Of a DNA stretch of 64,000 bases, positions 1 to 64,000 are shown piece after piece. Location of the stretch: contig CP075494.1 in the NCBI GenBank assembly GCA_021613535.1, positions 62,001 to 126,000 of the forward strand, given 5' to 3'. The stretch's first letter is position 1. Each line of letters begins with the position of its first letter. A program made the translations under genes and the position numbers. The DNA is from Adineta vaga. Lineage: Eukaryota; Animalia; Rotifera. The notes under the pieces are model-generated. The model made no database searches. It worked only from the letters and a program-made list of their open reading frames with translations, and was not told the DNA's origin.

Positions 1-19
1 AGAAATAAGAAAAGATTCA

Positions 20-1304
20 TCAATACATACACTCAACATTGTTGTTGGTTCTTGCTTTGAGATTAGATACATTCCAAAGACGGATTGGAACTTGTTTCAT
101 CCACCAATCGTCGAAGTACTCAAAAAGGGGTTCGAGTTTAGCCGGTATTTTTTCATTGAGCTCGTCGAAAGCCGATTGAACGTGTTGTTCAGGAAGTAAT
201 GGTAATGCCATTAGATGTCGACATAAAGAACGAATTTCATCATTACTGTTGTATAATGTCCCCAAACCGAGTGACTGAATTCGACGGTATAAACACTGTG
301 AATAGTGAAAATAACATCCAGAATGTTGCGCGGCCGGAAACTAAAAATAGTAAAGATATACCAAGATCAAATGGGTACAAAAAGAAACACATACATGTGA
401 TGCAATCACCTTGATAAGAGCCTTTTCGTAATCGCTCATGATGTGTTTAGGTTGAAACGTGAGATTAAGTCGACGAGCAGCTTCGTCCAGAAGATTAAAT
501 ACATATTTGTATACTGGAGCACTTCGACCGGGTAATAAACCAATAACACATGGAAAATCTAAGAAAATCCGTTGTTAATAACATTGGATTTTGGAAAATA
601 GAAATGTATCTTACTGTAGCCATACTTGATACAGTGAATAGAAAACACTTGATCAAAATGAGGCACACATGCCGAAAACGTTCCATCAACCATGATATGT
701 GTTGCTGCAAATAACATACGTAGTTGTTCATCACTGGCGAACAAGATCACCCTCTTTTTGCGAATAAGTGTATCGCTAAAGAGAAATGAAACACCATCAA
801 TTGTCGATGAATACGCATCGGGAACATCGAAAAAACCAGATTTCGGTAATGGTGGTGTCGTTTTTCGTCGAAGACGATTAAGAGCTGATTCTGAAATACA
901 AACAGATATATAAGAATTGAGGAAGATATAAATACTTACTTGCTTCATTAGCTAAAGGAGCCAAACCAAGAGCAGCTTCGCTGAGATTACCAGCAGCTAG
1001 TTCATTGTCGTAAATTTTTCCAATAGCAGTCATTTCGTTCACGACTCGATTTTTAACTTTTTCCTTGAAGGTGACAACTTCAATACTTTCAGGTACCGGC
1101 AAATGAGAATCATGATTTCCTGATTTTCCAATACATTGATCGTGATGGTCGGTGTGCATGTAAGCCGAACACATTCGATTCTTGCAACGCCAGTATTTTA
1201 CTTTTGGTCGAGTTCGATTTAATTGATAGATATATCCATCACAAATCAAGATTGGTTTGCCCCTTGTTACTGATTGAAAAAGTGAGAGTGGATGTGGTCG
1301 ACAT
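20..1304 (-). CDS. FLYWCH-MULE transposase, spliced, continues off window; +1 frameshift at ~1260
   Basis: ATG 1304; FLYWCH (GYIY...KYWRC...C...H); DGTF, IMSDYE, GCYFH and TNNNVE motifs; introns ~891-939, ~559-614, ~341-395. Confidence 0.85.
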
Positions 1305-1554
1305 GGTGGACGTGTAAAAGTAATAAATTTACCAGTGAATGAAATAGAATGATATGTCGGACTTATTTATAGGGCGAACGTACAAAAGACTTGTTAAAGA
1401 AGAGAAACGATTTCTTCAGTCAGAAAGAAACATAGTATTCGTTTCTATATCTAGGGTCACATGTACAAAACAGACTAAAAGAAACGCGAAGAATGTTTGC
1501 AATAAAAGCTTAAAACACTCTCCACTTTTATAGTCTCTTTCGATAATTATATAA

Positions 1555-1750
1555 TACGACATTTGTACTTGTCGACGATCCTTGCTGTCGACATTTGTAC
1601 TTGTCGACGATCCTTGCTGTCGACATTTGTACTTGTCGACATTATGCTTGTCGACGTTTTATTGTCGACATTATGCCTGTCGACATTTTTACTGTCGACA
1701 TTATGCCTGTCGACATTTTTACTGTCGACGTTTTTCTGTCGACATTTTAC
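1555..1750. repeat. Subterminal tandem repeats of the MULE (~15-nt units with GTCGAC core)
   Basis: About 13 GTCGAC palindromes in acatttgtacttgtcgac-like units. Confidence 0.9.
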
Positions 1751-3315
1751 CACTAAATCAGATTATCTGGATGATTTCAAAGTGATTTCGACAGTTGAAA
1801 TCCCATTGTTTCCCCTTGCATACGGGTCATGGTTTTTCGAATTTAAAAAACAGATTTTCTTTTAAATTCAGTAAATCGCTTTTTTATGAGTGGGCATTTG
1901 GGACATCTATTTTAGAATCGAAGAAAAAGATTTTTTTTCGTTTTAGTTTCAAGATCGATTTTTCACCAGCGGTACATACGTGACATTTAGCGATTGGATG
2001 TTTTTTGTGGACAATAACGAATAGTTTACATTAAATTATTTTCTTATTAAAGATATACAAGTTTTGAATGATCTATTCAGATGTACTAGATAGATATTTT
2101 GTTTTTCTGCTAAAGTTATATCGTGAAGGTTGCCGACGGTATGAATCGATTATTCATTAAATTTCTCTTCGGTGTATGTTCAAAGACTCTAGAAACTGAA
2201 ACTAGTTTAATAAGAACTATTCGTACAAATGTGAACCATAAAATAATCAATGGACGCATAAACATATAAAACCGTTCGTTAGTCGCATACAAAAAAACAG
2301 ATTGAAACCATAGTATTGATTTCATGCAGTGTGTACCAGCACATGTCGAGTATGATCGAGATTTGACTTCCTTAAACTCAATTCTAACCAATTCTAAAGG
2401 TCTAATTTAAGATATTTCTTCGTACGATCACTTTGACGGAGCTTTCGGTATTCCGTTACATATATACTGTTACCCCGCCGCACCCTCCGCACACCCTCAA
2501 GTTGCTGCTGCCCCACCGCACACCCTCAACTAGCTATTACTCCGCCGCACCCTACGAATAGTTTCAATTGTAATTTGTTTTTTTCAATTGAATCTAAACT
2601 TCAAGCTCGACATGTATGAATTCATCCAAGCATATCAATAGAGTATTGGATATTTCCAACGTTCAAATGAGAGTACATAGCTTTCCGCATAGTTTCTAAT
2701 TTCCTTTTCTTTTTAGACAACGTTATACTTTAGAATTGGTTCCCGAGGAACCAGTAATTGAGCTCTTCAAAAAAGACCGTTCCATGATTTCATATTCGTT
2801 TCAAATCTTTACCTTAAGACAATTTTTCATTTCAACGATTGGTCGTTCCCTAGTCTTTCTCCGGTCGACCACTCATGGGTAGCCGTCAACATATTTTACA
2901 TCGCTATGCCGCTTACTCTCAGTCCCGCTTTGTATCAAATGAATACATTGTGTTTTGATCTCTCTCGAAAAAATAACAAGCATCCATTCATATGAATATT
3001 GAAAAAATATAACAAGTAGAATTTGATAGCTAATAGCGGTGTAAACAAGAAATCGTACGTGACCAGGCGCTGCCTACTATAAAAAACTTATTCTCAATAG
3101 TTGAATTTTTTTATCCTTAATCGAACTTCTTAATTTTCGTTCCCTTAAAGATAAAGATGAAATAATATATAAGTTATTTTATTAATGAAGTACACGACAG
3201 AAACAAGGAAAACAAATAATAAAAGCCGACAGCTATTTCAATATTATTCGGCGGTTCTTATGTTGAATAGCAAACGCACCAATCGTCTTTTAATAATCAA
3301 TGCAAAAGTCTATCT

Positions 3316-3699
3316 CAACCAAAGCAGACAAAAATTGAATAAAGGCATTTAAGCGCTCCATCGTCAACCGTGAGTGTGATCCGTACGTGTTGAAAAAATA
3401 AATGCCGTTTTCTGCGTTTTCTAGCTCGTAAATTCTACTTTTTGCATGAGAAAACAGCAAAAACTTCAATTTTTGAATGTAAAAGGTTCTTGCTTTTAGA
3501 CGACAAAAAAATACGGAGATAAAAGCACATTTCAGCCTTCAAAAACTAAAGTTTTTGCTGTTTCCACGTGGAAAAATAGAATTTATAGGCTGAAAGATGC
3601 AGAAAACGACGTTCATTTTCTGAGCCTATACAGATCACACTCACAGTTCCCGATTGAGCGTTTAAACGTATTTTTTTCAATTCTTATCTGCTTCGGTTG
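3316..3699. mobile_element. Decayed fold-back MITE
   Basis: Whole segment is an imperfect palindrome (tgagtgtgatc/gatcacactca; cagcaaaaac/gtttttgctg). Confidence 0.7.
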
Positions 3700-4276
3700 C
3701 TGTTTACTTATATAGTATGATGTTTTGCTCTGTACTATTCGAGTAATCATTGACTTCCCCGCGGCTAAAGAAGTGTTGCATTCTTTCTTTTTTTGTAGCT
3801 TCTGAGCTAAACATAGATTGAATAGTTACTCATTTGGGCTTTGTCGGACTTTTCGCCATTCCGAAACCAGATAAAGTTGTTTTTCATTCGCTATCTATAC
3901 AATAATTAATGGTTTTTCTTTTTATCCAATATATAGACAGAAATGAAAAGTGAACAGCAATTGATATTTCTTTGTTATCAGCGTGTGGAGACTTTACCAC
4001 TCAGGTACCACTATCTATTTTTCAGAGCTTTTGTATATAAAAGAAATGTCTTAACAAATTTACTAAATTTTCACTTTTTCCGGTGACCAGGCGACGCCTG
4101 GCCTAGCCCATCCCTGATTACGCCAATAATAGCTAGTTACAAATGATTATATTATATTGTGTTCTAGCAAAGATTTTCGTTTATTTGGTGCTATTACATG
4201 TTTGATTCGATGACAAATCAATAATAGGATTTTAGCCAACTACTTCCTTCTTTTTCACTTTTTTCTGTTTTTATTC

Positions 4277-4358
4277 TGGGTGAGGGTTTGGGTGTGGGTG
4301 GGTGTCTCTGTTACTCACGAACGCACTCACACCTACACCCACACCCACACCCACATCC
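4277..4358. repeat. Head-to-head telomeric repeats (TGTGGG)n-spacer-(CCCACA)n
   Basis: gggtgagggtttgggtgtgggtggg ... cacacctacacccacacccacacccaca. Confidence 0.85.
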
Positions 4359-4379
4359 TTAACCTCAAGCCACAACCAT

Positions 4380-4460
4380 CCCATGTTTTTCATTGCGATT
4401 AAAATGCGGCGTAGTTACGCACAACCGCGCCGCATTTTAAGCGCAATGGAAAACATGGGT
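4380..4460. repeat. ~80-bp hairpin/mini-MITE
   Basis: cccatgtttttcattgcgattaaaatgcggcg / cgccgcattttaagcgcaatggaaaacatggg. Confidence 0.75.
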
Positions 4461-5406
4461 TATAGGAAACTACGATTCTTCGTATATTATTGATTGAGCG
4501 ATGCTATTATCAAACAAGAAAAAATCTGACTAAAAATATTTGCCAAACTAACCCTAGATTAAGGCTTCTTTTGACTATAGTGACTTTTAGTCAAATTGTA
4601 TTACGAATCATTTATTCATGATAAAATATCTTTCTTAATTCCAAACTCAAATGAAATAAATATGGAAAAACTAACACCAGATTCCGGCGCCTCAAACTCG
4701 ATTACCTTTGGTTAAAAGTATTCAGACAAATTCAGGTAGGTTCTTCTAGGTTTATCTCGTGCTGTTTTCTGACTGGCCTAGAGTGACAAACGTTTTTGAA
4801 GTACACATTTGAAGTCGTGGATTAAAGGCTGTATAACCCTTTCTTTTAGAAAAGAGAATATATTTACCAATGGATTTGGATACATTATTTATGCTGAATA
4901 GATCAAACCAAAGAAAAATTCATACTCTGTACATTTCTTGTTTTAAACTAATAAAATATATTTGGATCAAATATCCACCATCACAAAAGTATGGTAAGTC
5001 AATATCTTTCTTTTTATTTCAAATATTCTCTGATAAAATTCGAGATTCTTCTAATTTATTTTTTCAAGAAATATTTATCAATTTGACTGCAATAACATAA
5101 CATAAAAGGAATTATATGAAAGATTTTAATCAAATTTAAGCATATTTTAATCATATGTAGCGATCATTTTTCATCTTTTTTGGAAATTTTCGATCATTTA
5201 TTCGATCATCTTCAACCTTTTTTAACACAACCTATGCAACATGACCATGAAACCAAAAACAAAAATAATAAATAAAAATATATAAATAATATAATAATCA
5301 TATAAGAACACAACATAATCATATCACAACATAACAGATGATAAACAATTTGAACAAAAATCTCAAATTAATTGTTTCTGACAAAATTAACATGAAAGAT
5401 TGTTTA

Positions 5407-7474
5407 TTAACTTTCTATTTTATTATAATAAGATAACATCAAAGGTTGATTATTTATTTGATATTTATAAGCATTGTTCATAACTTCATCAACTTGTTCA
5501 GTATTGGTAAAAGATAAAAATGCATATCTAAATCCGAAAAAATGAAAATTAAAATTTGATAATTAAAATATCCAAATATAAAAAATTACCCAAATAAAAT
5601 TTTATGATCTGTATTTGATTTTTGAACAATTCTTGCTGGAATATATTTAATTTGATTAGAATTAAAAAATAATTTTTTCAAATCATTTTCAGTAACATTT
5701 TCAGGTATTTGTTTAACAACAATATTCCAATTTTCATTAAATTCATTTTCATTTGATAGTTCAGAAAGATTTTTAACAAATTCTATTTGACAATTTGATC
5801 CAAAACGTGAAGAATTAATTGCTCGTTTTCGATTATATTCAGCTTGAAGATTTGTACGATGAAATATAAATGCATAATTAAGATGTGGTGGTAATTGACT
5901 TTGTTTGAAAATAATTTTTGTTGAACCAATAAAATAAGATCGAAGATGATTTTTTCTTATTTGTTTATTTAAATTTGATACATATAAGACTTTCTTTATA
6001 TCAATTTCACATTGATCATTTTTTTTTCTTAGTATAAATTCATTATGATTTGTTACTCTCTATTTATTAATTATATTTTAAATATAAAAGAATAATTAAG
6101 TTAAATAAACTTACTGATAATTTATTATTTTTTAAATAAATTTCTTTATTTATTGATTGATCATTTAATGATGATGGTGGTGGTGTATCAATCATATTTA
6201 ATATTTGTTCATAATTTGAAGATTCAGTTTGATTATTATCCATAAAAATATCATTTACAAAATCTTTTGATGAAAATAATTCATTAAAATCTGTTTCATT
6301 ATCAAATTGTGAATATTTCATTGATTCATCAGAAATATTCATTAAAAAATCTTCTCTAAAAAAATCATTTTATTTATTTATTATTATTAATCAATTTTTT
6401 AAATAAAACTTACTCATTTATATTATTAAGAAATAATATATCTTTATCTAAATAAATAAGTTTTAATAAATATTTTTTTTATAAAAATAGAAAAATACTT
6501 TGATCAGAATTAATTTGAAGATAATTTTCAATATATTTTTCAATATTTTCATTATTATATAAATTGAAATCAATTGATTGATTTTTATTTATATTTGAAG
6601 ATATTTTACAATGACATAAAGATGAATTTTTATTAAATTGATCATAAAAATAAGATGGTAAAGCAAAATGAATTGATTCAGATAAAATTTCATTTTGAGT
6701 AAAACTTTGTGAAAGAATTCCTGATGATAAAATAAGAATTTCATTTGGATATTGAAGAACTTTTTTATATTTAATATTATATTTATTAAATAACAATGGA
6801 TCAATTAAAATTTCATCATGTTCAACACATATTGATGGATTTGTTTCTTTAAATAAAATTTCAAATTTCTTTCTTTCTTCCAATGGAATAATATACCAAT
6901 AACGAATTCCACCTTCATGATGATAATTTAATTGATAAAGATTTTGTTTATTTGAAGATAAAGGAAATATAGCAGCAGGTCCATATGCTTTAATTAATGT
7001 TGATGAATATTGTTTACAAAATTTTTTACCAGATAATTTTAATAATGATTTTGATGGTAATTGATGAAAATCAAATTGATTACGATGAACACGTTTTAAA
7101 AATAATGTTTTATTATTAATTTGAGATATACTTGATAGATTTTGTGTATTTAATCCATTTGGTAATAATAACCAAAATATTTGATCATTTATTAAAATAT
7201 TTTCCTCTATTTTTTCATTTTCAGCCAGTGGAATTGTTTTTATTGAATAAATTAAATTCTCATTATCAATTTGTTTAACTTGTTGAATTGTTGAACATAA
7301 TGGAATATTTATTGGTGTTTTTTTTAATATTTTTTTAAAATTTGATGTTGGAATTAATTTAATTGCACCATTTTCTTTTAATAATAATTCATTTTTATAA
7401 ACATATTTTAATAAATCTTTCATTTCATTATCATTTATTGATATTATTGGAATATCAGTAGATTCTAATGACAT
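5407..7474 (-). CDS. JmjN/JmjC-like (KDM4/5-type, degenerate active site) protein with two C-terminal RRMs; 5 coding exons
   Basis: GAIKLIP, LNYHHEGGIRYWYIIP and LQYPNEILIL motifs; exons ~7474-6499, 6447-6414, 6355-6115, 6059-5589, 5527-5407; RRM motifs VLYVSNL..NYAFIF and IVVKQIP..GYAFLSF. Confidence 0.75.
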
Positions 7475-9039
7475 TTTGTTGTATATTCTAAATTAATAAA
7501 TAGATAAATGATGTTTTTCATACCTTTTTATTATCAATAATCAAATGTACGCCGTATATAAATCTACTTTTTTGTTCTTTTTATATATTTCAGGTAAATC
7601 AATATAGATTGAAGGTCATATGACATTTTTATTAGAATTATATCGATTATTTTAGTTTAAATTGATTTTTTTAGCAGAAAAAATAAGTTTTTCAATCTCT
7701 AAGATAAAATAATAAATAGAATATTTTATTTATATATAAATCGAAGATAATATGAATATTCAAGATCATATCATAAACAGATCTTCTATCGAATTGTTTT
7801 TTTTTCTTCTATTAAAAAATTAATTTAATAATAAAAGAATATAGAATTAATTAAATAGATATCGTTTTCGTTATTTAAAATTTTGGTTTTTTTCTTCTTC
7901 GTTGTAAAATAATTCTTCTTTGTATACTATCATTTAATTATTCATCAGCTTAGTTTTGTTTATTTATCTAATAACATTAAAAGATAATTTCGTTTTTTAT
8001 CTCCAACAACAAAATATGATAAATTTTGCTGTCAAATATATCTTTGATCATCGAAACAAATCTCATATAATCTGATCAAAAAAAAAGAATGATAGAGAAA
8101 AATATTTTTATCTCGTTTATATTATTGATTTGATTTTATCTACCTTGAATCAAAAAGCACTAATGGCATGTTGTTATTCATCTAATTTATCAAATATAAA
8201 AAACGACAAAGATATTTTTTCCTTTTTAATGAAAAAAAAATTCATTTTTATTATACTTTAAATGTAAATCAATGATCAAAATTATTTCATGAATAAAAAA
8301 AATTCTTGAAATAGATTTGAATTTATTTATTTTAAAAACAACATGAAAAAAGGGAAGAATTGAATTAAATGACTTATATAAAATTCTTTTTAATCTTAAA
8401 TCAACAAAATTTAAATTAAATCGATTTAATAAAATAAAGATTAAATTTATTAAAACAAATAGTTTATTTAAAATAATTAGAATTAAAATTAAATGAAAAT
8501 TAATTTTTTAAAATTTTATCTAAGAAAATATCTAATTTAAAAAAAAAGTAAATCTTAAATATCTATCAATCGTTATTATTAATCTATTTAATGGATTATT
8601 TTCAAGAATATTCACAAATATTATCATGTAATACATTAATTTATGCTATTTTGATCATTTTTATTTTCTTTTTTAATTAAATAAATTTATTTTTCTTTCT
8701 TATTTGTTTCTTTAAAATCTTTATTTATTCAAAGATATTAAATGAATATTTTAACTGATGAAGAATATTATTCATACACTGTTTTAAAAATTTATGCTCT
8801 ATTCAATCCCCAAACAAGGTTTCTTGATTACGAAAATATCTTCAAACATGTTTAACGTTTGAAACATGCAATAAAAAATTTCACGAAATCATCAAAGAAT
8901 TGTTCGATGTACAGAGGTAAAGAATCATCTCGTATGAAATCTTTTTTAAGTTGAAAATATCAGAAAAATACGAAACTAGAGATGCATTATGTATATTTAT
9001 ACAATTGTTGACAATTAGAACATCGCAGTATCTTCTTCG

Positions 9040-11296
9040 TTATAAATATAATGGAGAAAATAATTCGATGATGCACATTTTTGGACACTGTTTATGACGC
9101 AATGGAACGATGTCTTGGCATACAATAACAAAAATTCGTCCTTCAATAACAAAAGCACTACGAGTCATGCTGAAACACAAGCATTATCTTCAAAATCGTT
9201 ATAGGCATACCAGATCAGAGGAAGATAGACAAAGTCTCCGTTCATGGCACAAATTAGTACAACATGAATTCAACCAACACAAAGTAAACAGGTGGAACAA
9301 TTTTATTGACAATGTGGCTTCTCCACAGCTAACAACGTTTTGGAAAACAATTAGAATTCTTAATAAAAAACGATCTGTAGAATTTTCTGCAATAACAGAA
9401 AATAATCAAATACACAGAACACCTGTTCAAATATTATCATGCTTAACACAGCATTTCAAAGTCAGATTTCAAGCACCCTCAATAGATTTAACAGTAAAAA
9501 CTGATAAAGAAGCACATGATCTATGGGAATTACTAGATCAAGCACTACCTGAAGACATTCAACTAATTAGTCAACAATCGGATCTTATATTTACAACAAG
9601 GAAAGTATGGGAAGTATTGAAATCACTTAAAGCAAAGAACTCATCTAGTTTCGACAATATTTCTAATAAAATGATTAAAAATATACCTGAAGTATATGCC
9701 CAAATCCTTACAGAACATTATAATGCTTTATTTGCTGACTTATTCTGGCATAAACAGTGGAAGCAATCAAGAACAATCTGTTTCAATAAAGTAGAAAGTG
9801 CTGCACCAACAACACAACAACTTAGACCAATTTCTCTGTTACCAGTACTTGGAAAAGTATACGAACGACTTTTTCTTATACGCTTCAAAAAATGGCTATT
9901 TAAATATGGCATACTTCCTTGGCAACAATCTGGAGCTCAATCCAATCAATGTACTACTTCACGACTTAATCATATGCTTGAACAAGCATTCGCGTCACTA
10001 TTGAGTAACACTTTCACACCAATACTTTTTGTCGACTTCCTGCAAGCTTTTGATCTTTTGTGGCAAGAGGGACTACTCTTGAAACTAAAACGATTAAACT
10101 GTCCATTCTCCTATCTTATATGGATAAAAAATTATTTTACAGATCGATCAATGTTTATAGACTTAAATGGTCAAATATCAGAAGAAATTTCAGTAAAAAG
10201 AGGTGCACCACAAGGAAGTGTATTTGGTGCTATCGCATACATCGTTGCACATCATGATTTGCAGCAAGTGTTTCGAAACCCCGAAAACAATCACCTTTAT
10301 GTTGATGATCTAGGGAGTGTTTATATACCTAGTTTATACGAAGAATACAAAGATCAATTAACCGATATTCAAATAAGGATCAACACAGATTTAATTAAAT
10401 TACACGATTATGCAATTGAATGGCATCAGCCTGTCAACAGTAAAAAGACTGAATACGTAGTGTTTGATCGTGTAATAAAATCTCCTAAATTTAAAATCTT
10501 TTACAATGGAAATCAATTAGAACAAAAGAAAAATTTTAAATACTTGGGATATAGATTAGATTCAAAGTTATCTTTTAACTGTGTAGTAGCTGATCATTTA
10601 CAAAAATGCCGGCAAACGTATACAATTTTAAAATATATACATAATCGATTTCCTGCCTTCTACAAACTTAAACTACGGTTTTTTAATACATATGTCTGGC
10701 CACATCTTCATGCAATGTCTTCAATTTATTGTCTTCTATCAAATACTCAAAGAAATAAAATCGATGGTTTTTATCGAAGATGTCTACGAATTATATATCA
10801 TCTATTTCAATGCTCAACAAACGATCTACACGAAGTCTTTCGACTGCCAACGTTAGAAGAAAAATATAGAAAAACCTTAACCAAACGACTAAGTAATATT
10901 GAACGATATGAACAAGAACTAATTCAATGTTATTTAATGCACAAAAACATAATAAATACAACACGTCATCACTATCGTGAAAAGGCAATTATACAAGCAA
11001 TGCCAAGAGGCCGACCTAGCACGCGCATGTTAAATTTCTACAACAGATCCACAACATACTTCGACAAACTCATCAATTTCTGTTACATACATCATATTAC
11101 AGAAGAACCGTAACAAGAGGAAAAATAAACAAAATTAATTAACAATCAAACCTTTTAAATTAATACTTAATCTATACTTTTCTTTATTGTAATTTTCGTG
11201 CATGTAACTGTTCAAAATAGTATTTAACGTTCTTTCATAGTGGTCAGGACCAATATGGTCAAACCACTCAAATAAAGCAATTTATATATATATATT
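9040..11296 (+). mobile_element. 5'-truncated non-LTR retrotransposon (APE-type LINE); 5' end approximate
   Basis: RT ORF, 3' UTR stem-loop 11240-11267, AATAAA, then (TA)n tail. Confidence 0.85.
9110..11113 (+). CDS. LINE ORF2 reverse transcriptase, endonuclease domain missing
   Basis: RPISLL, FVDFLQAFD, GAPQGS, YVDD and KYLG motifs. Confidence 0.9.
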   Translation: MSWHTITKIRPSITKALRVMLKHKHYLQNRYRHTRSEEDRQSLRSWHKLVQHEFNQHKVNRWNNFIDNVASPQLTTFWKTIRILNKKRSVEFSAITENNQIHRTPVQILSCLTQHFKVRFQAPSIDLTVKTDKEAHDLWELLDQALPEDIQLISQQSDLIFTTRKVWEVLKSLKAKNSSSFDNISNKMIKNIPEVYAQILTEHYNALFADLFWHKQWKQSRTICFNKVESAAPTTQQLRPISLLPVLGKVYERLFLIRFKKWLFKYGILPWQQSGAQSNQCTTSRLNHMLEQAFASLLSNTFTPILFVDFLQAFDLLWQEGLLLKLKRLNCPFSYLIWIKNYFTDRSMFIDLNGQISEEISVKRGAPQGSVFGAIAYIVAHHDLQQVFRNPENNHLYVDDLGSVYIPSLYEEYKDQLTDIQIRINTDLIKLHDYAIEWHQPVNSKKTEYVVFDRVIKSPKFKIFYNGNQLEQKKNFKYLGYRLDSKLSFNCVVADHLQKCRQTYTILKYIHNRFPAFYKLKLRFFNTYVWPHLHAMSSIYCLLSNTQRNKIDGFYRRCLRIIYHLFQCSTNDLHEVFRLPTLEEKYRKTLTKRLSNIERYEQELIQCYLMHKNIINTTRHHYREKAIIQAMPRGRPSTRMLNFYNRSTTYFDKLINFCYIHHITEEP

Positions 11297-11372
11297 ATCA
11301 AATGAAAAAGTATTAGTTACTGGTGGACAGAATAGTAGTAGTATTTCTCTCAATAGTGCTGAATTCTATTGA
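11297..11372 (+). pseudogene. Orphan last Kelch-repeat fragment
   Basis: SNEKVLVTGGQNSSSISLNSAEFY* directly after the LINE tail; no upstream repeats on the other side of the LINE. Confidence 0.6.
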
Positions 11373-11749
11373 TTAATAAAAATAAGAAAAAAAGCTCGAA
11401 TTTTTATTTCTTTCTTTTCAACTTAACTAAATTTTCTTAATAAAATAAAACCATTTTGAAATGAAATAAGATATTTTAAAAAAAGAAAGAAACGAATGAA
11501 TATTGCTCTTGTAATTTATGAAAATCGAATAAAAATTTAAAAAAATTTCTCTATGAAAAAAGAATTGATTATTTAATTAGAAAATTGAAATATGAAGTTT
11601 TTTTTTAATCAAAATTCTTTGAAAAAAAAGGTAAAATTTTGTTAAATTGATTTTCATCTAAAATAAATTTGGTTATTATGACAGAAAAATGTGATTGTAT
11701 TAATGATATTTAGTTATATTTACATTGATAAAAGGATTTAGATTTTGTC

Positions 11750-11936
11750 TGATAGCGTTTGTGTAAATCACACAACGCTAAACTAGAGACAAAGATGGTC
11801 CTTCTAGTCTAATTGGCTTAGGACATATGTGTGGATAGTAGAAGATGTGGGTTCGGATCCCACGAAGGTCATTTTTTCTCCTTCTTTCATTCTCTTTCGC
11901 TGATGTCCCTCTCGTTGCTCTAATGTGAAGCTAACA
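11750..11936 (+). mobile_element. tRNA-carrying TG...CA element, copy 1 (solo-LTR/TRIM-like or Ginger-like MITE)
   Basis: Ends TGATAGC...GCTAACA; 5-bp TSD TTGTC; homologous to 45341-45534. Confidence 0.8.
11798..11871 (+). ncRNA. tRNA-like Pol III unit with degenerate anticodon arm
   Basis: Acceptor stem gtccttc/gaaggtc, A box tagtctaattgg, T arm gtggg-ttcggat-cccac, followed by TTTTTT. Confidence 0.65.
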
Positions 11937-12447
11937 TTGTCTTATGCACCTCCACACAATGGCCTGTATGTAAGGAAAACTCAAAAAATTGCAAAAAAAA
12001 TCAACAATTGCGATATAAATGGGTTCACATCGCCAAAACAGTAAGGACAATTGAACTGGAGTTTTCTGCAGATATGCAATTTAGTAAGTTATAATTATGG
12101 CAAAAATTTCGTGCGTAAATCTTAGGCCGTTCGCGGGACCTGGTTTTGACAGTTCGACAGCTCCAGGCCTAGGCTATGAATACAATGAAAATTCATTATA
12201 AGTTCTAAAGGTACTATATACTGGCTCACACTATTCTCACTTTATTAACGTATGTTTAATCAAATCTCTGTGATTCATTTTCCATTCCTTATCTGCCTCT
12301 CATCTTTTAATTGAGAAAAAAAACGCGTTTTTTTTTCTTTCCTCTTTATAACTATACTGTGTATACTAGACAAAACTATTGAAATATACACGACATAAAT
12401 CACATTTATTTACCTACACGAAACTTACCTAAATCGACACGTAACTT

Positions 12448-12699
12448 ATGGACACCAAATCTTTCATTATAATACTGGCTGCTATAATTCTCATCGAAAC
12501 ATTATTTACCGTTAACAGTAGACACTTGAACAAAGATGAAAATGATCTACTTCAAGAGTCAAAATTCGAATTACGTCACCTACTCAAGAATCTTCTCGAA
12601 AAACGCGAAAATACATGCGAATGGTGCGCCAAATACGGTCGATGTGGAAACTATGAGGGGGACGAATGTCACTGGTGTCGTGCAAACAACCGATGTTGA
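12448..12699 (+). CDS. Secreted Cys-rich peptide precursor (signal, pro-region, KR, 30-aa 6-Cys peptide)
   Basis: Hydrophobic N-terminus, dibasic KR site, ENTCEWCAKYGRCGNYEGDECHWCRANNRC; AATAAA at ~12874. Confidence 0.8.
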   Translation: MDTKSFIIILAAIILIETLFTVNSRHLNKDENDLLQESKFELRHLLKNLLEKRENTCEWCAKYGRCGNYEGDECHWCRANNRC

Positions 12700-13694
12700 T
12701 AAGAAAAAGATTAAGTCTAATAAATTTTCGAATTCATTTGTATTAATCTATCTAGTTTTCATCTAACATATCTTTCCGTTATGAAAGACATTTTCAAATA
12801 CCAATTTCCCATCATATTCTTTTTTTCTAGTTAGAATTTTTTATTTTTATGTAGTTAGTTTTTTTCAATATCAATAAATACATCTATAGATATTCACACA
12901 TCAAAATATGTCCGTAACATAAAAGAAAACCATTAAAACGATTCATAATTTTCACAGATATGGAACTATGTATAGATATGAGCATTCAATGTTTGTTTGT
13001 ACTTAATTCTTGCGTTTTGTACTCACAAAAATATATTGTGAAGGACAAACTTGTTTATTTTTATCTTTATTTTCTCCGTCATTCATTTTTTTTCAATTAC
13101 AACGAAAGAGAGAGAGTGAAAGAAAAAAAACATTCATTATAATAGATATATATGTTTGATACGGCTATAGTTAATAGGTGTGCAAAACAAAATTCGCACG
13201 AAGAGATAGGATTGCTCAGTTTTTTTACTCTTAATTATTGTATTTTGTATGCAGAAAAATATTGTGAGAGGTAAAGTTATATATTTAACTCTATCTTTTT
13301 TTCTACATTACTCACTTTCTTTCGGCTGTCGTGAAAGAAAAAGGTATATATGTAAAAATAATTGTATACATTTGATGCGATCATAGAATAATGAGAAAGA
13401 AAACTCGTATTCATATGACAATAATACACTAAAAATCTATGCCAGTTTAAGTTTTGATCAGAACGAAGAGTGTGAGTGTATTGCAAAATAAGAGATGCTG
13501 ATATCTTCATCCACACTCTCAAGATGCTTTTGGAAAATAAAATCTAAAGTGATAGTGAAAGATACCTGTGAGTAAAAGTCCATCATATAATTGTTCAAAA
13601 TAGAGATTCAAATATTTGTAAATGATTTCTATTATTCTACGTCCTTTGAATTATGTCTTTATTGAAAAATTTAATTTGATAATAATAATAAAAC

Positions 13695-13865
13695 TATATC
13701 TATTGAATTCATATTCGAATAATATCAGAAGAATCATGAACTTTAGTAATTAAACATGATGATGGTACATTATCTTTTAACCATTTATAAATGACTTCGA
13801 TGTTTTGATCATTAGTGAAGGTTTTCTCATTACAACGAACATATAATGCTTGGAGATTGATCGAT
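13695..13865 (-). pseudogene. Orphan 3' fragment resembling the C-terminus of bdelloid F-box/LRR-type genes
   Basis: NLQALYVRCNE...YKWLKDNVPSSCLIT...IIRI*IQ*; family recognised from memory only. Confidence 0.4.
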
Positions 13866-14013
13866 GTAAAACAAATTAATCTATATAACGAAGATATGAA
13901 CTAATTTGCTAATTTCAACTTTTGCTTTTCAGCAATCGATCTAATGTCCAGAATAAGGACTAAATTAATATGCTTATTATTAAAATAATTAAAAAAATGC
14001 AGATATTTGCTTT

Positions 14014-14063
14014 GCCGACGCGTTTCGTGTATTTATTTAAAAATAAGAAACACTCTTCAGGGC
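14014..14063 (-). ncRNA. Type I hammerhead ribozyme (PLE pLTR type)
   Basis: Minus strand gcc-CTGAAGA-gtgt...acac-GAAA-cgcg-TC-ggc; palindromic stem III; stem I extendable via aaatgcaga/tctgcattt. Confidence 0.85.
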
Positions 14064-14705
14064 TCTGCATTTATATATATATAAAAAAATCAGAAAAATA
14101 AGCGGAAAAAATAACGAAAATAAACGTAAAACAAGAAACAAACGAAAAGTTTTAACGAAAGCTGGATTATGTAATAATATAATATAAATAAGAGGCAACG
14201 AAGGAGCTTACTTTAATATATGAAATAAGTCGACTAAGTGAAGATAATTATTATGAAATATAGATCTAATTCAAACAGCACCCAAAATCAGATCAAAGAA
14301 TTGGCATACCTAAACAAATGTAAAAGGTGAAAGTTTCCGTAACACATATACCCGCCTCTATATAAACGGACGAATGTAATACAATCATCTCAGAAAATGC
14401 CAACCAACGTCACAGCATCACAACCCATTCCAATAAATATACCATGTTATTCATAGTTCCAAATCAATACCACATAATTCCACTTAATGAATCTTTCACC
14501 CACAAAAACGTTCACCTTTCTCCTTCTGAAACTTGTACGATTTCCTCACTTGAATCCTCATTACAACAAAACAACAAAACCTTCTTCTCATTAGTAATAC
14601 TTTCAAGTGTACATCACTATGTTAACTTCATAAATTTCATAAATTATGCGGTATCGTCAAATGTAGCCTATTTTTGTGATTATCGAATAATAAATAAACT
14701 CATAT

Positions 14706-14746
14706 CATCTGAAGAGTCTTCTTAGCTGAAGATGAAACCGGTCATG
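14706..14746 (+). ncRNA. Type I hammerhead ribozyme at the 3' end of an Athena/Terminon unit
   Basis: cat-CTGAAGA-gtcttc-ttagct-gaagat-GAAA-ccgg-TC-atg, ~10 nt before (ACACCC)n. Confidence 0.85.
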
Positions 14747-14756
14747 GCGGCTGTTT

Positions 14757-14785
14757 ACACACCCACACCCACACCCACACCCACC
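14757..14785. repeat. Interstitial telomeric repeat (ACACCC)n junction
   Basis: acacacccacacccacacccacacccaccc. Confidence 0.9.
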
Positions 14786-15198
14786 CGTTATCTTCGACGT
14801 GTATCAATACCACCAGCACCTTACGTCTTTTCATATCGACAACGACAAAAACAGCGTGAGTTTTTCGAACAACGGATGGCCTCTCCACTTACTCGATTAC
14901 CATATTCAACAATAGATTTATATCAAGTAAAAATCATTGCCGTTTGTAAGTGAATAGATTTTGACTAACCATTATTCTACACATGCTCTTATGCTCATCT
15001 GATATAGTGCCAAATGATTGTTCGACATTATTACGATATGTGATTGAAACATTATTTATTGTTCATTGTGAAACCAAATTAAATATGATCTGTCCACTTG
15101 GTGGTGATCCTGAAAAACGATATGGTCCTCCATTCAATTCTATATGGTGTGAAAATTTACATAATGATAGCTCATCTTTTACTACAACAAATCAATGA
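14786..15198 (+). pseudogene. C-terminal remnant of a Terminon ORF, probably GIY-YIG-like
   Basis: Begins mid-frame at the telomere cap; spliced (~14946-15007) DLYQVKIIAVLPNDCSTLLRYVIETLFIVHCETKLN; family call from recall. Confidence 0.45.
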
Positions 15199-16048
15199 AA
15201 TTTCACAACAATACAACTAAACTAACTATAAATTTTATTTCATCGATATCATCATCGTTACTAATCATTGACTGTACATAATGATTCAATCTTCGTATTT
15301 ATAATTTTGTCGTGACATGTATATGTTTCTGTGCGTGTGTTCTTCTGTTAGATAATTGAAACTAGATTAAACGAGTTCTTAACTTATATTGTATATTATC
15401 CTATTGTAGATTTGTAATCTTTTCTGCTCATGAAAATTCAGTACAAACATCAAGAAGTAAGATTTAGAAAGTGAACATGTTCAAATGGCAAAAACACAAT
15501 TACTAGCAAAACAAATCATTGAAGATATGACAAATGCAAGAGAATCTATTGATAATGTTATCCAACTAGCAAATGATTCCATGGCATATACAGATGAAAA
15601 ACATATGTAAGTGTTACTGTTTTCATTACTTTGAAAGTCTTAAATCTGAAATCACATCTTTGTTATCCATTCCTAGACTTTTGAACATATGAAAATTTGC
15701 TTCTTCTTTGATACAATTCGGCACTTTGCAATAATGATTTGGTTTCGAATCACTGCCATTCTCTATTTATATTTCCTGATAATTTGTTTGATTTTTTCAT
15801 ATCTTTAGATTCTGTTTATTACTATATTACGAAGTTTCTTTATATATCGGTAAACACAAAGTTATTTTGCAATGTATTTTATCTAAACTTATGATTTTTT
15901 CGTTTTCTTTTGCATCTATATCTACTGTAATAGTCATATTATAGACATCAACGCTGCTTGTGAATATCTAGTGTTATAATATGACATGTTTTGTAGTTGG
16001 ATGAATAAGTTGTACATTAAAACTGTTACTTTTATGCTATATTCCTAA

Positions 16049-16663
16049 ATGTTTCCCTTTCATTCTCTTCTAGATCTGTTGCATTTTCTTATTTTATCGT
16101 TCAGTCGAATCCATAAAGACATGTCTACCAATATATTGTTTTCATTGCGATCCCTTCCACGAACAAGACCCTACAAACGACGGTTTCGCACTATAAAATC
16201 GCAAACTTCAAATCCTAGTATTTCTCCTGATTCTGTACTCAAAGACTACATACAGTTTATTAATAGACTATCCGTCTTATCATCCACATCGACAAGCATT
16301 ACAACTAATAATTACATTACGACCTATACCACTTTTACTTCTAGCAGCATATTTCTCTCTTTAACAACCGATTTTATTACCGAAAAATCAACTAGTTTAT
16401 ATGATGTACAAAATGTCACGATGACTTACCATACAACTGGCCATTCAATTACAAAAATACTACATTCGATTCTTTTTTCTATTCTACAACAAGAAGGAAA
16501 TATATGGAAATATGCGCTCTGTTTTACACTCTTCTGCTTTGTATGTATTATACTTCAAACAATTACCCGTCATGTATGTGCATGTTATCGAACTTACTTT
16601 CCGATTAGAAAACATCATCCTCCCTTACAAGGTAGATATAAGTCCAATGGTTTTTTCATTTAA
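16049..16663 (+). CDS. Terminon accessory Ser/Thr-rich transmembrane ORF (main exon)
   Basis: S/T-rich stalk then hydrophobic YALCFTLFCFVCIIL. Confidence 0.5.
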   Translation: MFPFHSLLDLLHFLILSFSRIHKDMSTNILFSLRSLPRTRPYKRRFRTIKSQTSNPSISPDSVLKDYIQFINRLSVLSSTSTSITTNNYITTYTTFTSSSIFLSLTTDFITEKSTSLYDVQNVTMTYHTTGHSITKILHSILFSILQQEGNIWKYALCFTLFCFVCIILQTITRHVCACYRTYFPIRKHHPPLQGRYKSNGFFI

Positions 16664-17965
16664 ATTTATTCTTTACAATCTTGTTTTCTAGAGCATTCTT
16701 CAACTTCAGAACATTTCACAACACTAAATAATACTAGAATCCAAAATAACAATAACAATAAACTTTCATTAGCTCCCAATCAAATCTCATTAGGCGGATC
16801 AATCATAACGTTCCTTTCTGATGATATATAAGTATATTACTACAAAGGAATAAAGAAGATACGTGCCTAAGTTCTTTTCTATGACATTTCATTTTATATA
16901 AAGGTAGTAGTACAAATTGTACAGTTCTATATTACTAATGACCTGTGTCGTATTACATCTAAATATTTGATAAATAATTTGTAAAATTCAATTTAATATC
17001 ACCTTGATTTCATTGCAATATTTCTTTCATAATCTTCAGAAATCTTCAGTTTCAAATATATTGTAGACGTTACGTATATATCTTTGTGTATTTTCAATAA
17101 TGGATACATTTTCATTATTCCCATGTCAAGAGTGCAGCTGGATGTTGTCTATAAGAAGCCTTTATAGAGAAAAGTTAACTAATAATTAGGCTTTACAAAA
17201 AAAAGTAAGCTACATTTTTCATAATACATGTATGGTTATAATTTTGAACATGATATAATCTAAAACGATTAGTTTCACAAAGAAGGTCATTGCACCGAAT
17301 AAGCACTTTATAGCAAGTAAGTATATTGAATAATAGTGTTAATGAACTACAAACTAAAATGTTTATATATGAATCACCAAGATAACAATATGACGTTAAG
17401 CACCACGGTTAGTATTGATAGACAAGAACATCTTAAAAGAATTTCTTTGATACATTTCATGTTACTTATTTTTCTTATATTAGATAAAAGTCACAAAACA
17501 ATCTTGTATATTATACAATCACCCTCTAGATGGGAATCAATATTTATCACGAAACATACTGCTAACGTCGACATAAAATATTAGATTTCGTATTATGAAT
17601 TCAATTCATATTTACTCTTCGTTTATATATAATCGTTAAAAACCCTTGTACTAGGGAAACTCTTCAATATTAGCTGCATACACTATCAATGAATGAAAAC
17701 GATTTTACATACAACTTATTTTCCTGCATGTCTTTAACAACCAGTCCTCAATAAACATTTAATAGCTGAAATTTTTTGTAATAAACATAATCACACTTCT
17801 TGGAAGATGATTTAGAAAAGTATTTCATAATAATTGATGTTGATTGTACGTTATATAATTCCATTTCGTGCATTATTTGTATTGTTAAGTTCGAATAATT
17901 TCTAATTAAATTTTTCTATTTCAGATATCACACACGTACTTACATTTTTACTGGCTTTATACATT

Positions 17966-18451
17966 ATGGTTCAATTTCCAACATCAATATGTGATGAACT
18001 TAATTCAATACTTCACCACAGAACATCCTTATTAACTGAATTTACTGATAATGCAGAAAAGCAAAAAAAAATAAGTTGGATGTTTGATATGATGCATACA
18101 GTTCTAACCATGATAAAAATCAAACATATCGATTGTACAATGGAAATATCCGATCGTTTTTCAAAGCAATTCTCCACTTATGATACTTTTGCTTCCACTA
18201 ATTCATGGCAAGCAGCAGTCAAAAATAAATCAGATTTTCAATCAAGCGTGATCGATCAAATCTTTGACTTGAATAACCATTATTGGCCAACCAATAAATC
18301 ATCATTCTACTTTATTCTCATCACAATGTTCTTGATATTAATATCTATTACTGTTATTGTAGTAATCGTTGTGCAAAAGAGAAAAGAACAAAATAAATCT
18401 GCATTTACATCAAACTGTAAGTTTTTCTGTACAAATTTCAACATCAGATAA
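17966..18451 (+). CDS. Terminon accessory single-pass membrane protein (main exon)
   Basis: C-terminal TM helix; aligns by eye with 30386-30889 (FPxSxC...W....H.VL.M.K.K..DC). Confidence 0.65.
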   Translation: MVQFPTSICDELNSILHHRTSLLTEFTDNAEKQKKISWMFDMMHTVLTMIKIKHIDCTMEISDRFSKQFSTYDTFASTNSWQAAVKNKSDFQSSVIDQIFDLNNHYWPTNKSSFYFILITMFLILISITVIVVIVVQKRKEQNKSAFTSNCKFFCTNFNIR

Positions 18452-18785
18452 AAATTCCATATTCTTATAATAAAATATATTTTTTGCTTAGGTGCTATTG
18501 TAAGCAACGAAGATTTAGAGATGAATGATATCGATTCTAATTATTATACCACTGTACGAGACGCAAAGGTTAGTAATGATATATTGAACGATGATATACA
18601 AATTTGATCTATGTATACATTAATATTTCTAGCGAACAAACAGAAATAATCAACTGTACAAGGTGAAAAAAGATACTGATGATCACAATATACCATGAAA
18701 GATCCGATTTTATTTGAAACTGAAAAAGAAAACATTATCATGTCTGTAGTTAAATTCTTGATATATAACTTTAACTGATATATAT

Positions 18786-18844
18786 ACACACCCACACCCA
18801 CCCACACCCACCCTCACCCTCACCCACACCCACACCCCACACCC
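18786..18844. repeat. Interstitial telomeric repeats, mixed CCCACA/CCCTCA
   Basis: About 10 units. Confidence 0.9.
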
Positions 18845-20707
18845 TTATAACAAGTTTTTATAAAGATTTCAATTTATTCAAAAACATCTATCCAAAATCT
18901 CAATTTTTCTTTTTTTAAATATTTCATTTCTATTTTCTTCGGAAAATTGTTTGGCTTTATTTTAAAACAAAATAAAGTACTTTAAGAAAAACAAAGATTT
19001 ATTTATATTGGAAATAAAATCATTTGTTTGCTTTTGTTTCTATAGAGTTTAATGGTTATTATACTTTTTTGATATGATTTTTCTGGATAATCAGAATATT
19101 TTCTAATATGAATCAGTTAAGATGAACAGTATTTAGTAAGCGATTTTGTTTCAAAGTCTGTCATAGTACTTTTAATTTATCTATTGCGATTTCTGAGAAA
19201 ACCTACGAATTTTTCAATGCACCGCTCAACAGTTGTTTCCTGTAAATTTAGAATAAAAGTGAGGAGGCAAGGGGGCACATCATTGGCAAGCGTTTTGATC
19301 TATTCCCCTTCAGCACGATTTTGACTTGTGATCTTATATGAACGTATATCCCTCCATCTGTGGCGCGTGAATGTATGTCCAACTTTTCGCCTTGAAATCT
19401 TCTACACCTTCTTTCAGGTAGTGTTTCACAGAGTATTTGAAAATAAAGAAAAGCAAAACAAACGATAAAATATTTTCAATTCTTTTATTTGATTTTAAAT
19501 CAAATTAAAAAAAAAATTTTTATATTAAAAGACAAATGACAAATAAAAAGAGAAAAAGTACTTTGACGCAGATAGTGCAATAAAAAGTATTGATGGAACT
19601 CTCAAAGTACCCGCACATAATTTAGAAAGTCTCGATATTGCTTAAATACTTTGTAAAATTTTTAAGTGTTTTAAATCAGATACTTGTGCCAACTATCTAT
19701 ATTTATTCGTACTCATGTAATCGCGTAATCCTTTGAGATGTAGTTGTGGCTCCTAATTCTTATTCACACATTTGTGTTTCCTCTTCTTAGGGCCTATATT
19801 CACCTTGATTGTAGACAGATAGAAACTCATTCAAGAATTATTATGTAATATGACCCATCAAATAGAATCAATTAGTAAAGGATGTGGGTTAACAAGACAC
19901 ACACAAACCCTCAAGATTTTGCACTTCTGGAATTCATTGAAAACGAAACGTTCATTCATGTACGTGATGAAAACAGGAAGAACAACACATTCCATTTGAT
20001 ATAATTAAATTATAGTAAAATATTGTCACATGACCTTCATGCATGATGACCCGTCTGCCAAAGGATCTCTGAATCATAAACGTGTTACCAGATATAGTAT
20101 AAACGGATAGAACTTCACTTTTGTGCTATTGTCCTACTCTCTCAGTTCTGCTCCGCAATAAACGATACACATCGTAGCTATTAACTAATTAGAATGCAAT
20201 AATACTATATTTTCGAATTTGATGTGCATAATCGAGTGAATTAAAAAGTAGCAGAAATACTGTCGAGATTTTTTTTCATTAAAGATCATATATTTTCAAT
20301 TTACTTCAATCAAATAACTGTCAAATGGGCTGAATAATATCCTTAAAATTCATTCATATCGAGATTTATTTCTATAGTATTCGAAAAGCAACAAACAGAT
20401 TTTGTCTTTTATGACATCATTTACTTTTACATTTTTCTCCATCCATCTGTCACTATTTATTATACATATTCTCTTTTGACTAAATATGAAGACAAATAGA
20501 ATTAAGTAAAGGAAAAAGAAATTATGTTAAAACGAGTAAATTTATCTATTTGAATCAATATTAAAAAAACATAGTGAGAAAAGCAGAAAATGAAAGTGAG
20601 ATGTCGATATAATTTATTATAGTTGTAATGAGATATGATATAAATAAGTTGAATATTCAACTCAATATATTTGAACTTATAGAAACAAAATTTGATTTAT
20701 CATTACA

Positions 20708-23700
20708 ATGGTGAATTTGAAAGTTCTAATCGATTCGTGTTATAAATACATATGTAGTTATAATCTTTTTATACCCGATGAAAATGATTATGATGATAAT
20801 GATGAATTAGAACCACAAGAATCACAAATTCTTCTTAAACATCAAAAATATACAACTCGGTTATATATTCTTTTTTTCATCAGTAAGTCAATATCTATAA
20901 ACAGATCAATATTAATATTCCTTTTCATATGATTCTAGTATCTCTTTATGTACTTTTCTCTATATCCTTGATGAAAACACAAACTCAAACAATTCCTATT
21001 ACACATATTACATTGGATATTTTTCAACAAATGTATCTTAAATATAACAAAAGTCTTTTATGTTTATGTTCAAATGATTCTATACAATATAAAACTTTTA
21101 TTTCGAATTCTATTAAAATTCATCCAGTTTGTTCGAGTATTTTTGTTAATCAATCATGGATTAAATCAATGTATTTCTCCAATGCAAGTAGATATGGAGT
21201 AACTGATTTTCGAACAACTGCTAATGCTCAAGTAAGTTAAGATTTATATATTAACGAGATACAATATTGAACTTTGAATAAATAATTTTAATTGCTTTGT
21301 AGATTCCATCATTTTTTTCTATATTGAGGACTCGAAACACTTCATCAGTGATTTTTCATAAAGTCGTGATAGAAATTCCAAATGCATTGATTATTGTTTG
21401 TGAATGAATGAAATCATGTCAACATTTCCAAAACTCATGAGTTATTTAGAATAATTTGAGAAATTCTGTTTATTTATAATAGATTTTTTCAATTAATTTT
21501 TATATTTTTCTTATTTAGTTTCAATTACTTGCTAATCTTTGTTTACTTTCACAAGATACAATTTTATACAATGAAATAAATCTTAATAATAGTGAATATG
21601 TTACTATGTATCTTCTACCTGAAATACAAGTTCATCGTGAAGTAAATTCTACTATTAAATTTTTAAATATTTATGGATCTACTCGAATAATATCAGCCTT
21701 AGATTATGTTAGTACTACTATTCTAGCAAGTCATTTGGTTTCGTCTCTTAATACAAATATTGTATTTTCTATAACCAGTAATAGAAAGAAATATATCATT
21801 CATCCAATGATAACAATGCGTTGTGAAAATATTCAGGATAATACGTTCGAAAAAAATTGTGTATCTTGTGGAAGAGAAGATCCAATTAGTGAAGTTGGTT
21901 TCTATTCAATTTCAAATGATTTAAATCATCGATCTCATGTAGAATGGAGTTTACCTAAATTCGATTCAATTTTAGTTAAAGGTTTCTTTGGAGGATGTAC
22001 ACCTTTTCAAGCATTACTTCATAGTACATTAGATTGTTTATATGATATTAAATGTATTGAATTATTAATTGAATATTTTTCAGATCTTAATCAAGTATGT
22101 ATATACTATATATTGCAGTTGCAGTAATGAATATATATTATCTCTATTAGATGAATTATAATTGGTCTAATTATATTTTATCTTCAAAATCAGAAAATAA
22201 ATCTGTAAATGATCTTCTACATAATCTTTTCATTAATGAACGATCTATACAAATAAATTATTCAAAATATTTTAATGAATGTTCACCTTCAATTTGTACA
22301 TATATTAAAATACATCAGATTAATTTATCTTATTCTATAACTCTTTTTATCAGTTTATATGGTGGTCTAATTATTATTCTTCGTTTAATTGCATCGTTTT
22401 TAATTAAAATTTTATTTAAATATCAATTACGAAATATAAATATTAATTCTTGTAACTTTGAAATAGAATGAAATATTTTCATTTAAAATATGTCTTTTTT
22501 TTTCTTCTATAGTGATTAATACAAACTATATATATCAATTTAGTCAATGGTTACGAAAATTAAACTTATTTAAAATGATCAATAAACAAACAGAAAATGA
22601 TATTAAAGAACAAAAAATTATTACACGTGTCTATTTAATTTTACTAACAGGTATAATCTTCTTTGTACTAATAATCAGAGATGGACAAAAGGCAAATATG
22701 AAACATAGACATAATTATACATACCTGATTTTTGTGCATTTCATATTGACTATCGAAATATATTGAAATATTGATAAAAAAAAGGATGACTTAATGCTCT
22801 TAATTGAAAATCATTTTGTAGAATGTAAATCTGTAGAGAATGTTATATGACAAAGAATAAAAAAAAAATTTTTTCTATTTATATAGTTTCATTTCTCATT
22901 CTTATTCTATTGACGTCACTTGATACTGAAATAGTTTTAACAACTGAATCTAATCCATCATTATTAACTTATAATAATTTACAAAGATTCTATTCTAATT
23001 CACTTCGATGTCCTTGTTCTATAACAACAATATCTCATGATAAATTCATTTCATTATCTCCAATTTTACATCAAATATGTTCAAGTTATTTTGTTCAAAA
23101 TCAATGGATTGATCTTACGCGATCATTTGTATTTTTATGGAATTATAACGATTGGCGTAGAAGAACTTATTCATATTTTAAATTATTATCTGATCTTTGT
23201 CAACTATCAACTAAAACAACTGATAATGCTGTTCAACGTTTTCTTTCTCAATCTTTTATTACATCAAATGTAATTATTGAAAATGATTTTAATCAACGAT
23301 TTAATGCAACTCTCGATCAATTTTATCAATCAACAATAACTTATTTTAATCTTCTTATTGATATAATATATCTTCTGACGCAAGTTGATCAACCGTACAC
23401 AGAATCAGGCAAACATTTGATTGACGGCGATTTTATTACAAACTTAAATATCAGTATAATACCAAATAATCAAGAAATATTACAGGTATGTCTTTTTTTT
23501 TTGTAAATATAAAAACACTTTTTATTTACACATTGTAATAAAATATTTAGTTAAAATTGATTTTAACTAAAATTAATGATTTTAATTCAACATCTATCAA
23601 TTGTCTTTGTGCTACTAATCCATATTGTAAAAGTTTAAATATTATCAATAGATCTCAAATAATCTTTGATAAAAATAATTCTTATAATGATATTTATATT

Positions 23701-25601
23701 CCACCAGGTTTAGTTTCAGCTTGTTCTACAATGCATTCTGTTTTATTTTCAACATTGGAATGTTTCTATTCAAATTATGATTGTCTTACGATTTTTTTAA
23801 AATATATGTTTGAACGAATTCCTAATGAAGATCATTTTGTATGGGAATCACAAATTCGTCCGTTTATTTACAATTCATCAATACATCGTTTTCCTCCAAA
23901 TATTTCAGTAGCAATGATTGTTAGAAATATAATGATTGAAGATTGGAATGCATCGATATTCTACAATCGTTTTTATCAATCATGTTCACCAATGTATTGT
24001 ACTTATCAACAAAAACGTCGTGTAAAAACAAATATCGAGGTATTAATAACATTTGTATCGATGATTGGAGGTTTGACTGTTTCCATACATCTAATTACAC
24101 CTCATTTTGTTCACATTATCTTTTATTTATTTGAATTAATCAACAAAAAACAACAACAACAAGGTAATTATCTTCTAGATATCTATATTGAAACTAGATT
24201 GTATTTTTGTATATAGTTCATCTAAAATATTTCGATCGATTGAAATTATTTATTCGAAATTTGGTTACGCTATTGTATGAGATTGCAAGTAATCTGAACA
24301 TATTTTCTCGACGAGATTTCAATAGCATTCTTGATCAAACAACAGCAAAATATTTTGGTCGATGGGCAACTCGTCTTTATATTATTTTATTAATTATTGG
24401 TATTATTATTCTTGCTCTTTTCACTTTTATTCAACCTCAAACATTAACAAAAACGTTTGATAAACCATCTATTGATACATATAATAATCTCATACAGATT
24501 TATGGAAATAAATTAGAATGTTCTTGTTCATTTGTTGCATCTGAATATAATAAATTCATTGAAATTCAACCCATATTTCATGAAGTAAGAAATACTTATT
24601 CTAAAAAAATAACAAAAATAAACTTAAAATCAAAATAGGTTTGTTCAAGTCCATTTATATCTGATGAATGGCGAATTAATATTACATTAAATCTTGTTCC
24701 AGATTTATCTGCCTATGAACAAAAAGATTATCGTCGTTTTCTTTCTGCTCATTTACAATTTCTTCAAGGCTTATGTCGTCTTTCTATACAATCAGTTAAT
24801 GATTCAATTAATCAAACATTTCATTCATTATTTGTTACTTCACAACTTCTTTCGAAAAAGATTTTTCAAATTCGTATTGATTCATTAATTGAACGTAGTA
24901 AACCAGATGCTGCTCGAATTTTTTCTAATCTTTTCTTTTTAATTCGAAGTATTAATCATGGAAATAGTATCGTATCAACATATGGAACAAATTTTGAATA
25001 TATTGTACCTTGGACAAATTTTGAAGGAACTTATGTACCTACTCAAGCAGTAGTCTATGATAATCAATGTTCTTGTTCTTTACAACCAAATTGTACTACT
25101 CCAGCTAGTTTTATTATGAAAAATTCGACTGAAATCATTTTCATTGAAGGTTTAAAAATGGGTTGTACACCAAGTGAATCATTTCTTGCTTCAAATCTTG
25201 AATGTTTTTATAATCTATCATGTATTCATCTTCTTCATCAATATACTAATTCAACATATTCTTCTATTTATTTATCTACTACAATGAAACGGTCATCAAT
25301 CAATACAACGATAAATGAACTTATTAATAATCTATTTGTTGATGAATGGATAACAAAAATGGATTATTTATCTTATTTTGAACAATGTTCACCTTTATTA
25401 TGTTCTTATACGTACATTCAACAATTTAATCTATTATATACAATAACTGTTCTATTTGGTCTTCAAGGTGGTCTTACAATTGTTCTCAAATGGATATGTC
25501 CTCTATTAGTTTCAATTATAGCCAAAATATATCAACATCAAACTAGACGAACAAACATCATTCAACCTAAATCTTCTCAAGAAATATTGACAATTAATTG
25601 A
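20708..25601 (+). CDS. Large multi-exon membrane protein with three repeated Cys-rich extracellular modules, uncharacterised
   Basis: About 9 exons; recurring TRxY-TM-CxC-CSSxF-LECFY-CSPxxCxY-GGL module three times. Confidence 0.75.
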
Positions 25602-25731
25602 ACGACTACTGTTTTTATGTGAAATAATTAAAAGACAAAATATTTCTTCAATATCAAAAAAGTACAAAACTGATATTGATATTGTTGTTGTTATATAAAG
25701 TGATTTTAATAAAGATGAAAAAACATTGATA

Positions 25732-26975
25732 TTAGGTTGTCAACAAAGTTCTGTCGTTTTTTTCTAAAATCTTGTAGAACAACCAAGAAAGTTCTAGAAG
25801 TTTCCATACTAAGGGTATATATATAGAACATGAATGTCTTTTGAATGATAAAAAAAAATCGTTGATACGGACGTTGATGTCGAGTCAAAGATGAATCTTT
25901 CTCATAGAGAGGTTCGAGTGCTTTTACTTCATGAATTTCGTTTGGGGCACAAAGCAACGGAAGCAGCCAGCAACATATGCGGCACGATGGGTCAGGGTCT
26001 AGTCTCCACTCGTACCGCGCAACGTTGGTTCAATCATTTCAAGAATGGCGATTTAGAACTCGACGACTTACCTCGATCTGGTAGACCAATGGAAGTGGAT
26101 GTGGACTTTTTAAAGCAGCTTATCGAAGAAGATCCTCGACTGACTTTACGGTGTTTAGCAGAGCAGCTCGGGTGCTCTCATACTACGGTGGAAAAACATC
26201 TGAACGAATTAGGCAAGACCTGGAAATATGGGGTATGGATACCTCATGAATTATCGGCACATCAGCTGCAACAGAGAGTTGATGCATGTATGGATTTAAT
26301 CACATCTCACCGCAACTACCAATGGTTATCCAATCTGATTACTGGTGATGAGAAGTGGGTGTTGTATGTTAACTACACGCGTCGACATCAGTGGCTGAGC
26401 GCTGGTCAAACCGGCGTAGCAACACCGAAGGCTGATCTCCATCCCAAGAAATTGATGCTGAGCGTCTGGTAGGGTATCAAAGGAGTTATCCACTGGGAAG
26501 TTCTACCAAATGGTTACACCATCACTGCTGATCTGTACTGTCAACAATTGGATCGGGTTGCAGAAAAGCTCAAGGGAAAGCAGGATCGAGTTTATTTTTT
26601 ACATGACAACGCTAGACCACATGTAGCAAAGTCGACCCGTGAAAAATTATTGAAGCTCGGCTGGATTACCATTCCTCATCCACCTTATTCCCCTGACTTG
26701 GCTCCAACAGACTACCATTTGTTTCGATCTCTTTCGAATGATTTACGTGATAAAAAGTTCGACGACGAAAGCGATGTCAAAACGGAGCTTGTCAAGTTCT
26801 TTGATGAAAAATCCCAGGACTTCTACGAGCGCGGGATCATGTCTCTGCCAGAGCGTTGGCAACAAGTGTTAGATAGTAATGGTAAATATATATCTGAAAA
26901 CTAGTTGTACTTTTGGAGTGAAAAAACAAAAATAAAATTTTTGAAAAAAACCCCAAAACTTTGTTGACAACCTAA
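25732..26975 (+). mobile_element. Full-length mariner (DD34D) element
   Basis: TIRs ttaggttgtcaacaaag / ctttgttgacaacctaa, TA TSD. Confidence 0.95.
25891..26904 (+). pseudogene. Mariner transposase with one in-frame TAG (26470-26472)
   Basis: WIPHEL, TGDEKW, HDNARPH, YSPDLAPTDYHLF; SVW* where SVWW is expected. Confidence 0.92.
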
Positions 26976-27134
26976 TATTAATATTAATAAAAAGCAATAT
27001 TTTGGTTCAGTTATTGGTTTGATTATCTTGATTTTTTTTGCACAATAAAATCACAATCGAGTAGAGGTTTTTATTTACACGCATGTATAGTAATATGGTG
27101 ACTGAAATACGAGAAGGAAAAGAAATAAAACAAA

Positions 27135-27960
27135 TTAAATGAAAGGTAAAGTGAATGTTTTATTTGTCGAACTTACAGACAATAGATCTTGATTAAAAGT
27201 TGTTGATTGTCGTCGCATGTTTTGATTGATTGGAAGACCTCGATGCTTAGTTTCGATCGAATTTTCTTTTTTGTTATTGATCAGTGACATTGGGTATAAA
27301 TAGTCTTGTTCATGTGCTTCTTCTGTTTCTAAGTGTATCAACAATCATTATGTATAGAAACCAATCAGGAAAATGAAGCACCAAATGAATGACACAAAAT
27401 ACTCACTGATACATTGATCTGACTTCTTCTTATATCGTCGTCGTTGTTGATTTTTTCCACAGTAATCCATATTATAGGTGATAATAGTAAATGTCAAAAA
27501 TATAATTAGACAAACGAGTAGTATGATAAATAGAGTTAAAACAAGAATGTTGTATGGTGAATGAAAATCAAATGAAATTGTAGTTTGTATATGTTCTATT
27601 TGACGAGAAAGAGTAGTGAAAAAATCAGAACGACATTTCTTTTTCGAGTATTTATAAAGAAGTCTGCATTTTCTGTCGTCTTAAACATAAGATTATCAAA
27701 CTCAATACATACGAGGTAGCTGAGGTACCGTCCTCGTTGATGCTACAATATTATCACTAGTTGTATTTGAACACATTTTAATCATTTTAAGCGAATGTTT
27801 TTGCAATCGATTACATGGAATATATTTGTATCCTAGCCAACAATCTTGTGTATTATTTTTTTGTAGAAATGACACGGATTCATTTGAATAAATCGTTTCA
27901 TTGTTGCCATGAAACTTATTAAAGGAGCAATCCTCTTCAAAATAATATTTATAAAGTGAG
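27135..27960 (-). pseudogene. Decayed Terminon TM ORF
   Basis: NILVLTLFIILLVCLIIFLTFTII TM segment; upstream frame broken by stops. Confidence 0.45.
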
Positions 27961-28328
27961 TGAGAAATCTTTTTTTTCTGCCTATATTTACCTATGAAAT
28001 GTTAGAAATTATTGGACGTGTATGAAATAATTGATTTTTTTACCAAGATGAGTTGAACTGATGATAGTTAGTAGAAAGTTTTCGCTTCGTTGTCAAAGTT
28101 TTCTTGATACAAGTAATACATGTAAAACGGTTTTGACGATATAGAATTCAATGATTGATTGGAAAATATATTGACTATCAAAATGTTAGTTATGTCTAGA
28201 AGAGAGAAACAAATTTAATTTATGTTTTGAACTTTTACATCAATTCAAAAAAAAACCAAAAGAAAACTTTCATTGATAATCTTTTTTATCTCTATACATA
28301 ATACAATATTGCACAGATGTATGTACAT

Positions 28329-29766
28329 TCAGAAGAAAGGTTTATCATGTATATTAGAAGAAAAAAAATATGTTAAACTTCGACTGCGCTCTTCCATATT
28401 GGATAGACGAGCATCGACAATAGTGGACATGGTCGGAGGAAATGATGGTATTTTAGATGATTCATTTTGTTGCTTTTGATTTTCTGCATTGACTGTAATA
28501 GCATGTAGCATTGACAATGGATATTTTTTCTTTTGATGATGAATGACTTTTTGGCATGATTCGAATTTAGCTTGCCAAAGTTTCCTGGCAGTCAAGATCT
28601 AAAATATCATACAAGGAAAAAGAATAAAGTAAAATAAAATCTATGTAATAAATGAATAGAAACCTGTTGTGATGTTGGATTTAAATCATAGAATGATTTG
28701 ACAAATTGTGCATCATTAATATCAAACATGAATAAGATTTTCTTTTGTTCAAAGCTCATACGAAAATAATGTAGATCTTTTTTTACTAGATGCGTGAGAG
28801 CATTGGAAATAATATTTATGGGATGGTGTGGAGGCGCTTTTCTTTTCGTTTGACAAAATAATGGGTCTAGTTCGTGATATAAATGATTATTTAAATTATG
28901 TTCAGCTTGTTCCAGTTTATTTTGAACTATTTGTTGACATCGTGGAATATTTTGTTGCGTTACTGTATAATCCCAATTGATAGAATTTTGTCTAAGAACA
29001 TCTTTAGAAATTTTTGATAACCAAATTATAATATGCATGTCTGCCATGTTGTTAATATAATTCCAATAATCATTTTCAATTCTCAGTTGGTAAACTTTAC
29101 ACATTAATTGGGCACGTTGCTGCATCAGTTGTAATGTTGTAAAATTTGTAAATCGTTCTTGAATGATTTGGTTATCTCTAGGATGAATTATGTTCAGTAG
29201 TAAATCTTTAAATTGATAGGATGAAAGTTCGTAATAATTAGGTATTAGCATTGATGTTTGTTTCCCATGATCTGTAGATAAATTCTATTGTTGAAGACTA
29301 TTTCGATATGTTTTAGATGATGGTGGCGAAGTCCAACTTCCTGTTGATATTGTTGGGATCACAATCGATGATTGATTAGTTGATACAATTTGTATGTTTT
29401 CTTTCTTAGATTGATATTGACAAAAATGATCCTAAATATATTAGAAAATACGGTCTTACTTTATTTTGCAACTTATAATGATTAAACCTGATAGTTTTCA
29501 AGTAATAATGAAGGTACTTTGTTGATATCATTTTGACTACGGTCAGTACAACAACTATTTCTACTAATCGAATCTAGTTTTCCACTGTTTTGATAAGTTG
29601 AATGAGATATTTTAGACGTTTCCACTAACTTTTCAATTGCTTCATTAGTCATTCCTTTTGAACGACATTTTTTCCTCAGTCGTTGTAATCTTCGATTATC
29701 ACGACATTTTTTTCTTCTTGAACTTTGTTGTGTTAATTGTTTCGATTGATGGATATCTTTTGTCAT
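28329..29766 (-). CDS. Terminon coiled-coil ORF1-type protein, spliced and possibly disrupted
   Basis: Basic RRKKCRDNRRLQRLRKKCR N-terminus, helical Q-rich body, intron after NPTSQQ as in paralogues. Confidence 0.65.
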
Positions 29767-30385
29767 TTGTGTATAGTATAGTAGTTATAAATCAACAGAT
29801 TTATAAGTCTTTTTTGTTATCTAGAAAAGAAAACAATAATAAATCAAGTTTAATTCAATGAAATAGACTGTTTAATGAGTGTGTATAACAATACGTAAAT
29901 CTTACATTCTACAGTAGAAAACAAACATTAATAAAGTAATAAAAGATGTGGCAAATTTCTAAGACTGTTTCATAAAGTATTTTTCAAAAAACAATGTACT
30001 ATATATTGATTATGACAGAAAATTTAATTTATAATTACATAGTCACAATGTACGGCTAATTAGAACAAGGTTACATTTACAAACACAATAGTCATAATCA
30101 CATAAACAGAGTCTTTTCTGTAACGTTTATTATTTTATTTTAATTTTATTTTAAGTATATCTTTTAAAGTAATTGATTGTTATCACCAGAAGAGTTTCCG
30201 AATGTTCAAGATTGATTCATAATTTTCATCTAATATAAATAAATAGGTACAAAATATGTTGTCAAGAAAATTCTTAAATGTCATTCTAACCTCTCAGTAC
30301 TTACTTTAATGTCTGGCATCGTATCGTCATTATGATGATTGAAATCTATGTTTTGGAGTTCTTCGTCGGTTGAATTACAATCTAG

Positions 30386-30889
30386 TCAATTAGTTTGTAT
30401 TAAATCAATATTAAATATTGAATGTATTAATGTTATCAATGAATAACTGTACGTACCACAGAATGTTTGCTCAGTACGATAATGTTTTTTGATTAATGTG
30501 ATGCTAATGACTACAATAATACTGGTCAATAAAAAAATTGAGAACAGTAGCGTGAGAATAGTGAAGAAGGATGATGGATTAATTGTCCCAAAATAATTAT
30601 TACATTTTAACAGAGAATTAGAATCATTATTAAGTATCGTGGTCTTTGGTGTAGTAAATGGATTAACTTGAGAATATTTCAATGTCTCATGAAAATAAAT
30701 GTATGGTACATGTATTATGCAATCCATCTTTTTGTCTTTTACCATCATCAAAACTAAATGTATTGTCTTACAAATCCAATGTAATTTAGCTTGTGTATCC
30801 ACATCTTCACTTAATTCGTGTATGTAAACTATTTGGTGATCGCATATCTTGTGTAGCGCTTCACATGGTGATATTGGAAATGTTTCCAT
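30386..30889 (-). CDS. Terminon accessory single-pass membrane protein (main exon)
   Basis: TM helix; homologue of 17966-18451. Confidence 0.65.
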   Translation of the reverse strand: METFPISPCEALHKICDHQIVYIHELSEDVDTQAKLHWICKTIHLVLMMVKDKKMDCIIHVPYIYFHETLKYSQVNPFTTPKTTILNNDSNSLLKCNNYFGTINPSSFFTILTLLFSIFLLTSIIVVISITLIKKHYRTEQTFCGTYSYSLITLIHSIFNIDLIQTN

Positions 30890-33474
30890 AGTCTAAAATT
30901 GACAATTGAAAATATCACCTAATTTAATATATATCTGAAAGAGAAGATTTTACAAATACAAAATAAATATTCAAATGTAAATAAATTAATCTGAAATTAA
31001 TTTTTAGAAAAAAGTATATTTTATTAATAGTGAGTGTAAGAACAGACAGGTGTAGTTTACATCTTTCTCTTCAAGATTTTATGTATCTAATAATACTTTT
31101 AGAGAACTTTACATAGTCATCAAAAAATTAAAGTGAAAAACTGTGTGAATATTTTCTTATCGTTCACTATTTTTAATGAGATGCTGATAATGGACTGGAT
31201 AATTTGTTGGAACTAGAAATAATATGTAGTTAATCTTGATCCATTTAATATTTTTTCGACTGTTTAGGAAAATCAGTCATACTTGCCGCACCATTTGAAA
31301 TTGGCTGATATATTTTACACTGATATTTTACTTTACTTTACTTGAAATAGTGGTATCTTCTCCAGTCGAACTACAAGTTAGATATTTTAGTTTTCTTCTC
31401 TATTGTTCACTGTATGTTGGTCGAATAACAATGAACATTTCAATTCCATGTGCAAATATATTTGGATAATGATTTTTATTTTGATGCGGATCATAAAAAT
31501 TATGTATTGTAGTTGTTGCGAGAGTTGTCAATCATAAACAAGGTTATTTCGGTACTTATATATATGTATATGTTCAAGTAACTTACTTGTTCAAGAAATT
31601 GTATTGATGGCTGATAAATTGTATGATTAATTAAGTTATGTTTATATCTAGAATATATTAAGATATAATTAAATGTAAGTGTAACGTATTTAAAAAAACA
31701 TGATGAGAATTTGAGATGTTTATCCTATACACTAGTAGTAAAAGAGGAAGACGAAGAAGAAGAAGAATAATAATAATATAAAGTGAAACAGATGCGAATT
31801 ACAATGAAATTTTAACCAAAACAAATGAGCTAATCAAAGATATACTAGCTAAGACTAAAGATTTTAAGAACAATTAAATCGATGTAGAAATTTGCTGAGT
31901 TATTTTCGGTCAGGTTTGTTTTCAAGAGACATATTCTTGATGCATTTCGATAGTAATGATATGTTAGGTAATGAAATCGATGGATCGAATTCTGGTAACT
32001 TGAATGTGACCGCTTGATGTTGTTGTATTTGATTGGCATGTTGTGCGGCTAATACCGATGTTCTTGGTAATGTTGCATTTGCAGTTTATGTTATAATTAA
32101 TGTTGAACTTAAATGTTGTGTATTTTCTATTGGAGATATCACCCTGTCATCTGTATCCATCATTTCTAATGGCTCACTCTTATCTAGTTAGAAATTAAAA
32201 TATACGTCATTTTCACGATACCTATCAGTGAAGATTTCTTACTGTTACTTGAATTCATTTTGTTAGGAGCAGACGTTGAATTACTATATGACGCCATTTG
32301 GAAGCAAGAGTAAGTTGAAAAAGATGATTAAAAGAAATAAAATTAGTATGAATTTAGATCTGAAATGAAACAAAATTAGATTAGTTTATGAGTTATATCT
32401 CTTTCATTCTCTTGGTTAACATAAAAGTTTATTCAAACGAAGCTATTACAATAACAATAATAAATAACATAAATACGTGAAATAATAGATAATTTACAAT
32501 AAGTTAGTTTCATCAATTCAAAGATTGATGAACAGAATAGATCAACATGGATGTAGTTTTCTAATATAATAAAATCCATGAAGTAGAATCATGTTCTGCA
32601 TTATTTGTATTCCTCTGATTTCGTTTTTGATATAGTGAATTGATTTGATTGACTTTTTTGTTGTAACTCCTTTGTCAAATCTTTGTCTTCTTCATGTGTT
32701 AGTGATACATCTTTTTGCAAAGTTGTATCTTTAGCATTACTATAATTAAATACATAGTGTTCGACCTACAAATAATGACATAAATGGAAGGAGAGTACAA
32801 ATATCAGCTTGTCTATTTGTTGATTTAAAATATGACGTATTTTACCTCACGACGATCAAGTGCAACGTAGCATCGCAAAAAATCAATTGAAGTTTCATTT
32901 GTAACGATGTCTGTAACTTGTTGATTATTAGTTAATTCTTTCTGGTCGTTTCCAATAGTTCTTTTCGTAATGTCACTGATTGATAATGGATCAGACAGCT
33001 GACAAGAAATGAAAGATATTTCGAACATACGTTAGCTTTGTTTTTTTCTCTATTTACCGGCTCGATTTGTTGTTGTTGTTGTTGTTGTTCTTTTTCTTGA
33101 TTGTCATCATCTGAAACAAAAAAGAGAGTTTTAGTTATTTTATTCAAGAATTAAATATGTCATAATCCTGATTACTTTTGTCTTGGTATGTTGTTCTTGT
33201 AACAGACATTGGTTTATTGAAACGTAAAAAAAGATATATTCGAGATGATATCTACAAATACAAGAAATGACTAAAGAACGGCACCACAATTACGAATAAA
33301 TATTCTAATATTCTGTTTTTTTTCTTCACAAAATATATCAACGAAACACAAATACACACAAATAGAGCATTATTATTCGAAATATCTTCAATGTTCCATA
33401 TTGTGGTTGTTATATCTAAAACGGATCCAAGAGTTAGGTTCATATCATTATGCACATATGTCTTACGATTTAAA

Positions 33475-34302
33475 TCATTTTTTTTGATTGTATATAACAA
33501 GCTGTTCTTTGGTCCAGTTATAAACAACTAACATTCGTAGTTTGGTAACAGCTAGGCAATCACTAGCAGCATATCGAATTAATTCATTGCAAATTTTTTG
33601 TCCTATTGGATTTGTGCTCATTAATCGTCGACCCCATTGACTTTTAGTCCGACTCTTATCTAGGAATTCGCAAAATGTATAAGCAGTTGCTTTCTGAAGT
33701 GACCATTGATTGTTTTTATGTTTTACTGGTCGATGTGCACATGAACATAGACTATGATCATCTTCATACAAATCAAGACCACAATTATGAACAAAAATAT
33801 TATTATACCATATTCTGAAGGCACTTTGTATATTCATGGTATTCATTTGATTAAGAAGTGCCGAAGAAAATAGATCATAATCTAAAAAGTGGCTTAATTC
33901 CTCCACAACATCACCCCACGAGTAGATAATATTCGATGAATTGAAAATATTTTTAAGAAGTGATTTGATTAACCAAAAGTTAACAGTTGATGTTTGTGGT
34001 AAATGGCATGTTTCAATTAGAAGAATAGTTGATTGTCTTTGTTCAATGAATTCAATTTGAATTAATGCTGCTTCATGTGTATAATAATCATGTTCGGTAT
34101 CGATCGTATATTCCGTTGTTTTCCTTGATAATTCAATAAGATGATGTAATAATGACGGGTCAGTTGTATAATTGATACAACAGACTCGCCAATCATTGAG
34201 TGGAGTGAATTCTGGTAAAATACTTAATTGTTTATTTAAAAGTCGTTTTCGTTCATTCTTTGATAAGTTTGAATTTGATTGTAACATAATATTTCTGTGC
34301 AA
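33475..34302 (-). CDS. DEDDy 3'-5' exonuclease (Terminon-encoded); true start may be in an upstream exon
   Basis: ExoI IDTE, YSWGD...E, ExoIII YAASD; HNC...CSCAH insert. Confidence 0.8.
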   Translation of the reverse strand: MHRNIMLQSNSNLSKNERKRLLNKQLSILPEFTPLNDWRVCCINYTTDPSLLHHLIELSRKTTEYTIDTEHDYYTHEAALIQIEFIEQRQSTILLIETCHLPQTSTVNFWLIKSLLKNIFNSSNIIYSWGDVVEELSHFLDYDLFSSALLNQMNTMNIQSAFRIWYNNIFVHNCGLDLYEDDHSLCSCAHRPVKHKNNQWSLQKATAYTFCEFLDKSRTKSQWGRRLMSTNPIGQKICNELIRYAASDCLAVTKLRMLVVYNWTKEQLVIYNQKK

Positions 34303-34536
34303 CAGACTTAAAATGATTTCAATGATGAACTACTCGATTATTTGAATGCTTGACTTGAAATGTATCTAAAACAAGAAATCGAATATAAAGTATAAGAGAA
34401 AAAATGATAGAAAGAAAACATGTATAGGTTAAATGATGTGATTTATTCATAATCAATTTCAATCATGTATTATAGGGATACATCTCAAGGGATTGTTAAG
34501 GACAAATATAATGTCACATATTGAAAAATGTCTTTT

Positions 34537-37500
34537 TCAAGATGATAGTAAAGCATTGAGGGAATAAATGTGTTTTGTTGTCAATAGAATCTTGCATTTT
34601 TCATTGGATAATTTTGAATGAGTTCCAAAATATCTTGACCATTCTTCACGAAAATATTGATTGAATTCACATCTTGGACCATAATCGTAGAAATAATTGA
34701 AGTGAATTACTTGATTGTTATCATCCAATTCTTGAAGCTTTTCCGAGCGTTGTTTTTGTAGCGTAAAAAAATCAAACCATTTTTGACGAAACGAATAATA
34801 ATTCGATTGATCTGAATGGTATCGTATTGATTGTCTTTGGAAATAATCGAAGAAATTTTGTATGTGACTTTCAACAAAGAAAAATGAATAACCATTGACC
34901 AGATAGGCAAGTTCAAGATATAAACGTTCGTGATGAAAATCTTCAACGGATGAACAGTAACAAACAGCTCGAAGAAGTGCAAATTGAAGCCAATTACTAT
35001 GTTGTAGTTTTGAATGACCAACAACATAAGGTAATATATAATGTAGTCCCATTGGATCATGATATACTTTTGTGTATAATTCACCTTTTCTGTTTTCGAT
35101 ATAAGCATCCATATTGTACATTTGATCCAATCGATATTTCAAAACTAACATTAGGTTGTTGTTTTTTTAGCGATTGTAGATACGAATAAAGCATATTAGA
35201 AGACTTATTCCATGTAAAAAAGATGTGATCTTTATGTCTAAAAGATAGTGAGTGTCATTGCGAATAATATACAAATAAATAGAAAGAATTGTACTGACCG
35301 TCCAAATAATTATTGATTGTATTCGAATTGATCTAATATAGGTTTTTGCCATTCAAATAAATAAATGTTAGCTAAGGTTTGACTTAATGACATTGTGTTT
35401 GGACTACCTTTCTTGATTATATAAAGTTTATTTTCATATGTAAAGAGATTTTGATAGAAAAATAATTGTAGAAGATTTTTAATTGTATTGATTGATATTT
35501 TATTGACTGTATTATTTGATGATTTATCTTTTAAGAAACCTATAATTGTTTCAATCATTGTTTCATGTTTATCCAATGAATAAAAATTAGTAATTTGAAT
35601 TGTACAAAAAAGAGTTGTTGGTTTTAAACGACGTTGATCATATGCGTAATACATCAATTTTTTCATAAAATCAGCTTCGTTAGTAAATATTAAATATTTC
35701 ATTTTTTCGTCCACAAATGGTCGGATCAATTTATCAACATATTCGGCAATATTTGATGTCATACTTTGACGTGCTACTATACTTGGTATCAGTGTCAATT
35801 CGTTGTCCTATTTACAAACGAAATAGGTTATATAAATGAGAAAGATTGGGATGAAAAGTGGCAAAGAAAAACGAACAATAAAAGATTACTGAAGAACGAC
35901 ACTTACTTTCGAAAGACTTATATTTAATTGAGCGATAAAAATATTGGAATGAGCAATAAAAATAGTTGAAATGAGCAATAATCAAATTTAGCAATAAATA
36001 TATTGAATGAGCAATATATATAATGAATGAGGGATAATTAGATGAAATGAGCAATAATTAATTTAAATAAAATAATGTGTGTATAAAAAGGGCAATAATA
36101 ATCTGTTCATTTAATACAAATGGCTCAATCGAAACGTGTAGCAGACTATATGTTTGATTCTGAAAATGACACGGAAATGCAACCTTCAAGTAATAATGAG
36201 GATGAGGGTGTAGTGTGGGTGTGAGGGCGAGGGTGGGTCTGAATATAACAAAGACACCCACATCCACAACTTGCACCTGTCCATCATTCATGAAAAACTA
36301 TGTTTGCAAGCACACCATTGGTATGTCCATTAGATTAAAATATTGCAGACCTCCACCTGAGGCAAAAAATGTAGAAATTGGTACAAAAAGGAAAAGAGGC
36401 AGACCATCGAAAGCAAAAAAAGCTTTATTGATTCAATGATTAGTTATATATATTCCATTTTTCTTTTTTTTCTTGCCAATTGTAAAGAAAAATAATTTAG
36501 TTTTTTTCTTTTTTGTTGCTCAAGTATGAAATTAATATTGTTACGTAGTAAACTATTTATTGTTCATTTAATATTATAAAATTGCTCATATAATGTTTTC
36601 TTATTGCTCGAAAGTTACTGCTAAATCATGTTTTAATTATTGCTCATTCCAATATTTTTATTGCTCAAATTAATACAAGCCCTTTCGAAATATTCGGCAA
36701 TAAATATAGATAAGGTAATTTAACTTCCTTTGAATCAATCAATAATTTTTTGATTACATCATTATTTAATGCTTTGTGTTTTCCCAACGTTTCCAATGCA
36801 AAATTGATTGCTTCAATTCTGCCATTCAATAAATATTGTGGATCTTGCAATTGTTGTTTTTCATCATCGTTGTCTTCATCTTCATTATTATTATGACCGA
36901 TAGTCAATATGAATTCATATTTATCATTAGATTTTGACATAAAATCGTTTCCTTTTGCTATGAAATCATTCTTATTTCCTATATAGAATATATTTCGATT
37001 ATCACCTGTTCGTCGCAGTATTAAATTGTTTGTTTTTTGAGAAGATCGTATCGATTGAATTAATTTCATTTCATCAATAGCACGTTGTTGAATATGAGGT
37101 GGAATTGAAATAGCAAAAAGATCAGTAAATTTTTGATAAAAATCTGAATGAATACGCCATGATAAAGCAATGTCAATACGATGTTTTGAAAAGAGACTAG
37201 CCATTTGATGTTTTAATGGTGCATATTGCTTTTTCACAATATCGGTGATAGTTGTCGTTGTTGATTTCGACGAAAATTTAAGTCGTGATTGACAAGGTGA
37301 AACATAAGTCGGTCCTCGACTAAGTAACTGCATTTGTTTTTTATTTAATCCATGTTCAGTACCATTAATTATATTTAATAAAAATACATCAACATTTGTA
37401 TCTTCTTCAGGTTCGATTTGTTTGGATATGTTTTTCAGATTATCATAAGAACTTCGAAGAAAATAATTCACCCGATAATAATGAATCTCTCGTAAGCGAT

Positions 37501-38456
37501 CGGCAATATTGTCAAGACGTAGTTCTAATAGATTACTTAATGATGTTGTCATACCTTTGTTTCGTACAAGATTTCGATGATTATTTAACATTTCTTCATA
37601 TTCAAAATTGAATTTGTTTTCAGCATGATAGTATTTGAGTTCTGCTTTAGCTAGGTATGAGGCAAATGAGTCAAGTTTCATTTGTTGAAGCGTTTTTTCA
37701 TGCTTATTATCAAGTAAAAATTTCTGAACAGTATTAGATGATGTTGTAGAATCAGTTGTTAATGGCAATGCTAATTCGATATTGTTGATAAAAGCAGGAA
37801 GTTTATGATAGAAAACACGTTGTTTTAATTCAATTAATTCACGTTTCGCTTTTTCCAATTCATATTTTGATCTATGCAATCGTTCAGCTATTTCAATCTG
37901 AATAATGAAATAATGATATTAATTCTATGAAATCCATCGATTAGTTCTACTTGACTTACTTGATATTCATTTGGATTTTCTTGTTTATATTTTCTTTCAA
38001 GTATGATAGAATTGAAATTATATTTCAGTAAAGCTATTTTGAGATCTCTTTTCATTTGAAGTGGAATAATGCCATAGTGTTGAACATATTGAACGATTGA
38101 CTTTTCAATTACTGAAGTAAACCCGGTTAGACTGTTCTTTTTGTCTGTAAGTTGTTGAGTGTATTGTTCAATTTTTTCATTGATTTGTTTTAAACGTTCA
38201 TTGACAAAATTTTCATAATTGAGTTGTTCACTATTTGAATCTATTTCTGCCGTCGTCGTCGTCGTAGCAGTAATGTCTGATTGTGTCCGTTTTGCTAGCA
38301 TATCTGACATAACTTCTTCAGGCCAAACTCGTCGGTCAATTTCGATTAAATCCAAACTAGAATCATCTAGTTTGCCAGTACCAGATAGTAGATAAACAGA
38401 ATTAATCTGTTTTTGTATACGATTGGCAGTTATACGATGCATTAATAATGCTATCA
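34537..38456 (-). pseudogene. Athena coiled-coil plus RT fusion with non-catalytic motifs, disrupted
   Basis: LSRGPTYVSPCQ, KLPYLYLLP, FCTIQITNFYS, LANIYLFEWQ, GRHKDHIFFTWN, LPYVVGH; stop at 35310, frameshift ~35112, MULE insertion. Confidence 0.8.
35915..36681 (+). mobile_element. Internally deleted MULE inserted at the RT splice donor
   Basis: 9-bp TSD CTTTCGAAA (35906-35914, 36682-36690); TIRs with GAGCAAT repeats; retains SWIM finger CTC..CKH and AT-hook KRGRP (~36268-36439). Confidence 0.88.
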
Positions 38457-38791
38457 TTTTTTTTTTTTTTTATTTTGCTAAAACTGCGATCATTCGATCC
38501 TAACAGTACAAAAAGTTATAGAAAAACAAACACAAAAAAAAAAGTGAACATTACTGTAACGACAAACTGGTTGAGTAGCTAACCGCCTCTCACGGTATGA
38601 TGTTTATTGACTACTCTACATGACCAGAATGTGCCGGTTTCACAATAAGACACACGTTTATATAGAGAAGAGGAAAGAGAGAGATGACCCGGAGACAATA
38701 TGATATAGAGGTGAGAGAATAGAGAACAGAAAGAGATGAACGATATCATTATCGTTACAATTACCCAGTAAAAAAAAACACCAACATATGA

Positions 38792-41791
38792 TTAGCAGAA
38801 AGAATCAGGAAATGATTGTAGAAGTCCAATTTCTTGTAAATCATAATGATAAACTGAAGAGTTTTGAGGAACAGAAGAGAGCCAAGAAACTACTTTTTCA
38901 AGAATTGATAGTTGAGGAACAAATCTTTTAGATCTTCTTAAGCAACTAATTGGAAATTCTTTATCTAACCAGCTTTTTCTGAACTCACATAAGTTTGCTT
39001 TTTCGAAAATGAGATAACCATCAATTGAATTAGATAACGCAAACAAATAACGATTCCAATAGGCCGAGCATCGATCTTCAAGAGATAATTCATCAAGTAT
39101 GTGTGCAAAAAACAATTCATTCCAACAAAGACAATTAAGGGTGCGACGCAGAGAAGTATAGTAAAATTTAGACATATTTTCTTGTTGTTTACGAGTAAGT
39201 AACGGAAAAATAGGATAAATCCAAGTGAAAATAGGAAGAACATGAGAGTAAAATAAAACTTTACGAAGACGAGGAGAAGAACAACCGAAAAGTTTAAAAG
39301 AGCGAATAAGAGCTATTCTTTTTCGCACTTTACATTCAGTAAATTTAATTAATTTAGTCCAACCAAGTTTAGATGAAATAATATAACCAAGATATTTATA
39401 TTCTTTTACCCATTTAACTTGATCATTTCCATCATTATCAAATGAAATAGTAAACTTTGGGTTTCCAACCGCTCTAGCACTAAATAAAGCTTCAGTTTTA
39501 TTTCTATTTAATGATTGATCAGTTAATAAAGTATAAAATTCTAAACAATCAAGAAAAGATTTAACCCGTTTCTCAAGATCTAAACATTGATCTGTAAAAC
39601 GAATTCCTAGTTGACCAGCAAGAACTGCGGCAACATCATCAGCAAAGAAATGACTAGTACAACCAGAAAGAAACTGACTCATATCACAATGATAAGTAAT
39701 AAACAAAGTAGGAGTTAATACACTTCCTTGAGGTCCACCTTTACCAATCGAAAACAAACGAGAATGACACCCATTAAAATCAATAAAACGTTTCCTATTA
39801 CGAAGCCAAACATCAATCCAATTTAAATATGAAGAAGGAATACCAAGTTGTTTAAGTTTACCTATACATCCACTGTGCCAAATTTGATCAAAGGCTGACT
39901 TTAGATCAATAAATATAGTACAAATCGGTTCACTATTTGAGAAAATACTATAGATATCTTCTAAAAACAACAACAACCGTGTTTGTAATCGAAAATTTTC
40001 ACGGAATCCAGACTGATTGTCAGGTAGTAAACCCCTTCGAATCAGAACATCACGAAATCTATTGAGAAATAATCTTTCACCAACCTTAAGAAAAGAATCA
40101 ATAAGCGAAATAGGTCTAGTAAGTGAAGGAGAACAAATCGAATCCTTTTTAGCAAGTAAAATCATACGAGTATTTTTCCAACCAACAGGAAGAACAGCCT
40201 TTTGAAAAGAGTGGTTAAACAATTTAAGAAATAACGACCAATAATTAACATCAACAAAATCAAACATATAATTACTAAGACCATTTGCATCAATAGACTT
40301 CTTTTTACGTTTATTTTTAATAATAAGAAGCAATTCATCAAGAGTTACTTCAGGAATCTGTTCATCGGTATTATCAAAATTAATAGGTGGAGAATCTGTA
40401 TAAGGATGAGGTCTACAAATATCGGAAGTACTAAAAAAAGATTCAAAATAATCAGCTGCAATTTCACACATGGTTTTAGTATCATTAGAAACACTTCCTG
40501 AAGAATCAATAAGTCCATGAATAGAAGAAGAGGAAGGTTTAAGATGCCTTTTAGTTCTACTCCAAAAAAAATTGGAAGCAGAAGTAGAGGAATTACGAAA
40601 GTGAAGAAGAGAAGAAAGATTAGAGGAAAAAAAATTTCTCAGTTCATTTTTAGCAATTTTTCGAAGCGAATTAATCACACTTTTTAAATCAGAATTTTTT
40701 GTTCTCATCTGTTGAAAAAAAAGTGCTCGAATATATGACAGAAATGATCTGATTTCTATAGGAATAGAAGGACGATATTTATCACATGAAAAAACAATCG
40801 TGCAACGAGAAAAAAGAAGAAACAAAAACTTGCTATAATCATTATATAAAACATCAAGATTATCGACATTCCATAATTTCTCCCAAAAAGGATAAGTAAA
40901 TTCTGTAAACAGAGAAAATACCTTCCAACGAACATTTTTACCAACACGATGTTGATCCTTTTTAAAAGGAATAACAGAAAGGATCGGAACATGATCACTT
41001 GATGTCTTACGATATGTTTGAATTTTGACATTAGAACAATTAGTGAACACATAATCAATAACCCGATCCGACCTTGTAGAAGTGGGCTCATCAGTAAAAA
41101 TAGGAGAAAGAAAATTACTATCAGCCCAATCAAGAAGAACATCAGTTTTTTGTTTGTCCTGCAAAAGATCAACATTATAATCTCCGAATACAACACATTT
41201 TTTTGATAAATAGGAAGATAGATCATGCCAATTCCAAGTTTTACTATCAGGTGCATACACACCTAAAACACGTAATGTATCAATACCTTTAATATCAACG
41301 ATACAAACATTGGGAACGTTACAGATGACACGAACAACATGAATATCACTTTTAACTAAAATCAAAACACCACCATGACCGTTTTCTCCTTCCTGGAAAA
41401 ACATCTTAAAGTTATTGAAGATCTTTTCGTAAAAGGAAATTTCTAAGTTGCCAGTTTCAAGAAGAATTACTATATCAGGATTAGAAGAAGAAATTAAAAG
41501 AAGAACTTCATTCCATCTTAGACCAAGGCCTCTAACATTGAAAGATAATATAAGAAGAGAGGAAAAACTAGAAGAAGAAGAAAGCGAACTTTTTGGTACA
41601 AATAATTTCCATTTAGAAAAACAAGAAGCAAGAGTTAAACTTCCTTCCCATTCATTAAGAATAGAGGAAAAAAGATTGAAATCAAAACGCGACAAAGTAG
41701 CTTTCGCTTTAGATAACATATCATCACGTCTACAAAGATTGGAGGAAGAGATACAAGAGAAAAAAAGAGTAGAGTAAGGAGACAGAGACAT
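38792..41791 (-). CDS. LINE ORF2: APE endonuclease plus RT, intact 999 aa
   Basis: SFNVRGL, LLET, GDYN, IDY, SDH; RPISL, GGPQGS, FADD, YKYLG. Confidence 0.95.
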   Translation of the reverse strand: MSLSPYSTLFFSCISSSNLCRRDDMLSKAKATLSRFDFNLFSSILNEWEGSLTLASCFSKWKLFVPKSSLSSSSSFSSLLILSFNVRGLGLRWNEVLLLISSSNPDIVILLETGNLEISFYEKIFNNFKMFFQEGENGHGGVLILVKSDIHVVRVICNVPNVCIVDIKGIDTLRVLGVYAPDSKTWNWHDLSSYLSKKCVVFGDYNVDLLQDKQKTDVLLDWADSNFLSPIFTDEPTSTRSDRVIDYVFTNCSNVKIQTYRKTSSDHVPILSVIPFKKDQHRVGKNVRWKVFSLFTEFTYPFWEKLWNVDNLDVLYNDYSKFLFLLFSRCTIVFSCDKYRPSIPIEIRSFLSYIRALFFQQMRTKNSDLKSVINSLRKIAKNELRNFFSSNLSSLLHFRNSSTSASNFFWSRTKRHLKPSSSSIHGLIDSSGSVSNDTKTMCEIAADYFESFFSTSDICRPHPYTDSPPINFDNTDEQIPEVTLDELLLIIKNKRKKKSIDANGLSNYMFDFVDVNYWSLFLKLFNHSFQKAVLPVGWKNTRMILLAKKDSICSPSLTRPISLIDSFLKVGERLFLNRFRDVLIRRGLLPDNQSGFRENFRLQTRLLLFLEDIYSIFSNSEPICTIFIDLKSAFDQIWHSGCIGKLKQLGIPSSYLNWIDVWLRNRKRFIDFNGCHSRLFSIGKGGPQGSVLTPTLFITYHCDMSQFLSGCTSHFFADDVAAVLAGQLGIRFTDQCLDLEKRVKSFLDCLEFYTLLTDQSLNRNKTEALFSARAVGNPKFTISFDNDGNDQVKWVKEYKYLGYIISSKLGWTKLIKFTECKVRKRIALIRSFKLFGCSSPRLRKVLFYSHVLPIFTWIYPIFPLLTRKQQENMSKFYYTSLRRTLNCLCWNELFFAHILDELSLEDRCSAYWNRYLFALSNSIDGYLIFEKANLCEFRKSWLDKEFPISCLRRSKRFVPQLSILEKVVSWLSSVPQNSSVYHYDLQEIGLLQSFPDSFC

Positions 41792-43519
41792 TAGTTTGTG
41801 AATTGTTTACCTTCAATAGCTTTTTTCACTTGTATACCATAACGATCCAATTTACACTTCAGATCAGCATCAAGTGTGTTTCCTTTTTTATCTTGATTTA
41901 AAGAAGATAAAAATAAGAATAAATCTTGAAACATTGGTAATAATAATTTAATAAGCATATTTTCATGACGATCAATAAAAACACTATGATGAACCAAATC
42001 CTTCTTGAAATCTTTTTGAGCGGAAGAAATTTCATTCACATTTAACATGATAAGGTCATCACCTTGTTGTTTAGCTAATAAGACTTGCTCAATTGTACTT
42101 TGTTTATCTTGTAAATTATCCAACTGCTTCTTCATTTCTGTCATAGAATTCATCAAATCATCGAGTTTCTTTAACATGGGATTATTTGCATTAATTGCAT
42201 TAATATTTGGTTGATGTGAAGGAATATGAGTATGATTATGTAACGTAGCACCTGCATAACTAACTGGTTTAGCAACATTGTTTGTATTTAAGAATTTCTT
42301 TGTTAATTCAGCACGAAATGCTTTTAACACTGGACATTTAAGCGAGGTTGACTTATGATTAGAATGACAATGAATGCATTTTTCAACTTGAGAACATGTA
42401 TGATCTTTTAAATTATCCACCTGTTCACCACATGTCCCTACAAGTTTCTTTAGTTTGAGTACACTGTTTCTTAAAATGCCCAATCGCCATACATTTTGAA
42501 CAAATGAGAACATTAGCAGGTGCTAAGTATTCTACAACATCATAAGACAAATGATTTATAAGAATACGACGATCCTTCAAAATTTTATCCCGAGTAGAAG
42601 CACAAGTTAATTCTAATTTGACCAATTTAATATCATTTTGCATTTTATTTTTTAATCTAATAACATTTTTAACATCCGGAAATTTATTTTTAATCATGTC
42701 AGTAAATTCATCGAAGTTAATATTCAAATCAACGTTTTTCATCAGTAAACTTAATTGAGATGGAATTGAAGGAAATGATTGAATCAAAAAAGATTCATCA
42801 CCTAGAACATTAGGCCAATGATCAGTTTTTAATAAAAATGAAAAGGAAAGAACATCTTTAACATAAAAATGAACATTATAATTACCACCAGAAGCATTTG
42901 AACTAAATAATCGACAATTTAATATATCAATATCAAATTGATGTACCGTTTTACAATGCTTAATTAATTCTTCTTTGATTTGGTTCATCGTAAATTTATC
43001 AGATTTAAAAAGAAGAATAAATGGAGCAAAAGGATAACGGGATTGAGCATAACGAGTTGATTCATTAGTAATTATAAACTGTTGAGAAACAATAGGACCA
43101 TTGGATAAATTATCACCAATAATATTAACATCATTACCAACAGCTGAAACACCAGCATTAACAGAATTTCCGTGCACAGAAATTTCTTTCGAATCACGTC
43201 TTGAATGTTTCTTATAAGAAACAGTAAGAAAACCATCGGCGACATCTACTGAAAGTGGACGACGTACCGAGGAACTTGAAGAATTAATAAGATGGTAATC
43301 AATAGAAGAAGAATTTAAACCAAGATCAGGATTAGCACCAAGTGATTCAAAATCGACACCAGCAACATGATCATTATCCGAATTAACATTTGAAACATTT
43401 TTAGATATTGTGGAAGACTTTTTACGAGATTCACGACAATAACCATGATTACAATCAGATTGTTCACAAATTTTACCATCATTAAGATGATTAAATTTAG
43501 AATTAGAATTAGAAGCCAT
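41791..43519 (-). CDS. LINE ORF1 gag-like with three zinc knuckles and coiled coil; +1 frameshift at ~42437
   Basis: CSKCMAIGHFKKQC, C(RT)CG..H.C, CIHCHSNH..C; TAATG overlap with ORF2. Confidence 0.88.
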
Positions 43520-45017
43520 AGGAATGGCTTTTAAATTCCAAAAATGAGCAATAATTAAAAAAAAAATTCCTCGAAATACTTTAACACGTGGTTAAAGTGG
43601 AGAAAGAAAGGAAAAAAAATGTAAACAATAGACGAGAACGACGAAAATGAGAAAGCGGATAATTGTTGTTTATGAAGAAGAGGAAAAGTATACAATCATA
43701 GATTGTCACAATGCCAGATACCTATAATTTGAAACTTAAATTCAACTGTCTAATTCTTCGTTCAATTATTCGAATATTCGTATAATTGAAAAACTGAACA
43801 AATAGTTAAATAGTTGAATTGAAATTTCGATTTGCGCATTACTAAAAGCTGCAAAGATCGTAGTAGCTATTCATAGCAGACTGCCAGTTCGTGTGAACAA
43901 TGATTATGAATAATCAACATTACATAAATAACAAGAACAATGACAGTTCTTTGTTCACTTTTGAAAAAGGGTGAAAATCATGAGGATCGTTGTCGAGATG
44001 TCATTTCTAAGGGCAAGTTCTATCTTAGGTGTTATCCATATAGTCGAGTGTAATGCAAGTCTCCTTCGACGAGCGTTATTTATTGTAATTAAATTAGACA
44101 AAAGTTTGAATTTTAGTTTGAGGAAAAAGTTTCTTTTGAGCTCATTAAGTCGACGAATTTTCCGAGTAACTAACCATCGGTGTGAAGACGTGGCAGCGCG
44201 TAATCATTAACCATTTTCGAAGCCGTTGTCATAAATTTTGTACGATCACATGAATATTCATAGCCAGCTTCACTAGAAATTGAAAAAATAGAGGAGTAGT
44301 CGTCAGCTTGCTGAATAACGTCATGATTTAAAAACATGACCCGTTCATGTGATCATTTACGTCAGCTGAAATCATCAAATTCTGTGATGGAATATACAAT
44401 GCCCGTTCTTAATAACGACACTAGATCGAAACTTTATTTTGTTCTTACCCGCGTTCATCTATTTTTCAACCAATTCCAAACAACCTTATAATTGGGGAAT
44501 CCTTGGATGACGACCTATCGATTAATGCATTTCCGATCCCTCTTCTCATATGTTTTCGTGGAGAAATCACCGGTCTACGATCGTGATGTCTTGCTGTCGT
44601 TATTACTTACTACTTCTGTAATATTGACACTCAAGTGAAATCTATGCAGAAAATGGAATTTTTTCAAAAAACAACATCTTTGACGAGTTTTATCAAGAAA
44701 TCGATGGCACGGTTTTAAGTCAATTTTGAAGATCGTCTCAAGTTCTACTTATATCTATCGATTCAGGTCGATTGAACCATGTCTTAAGAAATCCTAAAAT
44801 CAACAAAAAGCATTTCGGATCGATGGAAAAAATAGATGTCCCTAATGACGACGCCCAGCAATTTTTTTGCTCTAATAACTACAATGAGCTATTTGGAAGC
44901 GATTTCTGGGGCGAAGCTGATGGCGCAATCTTCAACATCGTAGAAGAGAAAGCATTCCCCAACGATCTTATCCAAACATTAATTATACGAGATCATTAAC
45001 AACAATATCAGCGGCTA

Positions 45018-45950
45018 TTATGTTGGCAACAGAGTTCTTGTGTTTCTTACAAGTTTTCTAAAACATTTGAGAAAGTTCCAAAATTATTCATATTAAGGGT
45101 AGATCAAGGAAGTATGAATATCTTTCGAATGATGATATAGTCATCGAATATGAATGGTGATCGTGAACTCAATAAATCTTTCGAGGAAAGAGATTGAAGT
45201 GGTTTTTTACTGGCTGCATTGCGTCTGAGTTACAAAGCAATGGAAGCAGCCAACAAAATATGTTGCATAATGATCGATGATGTACTCTCTATCTGTCTGA
45301 CATAACATTGATTTGATCGTCTTAAGAATAGCTGCTAAGATGTTAGCTTCCTATCTGAGCAAGGGATAGAACATCGGCAAAAGAGAACAAAAGAAAAAGA
45401 AAATGAAGCAAAGGTAATGTACGTAGGGCTCGAACTCACACCTTCTGCTATCCACAGATGTCTTAGATCGGTTAGACTAAAAGGACCATTTTAATTTCAA
45501 GTTTAGCGTTGTATGATTCACACAAAAGCTAACATAAGAACTCGACGATTTACCTAGCTCTAGACGATCGCTAGAAGTTGCTGTGGAAAAGCATCCAAGC
45601 AGAATAGATTATACATGAAAGTATAGAGCCTAGATACCCCACAAGTTAGTACTATATATCCTTCAACAAAAGGTTGCTGCTTGTATAGATTTAATCCTAT
45701 CTCACCGCAACTAGCAGTCGTCTCATGATTTTATCACGGGCAATAAGGAGTGAACAATGTATCTAAACTACACTAACAGACACCAACAGCTGAATGCTGA
45801 TCAAAGAAGCGAATCTACGCCGAAGACTGATTCATATCCCATGAAACTAATTTTCAGTGTTTGGTGGGAAACCAGTCGAACTATTCAACGGCTATTTCTT
45901 CTAAATGGCTGTACCTTCCCTGTCGATCTCTACTTTCAGCAATTGGACCG
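45018..45950 (+). mobile_element. Decayed, 3'-truncated mariner related to 25732-26975
   Basis: TIR ttatgttggcaacagagtt; relics caaagcaatggaagcagccaac, ctcgacgatttacct, SVWW, QQLDR. Confidence 0.8.
45341..45534 (-). mobile_element. tRNA-carrying TG...CA element, copy 2, nested in the decayed mariner
   Basis: TGTTAGCTT...AAGCTAACA ends; 5-bp TSD TAAGA; A box and GTTCGA box on the minus strand. Confidence 0.85.
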
Positions 45951-46131
45951 ATATGATTGGATACGAGTGAGAGACTGAGTGAGGGTGTGGATAAAGAATA
46001 AATACTCCCATTCATCCTACAACAACATCTGGTAGGGTCCCATACATGACTTCTAAAAGCAAAGTTTTAGATGATTGAGATGAAATCATCAAATTAAGAG
46101 CGTTCATAGTGTAGTGGTTAATGGTCAAGTT

Positions 46132-46888
46132 ATAACGGGTGGATCGAAAGTTTTGGCACAAAATGTTTGTTTATTTTTCAGTCTCTTCAAAGAGTTTGTA
46201 GAAATGTAAAAACATTGTGTTAAAATCAGAATTTTATGCTCTTTTTGGATATGGGCTCAAAACTTTTCTAGTACTTTTGGTTTCAGAGCTACAAGCCAAT
46301 CTTTTAGACGCTCTAAAATCAAGTTTGGACGAAAAAATTGATGATATTTGTAGCAATCGGTTTTTTCACTGTATGTATTATATCACTGTTTTTTTTTGCG
46401 TAGAATTAAAGCTGAAAATTGTCTCTGCAGAATGAAATCAGAATCAAGAGTTTTAAAATAACCATTTAGAATTGGTCGAGCTCGATTTGCAAATGTATTT
46501 TCCATAGAAATCGAGAAAATCGCTAAAAATTGACATGTATTCTCTGGTAAAATAATCGCTATTAACAGATAGATTGGAGCAATCCAAAAAGTAATAGAGT
46601 ATTTTGTAGGGAAATACCTGCTCTTTCATTCCCTGTATTTGAAATAGTTGTTCCTGCTACTTGGGGCAATTTAAAGTGTACTGAAGCTCGTCCAATCTTG
46701 CTTTTAGAGCGTCTAAAAGATTGACTTGTAGCTCTGAAATCAAAAGTACTAGAAAAGTTTTGAGCCCATATCCAAAAAGAGCATAAAATTCTGATTTTAA
46801 CACAATGTTTTTAAATTTCTACAAACTCTTTTAAGAGACTGAAAAATAAACAAACATTTTGTGCCAAAACTTTCGATCCATCCGTTAT
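46132..46888. mobile_element. MITE with ~200-bp TIRs
   Basis: ataacgggtggatcgaaagttttggcac... / ...gtgccaaaactttcgatccatccgttat, nearly identical arms. Confidence 0.9.
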
Positions 46889-47660
46889 TAACACGTGCAA
46901 GTTCATGCAGTTATCGATATTGTCATTAGCGATCTCGTATGATCCATGTTCGGGTAGGACCTTTGCTCTTATTTTTTTTCTTTTATCTGAAGTTGATTTT
47001 CCTCTGCGAACGAAGATTTTCTCATTCCAAACAGCAGAACTTATCAGCTTTTGTATAGACGACTAATTACTTCTTTCAGCAATACTGACCTCTTATGAAT
47101 CAATGACATTGTAACGAAATCAAAGGAAGGAAGGAAGGAAAGAGTATTGCTACAGCAACATGAGCATGACGTGAAGGGTCTGCAGACTAAAGGTATTAAT
47201 CTGAAGATATACAAGCAAAATATTAAAAAAATAAAAGCCATGGCTTTTCCAATGAATGAGTTACATTATCATAGATCTTTAGTTCGGGAAGATCATAACT
47301 TTATTGCCTGTAGAAGGCAAAGGATATTTAGGGAACAGTCCTTTTCAAAGTTTTAGAGACACCATCTTCTAATCAAAGAAATAATGGTGAACTGCGGAGC
47401 ATACAGGCAGTGTATACAAAACGGACAAAGTTGAGTTAAAAACTTCGAATACGAAGGAAGGATATCAATGTGCCTACTCATTCAATAAGCTTATAAAAAG
47501 ATTTTTACATGGCCTCAAATAACAATGATTTGTTTTTTCAAACGACATATCAAATTACGATAATACTTTTCCAATCTCACTTCCATAAAACAAACAATAG
47601 AACATAACACAAATTATGAAAAAATAATATTTATATCGTCGCGAATATCTCAATACTTAC

Positions 47661-48180
47661 CAATTGGCAGCACAATCCATTACTGGATTATCTATCACTT
47701 CAACCAACCTTTCGAGTATTTCAATTAAAGTCATTCTTGGATGATATGATTTTTCTTCAAAACAACAGCAACAAGGACCACCTATGAAACAAAACATACG
47801 AACGACTAAGAGGTAGTTTTATTAACTGAAATATGATTTTTTGACTTTCAAACCGATATCAATATTTTAATGTTAACACTCACACCCTACATACCATACT
47901 CATAAATATTTGGATGGTATATTCTTGTTAGAAATCGCAGTTCTGGAGCTTTAAATGGATATTCGGCTGGAAGTGTTATCTGTACTCGGTATGAACCTTT
48001 TACATATGGTTCACTTTTTGGTAAAACACGGACGATGAATGACAGTCTTTCACCTGTATCCGGTTCGTCCAATGGAGTTTTTTCGAGAATAATTGAAGTA
48101 CAGTTTCTTAACTTGTTTGCCTCATTCACTACACGTTTATTTATTTGGATAAGCGGCGATTTGTCTGACACCGCTTTGCT
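47661..48180 (-). CDS. E2 ubiquitin-conjugating enzyme-like gene; start codon and last exon not found
   Basis: PYVKGSY, LPAEYPFKAP, TRIYHPNI; intron ~47782-47894; GPCCCC...LVEVIDNP. Confidence 0.7.
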
Positions 48181-49212
48181 AGTGAATGATGATCTAAAAA
48201 GTAAAATTATAACGGTTCCCTTCCAAGAACAAAGGCGTATAAGTCCACAAAATCTCTCATCCTTGCTTAAACCAATGAAGTTCATGGAACAATGCAGAAT
48301 AGAACAGCAACTCTTTTCATAAAAAAACTCAAATCTTTTCGTGAGCGTGCGGAATTTATGCGGTCTACTTTACACTACCATGCCCTTTTACGTGATAAAC
48401 TGTCATATTTGGACAGTAGACTCAAATGGTCTCATCGGAAAGGACGAAAATTTCTTTGTCGATTCTTACCTGAACCATCTGGCAAGTGTCCACAAAAAAT
48501 GCAGGGACTATACTCTAAAAAAATATAGGGAATATGACCGAACCCAAAACAAGTTTCGTAGATGTCAAAAGCTTTCAAATGCATCAACAAATAGAAAGAA
48601 ATGTTTTTCAAAATCAACGAAACCTAGAAAGGGTGTGGGTGTGGGTGAGAATATTCTCCTTCATTCCTCAGTCGCACCTGCATCTATGCATACACGCACA
48701 CTCACACTTTTCAGACTTCATCCTAAAGATAATGAATACTAGCACCGTGCACGAATTCATTACTGTGTTAAAGGAAAAGGTAATCGTCATTCGAAATAAA
48801 TATAAACTGTATTTCTGAATTAGTCGAATCTTTTATCAACTGTGTACAACTCGATTAAAAAAGAAATTGAGGGATATGAATAAAATATGGGTTTATGAAG
48901 TACAACACTGCTGTATCACCCCATCCTATTGATGTCAACATCGAGGCCAGAACAAAACCAAATACTACTAATATTGCAATCGTTGTCCATATATCGAAAA
49001 CCTTAAAAGATCTCTATAATCAGCTCAGTTAAGATGATACTTAAAGAACTTTTGAAGATTCTCTACAAAACAATAAAATATGCAGGTATATGCTGAATTA
49101 TAGGCTCACTCTCCCTCTCTGCTTTTCTACTATACTGAAAGTAGGATCCAAGACAAAAAGGATTGATGATCCTGTCAAATGATGTTCTTTCATAGAATCA
49201 CAGTAAACTTAC

Positions 49213-49631
49213 TCAAAATCATTTGTACGATCACATATCGCTGATACTAATTGGTGTTGTGTATTAAAAACCCCAACAACTTTTTTACAAGTTTCATCAT
49301 TCCATGTTTCACAAGTCGAACAAGTTTCGCAGTATATATAAATTGCTTGAATTGAGGGTATTTCGTAAATCAATGGTACTATTGTGTTACCAAATGTGGA
49401 CGACATAATAAAAAGGACCATATCATCTTCTAGTGACGAGATATAATCGACACAGTCATCTATCTCATCAAATACTTCGACTTGTTTAACTTGCTCTTTT
49501 ATTCGACTAATTACTGATTTTTCTTGGTTATCTTTTGAACTTTTTTCAAACCAAACAACAGTGGCATCTGCACATAACTTATCCTTACTTGTGCAATATT
49601 GATTAGAGGCTGTTTTTAATCTATCATCCAT
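49213..49631 (-). pseudogene. First exon of a bdelloid ART/TPR-type gene (receiver-like N-terminal domain); downstream exons not seen
   Basis: VVWF...FDEIDDCVDYI...IMSSTFGNTIVPLI...IYIYC, ending at GTAAGT donor. Confidence 0.55.
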
Positions 49632-49876
49632 ACCAGACTATGATAACCTAAAAATATGGTCGAACTAGCAAATCGAGAACAGAAAGACAAAGTTAAGCGA
49701 TCGTTCATGATCTCATGGAGAGCGACTCTATTTTGTCATTAAGCTGATTTAAACCGAACTGGGAATCGATTAGGACCGCATTTAAACATACTGAAAGCTA
49801 TTGTTGGGTGTGGAAATGTAGATGTGAATGAAGACTGATGTGAGTGAAGCTCGTGAGGAAAAGTCATCAATTGATA

Positions 49877-50460
49877 CCGTCTGTTTGAATCAATATTCAA
49901 CCCATAAGTAGGGAGCATATAGTAGATAAAAATCCGAAAAGGGTTTCTGCCATTAGCTTATTATTACTAAGATGTAGCAATTTCATGGTATTGGGGTGAC
50001 TCATTTCTGAGATCCGTCTTAGAAACATAAGAAAAACTTACTTGCAAATTTCTAGCTCAAACTTTGTATCCAGTGAGATCTCAGTGCGAACAGTTTGTTG
50101 TGAAAATGTCAGACCCATGCACTTTTCTATCCACAGATTCGTTTATGATAACCTAATGCCACATGTATTGGCTTGCAGAGGCAAGTTTTGATATGCTTAT
50201 CTTTGATTAGGAGTATTTGCCAAAGGCAAAGTTCTTGCGACAAACTATTTTTATTGAGCTCTCACTGGATACAAAGTTTAAGCTAGAAATTTGCAAGTAA
50301 GTTTTTCTCATATTCTTGAGGGGATCATAGGAATGTGTCGTCCCAATACCTTGAAATTGCTGCATGTCATTAACAATAAGCTAATAACACAAACCCTTTA
50401 AGGATTTCTATCTACTATATAAGCCGTACTTATGGGTTGAATATCGACTCAAATGGACGG
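49877..50460. mobile_element. Tc1/pogo-type MITE with ~210-bp TIRs
   Basis: TA|CCGTC...GACGG|TA; diverged inverted arms. Confidence 0.85.
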
Positions 50461-51583
50461 TATCGCCTTTCATTTAACACCAAAATATTAAAGCTAGCTT
50501 ACATAGAATATATTAATAGCAGCATATAATATAAGCCTTTGTTATGTAATTATGGCAGATTAAGCAGCTGAATCAAACTTCATTCAATCTTCATCAACAC
50601 ACGAGTGTAATTTCAATGGATTACTTTATATTTAATGCTTTGATAGTTGTATTTTAACCAATTAGTAACAGAAGGTAGGTGCAAAATCTTTACCAAAATC
50701 TTATAAACACTGCTTTTATTCACCTTTTACAATGAAATTTCCAACAAAAATATATGACAGCTTCAAGTATGCTTTTTCTTCTTTTTTCTTTCCTTTCTGG
50801 TGTCCTTATTTCATAAAAAGATTATTAGTAATGTTTTATGACTCACTGGAGCATACAAAGAAAATATACTGTTATTTCCATTAGCTGTGACACAGTGGCG
50901 TAGCCAGGATTTTCAGAAGTATGGCCAAATTTCGCATATTTCGAGAAAGACACTGAGCAACCACGGGTAACGTTTTAATCGACAGGGCAATATTTTTTTA
51001 ATATAATAAAGGTTTAAGGAATAATAAAATACAACAATAGAAAGTGAAGCTCTTTTATTCGCTCGACTGTAAGGACGATCATATGGAAAAAATAGTTTGT
51101 TTGTAAATTTGTGTCAAAGTCAAAGGTCAAAAAAAAGACTTCTTACTAAAATCGTCTCCAACATGGAAAAATGGTAGGGGGATGGGGTGGGGTGAAGTCT
51201 GAGGGTGGGTGCGGGTGAGATGTCAAAAAAACGTTTTTTCTAAAACGTTCCGAAACATCGAAAACTAATAGTAGGATGGAGTGGATGTGAGGTTAAAAAA
51301 ACATCTGTGAAGTCTGGGGTGGAATCATTATGAGCGATAAGGAACCTGAGTAATGTGTGAAAACGTAGGTGGGTGTGAGTCTCTAGTATAGGGGATGAAA
51401 ATAGAATCTCCGATCACTGACTCTACAGTAGACGGAGTAGATGATCTAGTGATCTGACGTAGGAAAAGAATGAATCTCATGTCAAAAGTCCTACCTGATG
51501 TGAACTGTAATAATGAATAGGCTACTGTTTAAACGCTAAGTAAATTTATTGAAATTCTCAGTAAGAAACTCTATATTTTCTAA

Positions 51584-54094
51584 CAATGGAGGTGTGTGTA
51601 TTGTTGAGCGAAAACACTAGATATTTTTACATCAAAAGAAAGCTCTCATCGCCAATATAACAAGGTTAAAATATTAGCTGCCCTTGGCGACTCTAGAGGG
51701 AGATATTCAATTTTTACCATATTCACGATTCATGTATATATGAACATTAGGATCATTTATATCAATTTTCTATGCAATCAATTAAGTATTTCACCATTAG
51801 AATTTTTAGATCTCATTGAATTTCATTACTATAACAGTGAGATCATATTAGTTTTGATGTCTTTTCGAGCTTAAGTGATAGTCAATACCTTCAAATGGCC
51901 AATAGTCTCCATTTTATTTAAGTTGAAAATAATAGATTATATAATAGACAGTTTTTAGAAATTAACTAGAAGTGTAGATGTAAATCTTCAACCAGATTGT
52001 AGTAACAAAGGGATTTTTTACACCAAACGCACATTAATAATGTTCGCTCATTGCAGTTGTTAACTGAACAGAATAGATCATAAAATCTGAAGCAAACATC
52101 TTTTGGTTTTTCAATCTGTCCAATTGTTTCATTTGTTATTCCAGCTTGTACGAATCCATTTTTAATAAGATTTGTAAATGCTGGAGCTGATAATTGATTA
52201 TGAATAATAGAATGAACGTTGATGAAATATTGCCGATCGCTTATAGTCATTTCTGTTCGATTGATATGAGTATAATGCTCGATTTTTTTATGAATAAATC
52301 GCCATGAACGAAATAAAGAAAGATCTTGTGGTTGAATATAGCCTGTTGATCCTTCGGGAAAAATTAATAACTGACTGTTTTGATTAGGAAACACTGCTCT
52401 AAATTTAGTTAGATCAGCTTGCGTTTTCCAACAATCAAGGAAAAGAAGAAATTTTTTACCTACCAAAGGACGTAAAACTTCAGTTAGAAAAGCGTGATGT
52501 TGTTCACCACCGCTTTTTCCAGATTTAGAAGCTTTTACTACAACATTTGGTGGTATAATTAATTTTTTTTCTACTCTTTGACCAAACTGATTTTCTTTTT
52601 CTTGAAGGATAAGTAAGAATTTTTCCAATAAATGCCCATTAGCTGATGTAACTGGTTGAACTGTGTAAGAATGAGTTGTATTATATTTCTTTTTAACGGC
52701 TACTTCTGTTGTTCTTTCACCAGTAAAAGATAGGGTTCTTGGAGATACATATTCTTGTTGAAACGAACAATGATCGCTGTTTAAGATTTCGTTCGTAGAA
52801 TACTTTGATATTAAAGATCTTTGACTTCCGATCCAATTATGAGCATCTGAAATGTATATTACATTTAAACACACGTACTTAAAGATGTAATAGATGTTCA
52901 TATACCGTCTAAACTGCACGTTTTTTTGTTTGGTTTAGTTCGAGTAATTATTTTGTTATACCGTCTTGATGATATTCTGTTTTCTGTTTTAAAATCATTT
53001 ATAAATGATTTACTTGCCTTGAACGTACTCCAATCTAATTCTCTTGCTATTTGAACTGCAAAAAGTTCCAGATCAGTATTATGAACGGCTTCTTTTTCAA
53101 TTGTTCTTTTCACATAAAATTCATTAAACATAAATTCTTTAATTTGCTTTAATTTTTCTAATCTCGTGCCGTTGTTTTTGATGTATTGTCTGAACCTTGG
53201 AATATAATGCATGTATTTGACTTTTCTAAATCGATGGGAAATAGTTGCGAATCCAGCATTCGGATGTTGGTCAACCCATTCGACTATCTTTTCCATTTCT
53301 TCTAACGTAAAACAACTTTTTAAGTCAGAATGTTCATTCTCATTGTAATCATCACTTCCATCGCCGTCTTCTTCTTCATCAGTCATTCCGTCAAATTCAT
53401 CTTCAAATTCGAGAGTCTCGTAAGAATACAACTCATTGAAGTAGCTGTCTTGGAACGACTTCAGAATTTCGAACAGTCGTTCGGCAGCAAAGATTTCATC
53501 GGCAGTTGCTGCAGATTTTTCAGATGTGTATTCAGTTTCAGCCAAATGAAGAAGTTGTTTAGCGATGTTTAATAAATTCATTTTTTAATCTGAAGAAATA
53601 AACTATTCAATTCAATAGATCCAACAGAAAACAAAATAGAATAACTTTTCAATATTACATTTCTTGGTGATTTCTTGACACCAATTGTAAATAAATGGTC
53701 AATAGATCACCAAGTGATGCATCAATGTACTTCAAGTTCGCATATTATACGCATAAGTCACTTTTCACAGAATCAGATGTCTTTCTCTTCATTTCAGTAC
53801 TACTTAAGCTCGAAAAGACATCAAAACTAATATGATCTCACTGTTATAGTAATGAAATTCAATGAGATCTAAAAATTCTAATGGTGAAATACTTAATTGA
53901 TTGCATAGAAAATTGATATAAATGATCCTAATGTTCATATATACATGAATCGTGAATATGGTAAAAATTGAATATCTCCCTCTAGAGTCGCCAAGGGCAG
54001 CTAATATTTTAACCTTGTTATATTGGCGATGAGAGCTTTCTTTTGATGTAAAAATATCTAGTGTTTTCGCTCAACAATACACACACCTCCATTG
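51584..54094 (-). mobile_element. Tc4/Tc5-like (pogo-related) DNA transposon, apparently intact
   Basis: 293-bp TIRs (51584-51876, 53802-54094) starting CAATGGAGG; TAA TSD in a CTAAG target. Confidence 0.9.
51966..53581 (-). CDS. Tc5-like DDE transposase, ~518 aa, intron 52847-52905
   Basis: CENP-B-like HTH (FKASKSFINDFK); NSDH, FLDCW and IQPQD catalytic regions; C-terminal Cys cluster; splice is in frame. Confidence 0.85.
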
Positions 54095-54098
54095 TAAG

Positions 54099-54637
54099 TC
54101 CAACCGATTGGGAATATAATGGAACAGTCACTCAAGCATATTATAATAATACGTACTCTGGTCAAACATCGACAAGTCCTGGACCAAAGTGAGAAAAAAC
54201 TTTTGAGATTTATTTAACTTTATGTTTTCTATTTTCATAGTGATCGTGGTCAATGTCATTTCTATGCCCAAATTAGTTCCATAACAACAATGTGGCAGAA
54301 AAGAAACTTCACAAGTTTTTTTCATTCTTTAATTGATAATCAAACAGTTTGGTTCAATTTTTCAGCATGGATTGGTGGCAGAGGCGAAAATGATGATAAT
54401 AGTCAAGCATCAGTGATGTTTTTCGATAAATTTAATCAAATGACTGGAAATATTAGTACTATTGGACCAGTATTAGCTTCAGATCGTAGTAACATAACTT
54501 CACTTATTTTTCGACAAAAGGGTGGCCGTGTACCAAATGGTACTCGTTCTTTTCAAATTTTCGTTAAGTTTACTCGCACCGGTGGCACATATAATAATGG
54601 TGCTATTGATAATATTTCTTTTATTCTATATCAATAA
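54099..54637 (+). pseudogene. 3' exons of a gene with a galactose-binding-like beta-sandwich domain; 5' part not seen
   Basis: PTDWEYNG...(intron)...FSAWIGG..DD..IGPVLASDR..VPNGTRS..DNISF. Confidence 0.55.
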
Positions 54638-55857
54638 TAATTAAAAATCATATTAATCAAAAGCTTTTTTTCAAAAATAAATTCATTTTGTCAAAATAAT
54701 TTTAATTTCATTGTGATAACATTTAGTAGAAATATTCTTGTAAAGAAAATATTGATTCTTAGAATCATATATTTTCTTCATCGTGAGTTTACTTACTGGC
54801 GCATAACTTGACAAATACGTTACACAAGTAAGATCTGTTTCTTTCAAGAATAAGCGAGATTTATATTTTGATTTTGATTTCCTTGAGGAATTTGTATCTT
54901 TCAGACGATCAGCGTACCAATAGTGGCTTTTATCCAGAAAAAATAAAATGCTGAAATATTTTCAAAAGTCTCATTTTATCGTATATTCATAACAAATTTG
55001 ATCAATTAAATTTGATCATTAAAACAGAAATACAAAACATCAGTAACAGTAACAAACTGAAAGGTCAATTAATTTAACTCGAATTTTAGATTTATTGGAA
55101 TCGCTTGAAAAGAAATTTATGAACAGAAAAGATTGATGAAGTCTTCAGACAATTTATACTTGTTTTCAATGAATCCATCCAAAATTACTCGACTTCGAAT
55201 TTCGATTTACTAGTTTTTCTTCTGTGAAATATTTGTTGTTCTTGAAATTCATTTTTTTTCAATTAAACATAGCAAACAAAAATTACAAATTGAGTACAAG
55301 AAATTTGTCAAAAGATTGGTAAAAGAAAAGGGATCTAAACTCAAAATTTATCCTGAACAATTAATAAGATCAAAGAAACTCAAAGATCAGAAAATTTCTT
55401 CTTAAATTATTTTCTTGACTGAAAAGAGGTTGATAGATAAATAAATGAAAATACGTTTATCCGTATGTATGTCTGTCGGAAGTCATATACTAGGACGATT
55501 ATTTTGGTATTGTTTTCAAATAGCCTACACATCATTTTTTATTTGGTTATGCACGATATTGAGCTACGACGTGGAATTGTCTTCACACGTGCGTGGCGAA
55601 AAGCATGACCTATTTGAGTTCATGCTTGGAAATTTTTTGTTAGAACATATTAGAATGTTATTTATTCTCTGGAATAACAGAGAAAGCTTTTTACGAAGAG
55701 AAAAGTTTCTCTGTTTTGAATCTCTGTATCCATGTTACAAGTCAAATGGTAGTGATAAAACTGTAGAAATGCTGTATAAACTACCTCGACGATATGTATG
55801 CTGTAGAAAACCAAATATAGAAAACCTAAAATTAACAAATATATTTTTTTCAATCGA

Positions 55858-56907
55858 TTAAATTTTTAAATAAATTGTACATTTTCTCGCATCTTTGTTA
55901 TACTCAACTTTATCAATAGTAAAGTTAATGCCAGCTGGAAGTAAAACTTCGGCTTCCTTTTGGATTGCTGATAAAGATGATATATCCAAACCAAATGATT
56001 CTGTAAATGGACGATCAACAATATCAATAATAAACACCGTACATACTTCATCGGAAGCTAATGAATCTGTAAATGTATCTGTTACGTCTGGATTTTTTGT
56101 CGTCGAAGAAAAAGCTGACCAACAACGTGTCTGTCCAATAGCTGTTTTACATTGTTCGATATGTTGTATTTTACATTTACCACCACGATAAACACGTTGT
56201 TGAGTTTGTTTATTTGTTTCACGACAATTCCAAAGAGAATTTTGAAGAAGAAAACAATAAGGACCAAGTGTTCTTAATTTTGAATGATCTTCACTTCGTA
56301 ATACATAATTCAAAATACGATAAAGAAAACATTCAACTGTATAAATATAAATACAGTATTTACCAATATGAGATAAACTTTTATTCTTTATTTCGCGTAA
56401 TTTCTTAGCAAATTCTTCACCTTTCTTTCTATCGTTTTGTTTTTCACACAATTTACTTTCTTCTTCTATACCATTAGCTGCCAATTCAAGAATTTTTTAT
56501 GCATTTTCTTCTGTTAACATATAACAAGAATGATTATATTGATTAGCCCATTCAAAAATAAATTTCGAGAAACCATTTCCTTCTATGAATGTTTTCGAAG
56601 GTAATTCAATCGGATTGAAACGCTGTTCACGTAATCCAAATGATTCTGCTGATTCGACAGTTTGACGACGAATGGGTCGTTGACGATTTTTATCCGTTAT
56701 ATGTTGTTGTACTTTATGCTTGAAATCGATCTTATAATTATTTCCTATCATAACTTCATTTTTATTTTGTTGATAAGCTTCTTCAATTATTTCATTTTTA
56801 TCATCAGAAGAAGGTGACCATTCTTCTAGTTCATTTTTAGACCAAGGATTTGGATTGGATTTCCAATGCCAAGAAATTCTAGATATTTCTTCAGTAGCGG
56901 CTGCCAT
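55858..56907 (-). pseudogene. WWE plus R-S-E ADP-ribosyltransferase with one in-frame TAA (56497-56499)
   Basis: WHW...W...IEEAY..IDF..Q...RPIRR; VYRG, FSSTT, EAEVL. Confidence 0.85.
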
Positions 56908-57743
56908 CTTTTCAATTGTTAACACTGTTTCCACCGTTTCTAAAATATAGAAAAATAATACAGTTTCGATTCTCTCAAACTCAATTTTCTAGTGAGACTG
57001 GAATCGATCTACTGACTGGCTTCTTACCAGTCTCTCGGGGCTGCACCAGATACCTATTTTTTCCCCGAACTCGATCCAAATCCCGGCGGAACCCGGATAA
57101 AAAACCTGCATCTACCGGGCCCTACTTTTCACTTTGTTGTCGTGTATCTCCCGGAAGGATGAAGCCATTTTGTTACTTCTATTCAGTGGTTAGCATCTTT
57201 TTATATGTAAAATTCAATATCTACATTTTTCTTTAATTTTTCAGTCAATTTTCATTTTAACTTTCACTCAAGGTACTCTGATTTCTTAATATTTTTATTC
57301 AAAGTAGAACTCTCTGTGCTTCTTGCTAATCGCGATTTCATGAAACTCAGATGTAAATAAAAGTAAAAAAATATATTAACTTCTGTGAATAAGAAACGTT
57401 TACATAAGTAAAAAGTATAGAAGAGCGCCAGTAAGTTTTTTTACTTTTCTCATCGTGGGAAGAAGAGTAACAAAAAGCACTTTTTTACGCAACGAAAAAT
57501 AATTTTCAACCATAATTCTTTTGTCTACAAAAAAACTCTTTTTATTGCAAACATCTCACAAATGGAGATTTTATTTTATCTTTACTTTATAAATAAAAGT
57601 AAAGAGTCACTATATCTTTATTTCTTTATCTTTATTCTTTGCAAAATATAGATAAACATTCTGTTACTTTATTGTTTATTATAAGGAAAAATAAAGTAAC
57701 ACATCTACTCACAAACATTTTCTCTATTTTAATACAAAAAACG

Positions 57744-58731
57744 ATGGCATCTAGTTATGATGGAACGAGACAAAATATTGTTTGGTATTGGCAGTCTAAT
57801 ACAAATCCTTTTTCTACAACTGAAGAAAAGAATTGGACAAAATACGCTCCGAGTGAAAATGAATGTATTGAAGAAGCTTATACAGAGAATTCGAACAAAG
57901 TGGATATTAATCAAAACTACTTTATTGATTTTAAGAAAATGTTACAAATCAGTAAATATGATCCGAATAAACAAAGACCAGTCAAGAGAGAAAAGGAAGA
58001 TATTCAGCAACAGGTAACTATTCCTTCTTCAACAAGTGCTTCAGTGGCGCCTGGTGAAAAACTTAAGTTTGTTGACAAATGGATTAAACAAAATAATATT
58101 AGTTCGCATTATTTTAATGAGCAAAATGTTGAAGAAATCATTCTGCTAGCAGCGAAAGGTATTGAAACCGAAGGTAGATTACTGGGAAAAGAAGATGAAG
58201 GTATTAATTTAGCAGACAAATTACGAAAATTAAAAAGTTACAGTTTACTGGAAGTGAGTAAAACATGTGTTTATATTTCTACTCTGGAGACTTATCTATA
58301 TAAAATTGTAAATAAATGTTTAAGAGAAGATGATATGAATAAAATCAACACGTTAGGTCCATTTTGTTTTCTATTGGTTAATGCTTTATGGATGTTACGT
58401 CGTAATGAAAATATCACTCTGTACAGAGGGGTAAATCTAAACGAAGAATTATTGATCGATCACAAGGCTGCTATAGGAAAAGGATTTAGTTGGAAAGCTT
58501 TTACGGCAACAACACGTAACCGACAGATTGCTGAACGTTTTACAAACACATTATTTATTATATCAGTTGTACAAATGCCTTTTAAACCAGCATATTGGAC
58601 TCCTGTATCAGAATACTCGGAATACCCCAGCCGAAGAGGAGGTACTTTTACCAGCTGCAGTTACTTACATAATCAATGATATCAAATATGATGATGCAAC
58701 AAAAAAACATTTCATTTATATTACCATTTAA
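57744..58731 (+). CDS. WWE plus R-S-E ADP-ribosyltransferase; +1 frameshift at ~58627
   Basis: WWE motif; LYRG, FTATT, and EEEVLLP in the shifted frame. Confidence 0.85.
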
Positions 58732-59519
58732 ACGTACAAATTCATCTCGCTTTTGATTGTTCTTATTCTTTTCTTTTCTTTCGAAATAAAAACAAGTGTT
58801 CGAGTTTTTTGTGATACATAATAAGAATAAGATATGATTGGTAATACACGTTCATACAAAGAATTCCATTGTTCTTTTACAGAAAAGTCAGTTTTGAAAT
58901 AAAACAATTAAAATAGATAAAGCCTGTTCAAAAGTGATGTTGAGAAGTGTGAAATAATAAATCATTCACATTCATAGTATATTGAAAAGAGATTGATAAT
59001 GAATTCTATTTAACAATGTATTATAGGTAGTGGATGAGTGGAATTTATCATCACTCAATTTCGAAATAGAATCAAATAAATAAATCGTACGACTATCGTT
59101 TATTATCATGATATATTTGGAAATGTTAATCCATTCGAGCTGATTCGAAAGCAAAATTTTAGATCTTTACTTAAGTTTTCATTTTTATTTAGAATGCATA
59201 TTTTTTCTTCGTTTCTGTGTGAATATCTTCTTTTAAAAATGCAAAAAGTAATACAAAGAGCTCTTCAACGACTAAAACAAATCGATGTGGGTGAATAGAA
59301 AGATGTGCATGTGAGTGAGAGTAAGTGTGAGTATGAAGAGAAGAGAAATACCTACATTCATATCCACATTCTCACACACCCTCCAAATAAGATCAAATAA
59401 GCATAGTGAATTATTCTTTTATTCTTTATTTCTGTAATTTCGTTATAAATTTTATACTATTATTGATTTATTCTTGTTTTACAAAAATCCTTTTGTTGAA
59501 TATAATAAAAATGAATTAT

Positions 59520-59780
59520 AAATATTCATTTTTAAAATCCGTTTATAAACGATTAAATTATCATTCATTTTAGGGATATTGTTTACTTTCAATATACTAA
59601 AACAATTGAGTAATACTTCATCTGCATATTTGAATTGTGATTCTGTAGAAATATTTATTGGTTTATTAGCTTGTGTACAATCAGCAGAAATCTCTAACAA
59701 AACATCTTTCTCCCCAATTAATGATTTCGCTTTTTTCTCATCCACACCCGATGAGAAGGTGAAATTTAAATCTCACATAT
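59520..59780 (-). pseudogene. ART C-terminal relic
   Basis: VLLEISAD...INISTESQFKYADEVLL...ILKV. Confidence 0.55.
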
Positions 59781-60254
59781 GACAAATTAAAATTCTGTCA
59801 TTTTTCTACAAATTCTATGTAAAAAATTCAAGGTTTAAATTTCTTCTGTAACATATATACATATAAAAACATCCACTTCTCCCCTTATACTCTCACTAGA
59901 TTGAATAGCATTCAATTCAATATTTTTTATTGAAAAAAGGATTAGAAAAACTGCCGATATTCTCTCATTGAAACAAAATCAATTTTTCAATTATCAAAGG
60001 ATTATATATCTTACATTGCAATTTTTGAAACATCACTGCATATGATGACTATATATAACAAAGAATGACAATGTCATTTTCTCATTCAAATTTGTCCTAC
60101 AATGATGATAAGAATAACAATAAATTGTTTCTTTTTGGTAATTTTAAAGTAATTTCTTTTTCAAAATTCTTCTAATTAACTAAATTCTCTTTTAGTTTCA
60201 TAGGTTTGTTTACTATTTCATGTTTATCTGTATAGTATAATTGTATTTAAATAG

Positions 60255-61582
60255 TTCAAGTCAACTCTCAAACATGTAACAGCACAATTCCATATAGTCG
60301 ATGTTCAATTAATAGTGCTTGTGGATGTTTTCCTATGATAGGTACTAATAATATTGGTGTTTGTGGTTTTCTCTGGAAAACATGTTCTCAACTCGTACCA
60401 TGCGGATTATCACACGAATGTTCTGATCCAGATCATATCTGTCTTCATCATTCTCGATGTAGTAATGATCCTCTCTGTTATCCAGTATCGATGATCCATG
60501 AAAACATTTGTCCAACAATATCAACTGGTAAGTTAAAAATTGTTTAATCTAAATCATTTGTATTGATGCAAATAGTGACGAATACGACGAATACGACTAC
60601 CATACCAATGGAAGTGACAACGACAAGTGAGTTTTATCATAATGTTTTTCAATGCAAAAAGTTTCTTCTCGGTTCGTTTTTAGAAATAAAATGGAACAAA
60701 TGGAAACAAGAGGGAAACACTGTGGCTGGAGGAAATGGAACAGGAAATGAATTAAATCAACTTCATAACCCTATAGGAATTGTTGTTGATAAAGATAAGA
60801 ATATTTTTATTGCTGATAATGTAAATCATCGTATTATGAAATGGAAATCAAATGAAACTGAAGGAACAATTGTTGCTGGTGGAAATGGACGAGGTGATAG
60901 ACTGAATCAATTGAATGGACCATTAAATGTGGTTGTTGATGAACAAAATAATTCATTGATTATTAGTGATCAGGACAACAGACGTGTAATTCGATGGTTT
61001 AATGAAAATCAACAAGAAATTCTTATTGAAAATATCGATTGTAATGGTTTAGCAATTGATAAATATGGATTTGTTTATGTTTCTGATCCTAAGAATAGTC
61101 AAGTAAAAAGATGGAAAATTGGAGAAAAAGGTGCAGGAACAATAGTGGCTGGAGGAAATGGGAAAGGATATCGACTCAATCAATTCAGTTATCCTACTTT
61201 TCTTTTCGTTGATGATGAACAATCAATTTATGTTTCTGATTGGAGTAATTATCGTGTAATGAAATGGAGAAAAGATGCAAAAGAAGGTGTGATTGTTGCT
61301 GGAGGAAATGAAAAAGGAAATAATCTTGATCAATTGAATTATCCTCAAGGTTTGTTTGTTGATGATTATGGTCAAATCTATGTAGTAGATTATATGAATC
61401 ATCGAATTATGCGTTGGAAAGAAGGTGTAAAAGAAGGTGAAATCATTGTTGGTGGAAATGGTGAAGGACAAGGAGATAATCAAGTGTCGTTTCCCATTGG
61501 TTTATCATTTGATTTGGAAGGAAATCTTTATGTTAGTGATCGTGCAAATCATCGAATCCAAAAATTCGATTTAATTTTTTAA
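60255..61582 (+). CDS. NHL-repeat beta-propeller protein with Cys-rich N-terminal domain; spliced, leader exon probably upstream
   Basis: Repeated VAGGNG.G..LNQL..P.G..VD....YV.D..NHRI units; CGC..C..C..H.RC...CYP exon. Confidence 0.85.
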
Positions 61583-62279
61583 TGAAAATTCAATCAAAGA
61601 AAAGAAAAAACAAATAAAGTTTTGAGAATTAGATTCGAATTCTGAAGGATTGCTTGATCTTTTTATTAACATATTACCGTGTTAAGAATATCACGTGGTA
61701 TAATATATCGATAACTTGCTTCAACTTGTGTTGATATAATCATCATTATGATAAAAATTACGTTGGATAATAAATAATTCATTTGAAGATATCTGTATGA
61801 ATATTATAATAGACAGACTCATTTTTCTCTTCGTGATATATACGAACACGCGAAAAAGACAACTTAATCTTCCATATAAGTATAAGTCAAGCAAATGTTC
61901 ATTTTTCTGTGTATAAAACGATGGACAAAGAAAGGTTTGATTAAACATATGTATATACATCGAGTCTAATTTTATTTATAATGAGTTGAGAGAAAGAGAA
62001 AAGAAGAAGATAAATATACCTTTGTGTATAATTGTGAATGTTCGTTACATCCATATTGTCTTGTTGTACTACTATACCATAGAGGTTCCTCAAAACGTAC
62101 TTTTATTTGATGGAAAAAAGAAAATATTTTCTTTAAATCATCCCTATGTTGCATATGTTGATAGCAATAGGGTGATGTTGTAATTATAAATGTACATTTC
62201 ATAATTAATTTCTATTACAATCTATATACTTTAATTGTCATTATACTTTTGTTTGTGTAATATACATAGGTGTATTTAA

Positions 62280-62705
62280 GGAATCCCCATCTTGAGGGTG
62301 TGCGAGTATAGGCTTATTGAGACCCGTTCGACTTCTGGGAATTCTGAATCCCTGAGGAGTCCTTGAAGAATCCTTGAATCCTACATTATATATATTTCTT
62401 CTGGTCACGCCATACAGAATCCAGGCAATCACTGGAATCCAAAGGAATCCTCGAAAATTCAGGATTTCATGTTCCGTGTTTCTACCGTTGTAGCATCCAT
62501 ATCCTTAATGATCTGTTATCTCTCACAGCATACCTCGCAGCACCCACACCCACAGCAGGTTCTCATCCGTCTATACTGAAAAGATTCCGTGACTTCTTTA
62601 GATTCTTTGGATTTCGTGGATTCTGTATAGTATTTTCCAAACGAATATATGTTTAAGGATTCAAGGATTCAGAATTCGTAGAATTCAGCCACTACTGGGC
62701 TTACT
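62280..62705. mobile_element. Fold-back element with GAATCC/GGATTC repeats, right arm ending at telomeric repeats
   Basis: gaattctgaatcc...tacagaatcca vs tggattctgta...ggattcagaattc. Confidence 0.6.
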
Positions 62706-62732
62706 GAGGGTGTGGGTGAGGGTGTGGGTGTG
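62705..62732. repeat. Telomeric repeats TGAGGG/TGTGGG at the Terminon 3' junction
   Basis: tgagggtgtgggtgagggtgtgggtgtg. Confidence 0.9.
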
Positions 62733-62913
62733 TTTAATGTAATTAAACTACCACAATCTAGATTTCGATTCCTATTTAACAGAATCGTTCATCAGGTGGT
62801 AAAGAAGTTCTGCAATATCAGTAAACTGAAGAAAATTTTTTGAAATTCTTAAAATTCCGAAGAAATCTTCAAAGAATCTACTAGAAATAGAATTTCTAAA
62901 GGAAAATGAAGCT

Positions 62914-62957
62914 CTCAAGACACGTTTCGTCCTTGCTTAAGGGACTCATCAGTTGAG
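62914..62957 (-). ncRNA. Type I hammerhead ribozyme
   Basis: Minus strand ctcaa-CTGATGA-gtcc...ggac-GAAA-cgtg-TC-ttgag. Confidence 0.92.
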
Positions 62958-63111
62958 TTTCATCTTCAACTACATAGAGTTAGTATAAACTAACTAGTCG
63001 TAGTTAATCATTTATCCAAAAGAAATAGAATTTCTAAAGGAAAATGAATTATTGTAGTATCTATGTTAGTGATATCTAAATAGGAAATTGTTTGTATATG
63101 AGTAAAATGAT

Positions 63112-64000
63112 CTAATGTAGTTGATGTACATAGTGAGTTGAATTAGTATGAAATAACTCAGATTTGTATTTGTTAATACATTCCATACTAGCATTGATAT
63201 TAGCTAAACGTTGATCAATAAGATGTAACATAAATGAACTGAAGTTGTCATTGGTACGCAATGCCCTACTAATTTTCCACAATTCATTCTTGCCATTATG
63301 AAATTGTTTTTCATAAAAACTTATTTGTTTTTCGATTGAGCTGATATAATTTGAATATGTATTATGTTTTGTATGTTCCACAATAATTTTATATTGTTCA
63401 TATAGTTGTTCTTGAAGACTTGGTTGTTCAATACAATTAATCTGAGGTATTTCAACTATGGATTGATGATCAAATGGATGAAACGATAGATGTACGAATG
63501 CGTTATTTTTCAATAAATTTAATTCATGTTTTGTTTTTTCTAAGTTTGTTTTCATATGACAGAGTCGTTCTACTAATTGTATCTAGAATAAATGTATACA
63601 GAGAAAACGAAATACTTGACACACACAGATGTAATTGATAAAACTTACTAGTTGATCCGTTGGTTTCTCAACTAAATATTGCCTCTGTAAGATTTCATCA
63701 ATATGATCATACCGAATAAGTGCTTTTTGACAATCGATCTCGAGATGTAAAGTAACAATTCCTTGTCGAATGAATTTTTCAATTATATATTCCGTACATG
63801 GCGTATAGTCTGATAGAGAACTCGTCTTAATACGTAATCCATGTCGATATTCTTCTATTGTCGTATACAATTGATTAAGACAACCATTAACAAAATTTAA
63901 ACAAGCATTATCTTCATGTTTGAGAGAATCATTTGATGACTGATAGATTTCCAGTAATGATAAAACTTCTCTTGACCAAATATTTCTCTGTGTTTCGTTG
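63112..64000 (-). CDS. Terminon coiled-coil ORF (3' part, spliced)
   Basis: Aligns with 37888-38457 and 36665-37879 (IWSREV/VWPEEV; LEKTKHELNLLK/LEKAKRELIELK; IDQRLANI/LELRLDNI); same intron position. Confidence 0.75.

Follow-up and report, generated by a model that had tools for sequence, protein, structure and literature searches.

How a short run of telomeric repeats came to face a second, oppositely oriented run across a few nucleotides of other sequence is the question raised by positions 4277–4358 of the window, the whole 64-kb stretch of Adineta vaga DNA analyzed here, which is AT-rich (GC about 0.30) and holds many transposons. TGTGGG is the bdelloid telomeric unit (PMC8494291; PMC7943196; for these and all papers cited below, statements refer to the available portions of the text). 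Our answer is that such a unit is probably the scar of a double-strand break: an RNA-templated enzyme, probably telomerase, would have added a few telomeric repeats to both 3′ ends before these were joined.

A permissive two-strand scan, blind to pairing and with an arm-score threshold of 7, returned 33 telomeric tracts in the window and confirmed the G-rich/spacer/C-rich structure claimed for 4277–4358. Pairs of arms no more than 45 nt apart were G-then-C in six cases (4277, 13467, 19879, 36197, 48630, and 59284) and C-then-G in none; 12 local shuffles of the window gave no G-then-C pair and one C-then-G pair. The fixed head-to-head polarity asserted by the first-pass annotation was thus upheld in 6/6 detected pairs. 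The word GGGTGWGGG was counted 20 times against 0.05 expected, a count reached by 0 of 100 shuffles. Four of the five units named in that annotation lay over the scan threshold, and the fifth, at 45958–46030, fell short in its C arm; two pairs (13467–13521 and 19879–19913) were additions to its list. Spacers, which it had put at 15–25 nt, measured 8–25 nt overall and 13–19 nt in the five named units. The window carries six to seven units within 55 kb, with arms of 2–9 repeats (Table 1). Divergence was about equal for the two arms in 6/7 window units, as would be expected if both arms were made at once; the exception was unit D (0.00 versus 0.31). Changes from G to A made up 46 of 68 arm mismatches, a share that is biased by lenient G>A scoring and was not used. 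Units A, C, and D are not assembly artefacts, since short-read contigs reproduce all three: unit A is covered by X1 contigs (records 1, 5, and 6) with 0 differences, X7 record 18 spans 4175–4360 across it with 0 differences, and X1, X3, and X5 contigs bridge units C and D with 0–1 differences (0 for unit D).

Table 1. Paired telomeric units of the window, with the transposon copies beside units B and C
Feature	Position	Strand	Description
Unit A, G arm	4277–4304	+	TGWGGG repeats that include one 4-nt slip; 1 mismatch in 28 nt
Unit A, spacer	4305–4323		19 nt; minus strand reads TAACAGAGA up to the facing arm
Unit A, second arm	4324–4358	−	G-rich on the minus strand; 3 mismatches in 35 nt
Unit 13467	13467–13521		Weak, decayed; 25-nt spacer; arm scores 7.6 and 9.5, near the threshold of 7
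Unit 19879	19879–19913		8-nt spacer, consisting entirely of TAACAAGA
Internally deleted MULE DNA transposon (host of unit B)	35907–36690	+	TIRs at 35907–36024 and 36573–36690
Unit B	36197–36268		G arm 36197–36238; 16-nt spacer ending in TAACAAAGA; C arm 36255–36268
Decayed mariner copy	45016–45951	+	Homology to the copy at 25722–26985 ends at 45951; 68% identity
Unit C	45958–46030		Decayed; G arm 45958–45990; 14-nt spacer; weak C arm 46005–46030
Unit D	48630–48707		Perfect 20-nt G arm; 16-nt spacer; much-decayed C arm
Unit E	59284–59383		Decayed; AAGAGAAGA after the G arm

A metagenome scan (4 of 64 parts) gave 125 loci, of which 113 were dropped at a GC of at least 0.43. Most of the dropped loci look, by eye, like bacterial REP-type palindromes, and a few are long GT-type arrays. 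Ten of the 12 AT-rich loci were kept, seven of them from one assembly; the other two, a CA microsatellite palindrome (L041) and a perfect hairpin (L109), were dropped. Composition and repeat type suggest that the ten kept loci are bdelloid. Because the search pattern fixes polarity, these loci are uninformative on that point. Pooled with the window units (n = 17), arms were 11–146 nt and spacers 8–28 nt long. Possibly foreign genes lie beside metagenome units, with a cysteinyl-tRNA synthetase-type domain (Pfam) at L020:229–552 and, by eye, a glycosyltransferase-like start at L089:225–385. Scans of viral sequence (3, 2, and 7 loci) yielded no locus in which telomeric arms are paired in this way.

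The surroundings of unit A were compared with X1, X7, and X11 contigs. Lineage X11 has a multicopy repeat that aligns to 4129–4254 (as many as 19 contigs cover single positions), its match ending 22 nt before the G arm; the multicopy matches restart at 4460, past an 80-nt hairpin, and a single X11 contig connects 4184 with 4548 across a stretch of undetermined letters. These alignments place unit A at or inside a disrupted repeat without fixing the position of the break. Between 4254 and the G arm, loose ends of X11 contigs agree by eye with the T-rich window sequence at 16 of 22 positions, a weak match. The second arm of unit A continues as a looser tail to 4383, and the near-perfect 80-nt hairpin that directly follows the unit (4380–4459; 37-bp arms, RNA fold z −11.7) is unmatched in the X11 copies of the flanking repeat. 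Before the C arm, the loose-end consensus is G-rich at a distance of 10–20 nt in both X1 and X7; TCTCTTC adjoins the C arm in X1 (11 contigs, agreement 0.45) and not in X7 (6 contigs, 0.54), which is too weak to count. The flanks of unit A were also considered as arms of one fold-back element, which was rejected (score 31 versus a shuffle mean of 28). No joint across unit A, as from an empty allele, was found in X1 or X7 contigs, which drop variants. At 2467–2567, three degenerate C-rich repeats with a period of about 29–38 nt were seen; CTGTTA, also present in the unit A spacer, stands before the first of them.

At unit B, what was lost can be read from the transposon around it. Within the 0.78-kb MULE, codons 1 to about 26 of the transposase remain at 36120–36197 and the last 56 codons at 36269–36436; homology to a reference MULE (P0009, 617 aa, with MULE and SWIM domains) covers residues 1–26 up to 36197 and is found again from 36269. 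The unit thus puts 72 nt in place of about 535 MULE codons (about 1.6 kb), and it is flanked by both halves of a single MULE, still in their original order and orientation. A MULE fragment has named homologues in Rotaria. Summed X1 depth at 36228 was 1872 versus 72–78 on nearby unique contigs. The deleted MULE sits inside a broken-up terminon-like gene cluster (28600–38500, minus strand) of 3′–5′ exonuclease, PLE-type reverse transcriptase pieces, and other ORFs, of which contigs carry MULE-free copies (joints 35812–36682 and 35688–36794); the best named homologues of the reverse transcriptase-like ORF at 35313–35807 are in Adineta ricciae (80%), A. steineri, and Rotaria.

Truncation was seen at two further units. 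The 3′ part of the mariner that ends beside unit C was not found past the unit, where scores stayed inside the shuffle range. In metagenome unit L104, the G arm begins within an animal-type SPX/XPR1 coding exon, and the motif interrupted there continues as LKKHDK in 108 of 120 homologues; as a coding exon is interrupted, L104 gives a third coding breakpoint. The earlier statement that two units lie at demonstrable breakpoints stood, with the MULE deletion at unit B and the end of mariner homology at unit C, and deletion or truncation accompanies these 2/7 window units. Enrichment at breakpoints is suggested by this handful of units (B, C, and L104). None of the 15 of 85 contig joints listed is an empty site of units B–D, and contigs drop variants; as no empty orthologous site was found for any unit, break-and-fill is seen only against transposon or gene homologues. 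Units D and E, which sit between unrelated gene pieces, do not count as demonstrated breakpoints. In X1 and X5, a contig connects the unit D G arm (48649) with 51082, which could represent an allele or another G-tract locus, and a multicopy repeat at 51054–51400 has G-rich telomere-like stretches at 51173–51219 and 51369–51380. Two divergent WWE + ADP-ribosyltransferase-type genes (Pfam WWE and ART matches) occupy 55858–58679.

Target-site duplications were sought in the 14 of 17 pooled units that were testable. A unit's own flanks share 3.9 nt versus 4.2 nt for mismatched flanks, and inverted flank matches measured 4.6 versus 4.9 nt for mismatched pairs; unit E is the sole unit with a candidate duplication, a 5-nt word beside both arms. 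With neither target-site duplications nor mirrored flanks, the units are probably not MITEs or fold-backs, and the MITE alternative named as a refuting check in the first-pass annotation is disfavored. Uniform length and conserved ends, as in a mini-transposon, were likewise not found, as arm and spacer lengths vary.

The spacer, described earlier as simply variable, appears variable but not fully random, since part of it recurs among units and loci. TAACARAGA abuts an arm in 3/7 window units. AAGAGAAGA is present in four of the ten metagenome spacers (0 of 300 shuffles), all four units being from one assembly of presumed bdelloid contigs, and a shared 7-mer of it is in 5/17 pooled spacers, that of unit E included (0 of 150 shuffles). 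An unanchored motif test on the window spacers alone gave a non-significant 2/7, which was reached by 177 of 300 shuffles. Units A and B have TAACARAGACAC in common, these being its sole two window matches at ≤1 mismatch, a number of matches also given by 25 of 100 shuffles; when this motif was held fixed and sought in the five other window units, one matched (19879, where it makes up the entire spacer), at a summed chance of about 0.012. By eye, the purine-rich word on the G-rich strand usually stands directly behind one arm and is often flush against the other. The unit A spacer was also found nearly unchanged elsewhere: X1 record 3 matches the unit from arm through spacer to arm (4281–4333) with 6 differences in 53 nt and X7 record 19 matches 4293–4333 with 2 differences in 41 nt, flanks being unaligned in both cases, and X1 record 4 gives a gapped match. 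A recurrent spacer part points to a template or to copying, and the near-unchanged unit A spacer is explained equally well by copying of a finished unit.

For the scar reading that we favor, the following course may be envisaged. A break would occur with loss of the DNA between its ends, and a few TGWGGG repeats would be put on both 3′ ends. On one end the enzyme would run past the 5′ template boundary and copy a few extra bases, producing the purine-rich word (TAACARAGA, AAGAGAAGA) behind the G arm. End-joining would follow, possibly aided by a run-on tail with a terminal CAC/CCC that can base-pair with the G-rich overhang of the opposite end, and both arms would later decay neutrally. G-then-C is the orientation expected from 3′ extension of two break ends, and a word that stands behind one arm and flush to the other is what would be expected from a reverse transcriptase running past the 5′ boundary of its template. 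The first-pass annotation had likewise proposed that both ends were capped and then joined, and polarity, position at breakpoints, and lack of target-site duplications speak for that proposal; its simply variable spacer was the part that did not hold. No RNA template for the spacer words was found; an Rfam search matched a tRNA only, and a literature search gave no rotifer telomerase RNA.

The enzyme involved would probably be telomerase. A bdelloid TERT is said to have been reported in older work. One survey did not find TERT in A. vaga (PMC5405514, in its available text). In A. vaga lines, telomeric repeats and Athena fragments have been seen at deletion breakpoints, and interspersed telomeric repeats had no meaningful change in density after irradiation (PMC13564844). 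We advance more tentatively, and as rather doubtful, the broader idea that bdelloids routinely close double-strand breaks by telomerase-bridged end-joining, with read-through of the telomerase RNA template boundary and pairing of tail and overhang. Were this route true, the spacers would be template-adjacent 5′ sequence of a rotifer telomerase RNA, and arm decay would date breaks genome-wide; if bdelloids truly lack TERT, the Athena reverse transcriptase would do the repair.

Single C-rich tracts in the window bear on that last point. At 14700–14784 (plus strand), an internal site, a hammerhead-like motif with its core from 14709 is followed by a pure (CACACC)n tract (14758–14784). At 62705–62990 (minus strand), hammerhead-like motifs at 62952 (by scan) and about 62795 (by eye) lie upstream of a C-rich tract, near a terminon-like ORF (63112–63582), making a second terminon end in the opposite orientation. 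None of the hammerhead scan matches (14709, 14060, and 62952) is at a paired unit: a hammerhead directly upstream of a single C-rich tract was found for the solo tracts 14758 and 62705 and for no paired unit. A further lone C-rich tract of 59 nt (18787–18845), mixing TGTGGG, TGAGGG, and 4-nt slips, stands without a partner arm or, by scan, a hammerhead.

As the linkers of these solo tracts are as long as the spacers, abortive terminon (Athena) retrotransposition is the main rival to the scar reading; we regard it as unlikely. Arms and spacer would then derive from terminon RNA, not telomerase RNA: the reverse transcriptase would prime on a G-rich break end, copy the C-rich tract and linker up to the hammerhead, and leave the template, perhaps where the ribozyme cleaves, after which the extended end would be joined to another repeat-capped end. 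The C-tracts at 14758 (plus) and 62732–62705 (minus) lie about 14 and 22 nt behind predicted hammerhead-like cleavage sites, a layout that is that of the terminon 3′ end (PMC6431247), and the 14758 linker ends in CTGTTTA, close to the CTGTTA of unit A. Athena-type elements prime at double-strand breaks (PMC3846280), and the Athena fragments at breakpoints (PMC13564844) and the failure of one survey to find TERT (PMC5405514) also fit. However, neither window linker matches a spacer past about 6 nt, no unit has by eye a hammerhead piece or a longer terminon stretch, and the arms mix TGTGGG, TGAGGG, and 4-nt slips where the 14758 terminon tract is pure repeat. A G-rich primer would also have to pre-exist.

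It is improbable, in our estimation, that finished units were copied as filler, by templated insertion or gene conversion, or that they are a tiny mobile element with telomere-like ends. The matches to unit A across arm, spacer, and arm in other contigs with unaligned flanks would suit copying, as would the X1 depth at 36228, by which the scar in the MULE may itself be multicopy. Target-site duplications are lacking, however; units are dissimilar in arm length, in the pattern of arm variants, and in spacer length, and unit B replaces 1.6 kb where a clean insertion would be expected. Under copying, moreover, a first unit must arise otherwise.

That the units are relics of fusions between eroded true telomeres, or successive subtelomere layers, is very improbable. 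Polarity would be the same, the window is transposon-rich with terminon-like genes, and one interstitial repeat patch has been read as a possible ancient fusion (PMC8494291). The flanks of unit B, however, are both ends of one transposon with order and orientation kept, which fusion of two chromosome ends would not give; head-to-head polarity is as in fusion-derived interstitial telomeric sequences (ITS), and former-chromosome-end flanks were not found at B. Six to seven units in 55 kb with arms of just 2–9 repeats also argue against it. That decayed GT/CA microsatellites came to be paired by chance, or that the units arose by fold-back (hairpin) replication, is exceedingly improbable and was already disfavored for units A, B, D, and E: weaker units (13467 and 45958) are near or under the scan threshold and complementary arms can fold (unit A z −3.7), but the repeat word stands at 20 versus 0.05 expected, shuffles gave no G-then-C pair, flanks are not inverted copies, and arms within a unit are by eye not mirror images.

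If the scar reading is correct, past chromosome breakage could be read from the units, which touches the long-standing questions of how bdelloids repair massive DNA breakage and whether their genomes are shaped by desiccation. With a recognisable, polarised, and datable scar, existing assemblies could be used to compare how dense and how old breaks are in desiccating versus non-desiccating species and along chromosomes. Should the spacer be template read-through, it would serve as a search key for rotifer telomerase RNA, and telomerase (or the Athena reverse transcriptase) would take part in end-joining as a regular route, as opposed to a rare vertebrate accident.

The class of mechanism is already known, from ITS and TERC-ITS at breaks and from neotelomere formation followed by fusion, and the paired bdelloid form is a variant of it. 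No description of paired head-to-head tracts in bdelloids was found in the literature available to the search, from which subscription journals were mostly missing. Cancer telomere fusions resemble the units in that a tract forms at a break and is then fused (PMC11293586); they are, however, somatic, hundreds to thousands of bases long, and join chromosome arms, whereas the units are short, fixed in the assembly, and, at unit B, local. For the bdelloid retrotransposon Hebe, error-prone end-joining deletions inside subtelomeric transposons have been reported, as here, with microhomology at the junctions and no telomeric filler described in the available text (PMC2861651); the present units have such filler. 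Terminon/Athena 3′ ends share short reverse-complement telomeric tracts and priming at G-rich ends or breaks (PMC6431247; PMC3846280), but each of their tracts stands alone behind a hammerhead as part of a long element (PMC6431247), whereas the paired units have neither hammerhead nor element body. In vertebrate short ITS and TERC-ITS, as in the units, small numbers of telomeric repeats have been inserted at broken sites, accompanied by deletion and lacking a target-site duplication (PMC8537989). One Xenopus locus is head-to-head, as in the units here, and in the vertebrate survey this arrangement was seen at 1/41 loci (PMC8537989), compared with every detected pair in the window. TERC-ITS are recognized by a flanking fragment that matches the telomerase RNA of the species, which in type B comes from just upstream of the template (PMC8537989); the recurrent spacer words here would be its counterpart. 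A. vaga neotelomeres, finally, have TGTGGG repeats and lie at breakpoints, and the paper writes of scars of transient neotelomeres (PMC13564844); those neotelomeres cap one-ended breaks (PMC13564844), whereas the units described here would represent two capped ends re-ligated over a short spacer.

Follow-up and report, generated by a model that had tools for sequence, protein, structure and literature searches.

The two elements described here are very probably solo LTRs of a non-coding TRIM of the Helenus type, belonging to the group named TRIMp3, with a tRNA-derived module in each LTR. Both lie in a 64,000-nucleotide stretch of the Adineta vaga assembly (100.8 Mb, 6 contigs), C5:62001-126000, which is called the window below. 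The assignment draws on the fixed termini and 5-bp TSDs of the family in the A. vaga genome, on a complete element and a solo LTR at one and the same site in metagenome contigs, and on signals held in common with autonomous Ty3/gypsy elements of A. vaga. The predicted order LTR–PBS–PPT–LTR is seen solely in a related metagenome organism, with 63% protein identity to A. vaga. The class itself has already been published (PMC10886601), and the A. vaga family adds a further member to it without constituting a novel type of transposon.

Two copies in the window and their family in the A. vaga genome

Table 1. Positions of the two window copies and their parts (window coordinates) and of the intact autonomous element (contig coordinates).
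Feature	Position	Strand	Description
Left TSD, copy 1	11745-11749		TTGTC, read directly, same as 11937-11941
Copy 1	11750-11936	+	187-bp solo LTR, TGATAGC...GCTAACA; 150.8 bits against family profile R1
5' hairpin, copy 1	11752-11781	+	tagcgtttgtg / cacacaacgcta; just inside the LTR start; fold -12.0 kcal/mol
tRNA-like module, copy 1	11798-11871	+	74-nt cloverleaf (ARAGORN); Rfam RF00005 34.5 bits, gathering score 29
A box, copy 1	about 11805-11816	+	within the tRNA-like module
B box, copy 1	11850-11860	+	GGTTCGGATCC; within the tRNA-like module
T6 run, copy 1	11872-11877	+	directly 3' of the tRNA-like module; Pol III terminator-like, read directly
Pyrimidine-rich 3' LTR part, copy 1	11878-11929	+	poorly conserved; identity 0.46-0.51 between genome and metagenome copies
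Right TSD, copy 1	11937-11941		TTGTC, read directly
TSD, copy 2, 3'-end side of the element	45336-45340		TAAGA on the + strand
Copy 2	45341-45534	-	194-bp solo LTR, TGTTAGC...GCTAACA; 147.3 bits against R1
TSD, copy 2, 5'-end side of the element	45535-45539		TAAGA on the + strand
Intact Ty3/gypsy element	C1:634376-641306 (L101:377-7307)		6.9 kb, TSD ATAAT

Direct reading confirmed the ends and the 5-bp TSDs (TTGTC and TAAGA) that the initial annotation had described for both copies; on the strand of copy 2 itself, its TSD reads TCTTA. The alignment of the two copies runs from one terminus to the other, with a BLAST identity of 72%, and their similarity ceases exactly at these ends. The hairpin, the tRNA-like cloverleaf and the T6 run ascribed to copy 1 were likewise recovered, by folding, by ARAGORN and the Rfam tRNA model, and by direct reading, respectively (Table 1). 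Over the whole 64-kb window, ARAGORN finds a single tRNA-shaped sequence, the module of copy 1. The tRNA-like part of copy 2 is degraded, and no tRNA is called there by ARAGORN. In flank searches for empty sites, the gaps between flank matches differed from the length of the element for both window copies, and the flanks of copy 2 are repetitive.

Several other repeats occur in the window. A segment of ~80 bp a little upstream of copy 1 (11292-11369) belongs to a dispersed satellite-like repeat with dozens of matches, present at many loci as tandem arrays with a period of ~141-144 bp (for example C1:1018883-1019861, C1:721497-722453, C2:552389-553299 and C3:2983502-2984416). Copy 2 is nested in a diverged repeat (45016-45328 and 45579-45951), which on both sides has 66-75% identity to at least 20 other loci and is probably an older transposon. 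The window further contains a LINE-like ORF with reverse-transcriptase and AP-endonuclease domains (38792-41791, minus strand), a long ORF with a reverse-transcriptase domain (9110-11113, plus strand) and a Tc5/DDE_1 transposase remnant (51966-52919, minus strand).

BLAST-type genome searches, for which two family copies and the sequence-only profile R1 served as queries, located about 30 family loci at a cut-off of E = 1e-8, two pairs of which are segmental duplicates. The distribution is mostly subtelomeric, with about 22 of the 30 loci within 1.1 Mb of a contig end. As copies are only 72-93% identical to one another, the family is old in A. vaga. An alignment of about 14 full-length copies with their flanks has fixed termini, TGTTAGC...GCTAACA. 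Perfect 5-bp TSDs are found at 10 independent copies, of which the tenth comes from the metagenome set described below and nine are genomic: TTGTC (L001, window copy 1), AAGAC (L002, of which L003 is a segmental duplicate), TTACC (L004), ATCTA (L007), TTTAG (L010), ATTTC (L011), AGAAT (L012), TCTTA (L015, window copy 2) and AATAA (L019). Two more genomic copies have TSDs matching at four of five bases, and two further ones have none; a 5-bp flank match is expected by chance in about 1 of 1000 cases. Collecting the genomic copies, a check proposed in the initial annotation, thus confirmed fixed ends and 5-bp TSDs in most full-length copies.

All of these copies are solo LTRs, and no full-length TRIM was found in the A. 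vaga genome. Apart from segmental duplicates ~40 kb apart, the genome contains no pair of same-strand copies within 20 kb, and no further PBS or PPT junctions were found in it beyond those of autonomous elements. Searches with the terminal 22-mers returned family members only and no longer element with the same ends, and none of the 49 integrase matches in the genome adjoins a family copy.

Two candidates from the genome search were rejected. An apparent second LTR 3.6 kb downstream, near C4:14749971, is a tandem repeat of ~33 bp with the core GTCGGTNACGTCTGTG (C4:14753410-14753780; L040:4440-4810), whose likeness to the first 20 bases at the 5' end of the LTR is due to chance. Three weak profile matches on L067, close to the C3 contig end, were assigned to another repeat related to tRNA, since the tRNA part alone matches. 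Near this contig end lies (C3:20296980-20298240; L067:1483-2736) a palindrome of two 328-nt arms that are 98% complementary, each arm carrying a different tRNA-related sequence that has the T-arm region in common with the TRIM module.

One family copy (C1:16468143-16468303; L008/L026) is truncated at both ends and runs into telomere-like repeats of the TGTGGG type, which is the bdelloid telomere unit. The junction is internal, 1.7 Mb from the contig end. Repeats beside this copy are also matched by the left flank of the metagenome contig L078.

A complete relative and a candidate helper clade

A 24-base pattern lying within the tRNA-like part served as the query in a scan of metagenome contigs, and related copies were found on 24 of them. 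Given a protein identity of 63% and an identity of 73-86% over conserved DNA to the A. vaga genome, these contigs derive from related organisms, which are presumably other bdelloids. Perfect 5-bp TSDs flank six of the metagenome copies (AAGCT, GTTTT, ACGAT, AACAG, GCTGG and ACAGC). For the flanks of three metagenome copies, no orthologous empty site was found in the A. vaga genome.

The contig L075 (Ga0209930_1000792) contains a complete element of about 500 bp, not counting a nested element of 445 bp. After removal of the latter, the two LTRs of 227 bp are 100% identical, and the whole element is flanked by the TSD ACAGC. Its interior measures 46 bp and consists of a 3-nt spacer, an 18-nt PBS and the purine tract GGAAGGGGGAGG, which abuts the 3' LTR. 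The PBS is the complement of the tRNA-Phe(GAA) 3' terminus, and corresponds in all 18 bases to that end of a tRNA-Phe(GAA) gene of A. vaga. A contig from another sample, L082, carries a solo 227-bp LTR at the same site. This LTR is 100% identical to those of L075, and both flanks and the ACAGC TSD are identical as well. The L082 copy is the expected product of LTR–LTR recombination and directly shows how solo copies originate.

The presence or absence of paired copies with PBS and PPT had been named in the initial annotation as a way to recognise such an element; there are none in the A. vaga genome, and L075 provides one in a relative. Together, L075 and L082 favour the first of the two readings offered there, that of a solo LTR from a TRIM that is a tRNA-based analogue of Cassandra. 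The autonomous A. vaga elements described below, with the same LTR ends, PBS, PPT and TSD length, lend it further support.

On another metagenome contig, L087, two copies 1.2 kb apart were considered as the LTRs of one element; they have no PBS, PPT or common TSD, and are therefore independent solo LTRs. In each of the contig pairs L076/L089 and L095/L079, the left flank and LTR are the same and the right flanks differ, and a TSD is present in only one contig of the pair. These differences could be due to recombination between copies, to haplotype differences or to chimeric assembly at the repeat. The nested 445-bp element of L075 (L075:4618-5062), which is unrelated to the TRIM, has terminal inverted repeats (TAGAGTCCGGCGGGA...) and interrupts the 5' LTR within the T arm of its tRNA-like module. 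Its 8-bp TSD, CCCACGAA, suggests a hAT-type MITE; a second, internal copy of the terminal repeat is present, and the insertion may consist of two units.

The PBS of L075 occurs twice in the A. vaga genome, at the 3' end of the tRNA-Phe(GAA) gene and in the intact Ty3/gypsy element of contig C1 (Table 1). This element encodes a gag protein of 559 aa with matches to Retrotrans_gag and the Ty3 capsid, a pol protein of 1277 aa with protease, RT, RNase H and integrase in this order, and a third protein of 237 aa (ORF3) with no Pfam match. Its LTRs are 229 bp long, differ by at most one base, start with TGTTAGCG and end with AGCTCACA, the same end as in the L075 element. The 5' LTR is followed by a 3-nt spacer and by the same PBS as in L075, in agreement with a tRNA-Phe primer, and its purine tract, AAGGGGGGAGG, resembles the PPT of L075 in type. 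Being single-copy and young, this particular element cannot itself have moved the old copies.

A search for a purine tract followed by TGTTAGCG revealed five more junctions, each 1.4-3.4 kb from an integrase match. The LTRs of these five further gypsy elements all start with TGTTAGCG, and two of the families end in ...GCTAACA, exactly as the window copies do. Between the LTRs of the TRIM and those of the autonomous elements, similarity is confined to the opening 8-12 bases, the hairpin and the closing 6-8 bases; otherwise they are unrelated, and the tRNA-like module is absent from the LTRs of the six autonomous elements examined. The initial annotation had also proposed a search for autonomous elements with the same termini. 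Its outcome is twofold, with the LTR tips found in gypsy elements and the full 22-nt ends in no other element.

The bdelloid Ty3/gypsy clade and the small element have in common the features on which recognition by integrase and RT depends, namely their LTR tips, PBS, PPT and a predicted 5-bp staggered cut, and these common signals indicate that the small element most likely depends on that clade. In the mechanism that we propose, the TRIM would encode nothing, and RT and integrase would be supplied by members of this clade, whose LTR termini may be summarised as TGTTAGCG...GCTNACA and which would use the same PBS and PPT and produce 5-bp target duplications. Recombination of the 5' LTR with the 3' LTR would then remove the interior and leave a solo LTR with its 5-bp TSD. 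In A. vaga, this solo state would be the only one left, represented by old copies in mainly subtelomeric locations.

The tRNA-like module and the 5' hairpin

For the tRNA-like module of 13 further copies, the Rfam tRNA model gives 38.7-53.5 bits, so that 14 copies in all score above the threshold. ARAGORN calls a tRNA in eight A. vaga copies and, at the five metagenome loci scanned, in all six copies present. The anticodon assigned by ARAGORN is GGA or AGA ('Ser') among the copies, and GGA in copy 1. A long variable arm is absent from the module, and the anticodon loop has a non-canonical C at position 33 and a T at position 37; on these grounds it is a pseudo-tRNA, predicted not to make a working tRNA. 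A group of predicted 'tRNA-Ser(GGA/AGA)' genes of a bdelloid genome is hereby explained as retrotransposon LTRs, which is of consequence for tRNA annotation. The 3' end of the module is not complementary to the PBS, and reverse transcription is therefore not self-primed. In most copies the module is followed by a run of at least four T, and in most of those by T5.

Comparison of the A. vaga copies with the metagenome copies gives an identity of 0.84 for the tRNA-like part, 0.62 for the hairpin, 0.64 for the linker and 0.46-0.51 for the 3' half. The 24-base bait lies inside the tRNA-like part and inflates the conservation observed there, but the identity is still 0.82 when the bait positions are left out. 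The A and B boxes and the terminator-like T-run are far better preserved than the remainder of the LTR, which suggests that they are required by the element, in the simplest case for transcription by Pol III. The module most likely acts as an internal Pol III promoter and terminator, or as a repeated 'R' segment. Retrotransposition driven by Pol III is doubtful, however, because the T5-T6 run after the module and the T4 runs downstream would tend to stop Pol III before a complete template is produced. Under this model, most transcripts would end at the T5-T6 run, at about 80 nt, and a full-length template would need read-through.

The 5' hairpin occupies bases 3-33 of the LTR. Since subfamilies differ in register by a bulge, it was assessed by folding each copy and comparing the result with shuffled sequences, which gave z-scores of -3.6 to -5.4 in copies other than copy 1. 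The outer stem TTAGCG/CGCTAA is kept, while four or more different self-complementary versions of the inner stem occur, a case of covariation. The same hairpin is predicted in the LTR of one autonomous gypsy element (TGTTAGCGTCA...TGACGCTA, z = -4.95).

A more speculative model, which we consider rather unlikely as a whole, assigns a role to both of these parts. The module, from the Pol III start to the T-run, would constitute the 'R' of the element, and the hairpin would be a recognition signal for the helper. Occasional read-through of the terminator would yield a Pol III transcript extending from the R of the 5' LTR to the R of the 3' LTR, which the gypsy machinery would reverse-transcribe. 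The covarying hairpin, within the first 35 bases of the LTR and next to the PPT, would mark the parasite for its helper. If this model were true, helper and parasite would form a pair recognisable by its cis signals in an animal of ancient asexuality, and the pair would remain active in one bdelloid lineage or more, as judged from the identical LTRs and from the full-length and solo forms at one site.

Alternative origins and comparison with known elements

Single copies, TG...CA ends and a short fixed TSD by themselves fit Ginger-type elements. The Ginger2/TDD elements have TGT...ACA-type ends, a short fixed TSD and an integrase related to those of LTR elements. The family could accordingly consist of MITEs, that is, of non-autonomous Ginger2/TDD or Transib-type DNA transposons with a single unit of 195 bp moved by a DDE transposase, and in A. 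vaga every copy indeed stands alone, bounded by TG...CA, with inverted termini of 7 bp and a TSD fixed at 5 bp. Such an inverted repeat is only 7 bp long, however, and no longer element with the same 22-nt ends was found in the genome. Moreover, one copy is known that has two LTRs, a PBS and a PPT, a solo copy occupies the same site, and the termini, PBS and PPT match those of RT-encoding gypsy elements of the A. vaga genome. The family is thus not described by a single TIR-bounded unit with an RT-less transposase partner, and the Ginger-type MITE that the initial annotation had offered as its second reading is rejected as highly improbable. The two-LTR form also argues against a SINE of the conventional, tRNA-derived kind, mobilised by the reverse transcriptase of a LINE or of a Penelope-like element. 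With its A and B boxes and its T-run, the tRNA-like head would suit a SINE, and the window does contain ORFs with LINE reverse transcriptase. Yet the element begins with a fixed TG 47 bp upstream of the tRNA-like part, and terminates at an invariant CA, lacking any tail that is A-rich or made of simple repeats. Its TSDs are always 5 bp, and no series of 5' truncations is seen. With this leader, fixed end and invariant TSD it falls outside SINE2, and we assign a SINE origin a negligible probability.

The third alternative accepts that the copies are solo LTRs and derives them from a larger element, an autonomous gypsy element or a LARD, whose LTR gained a tRNA-like insert in Adineta, and not from a TRIM. 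No interior is kept in A. vaga, and the A. vaga copies therefore do not fix the original size; in addition, bdelloid LTR elements commonly persist as solo LTRs (PMC5408684). Against this origin, the sole complete relative has an interior of 46 bp, none of the six autonomous elements examined has the tRNA-like module in its LTR, and none of the 49 integrase matches lies beside a family copy. We regard a larger element as improbable, though less remote than the two preceding alternatives.

The preferred reading, a Helenus-type TRIM, can be compared with the published class. Helenus comprises TRIMs with tRNA-like LTRs, as defined by Kojima (2024, Biology (Basel) 13:119; PMC10886601), who united it under the name 'TRIMp3' with Ajax and with the 5S rRNA-bearing Cassandra of plants. 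Its reported hosts are fungi, one plant and six animal phyla, with neither rotifers nor Adineta mentioned, and its TSDs are of 4 bp in animals and 5 bp in fungi and plants (PMC10886601). According to the same source, most Helenus LTRs carry a pseudo-tRNA, the PBSs of animal Helenus are Gypsy-like and point to Gypsy helpers, some families are known as solo LTRs only, including ones with 5-bp TSDs, and Pol III transcription from the internal promoter is unproven for Helenus too.

The family agrees with this description in being a non-coding TRIM with a fixed TSD, whose tRNA-derived LTR sequence has conserved A and B boxes and whose predicted tRNA is non-functional, with a mismatch of isotype and anticodon. 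Two LTRs with a short non-coding interior containing PBS and PPT are present in the relative L075, and solo-only families with TSDs are known on both sides. It differs in its rotifer host, outside the six animal phyla reported, and in its TSD of 5 bp, as in the local gypsy clade, against 4 bp in animal Helenus. The interior is only 46 bp here, although the total of about 500 bp is within the reported range of 311-1263 bp, and a T5-T6 run follows the tRNA-like part. LTR termini and 5' hairpin are common with autonomous elements here, whereas PMC10886601 reports no LTR similarity to helpers. The possibility raised in the initial annotation that the element had already been catalogued therefore holds for the class and not for the A. 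vaga family. A survey of bdelloid transposable elements (PMC7943196) makes no mention of TRIM, SINE or tRNA-like repeats.

Cassandra, in the parts of PMC10886601 that treat it, is likewise a TRIM, has 5-bp TSDs and carries in each LTR a small-RNA gene of the Pol III type, including promoter and terminator; it differs in carrying 5S rRNA instead of a tRNA, in its plant hosts and in its independent origin.

The present family extends the range of Helenus/TRIMp3 to Rotifera and provides an animal case with 5-bp TSDs. Unlike in the published cases, the putative parasite is tied to a concrete helper clade by LTR termini, hairpin, PBS and PPT. The candidate helper resembles the bdelloid elements Vesta, Juno and TelKA (Rodriguez et al. 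2017, PMC5408684) in its gag, its pol with the order PR-RT-RH-IN and its short ORF3, and also in its near-identical pair of TG...CA LTRs, whose length is within the reported 159-551 bp. The sole link to any named family is its ORF3 of 237 aa, which is similar to the 210-230 aa of Vesta4 and Vesta6c (PMC5408684). Autonomous elements of this type differ from the TRIM in having no tRNA-like module in the LTRs examined. Solo LTRs are frequent among Vesta, Juno and TelKA, and bdelloid LTR elements often decay to this state (PMC5408684). The full-length and solo forms at one site in L075 and L082 illustrate the kind of recombination thought to limit the transposon load in asexual bdelloids.
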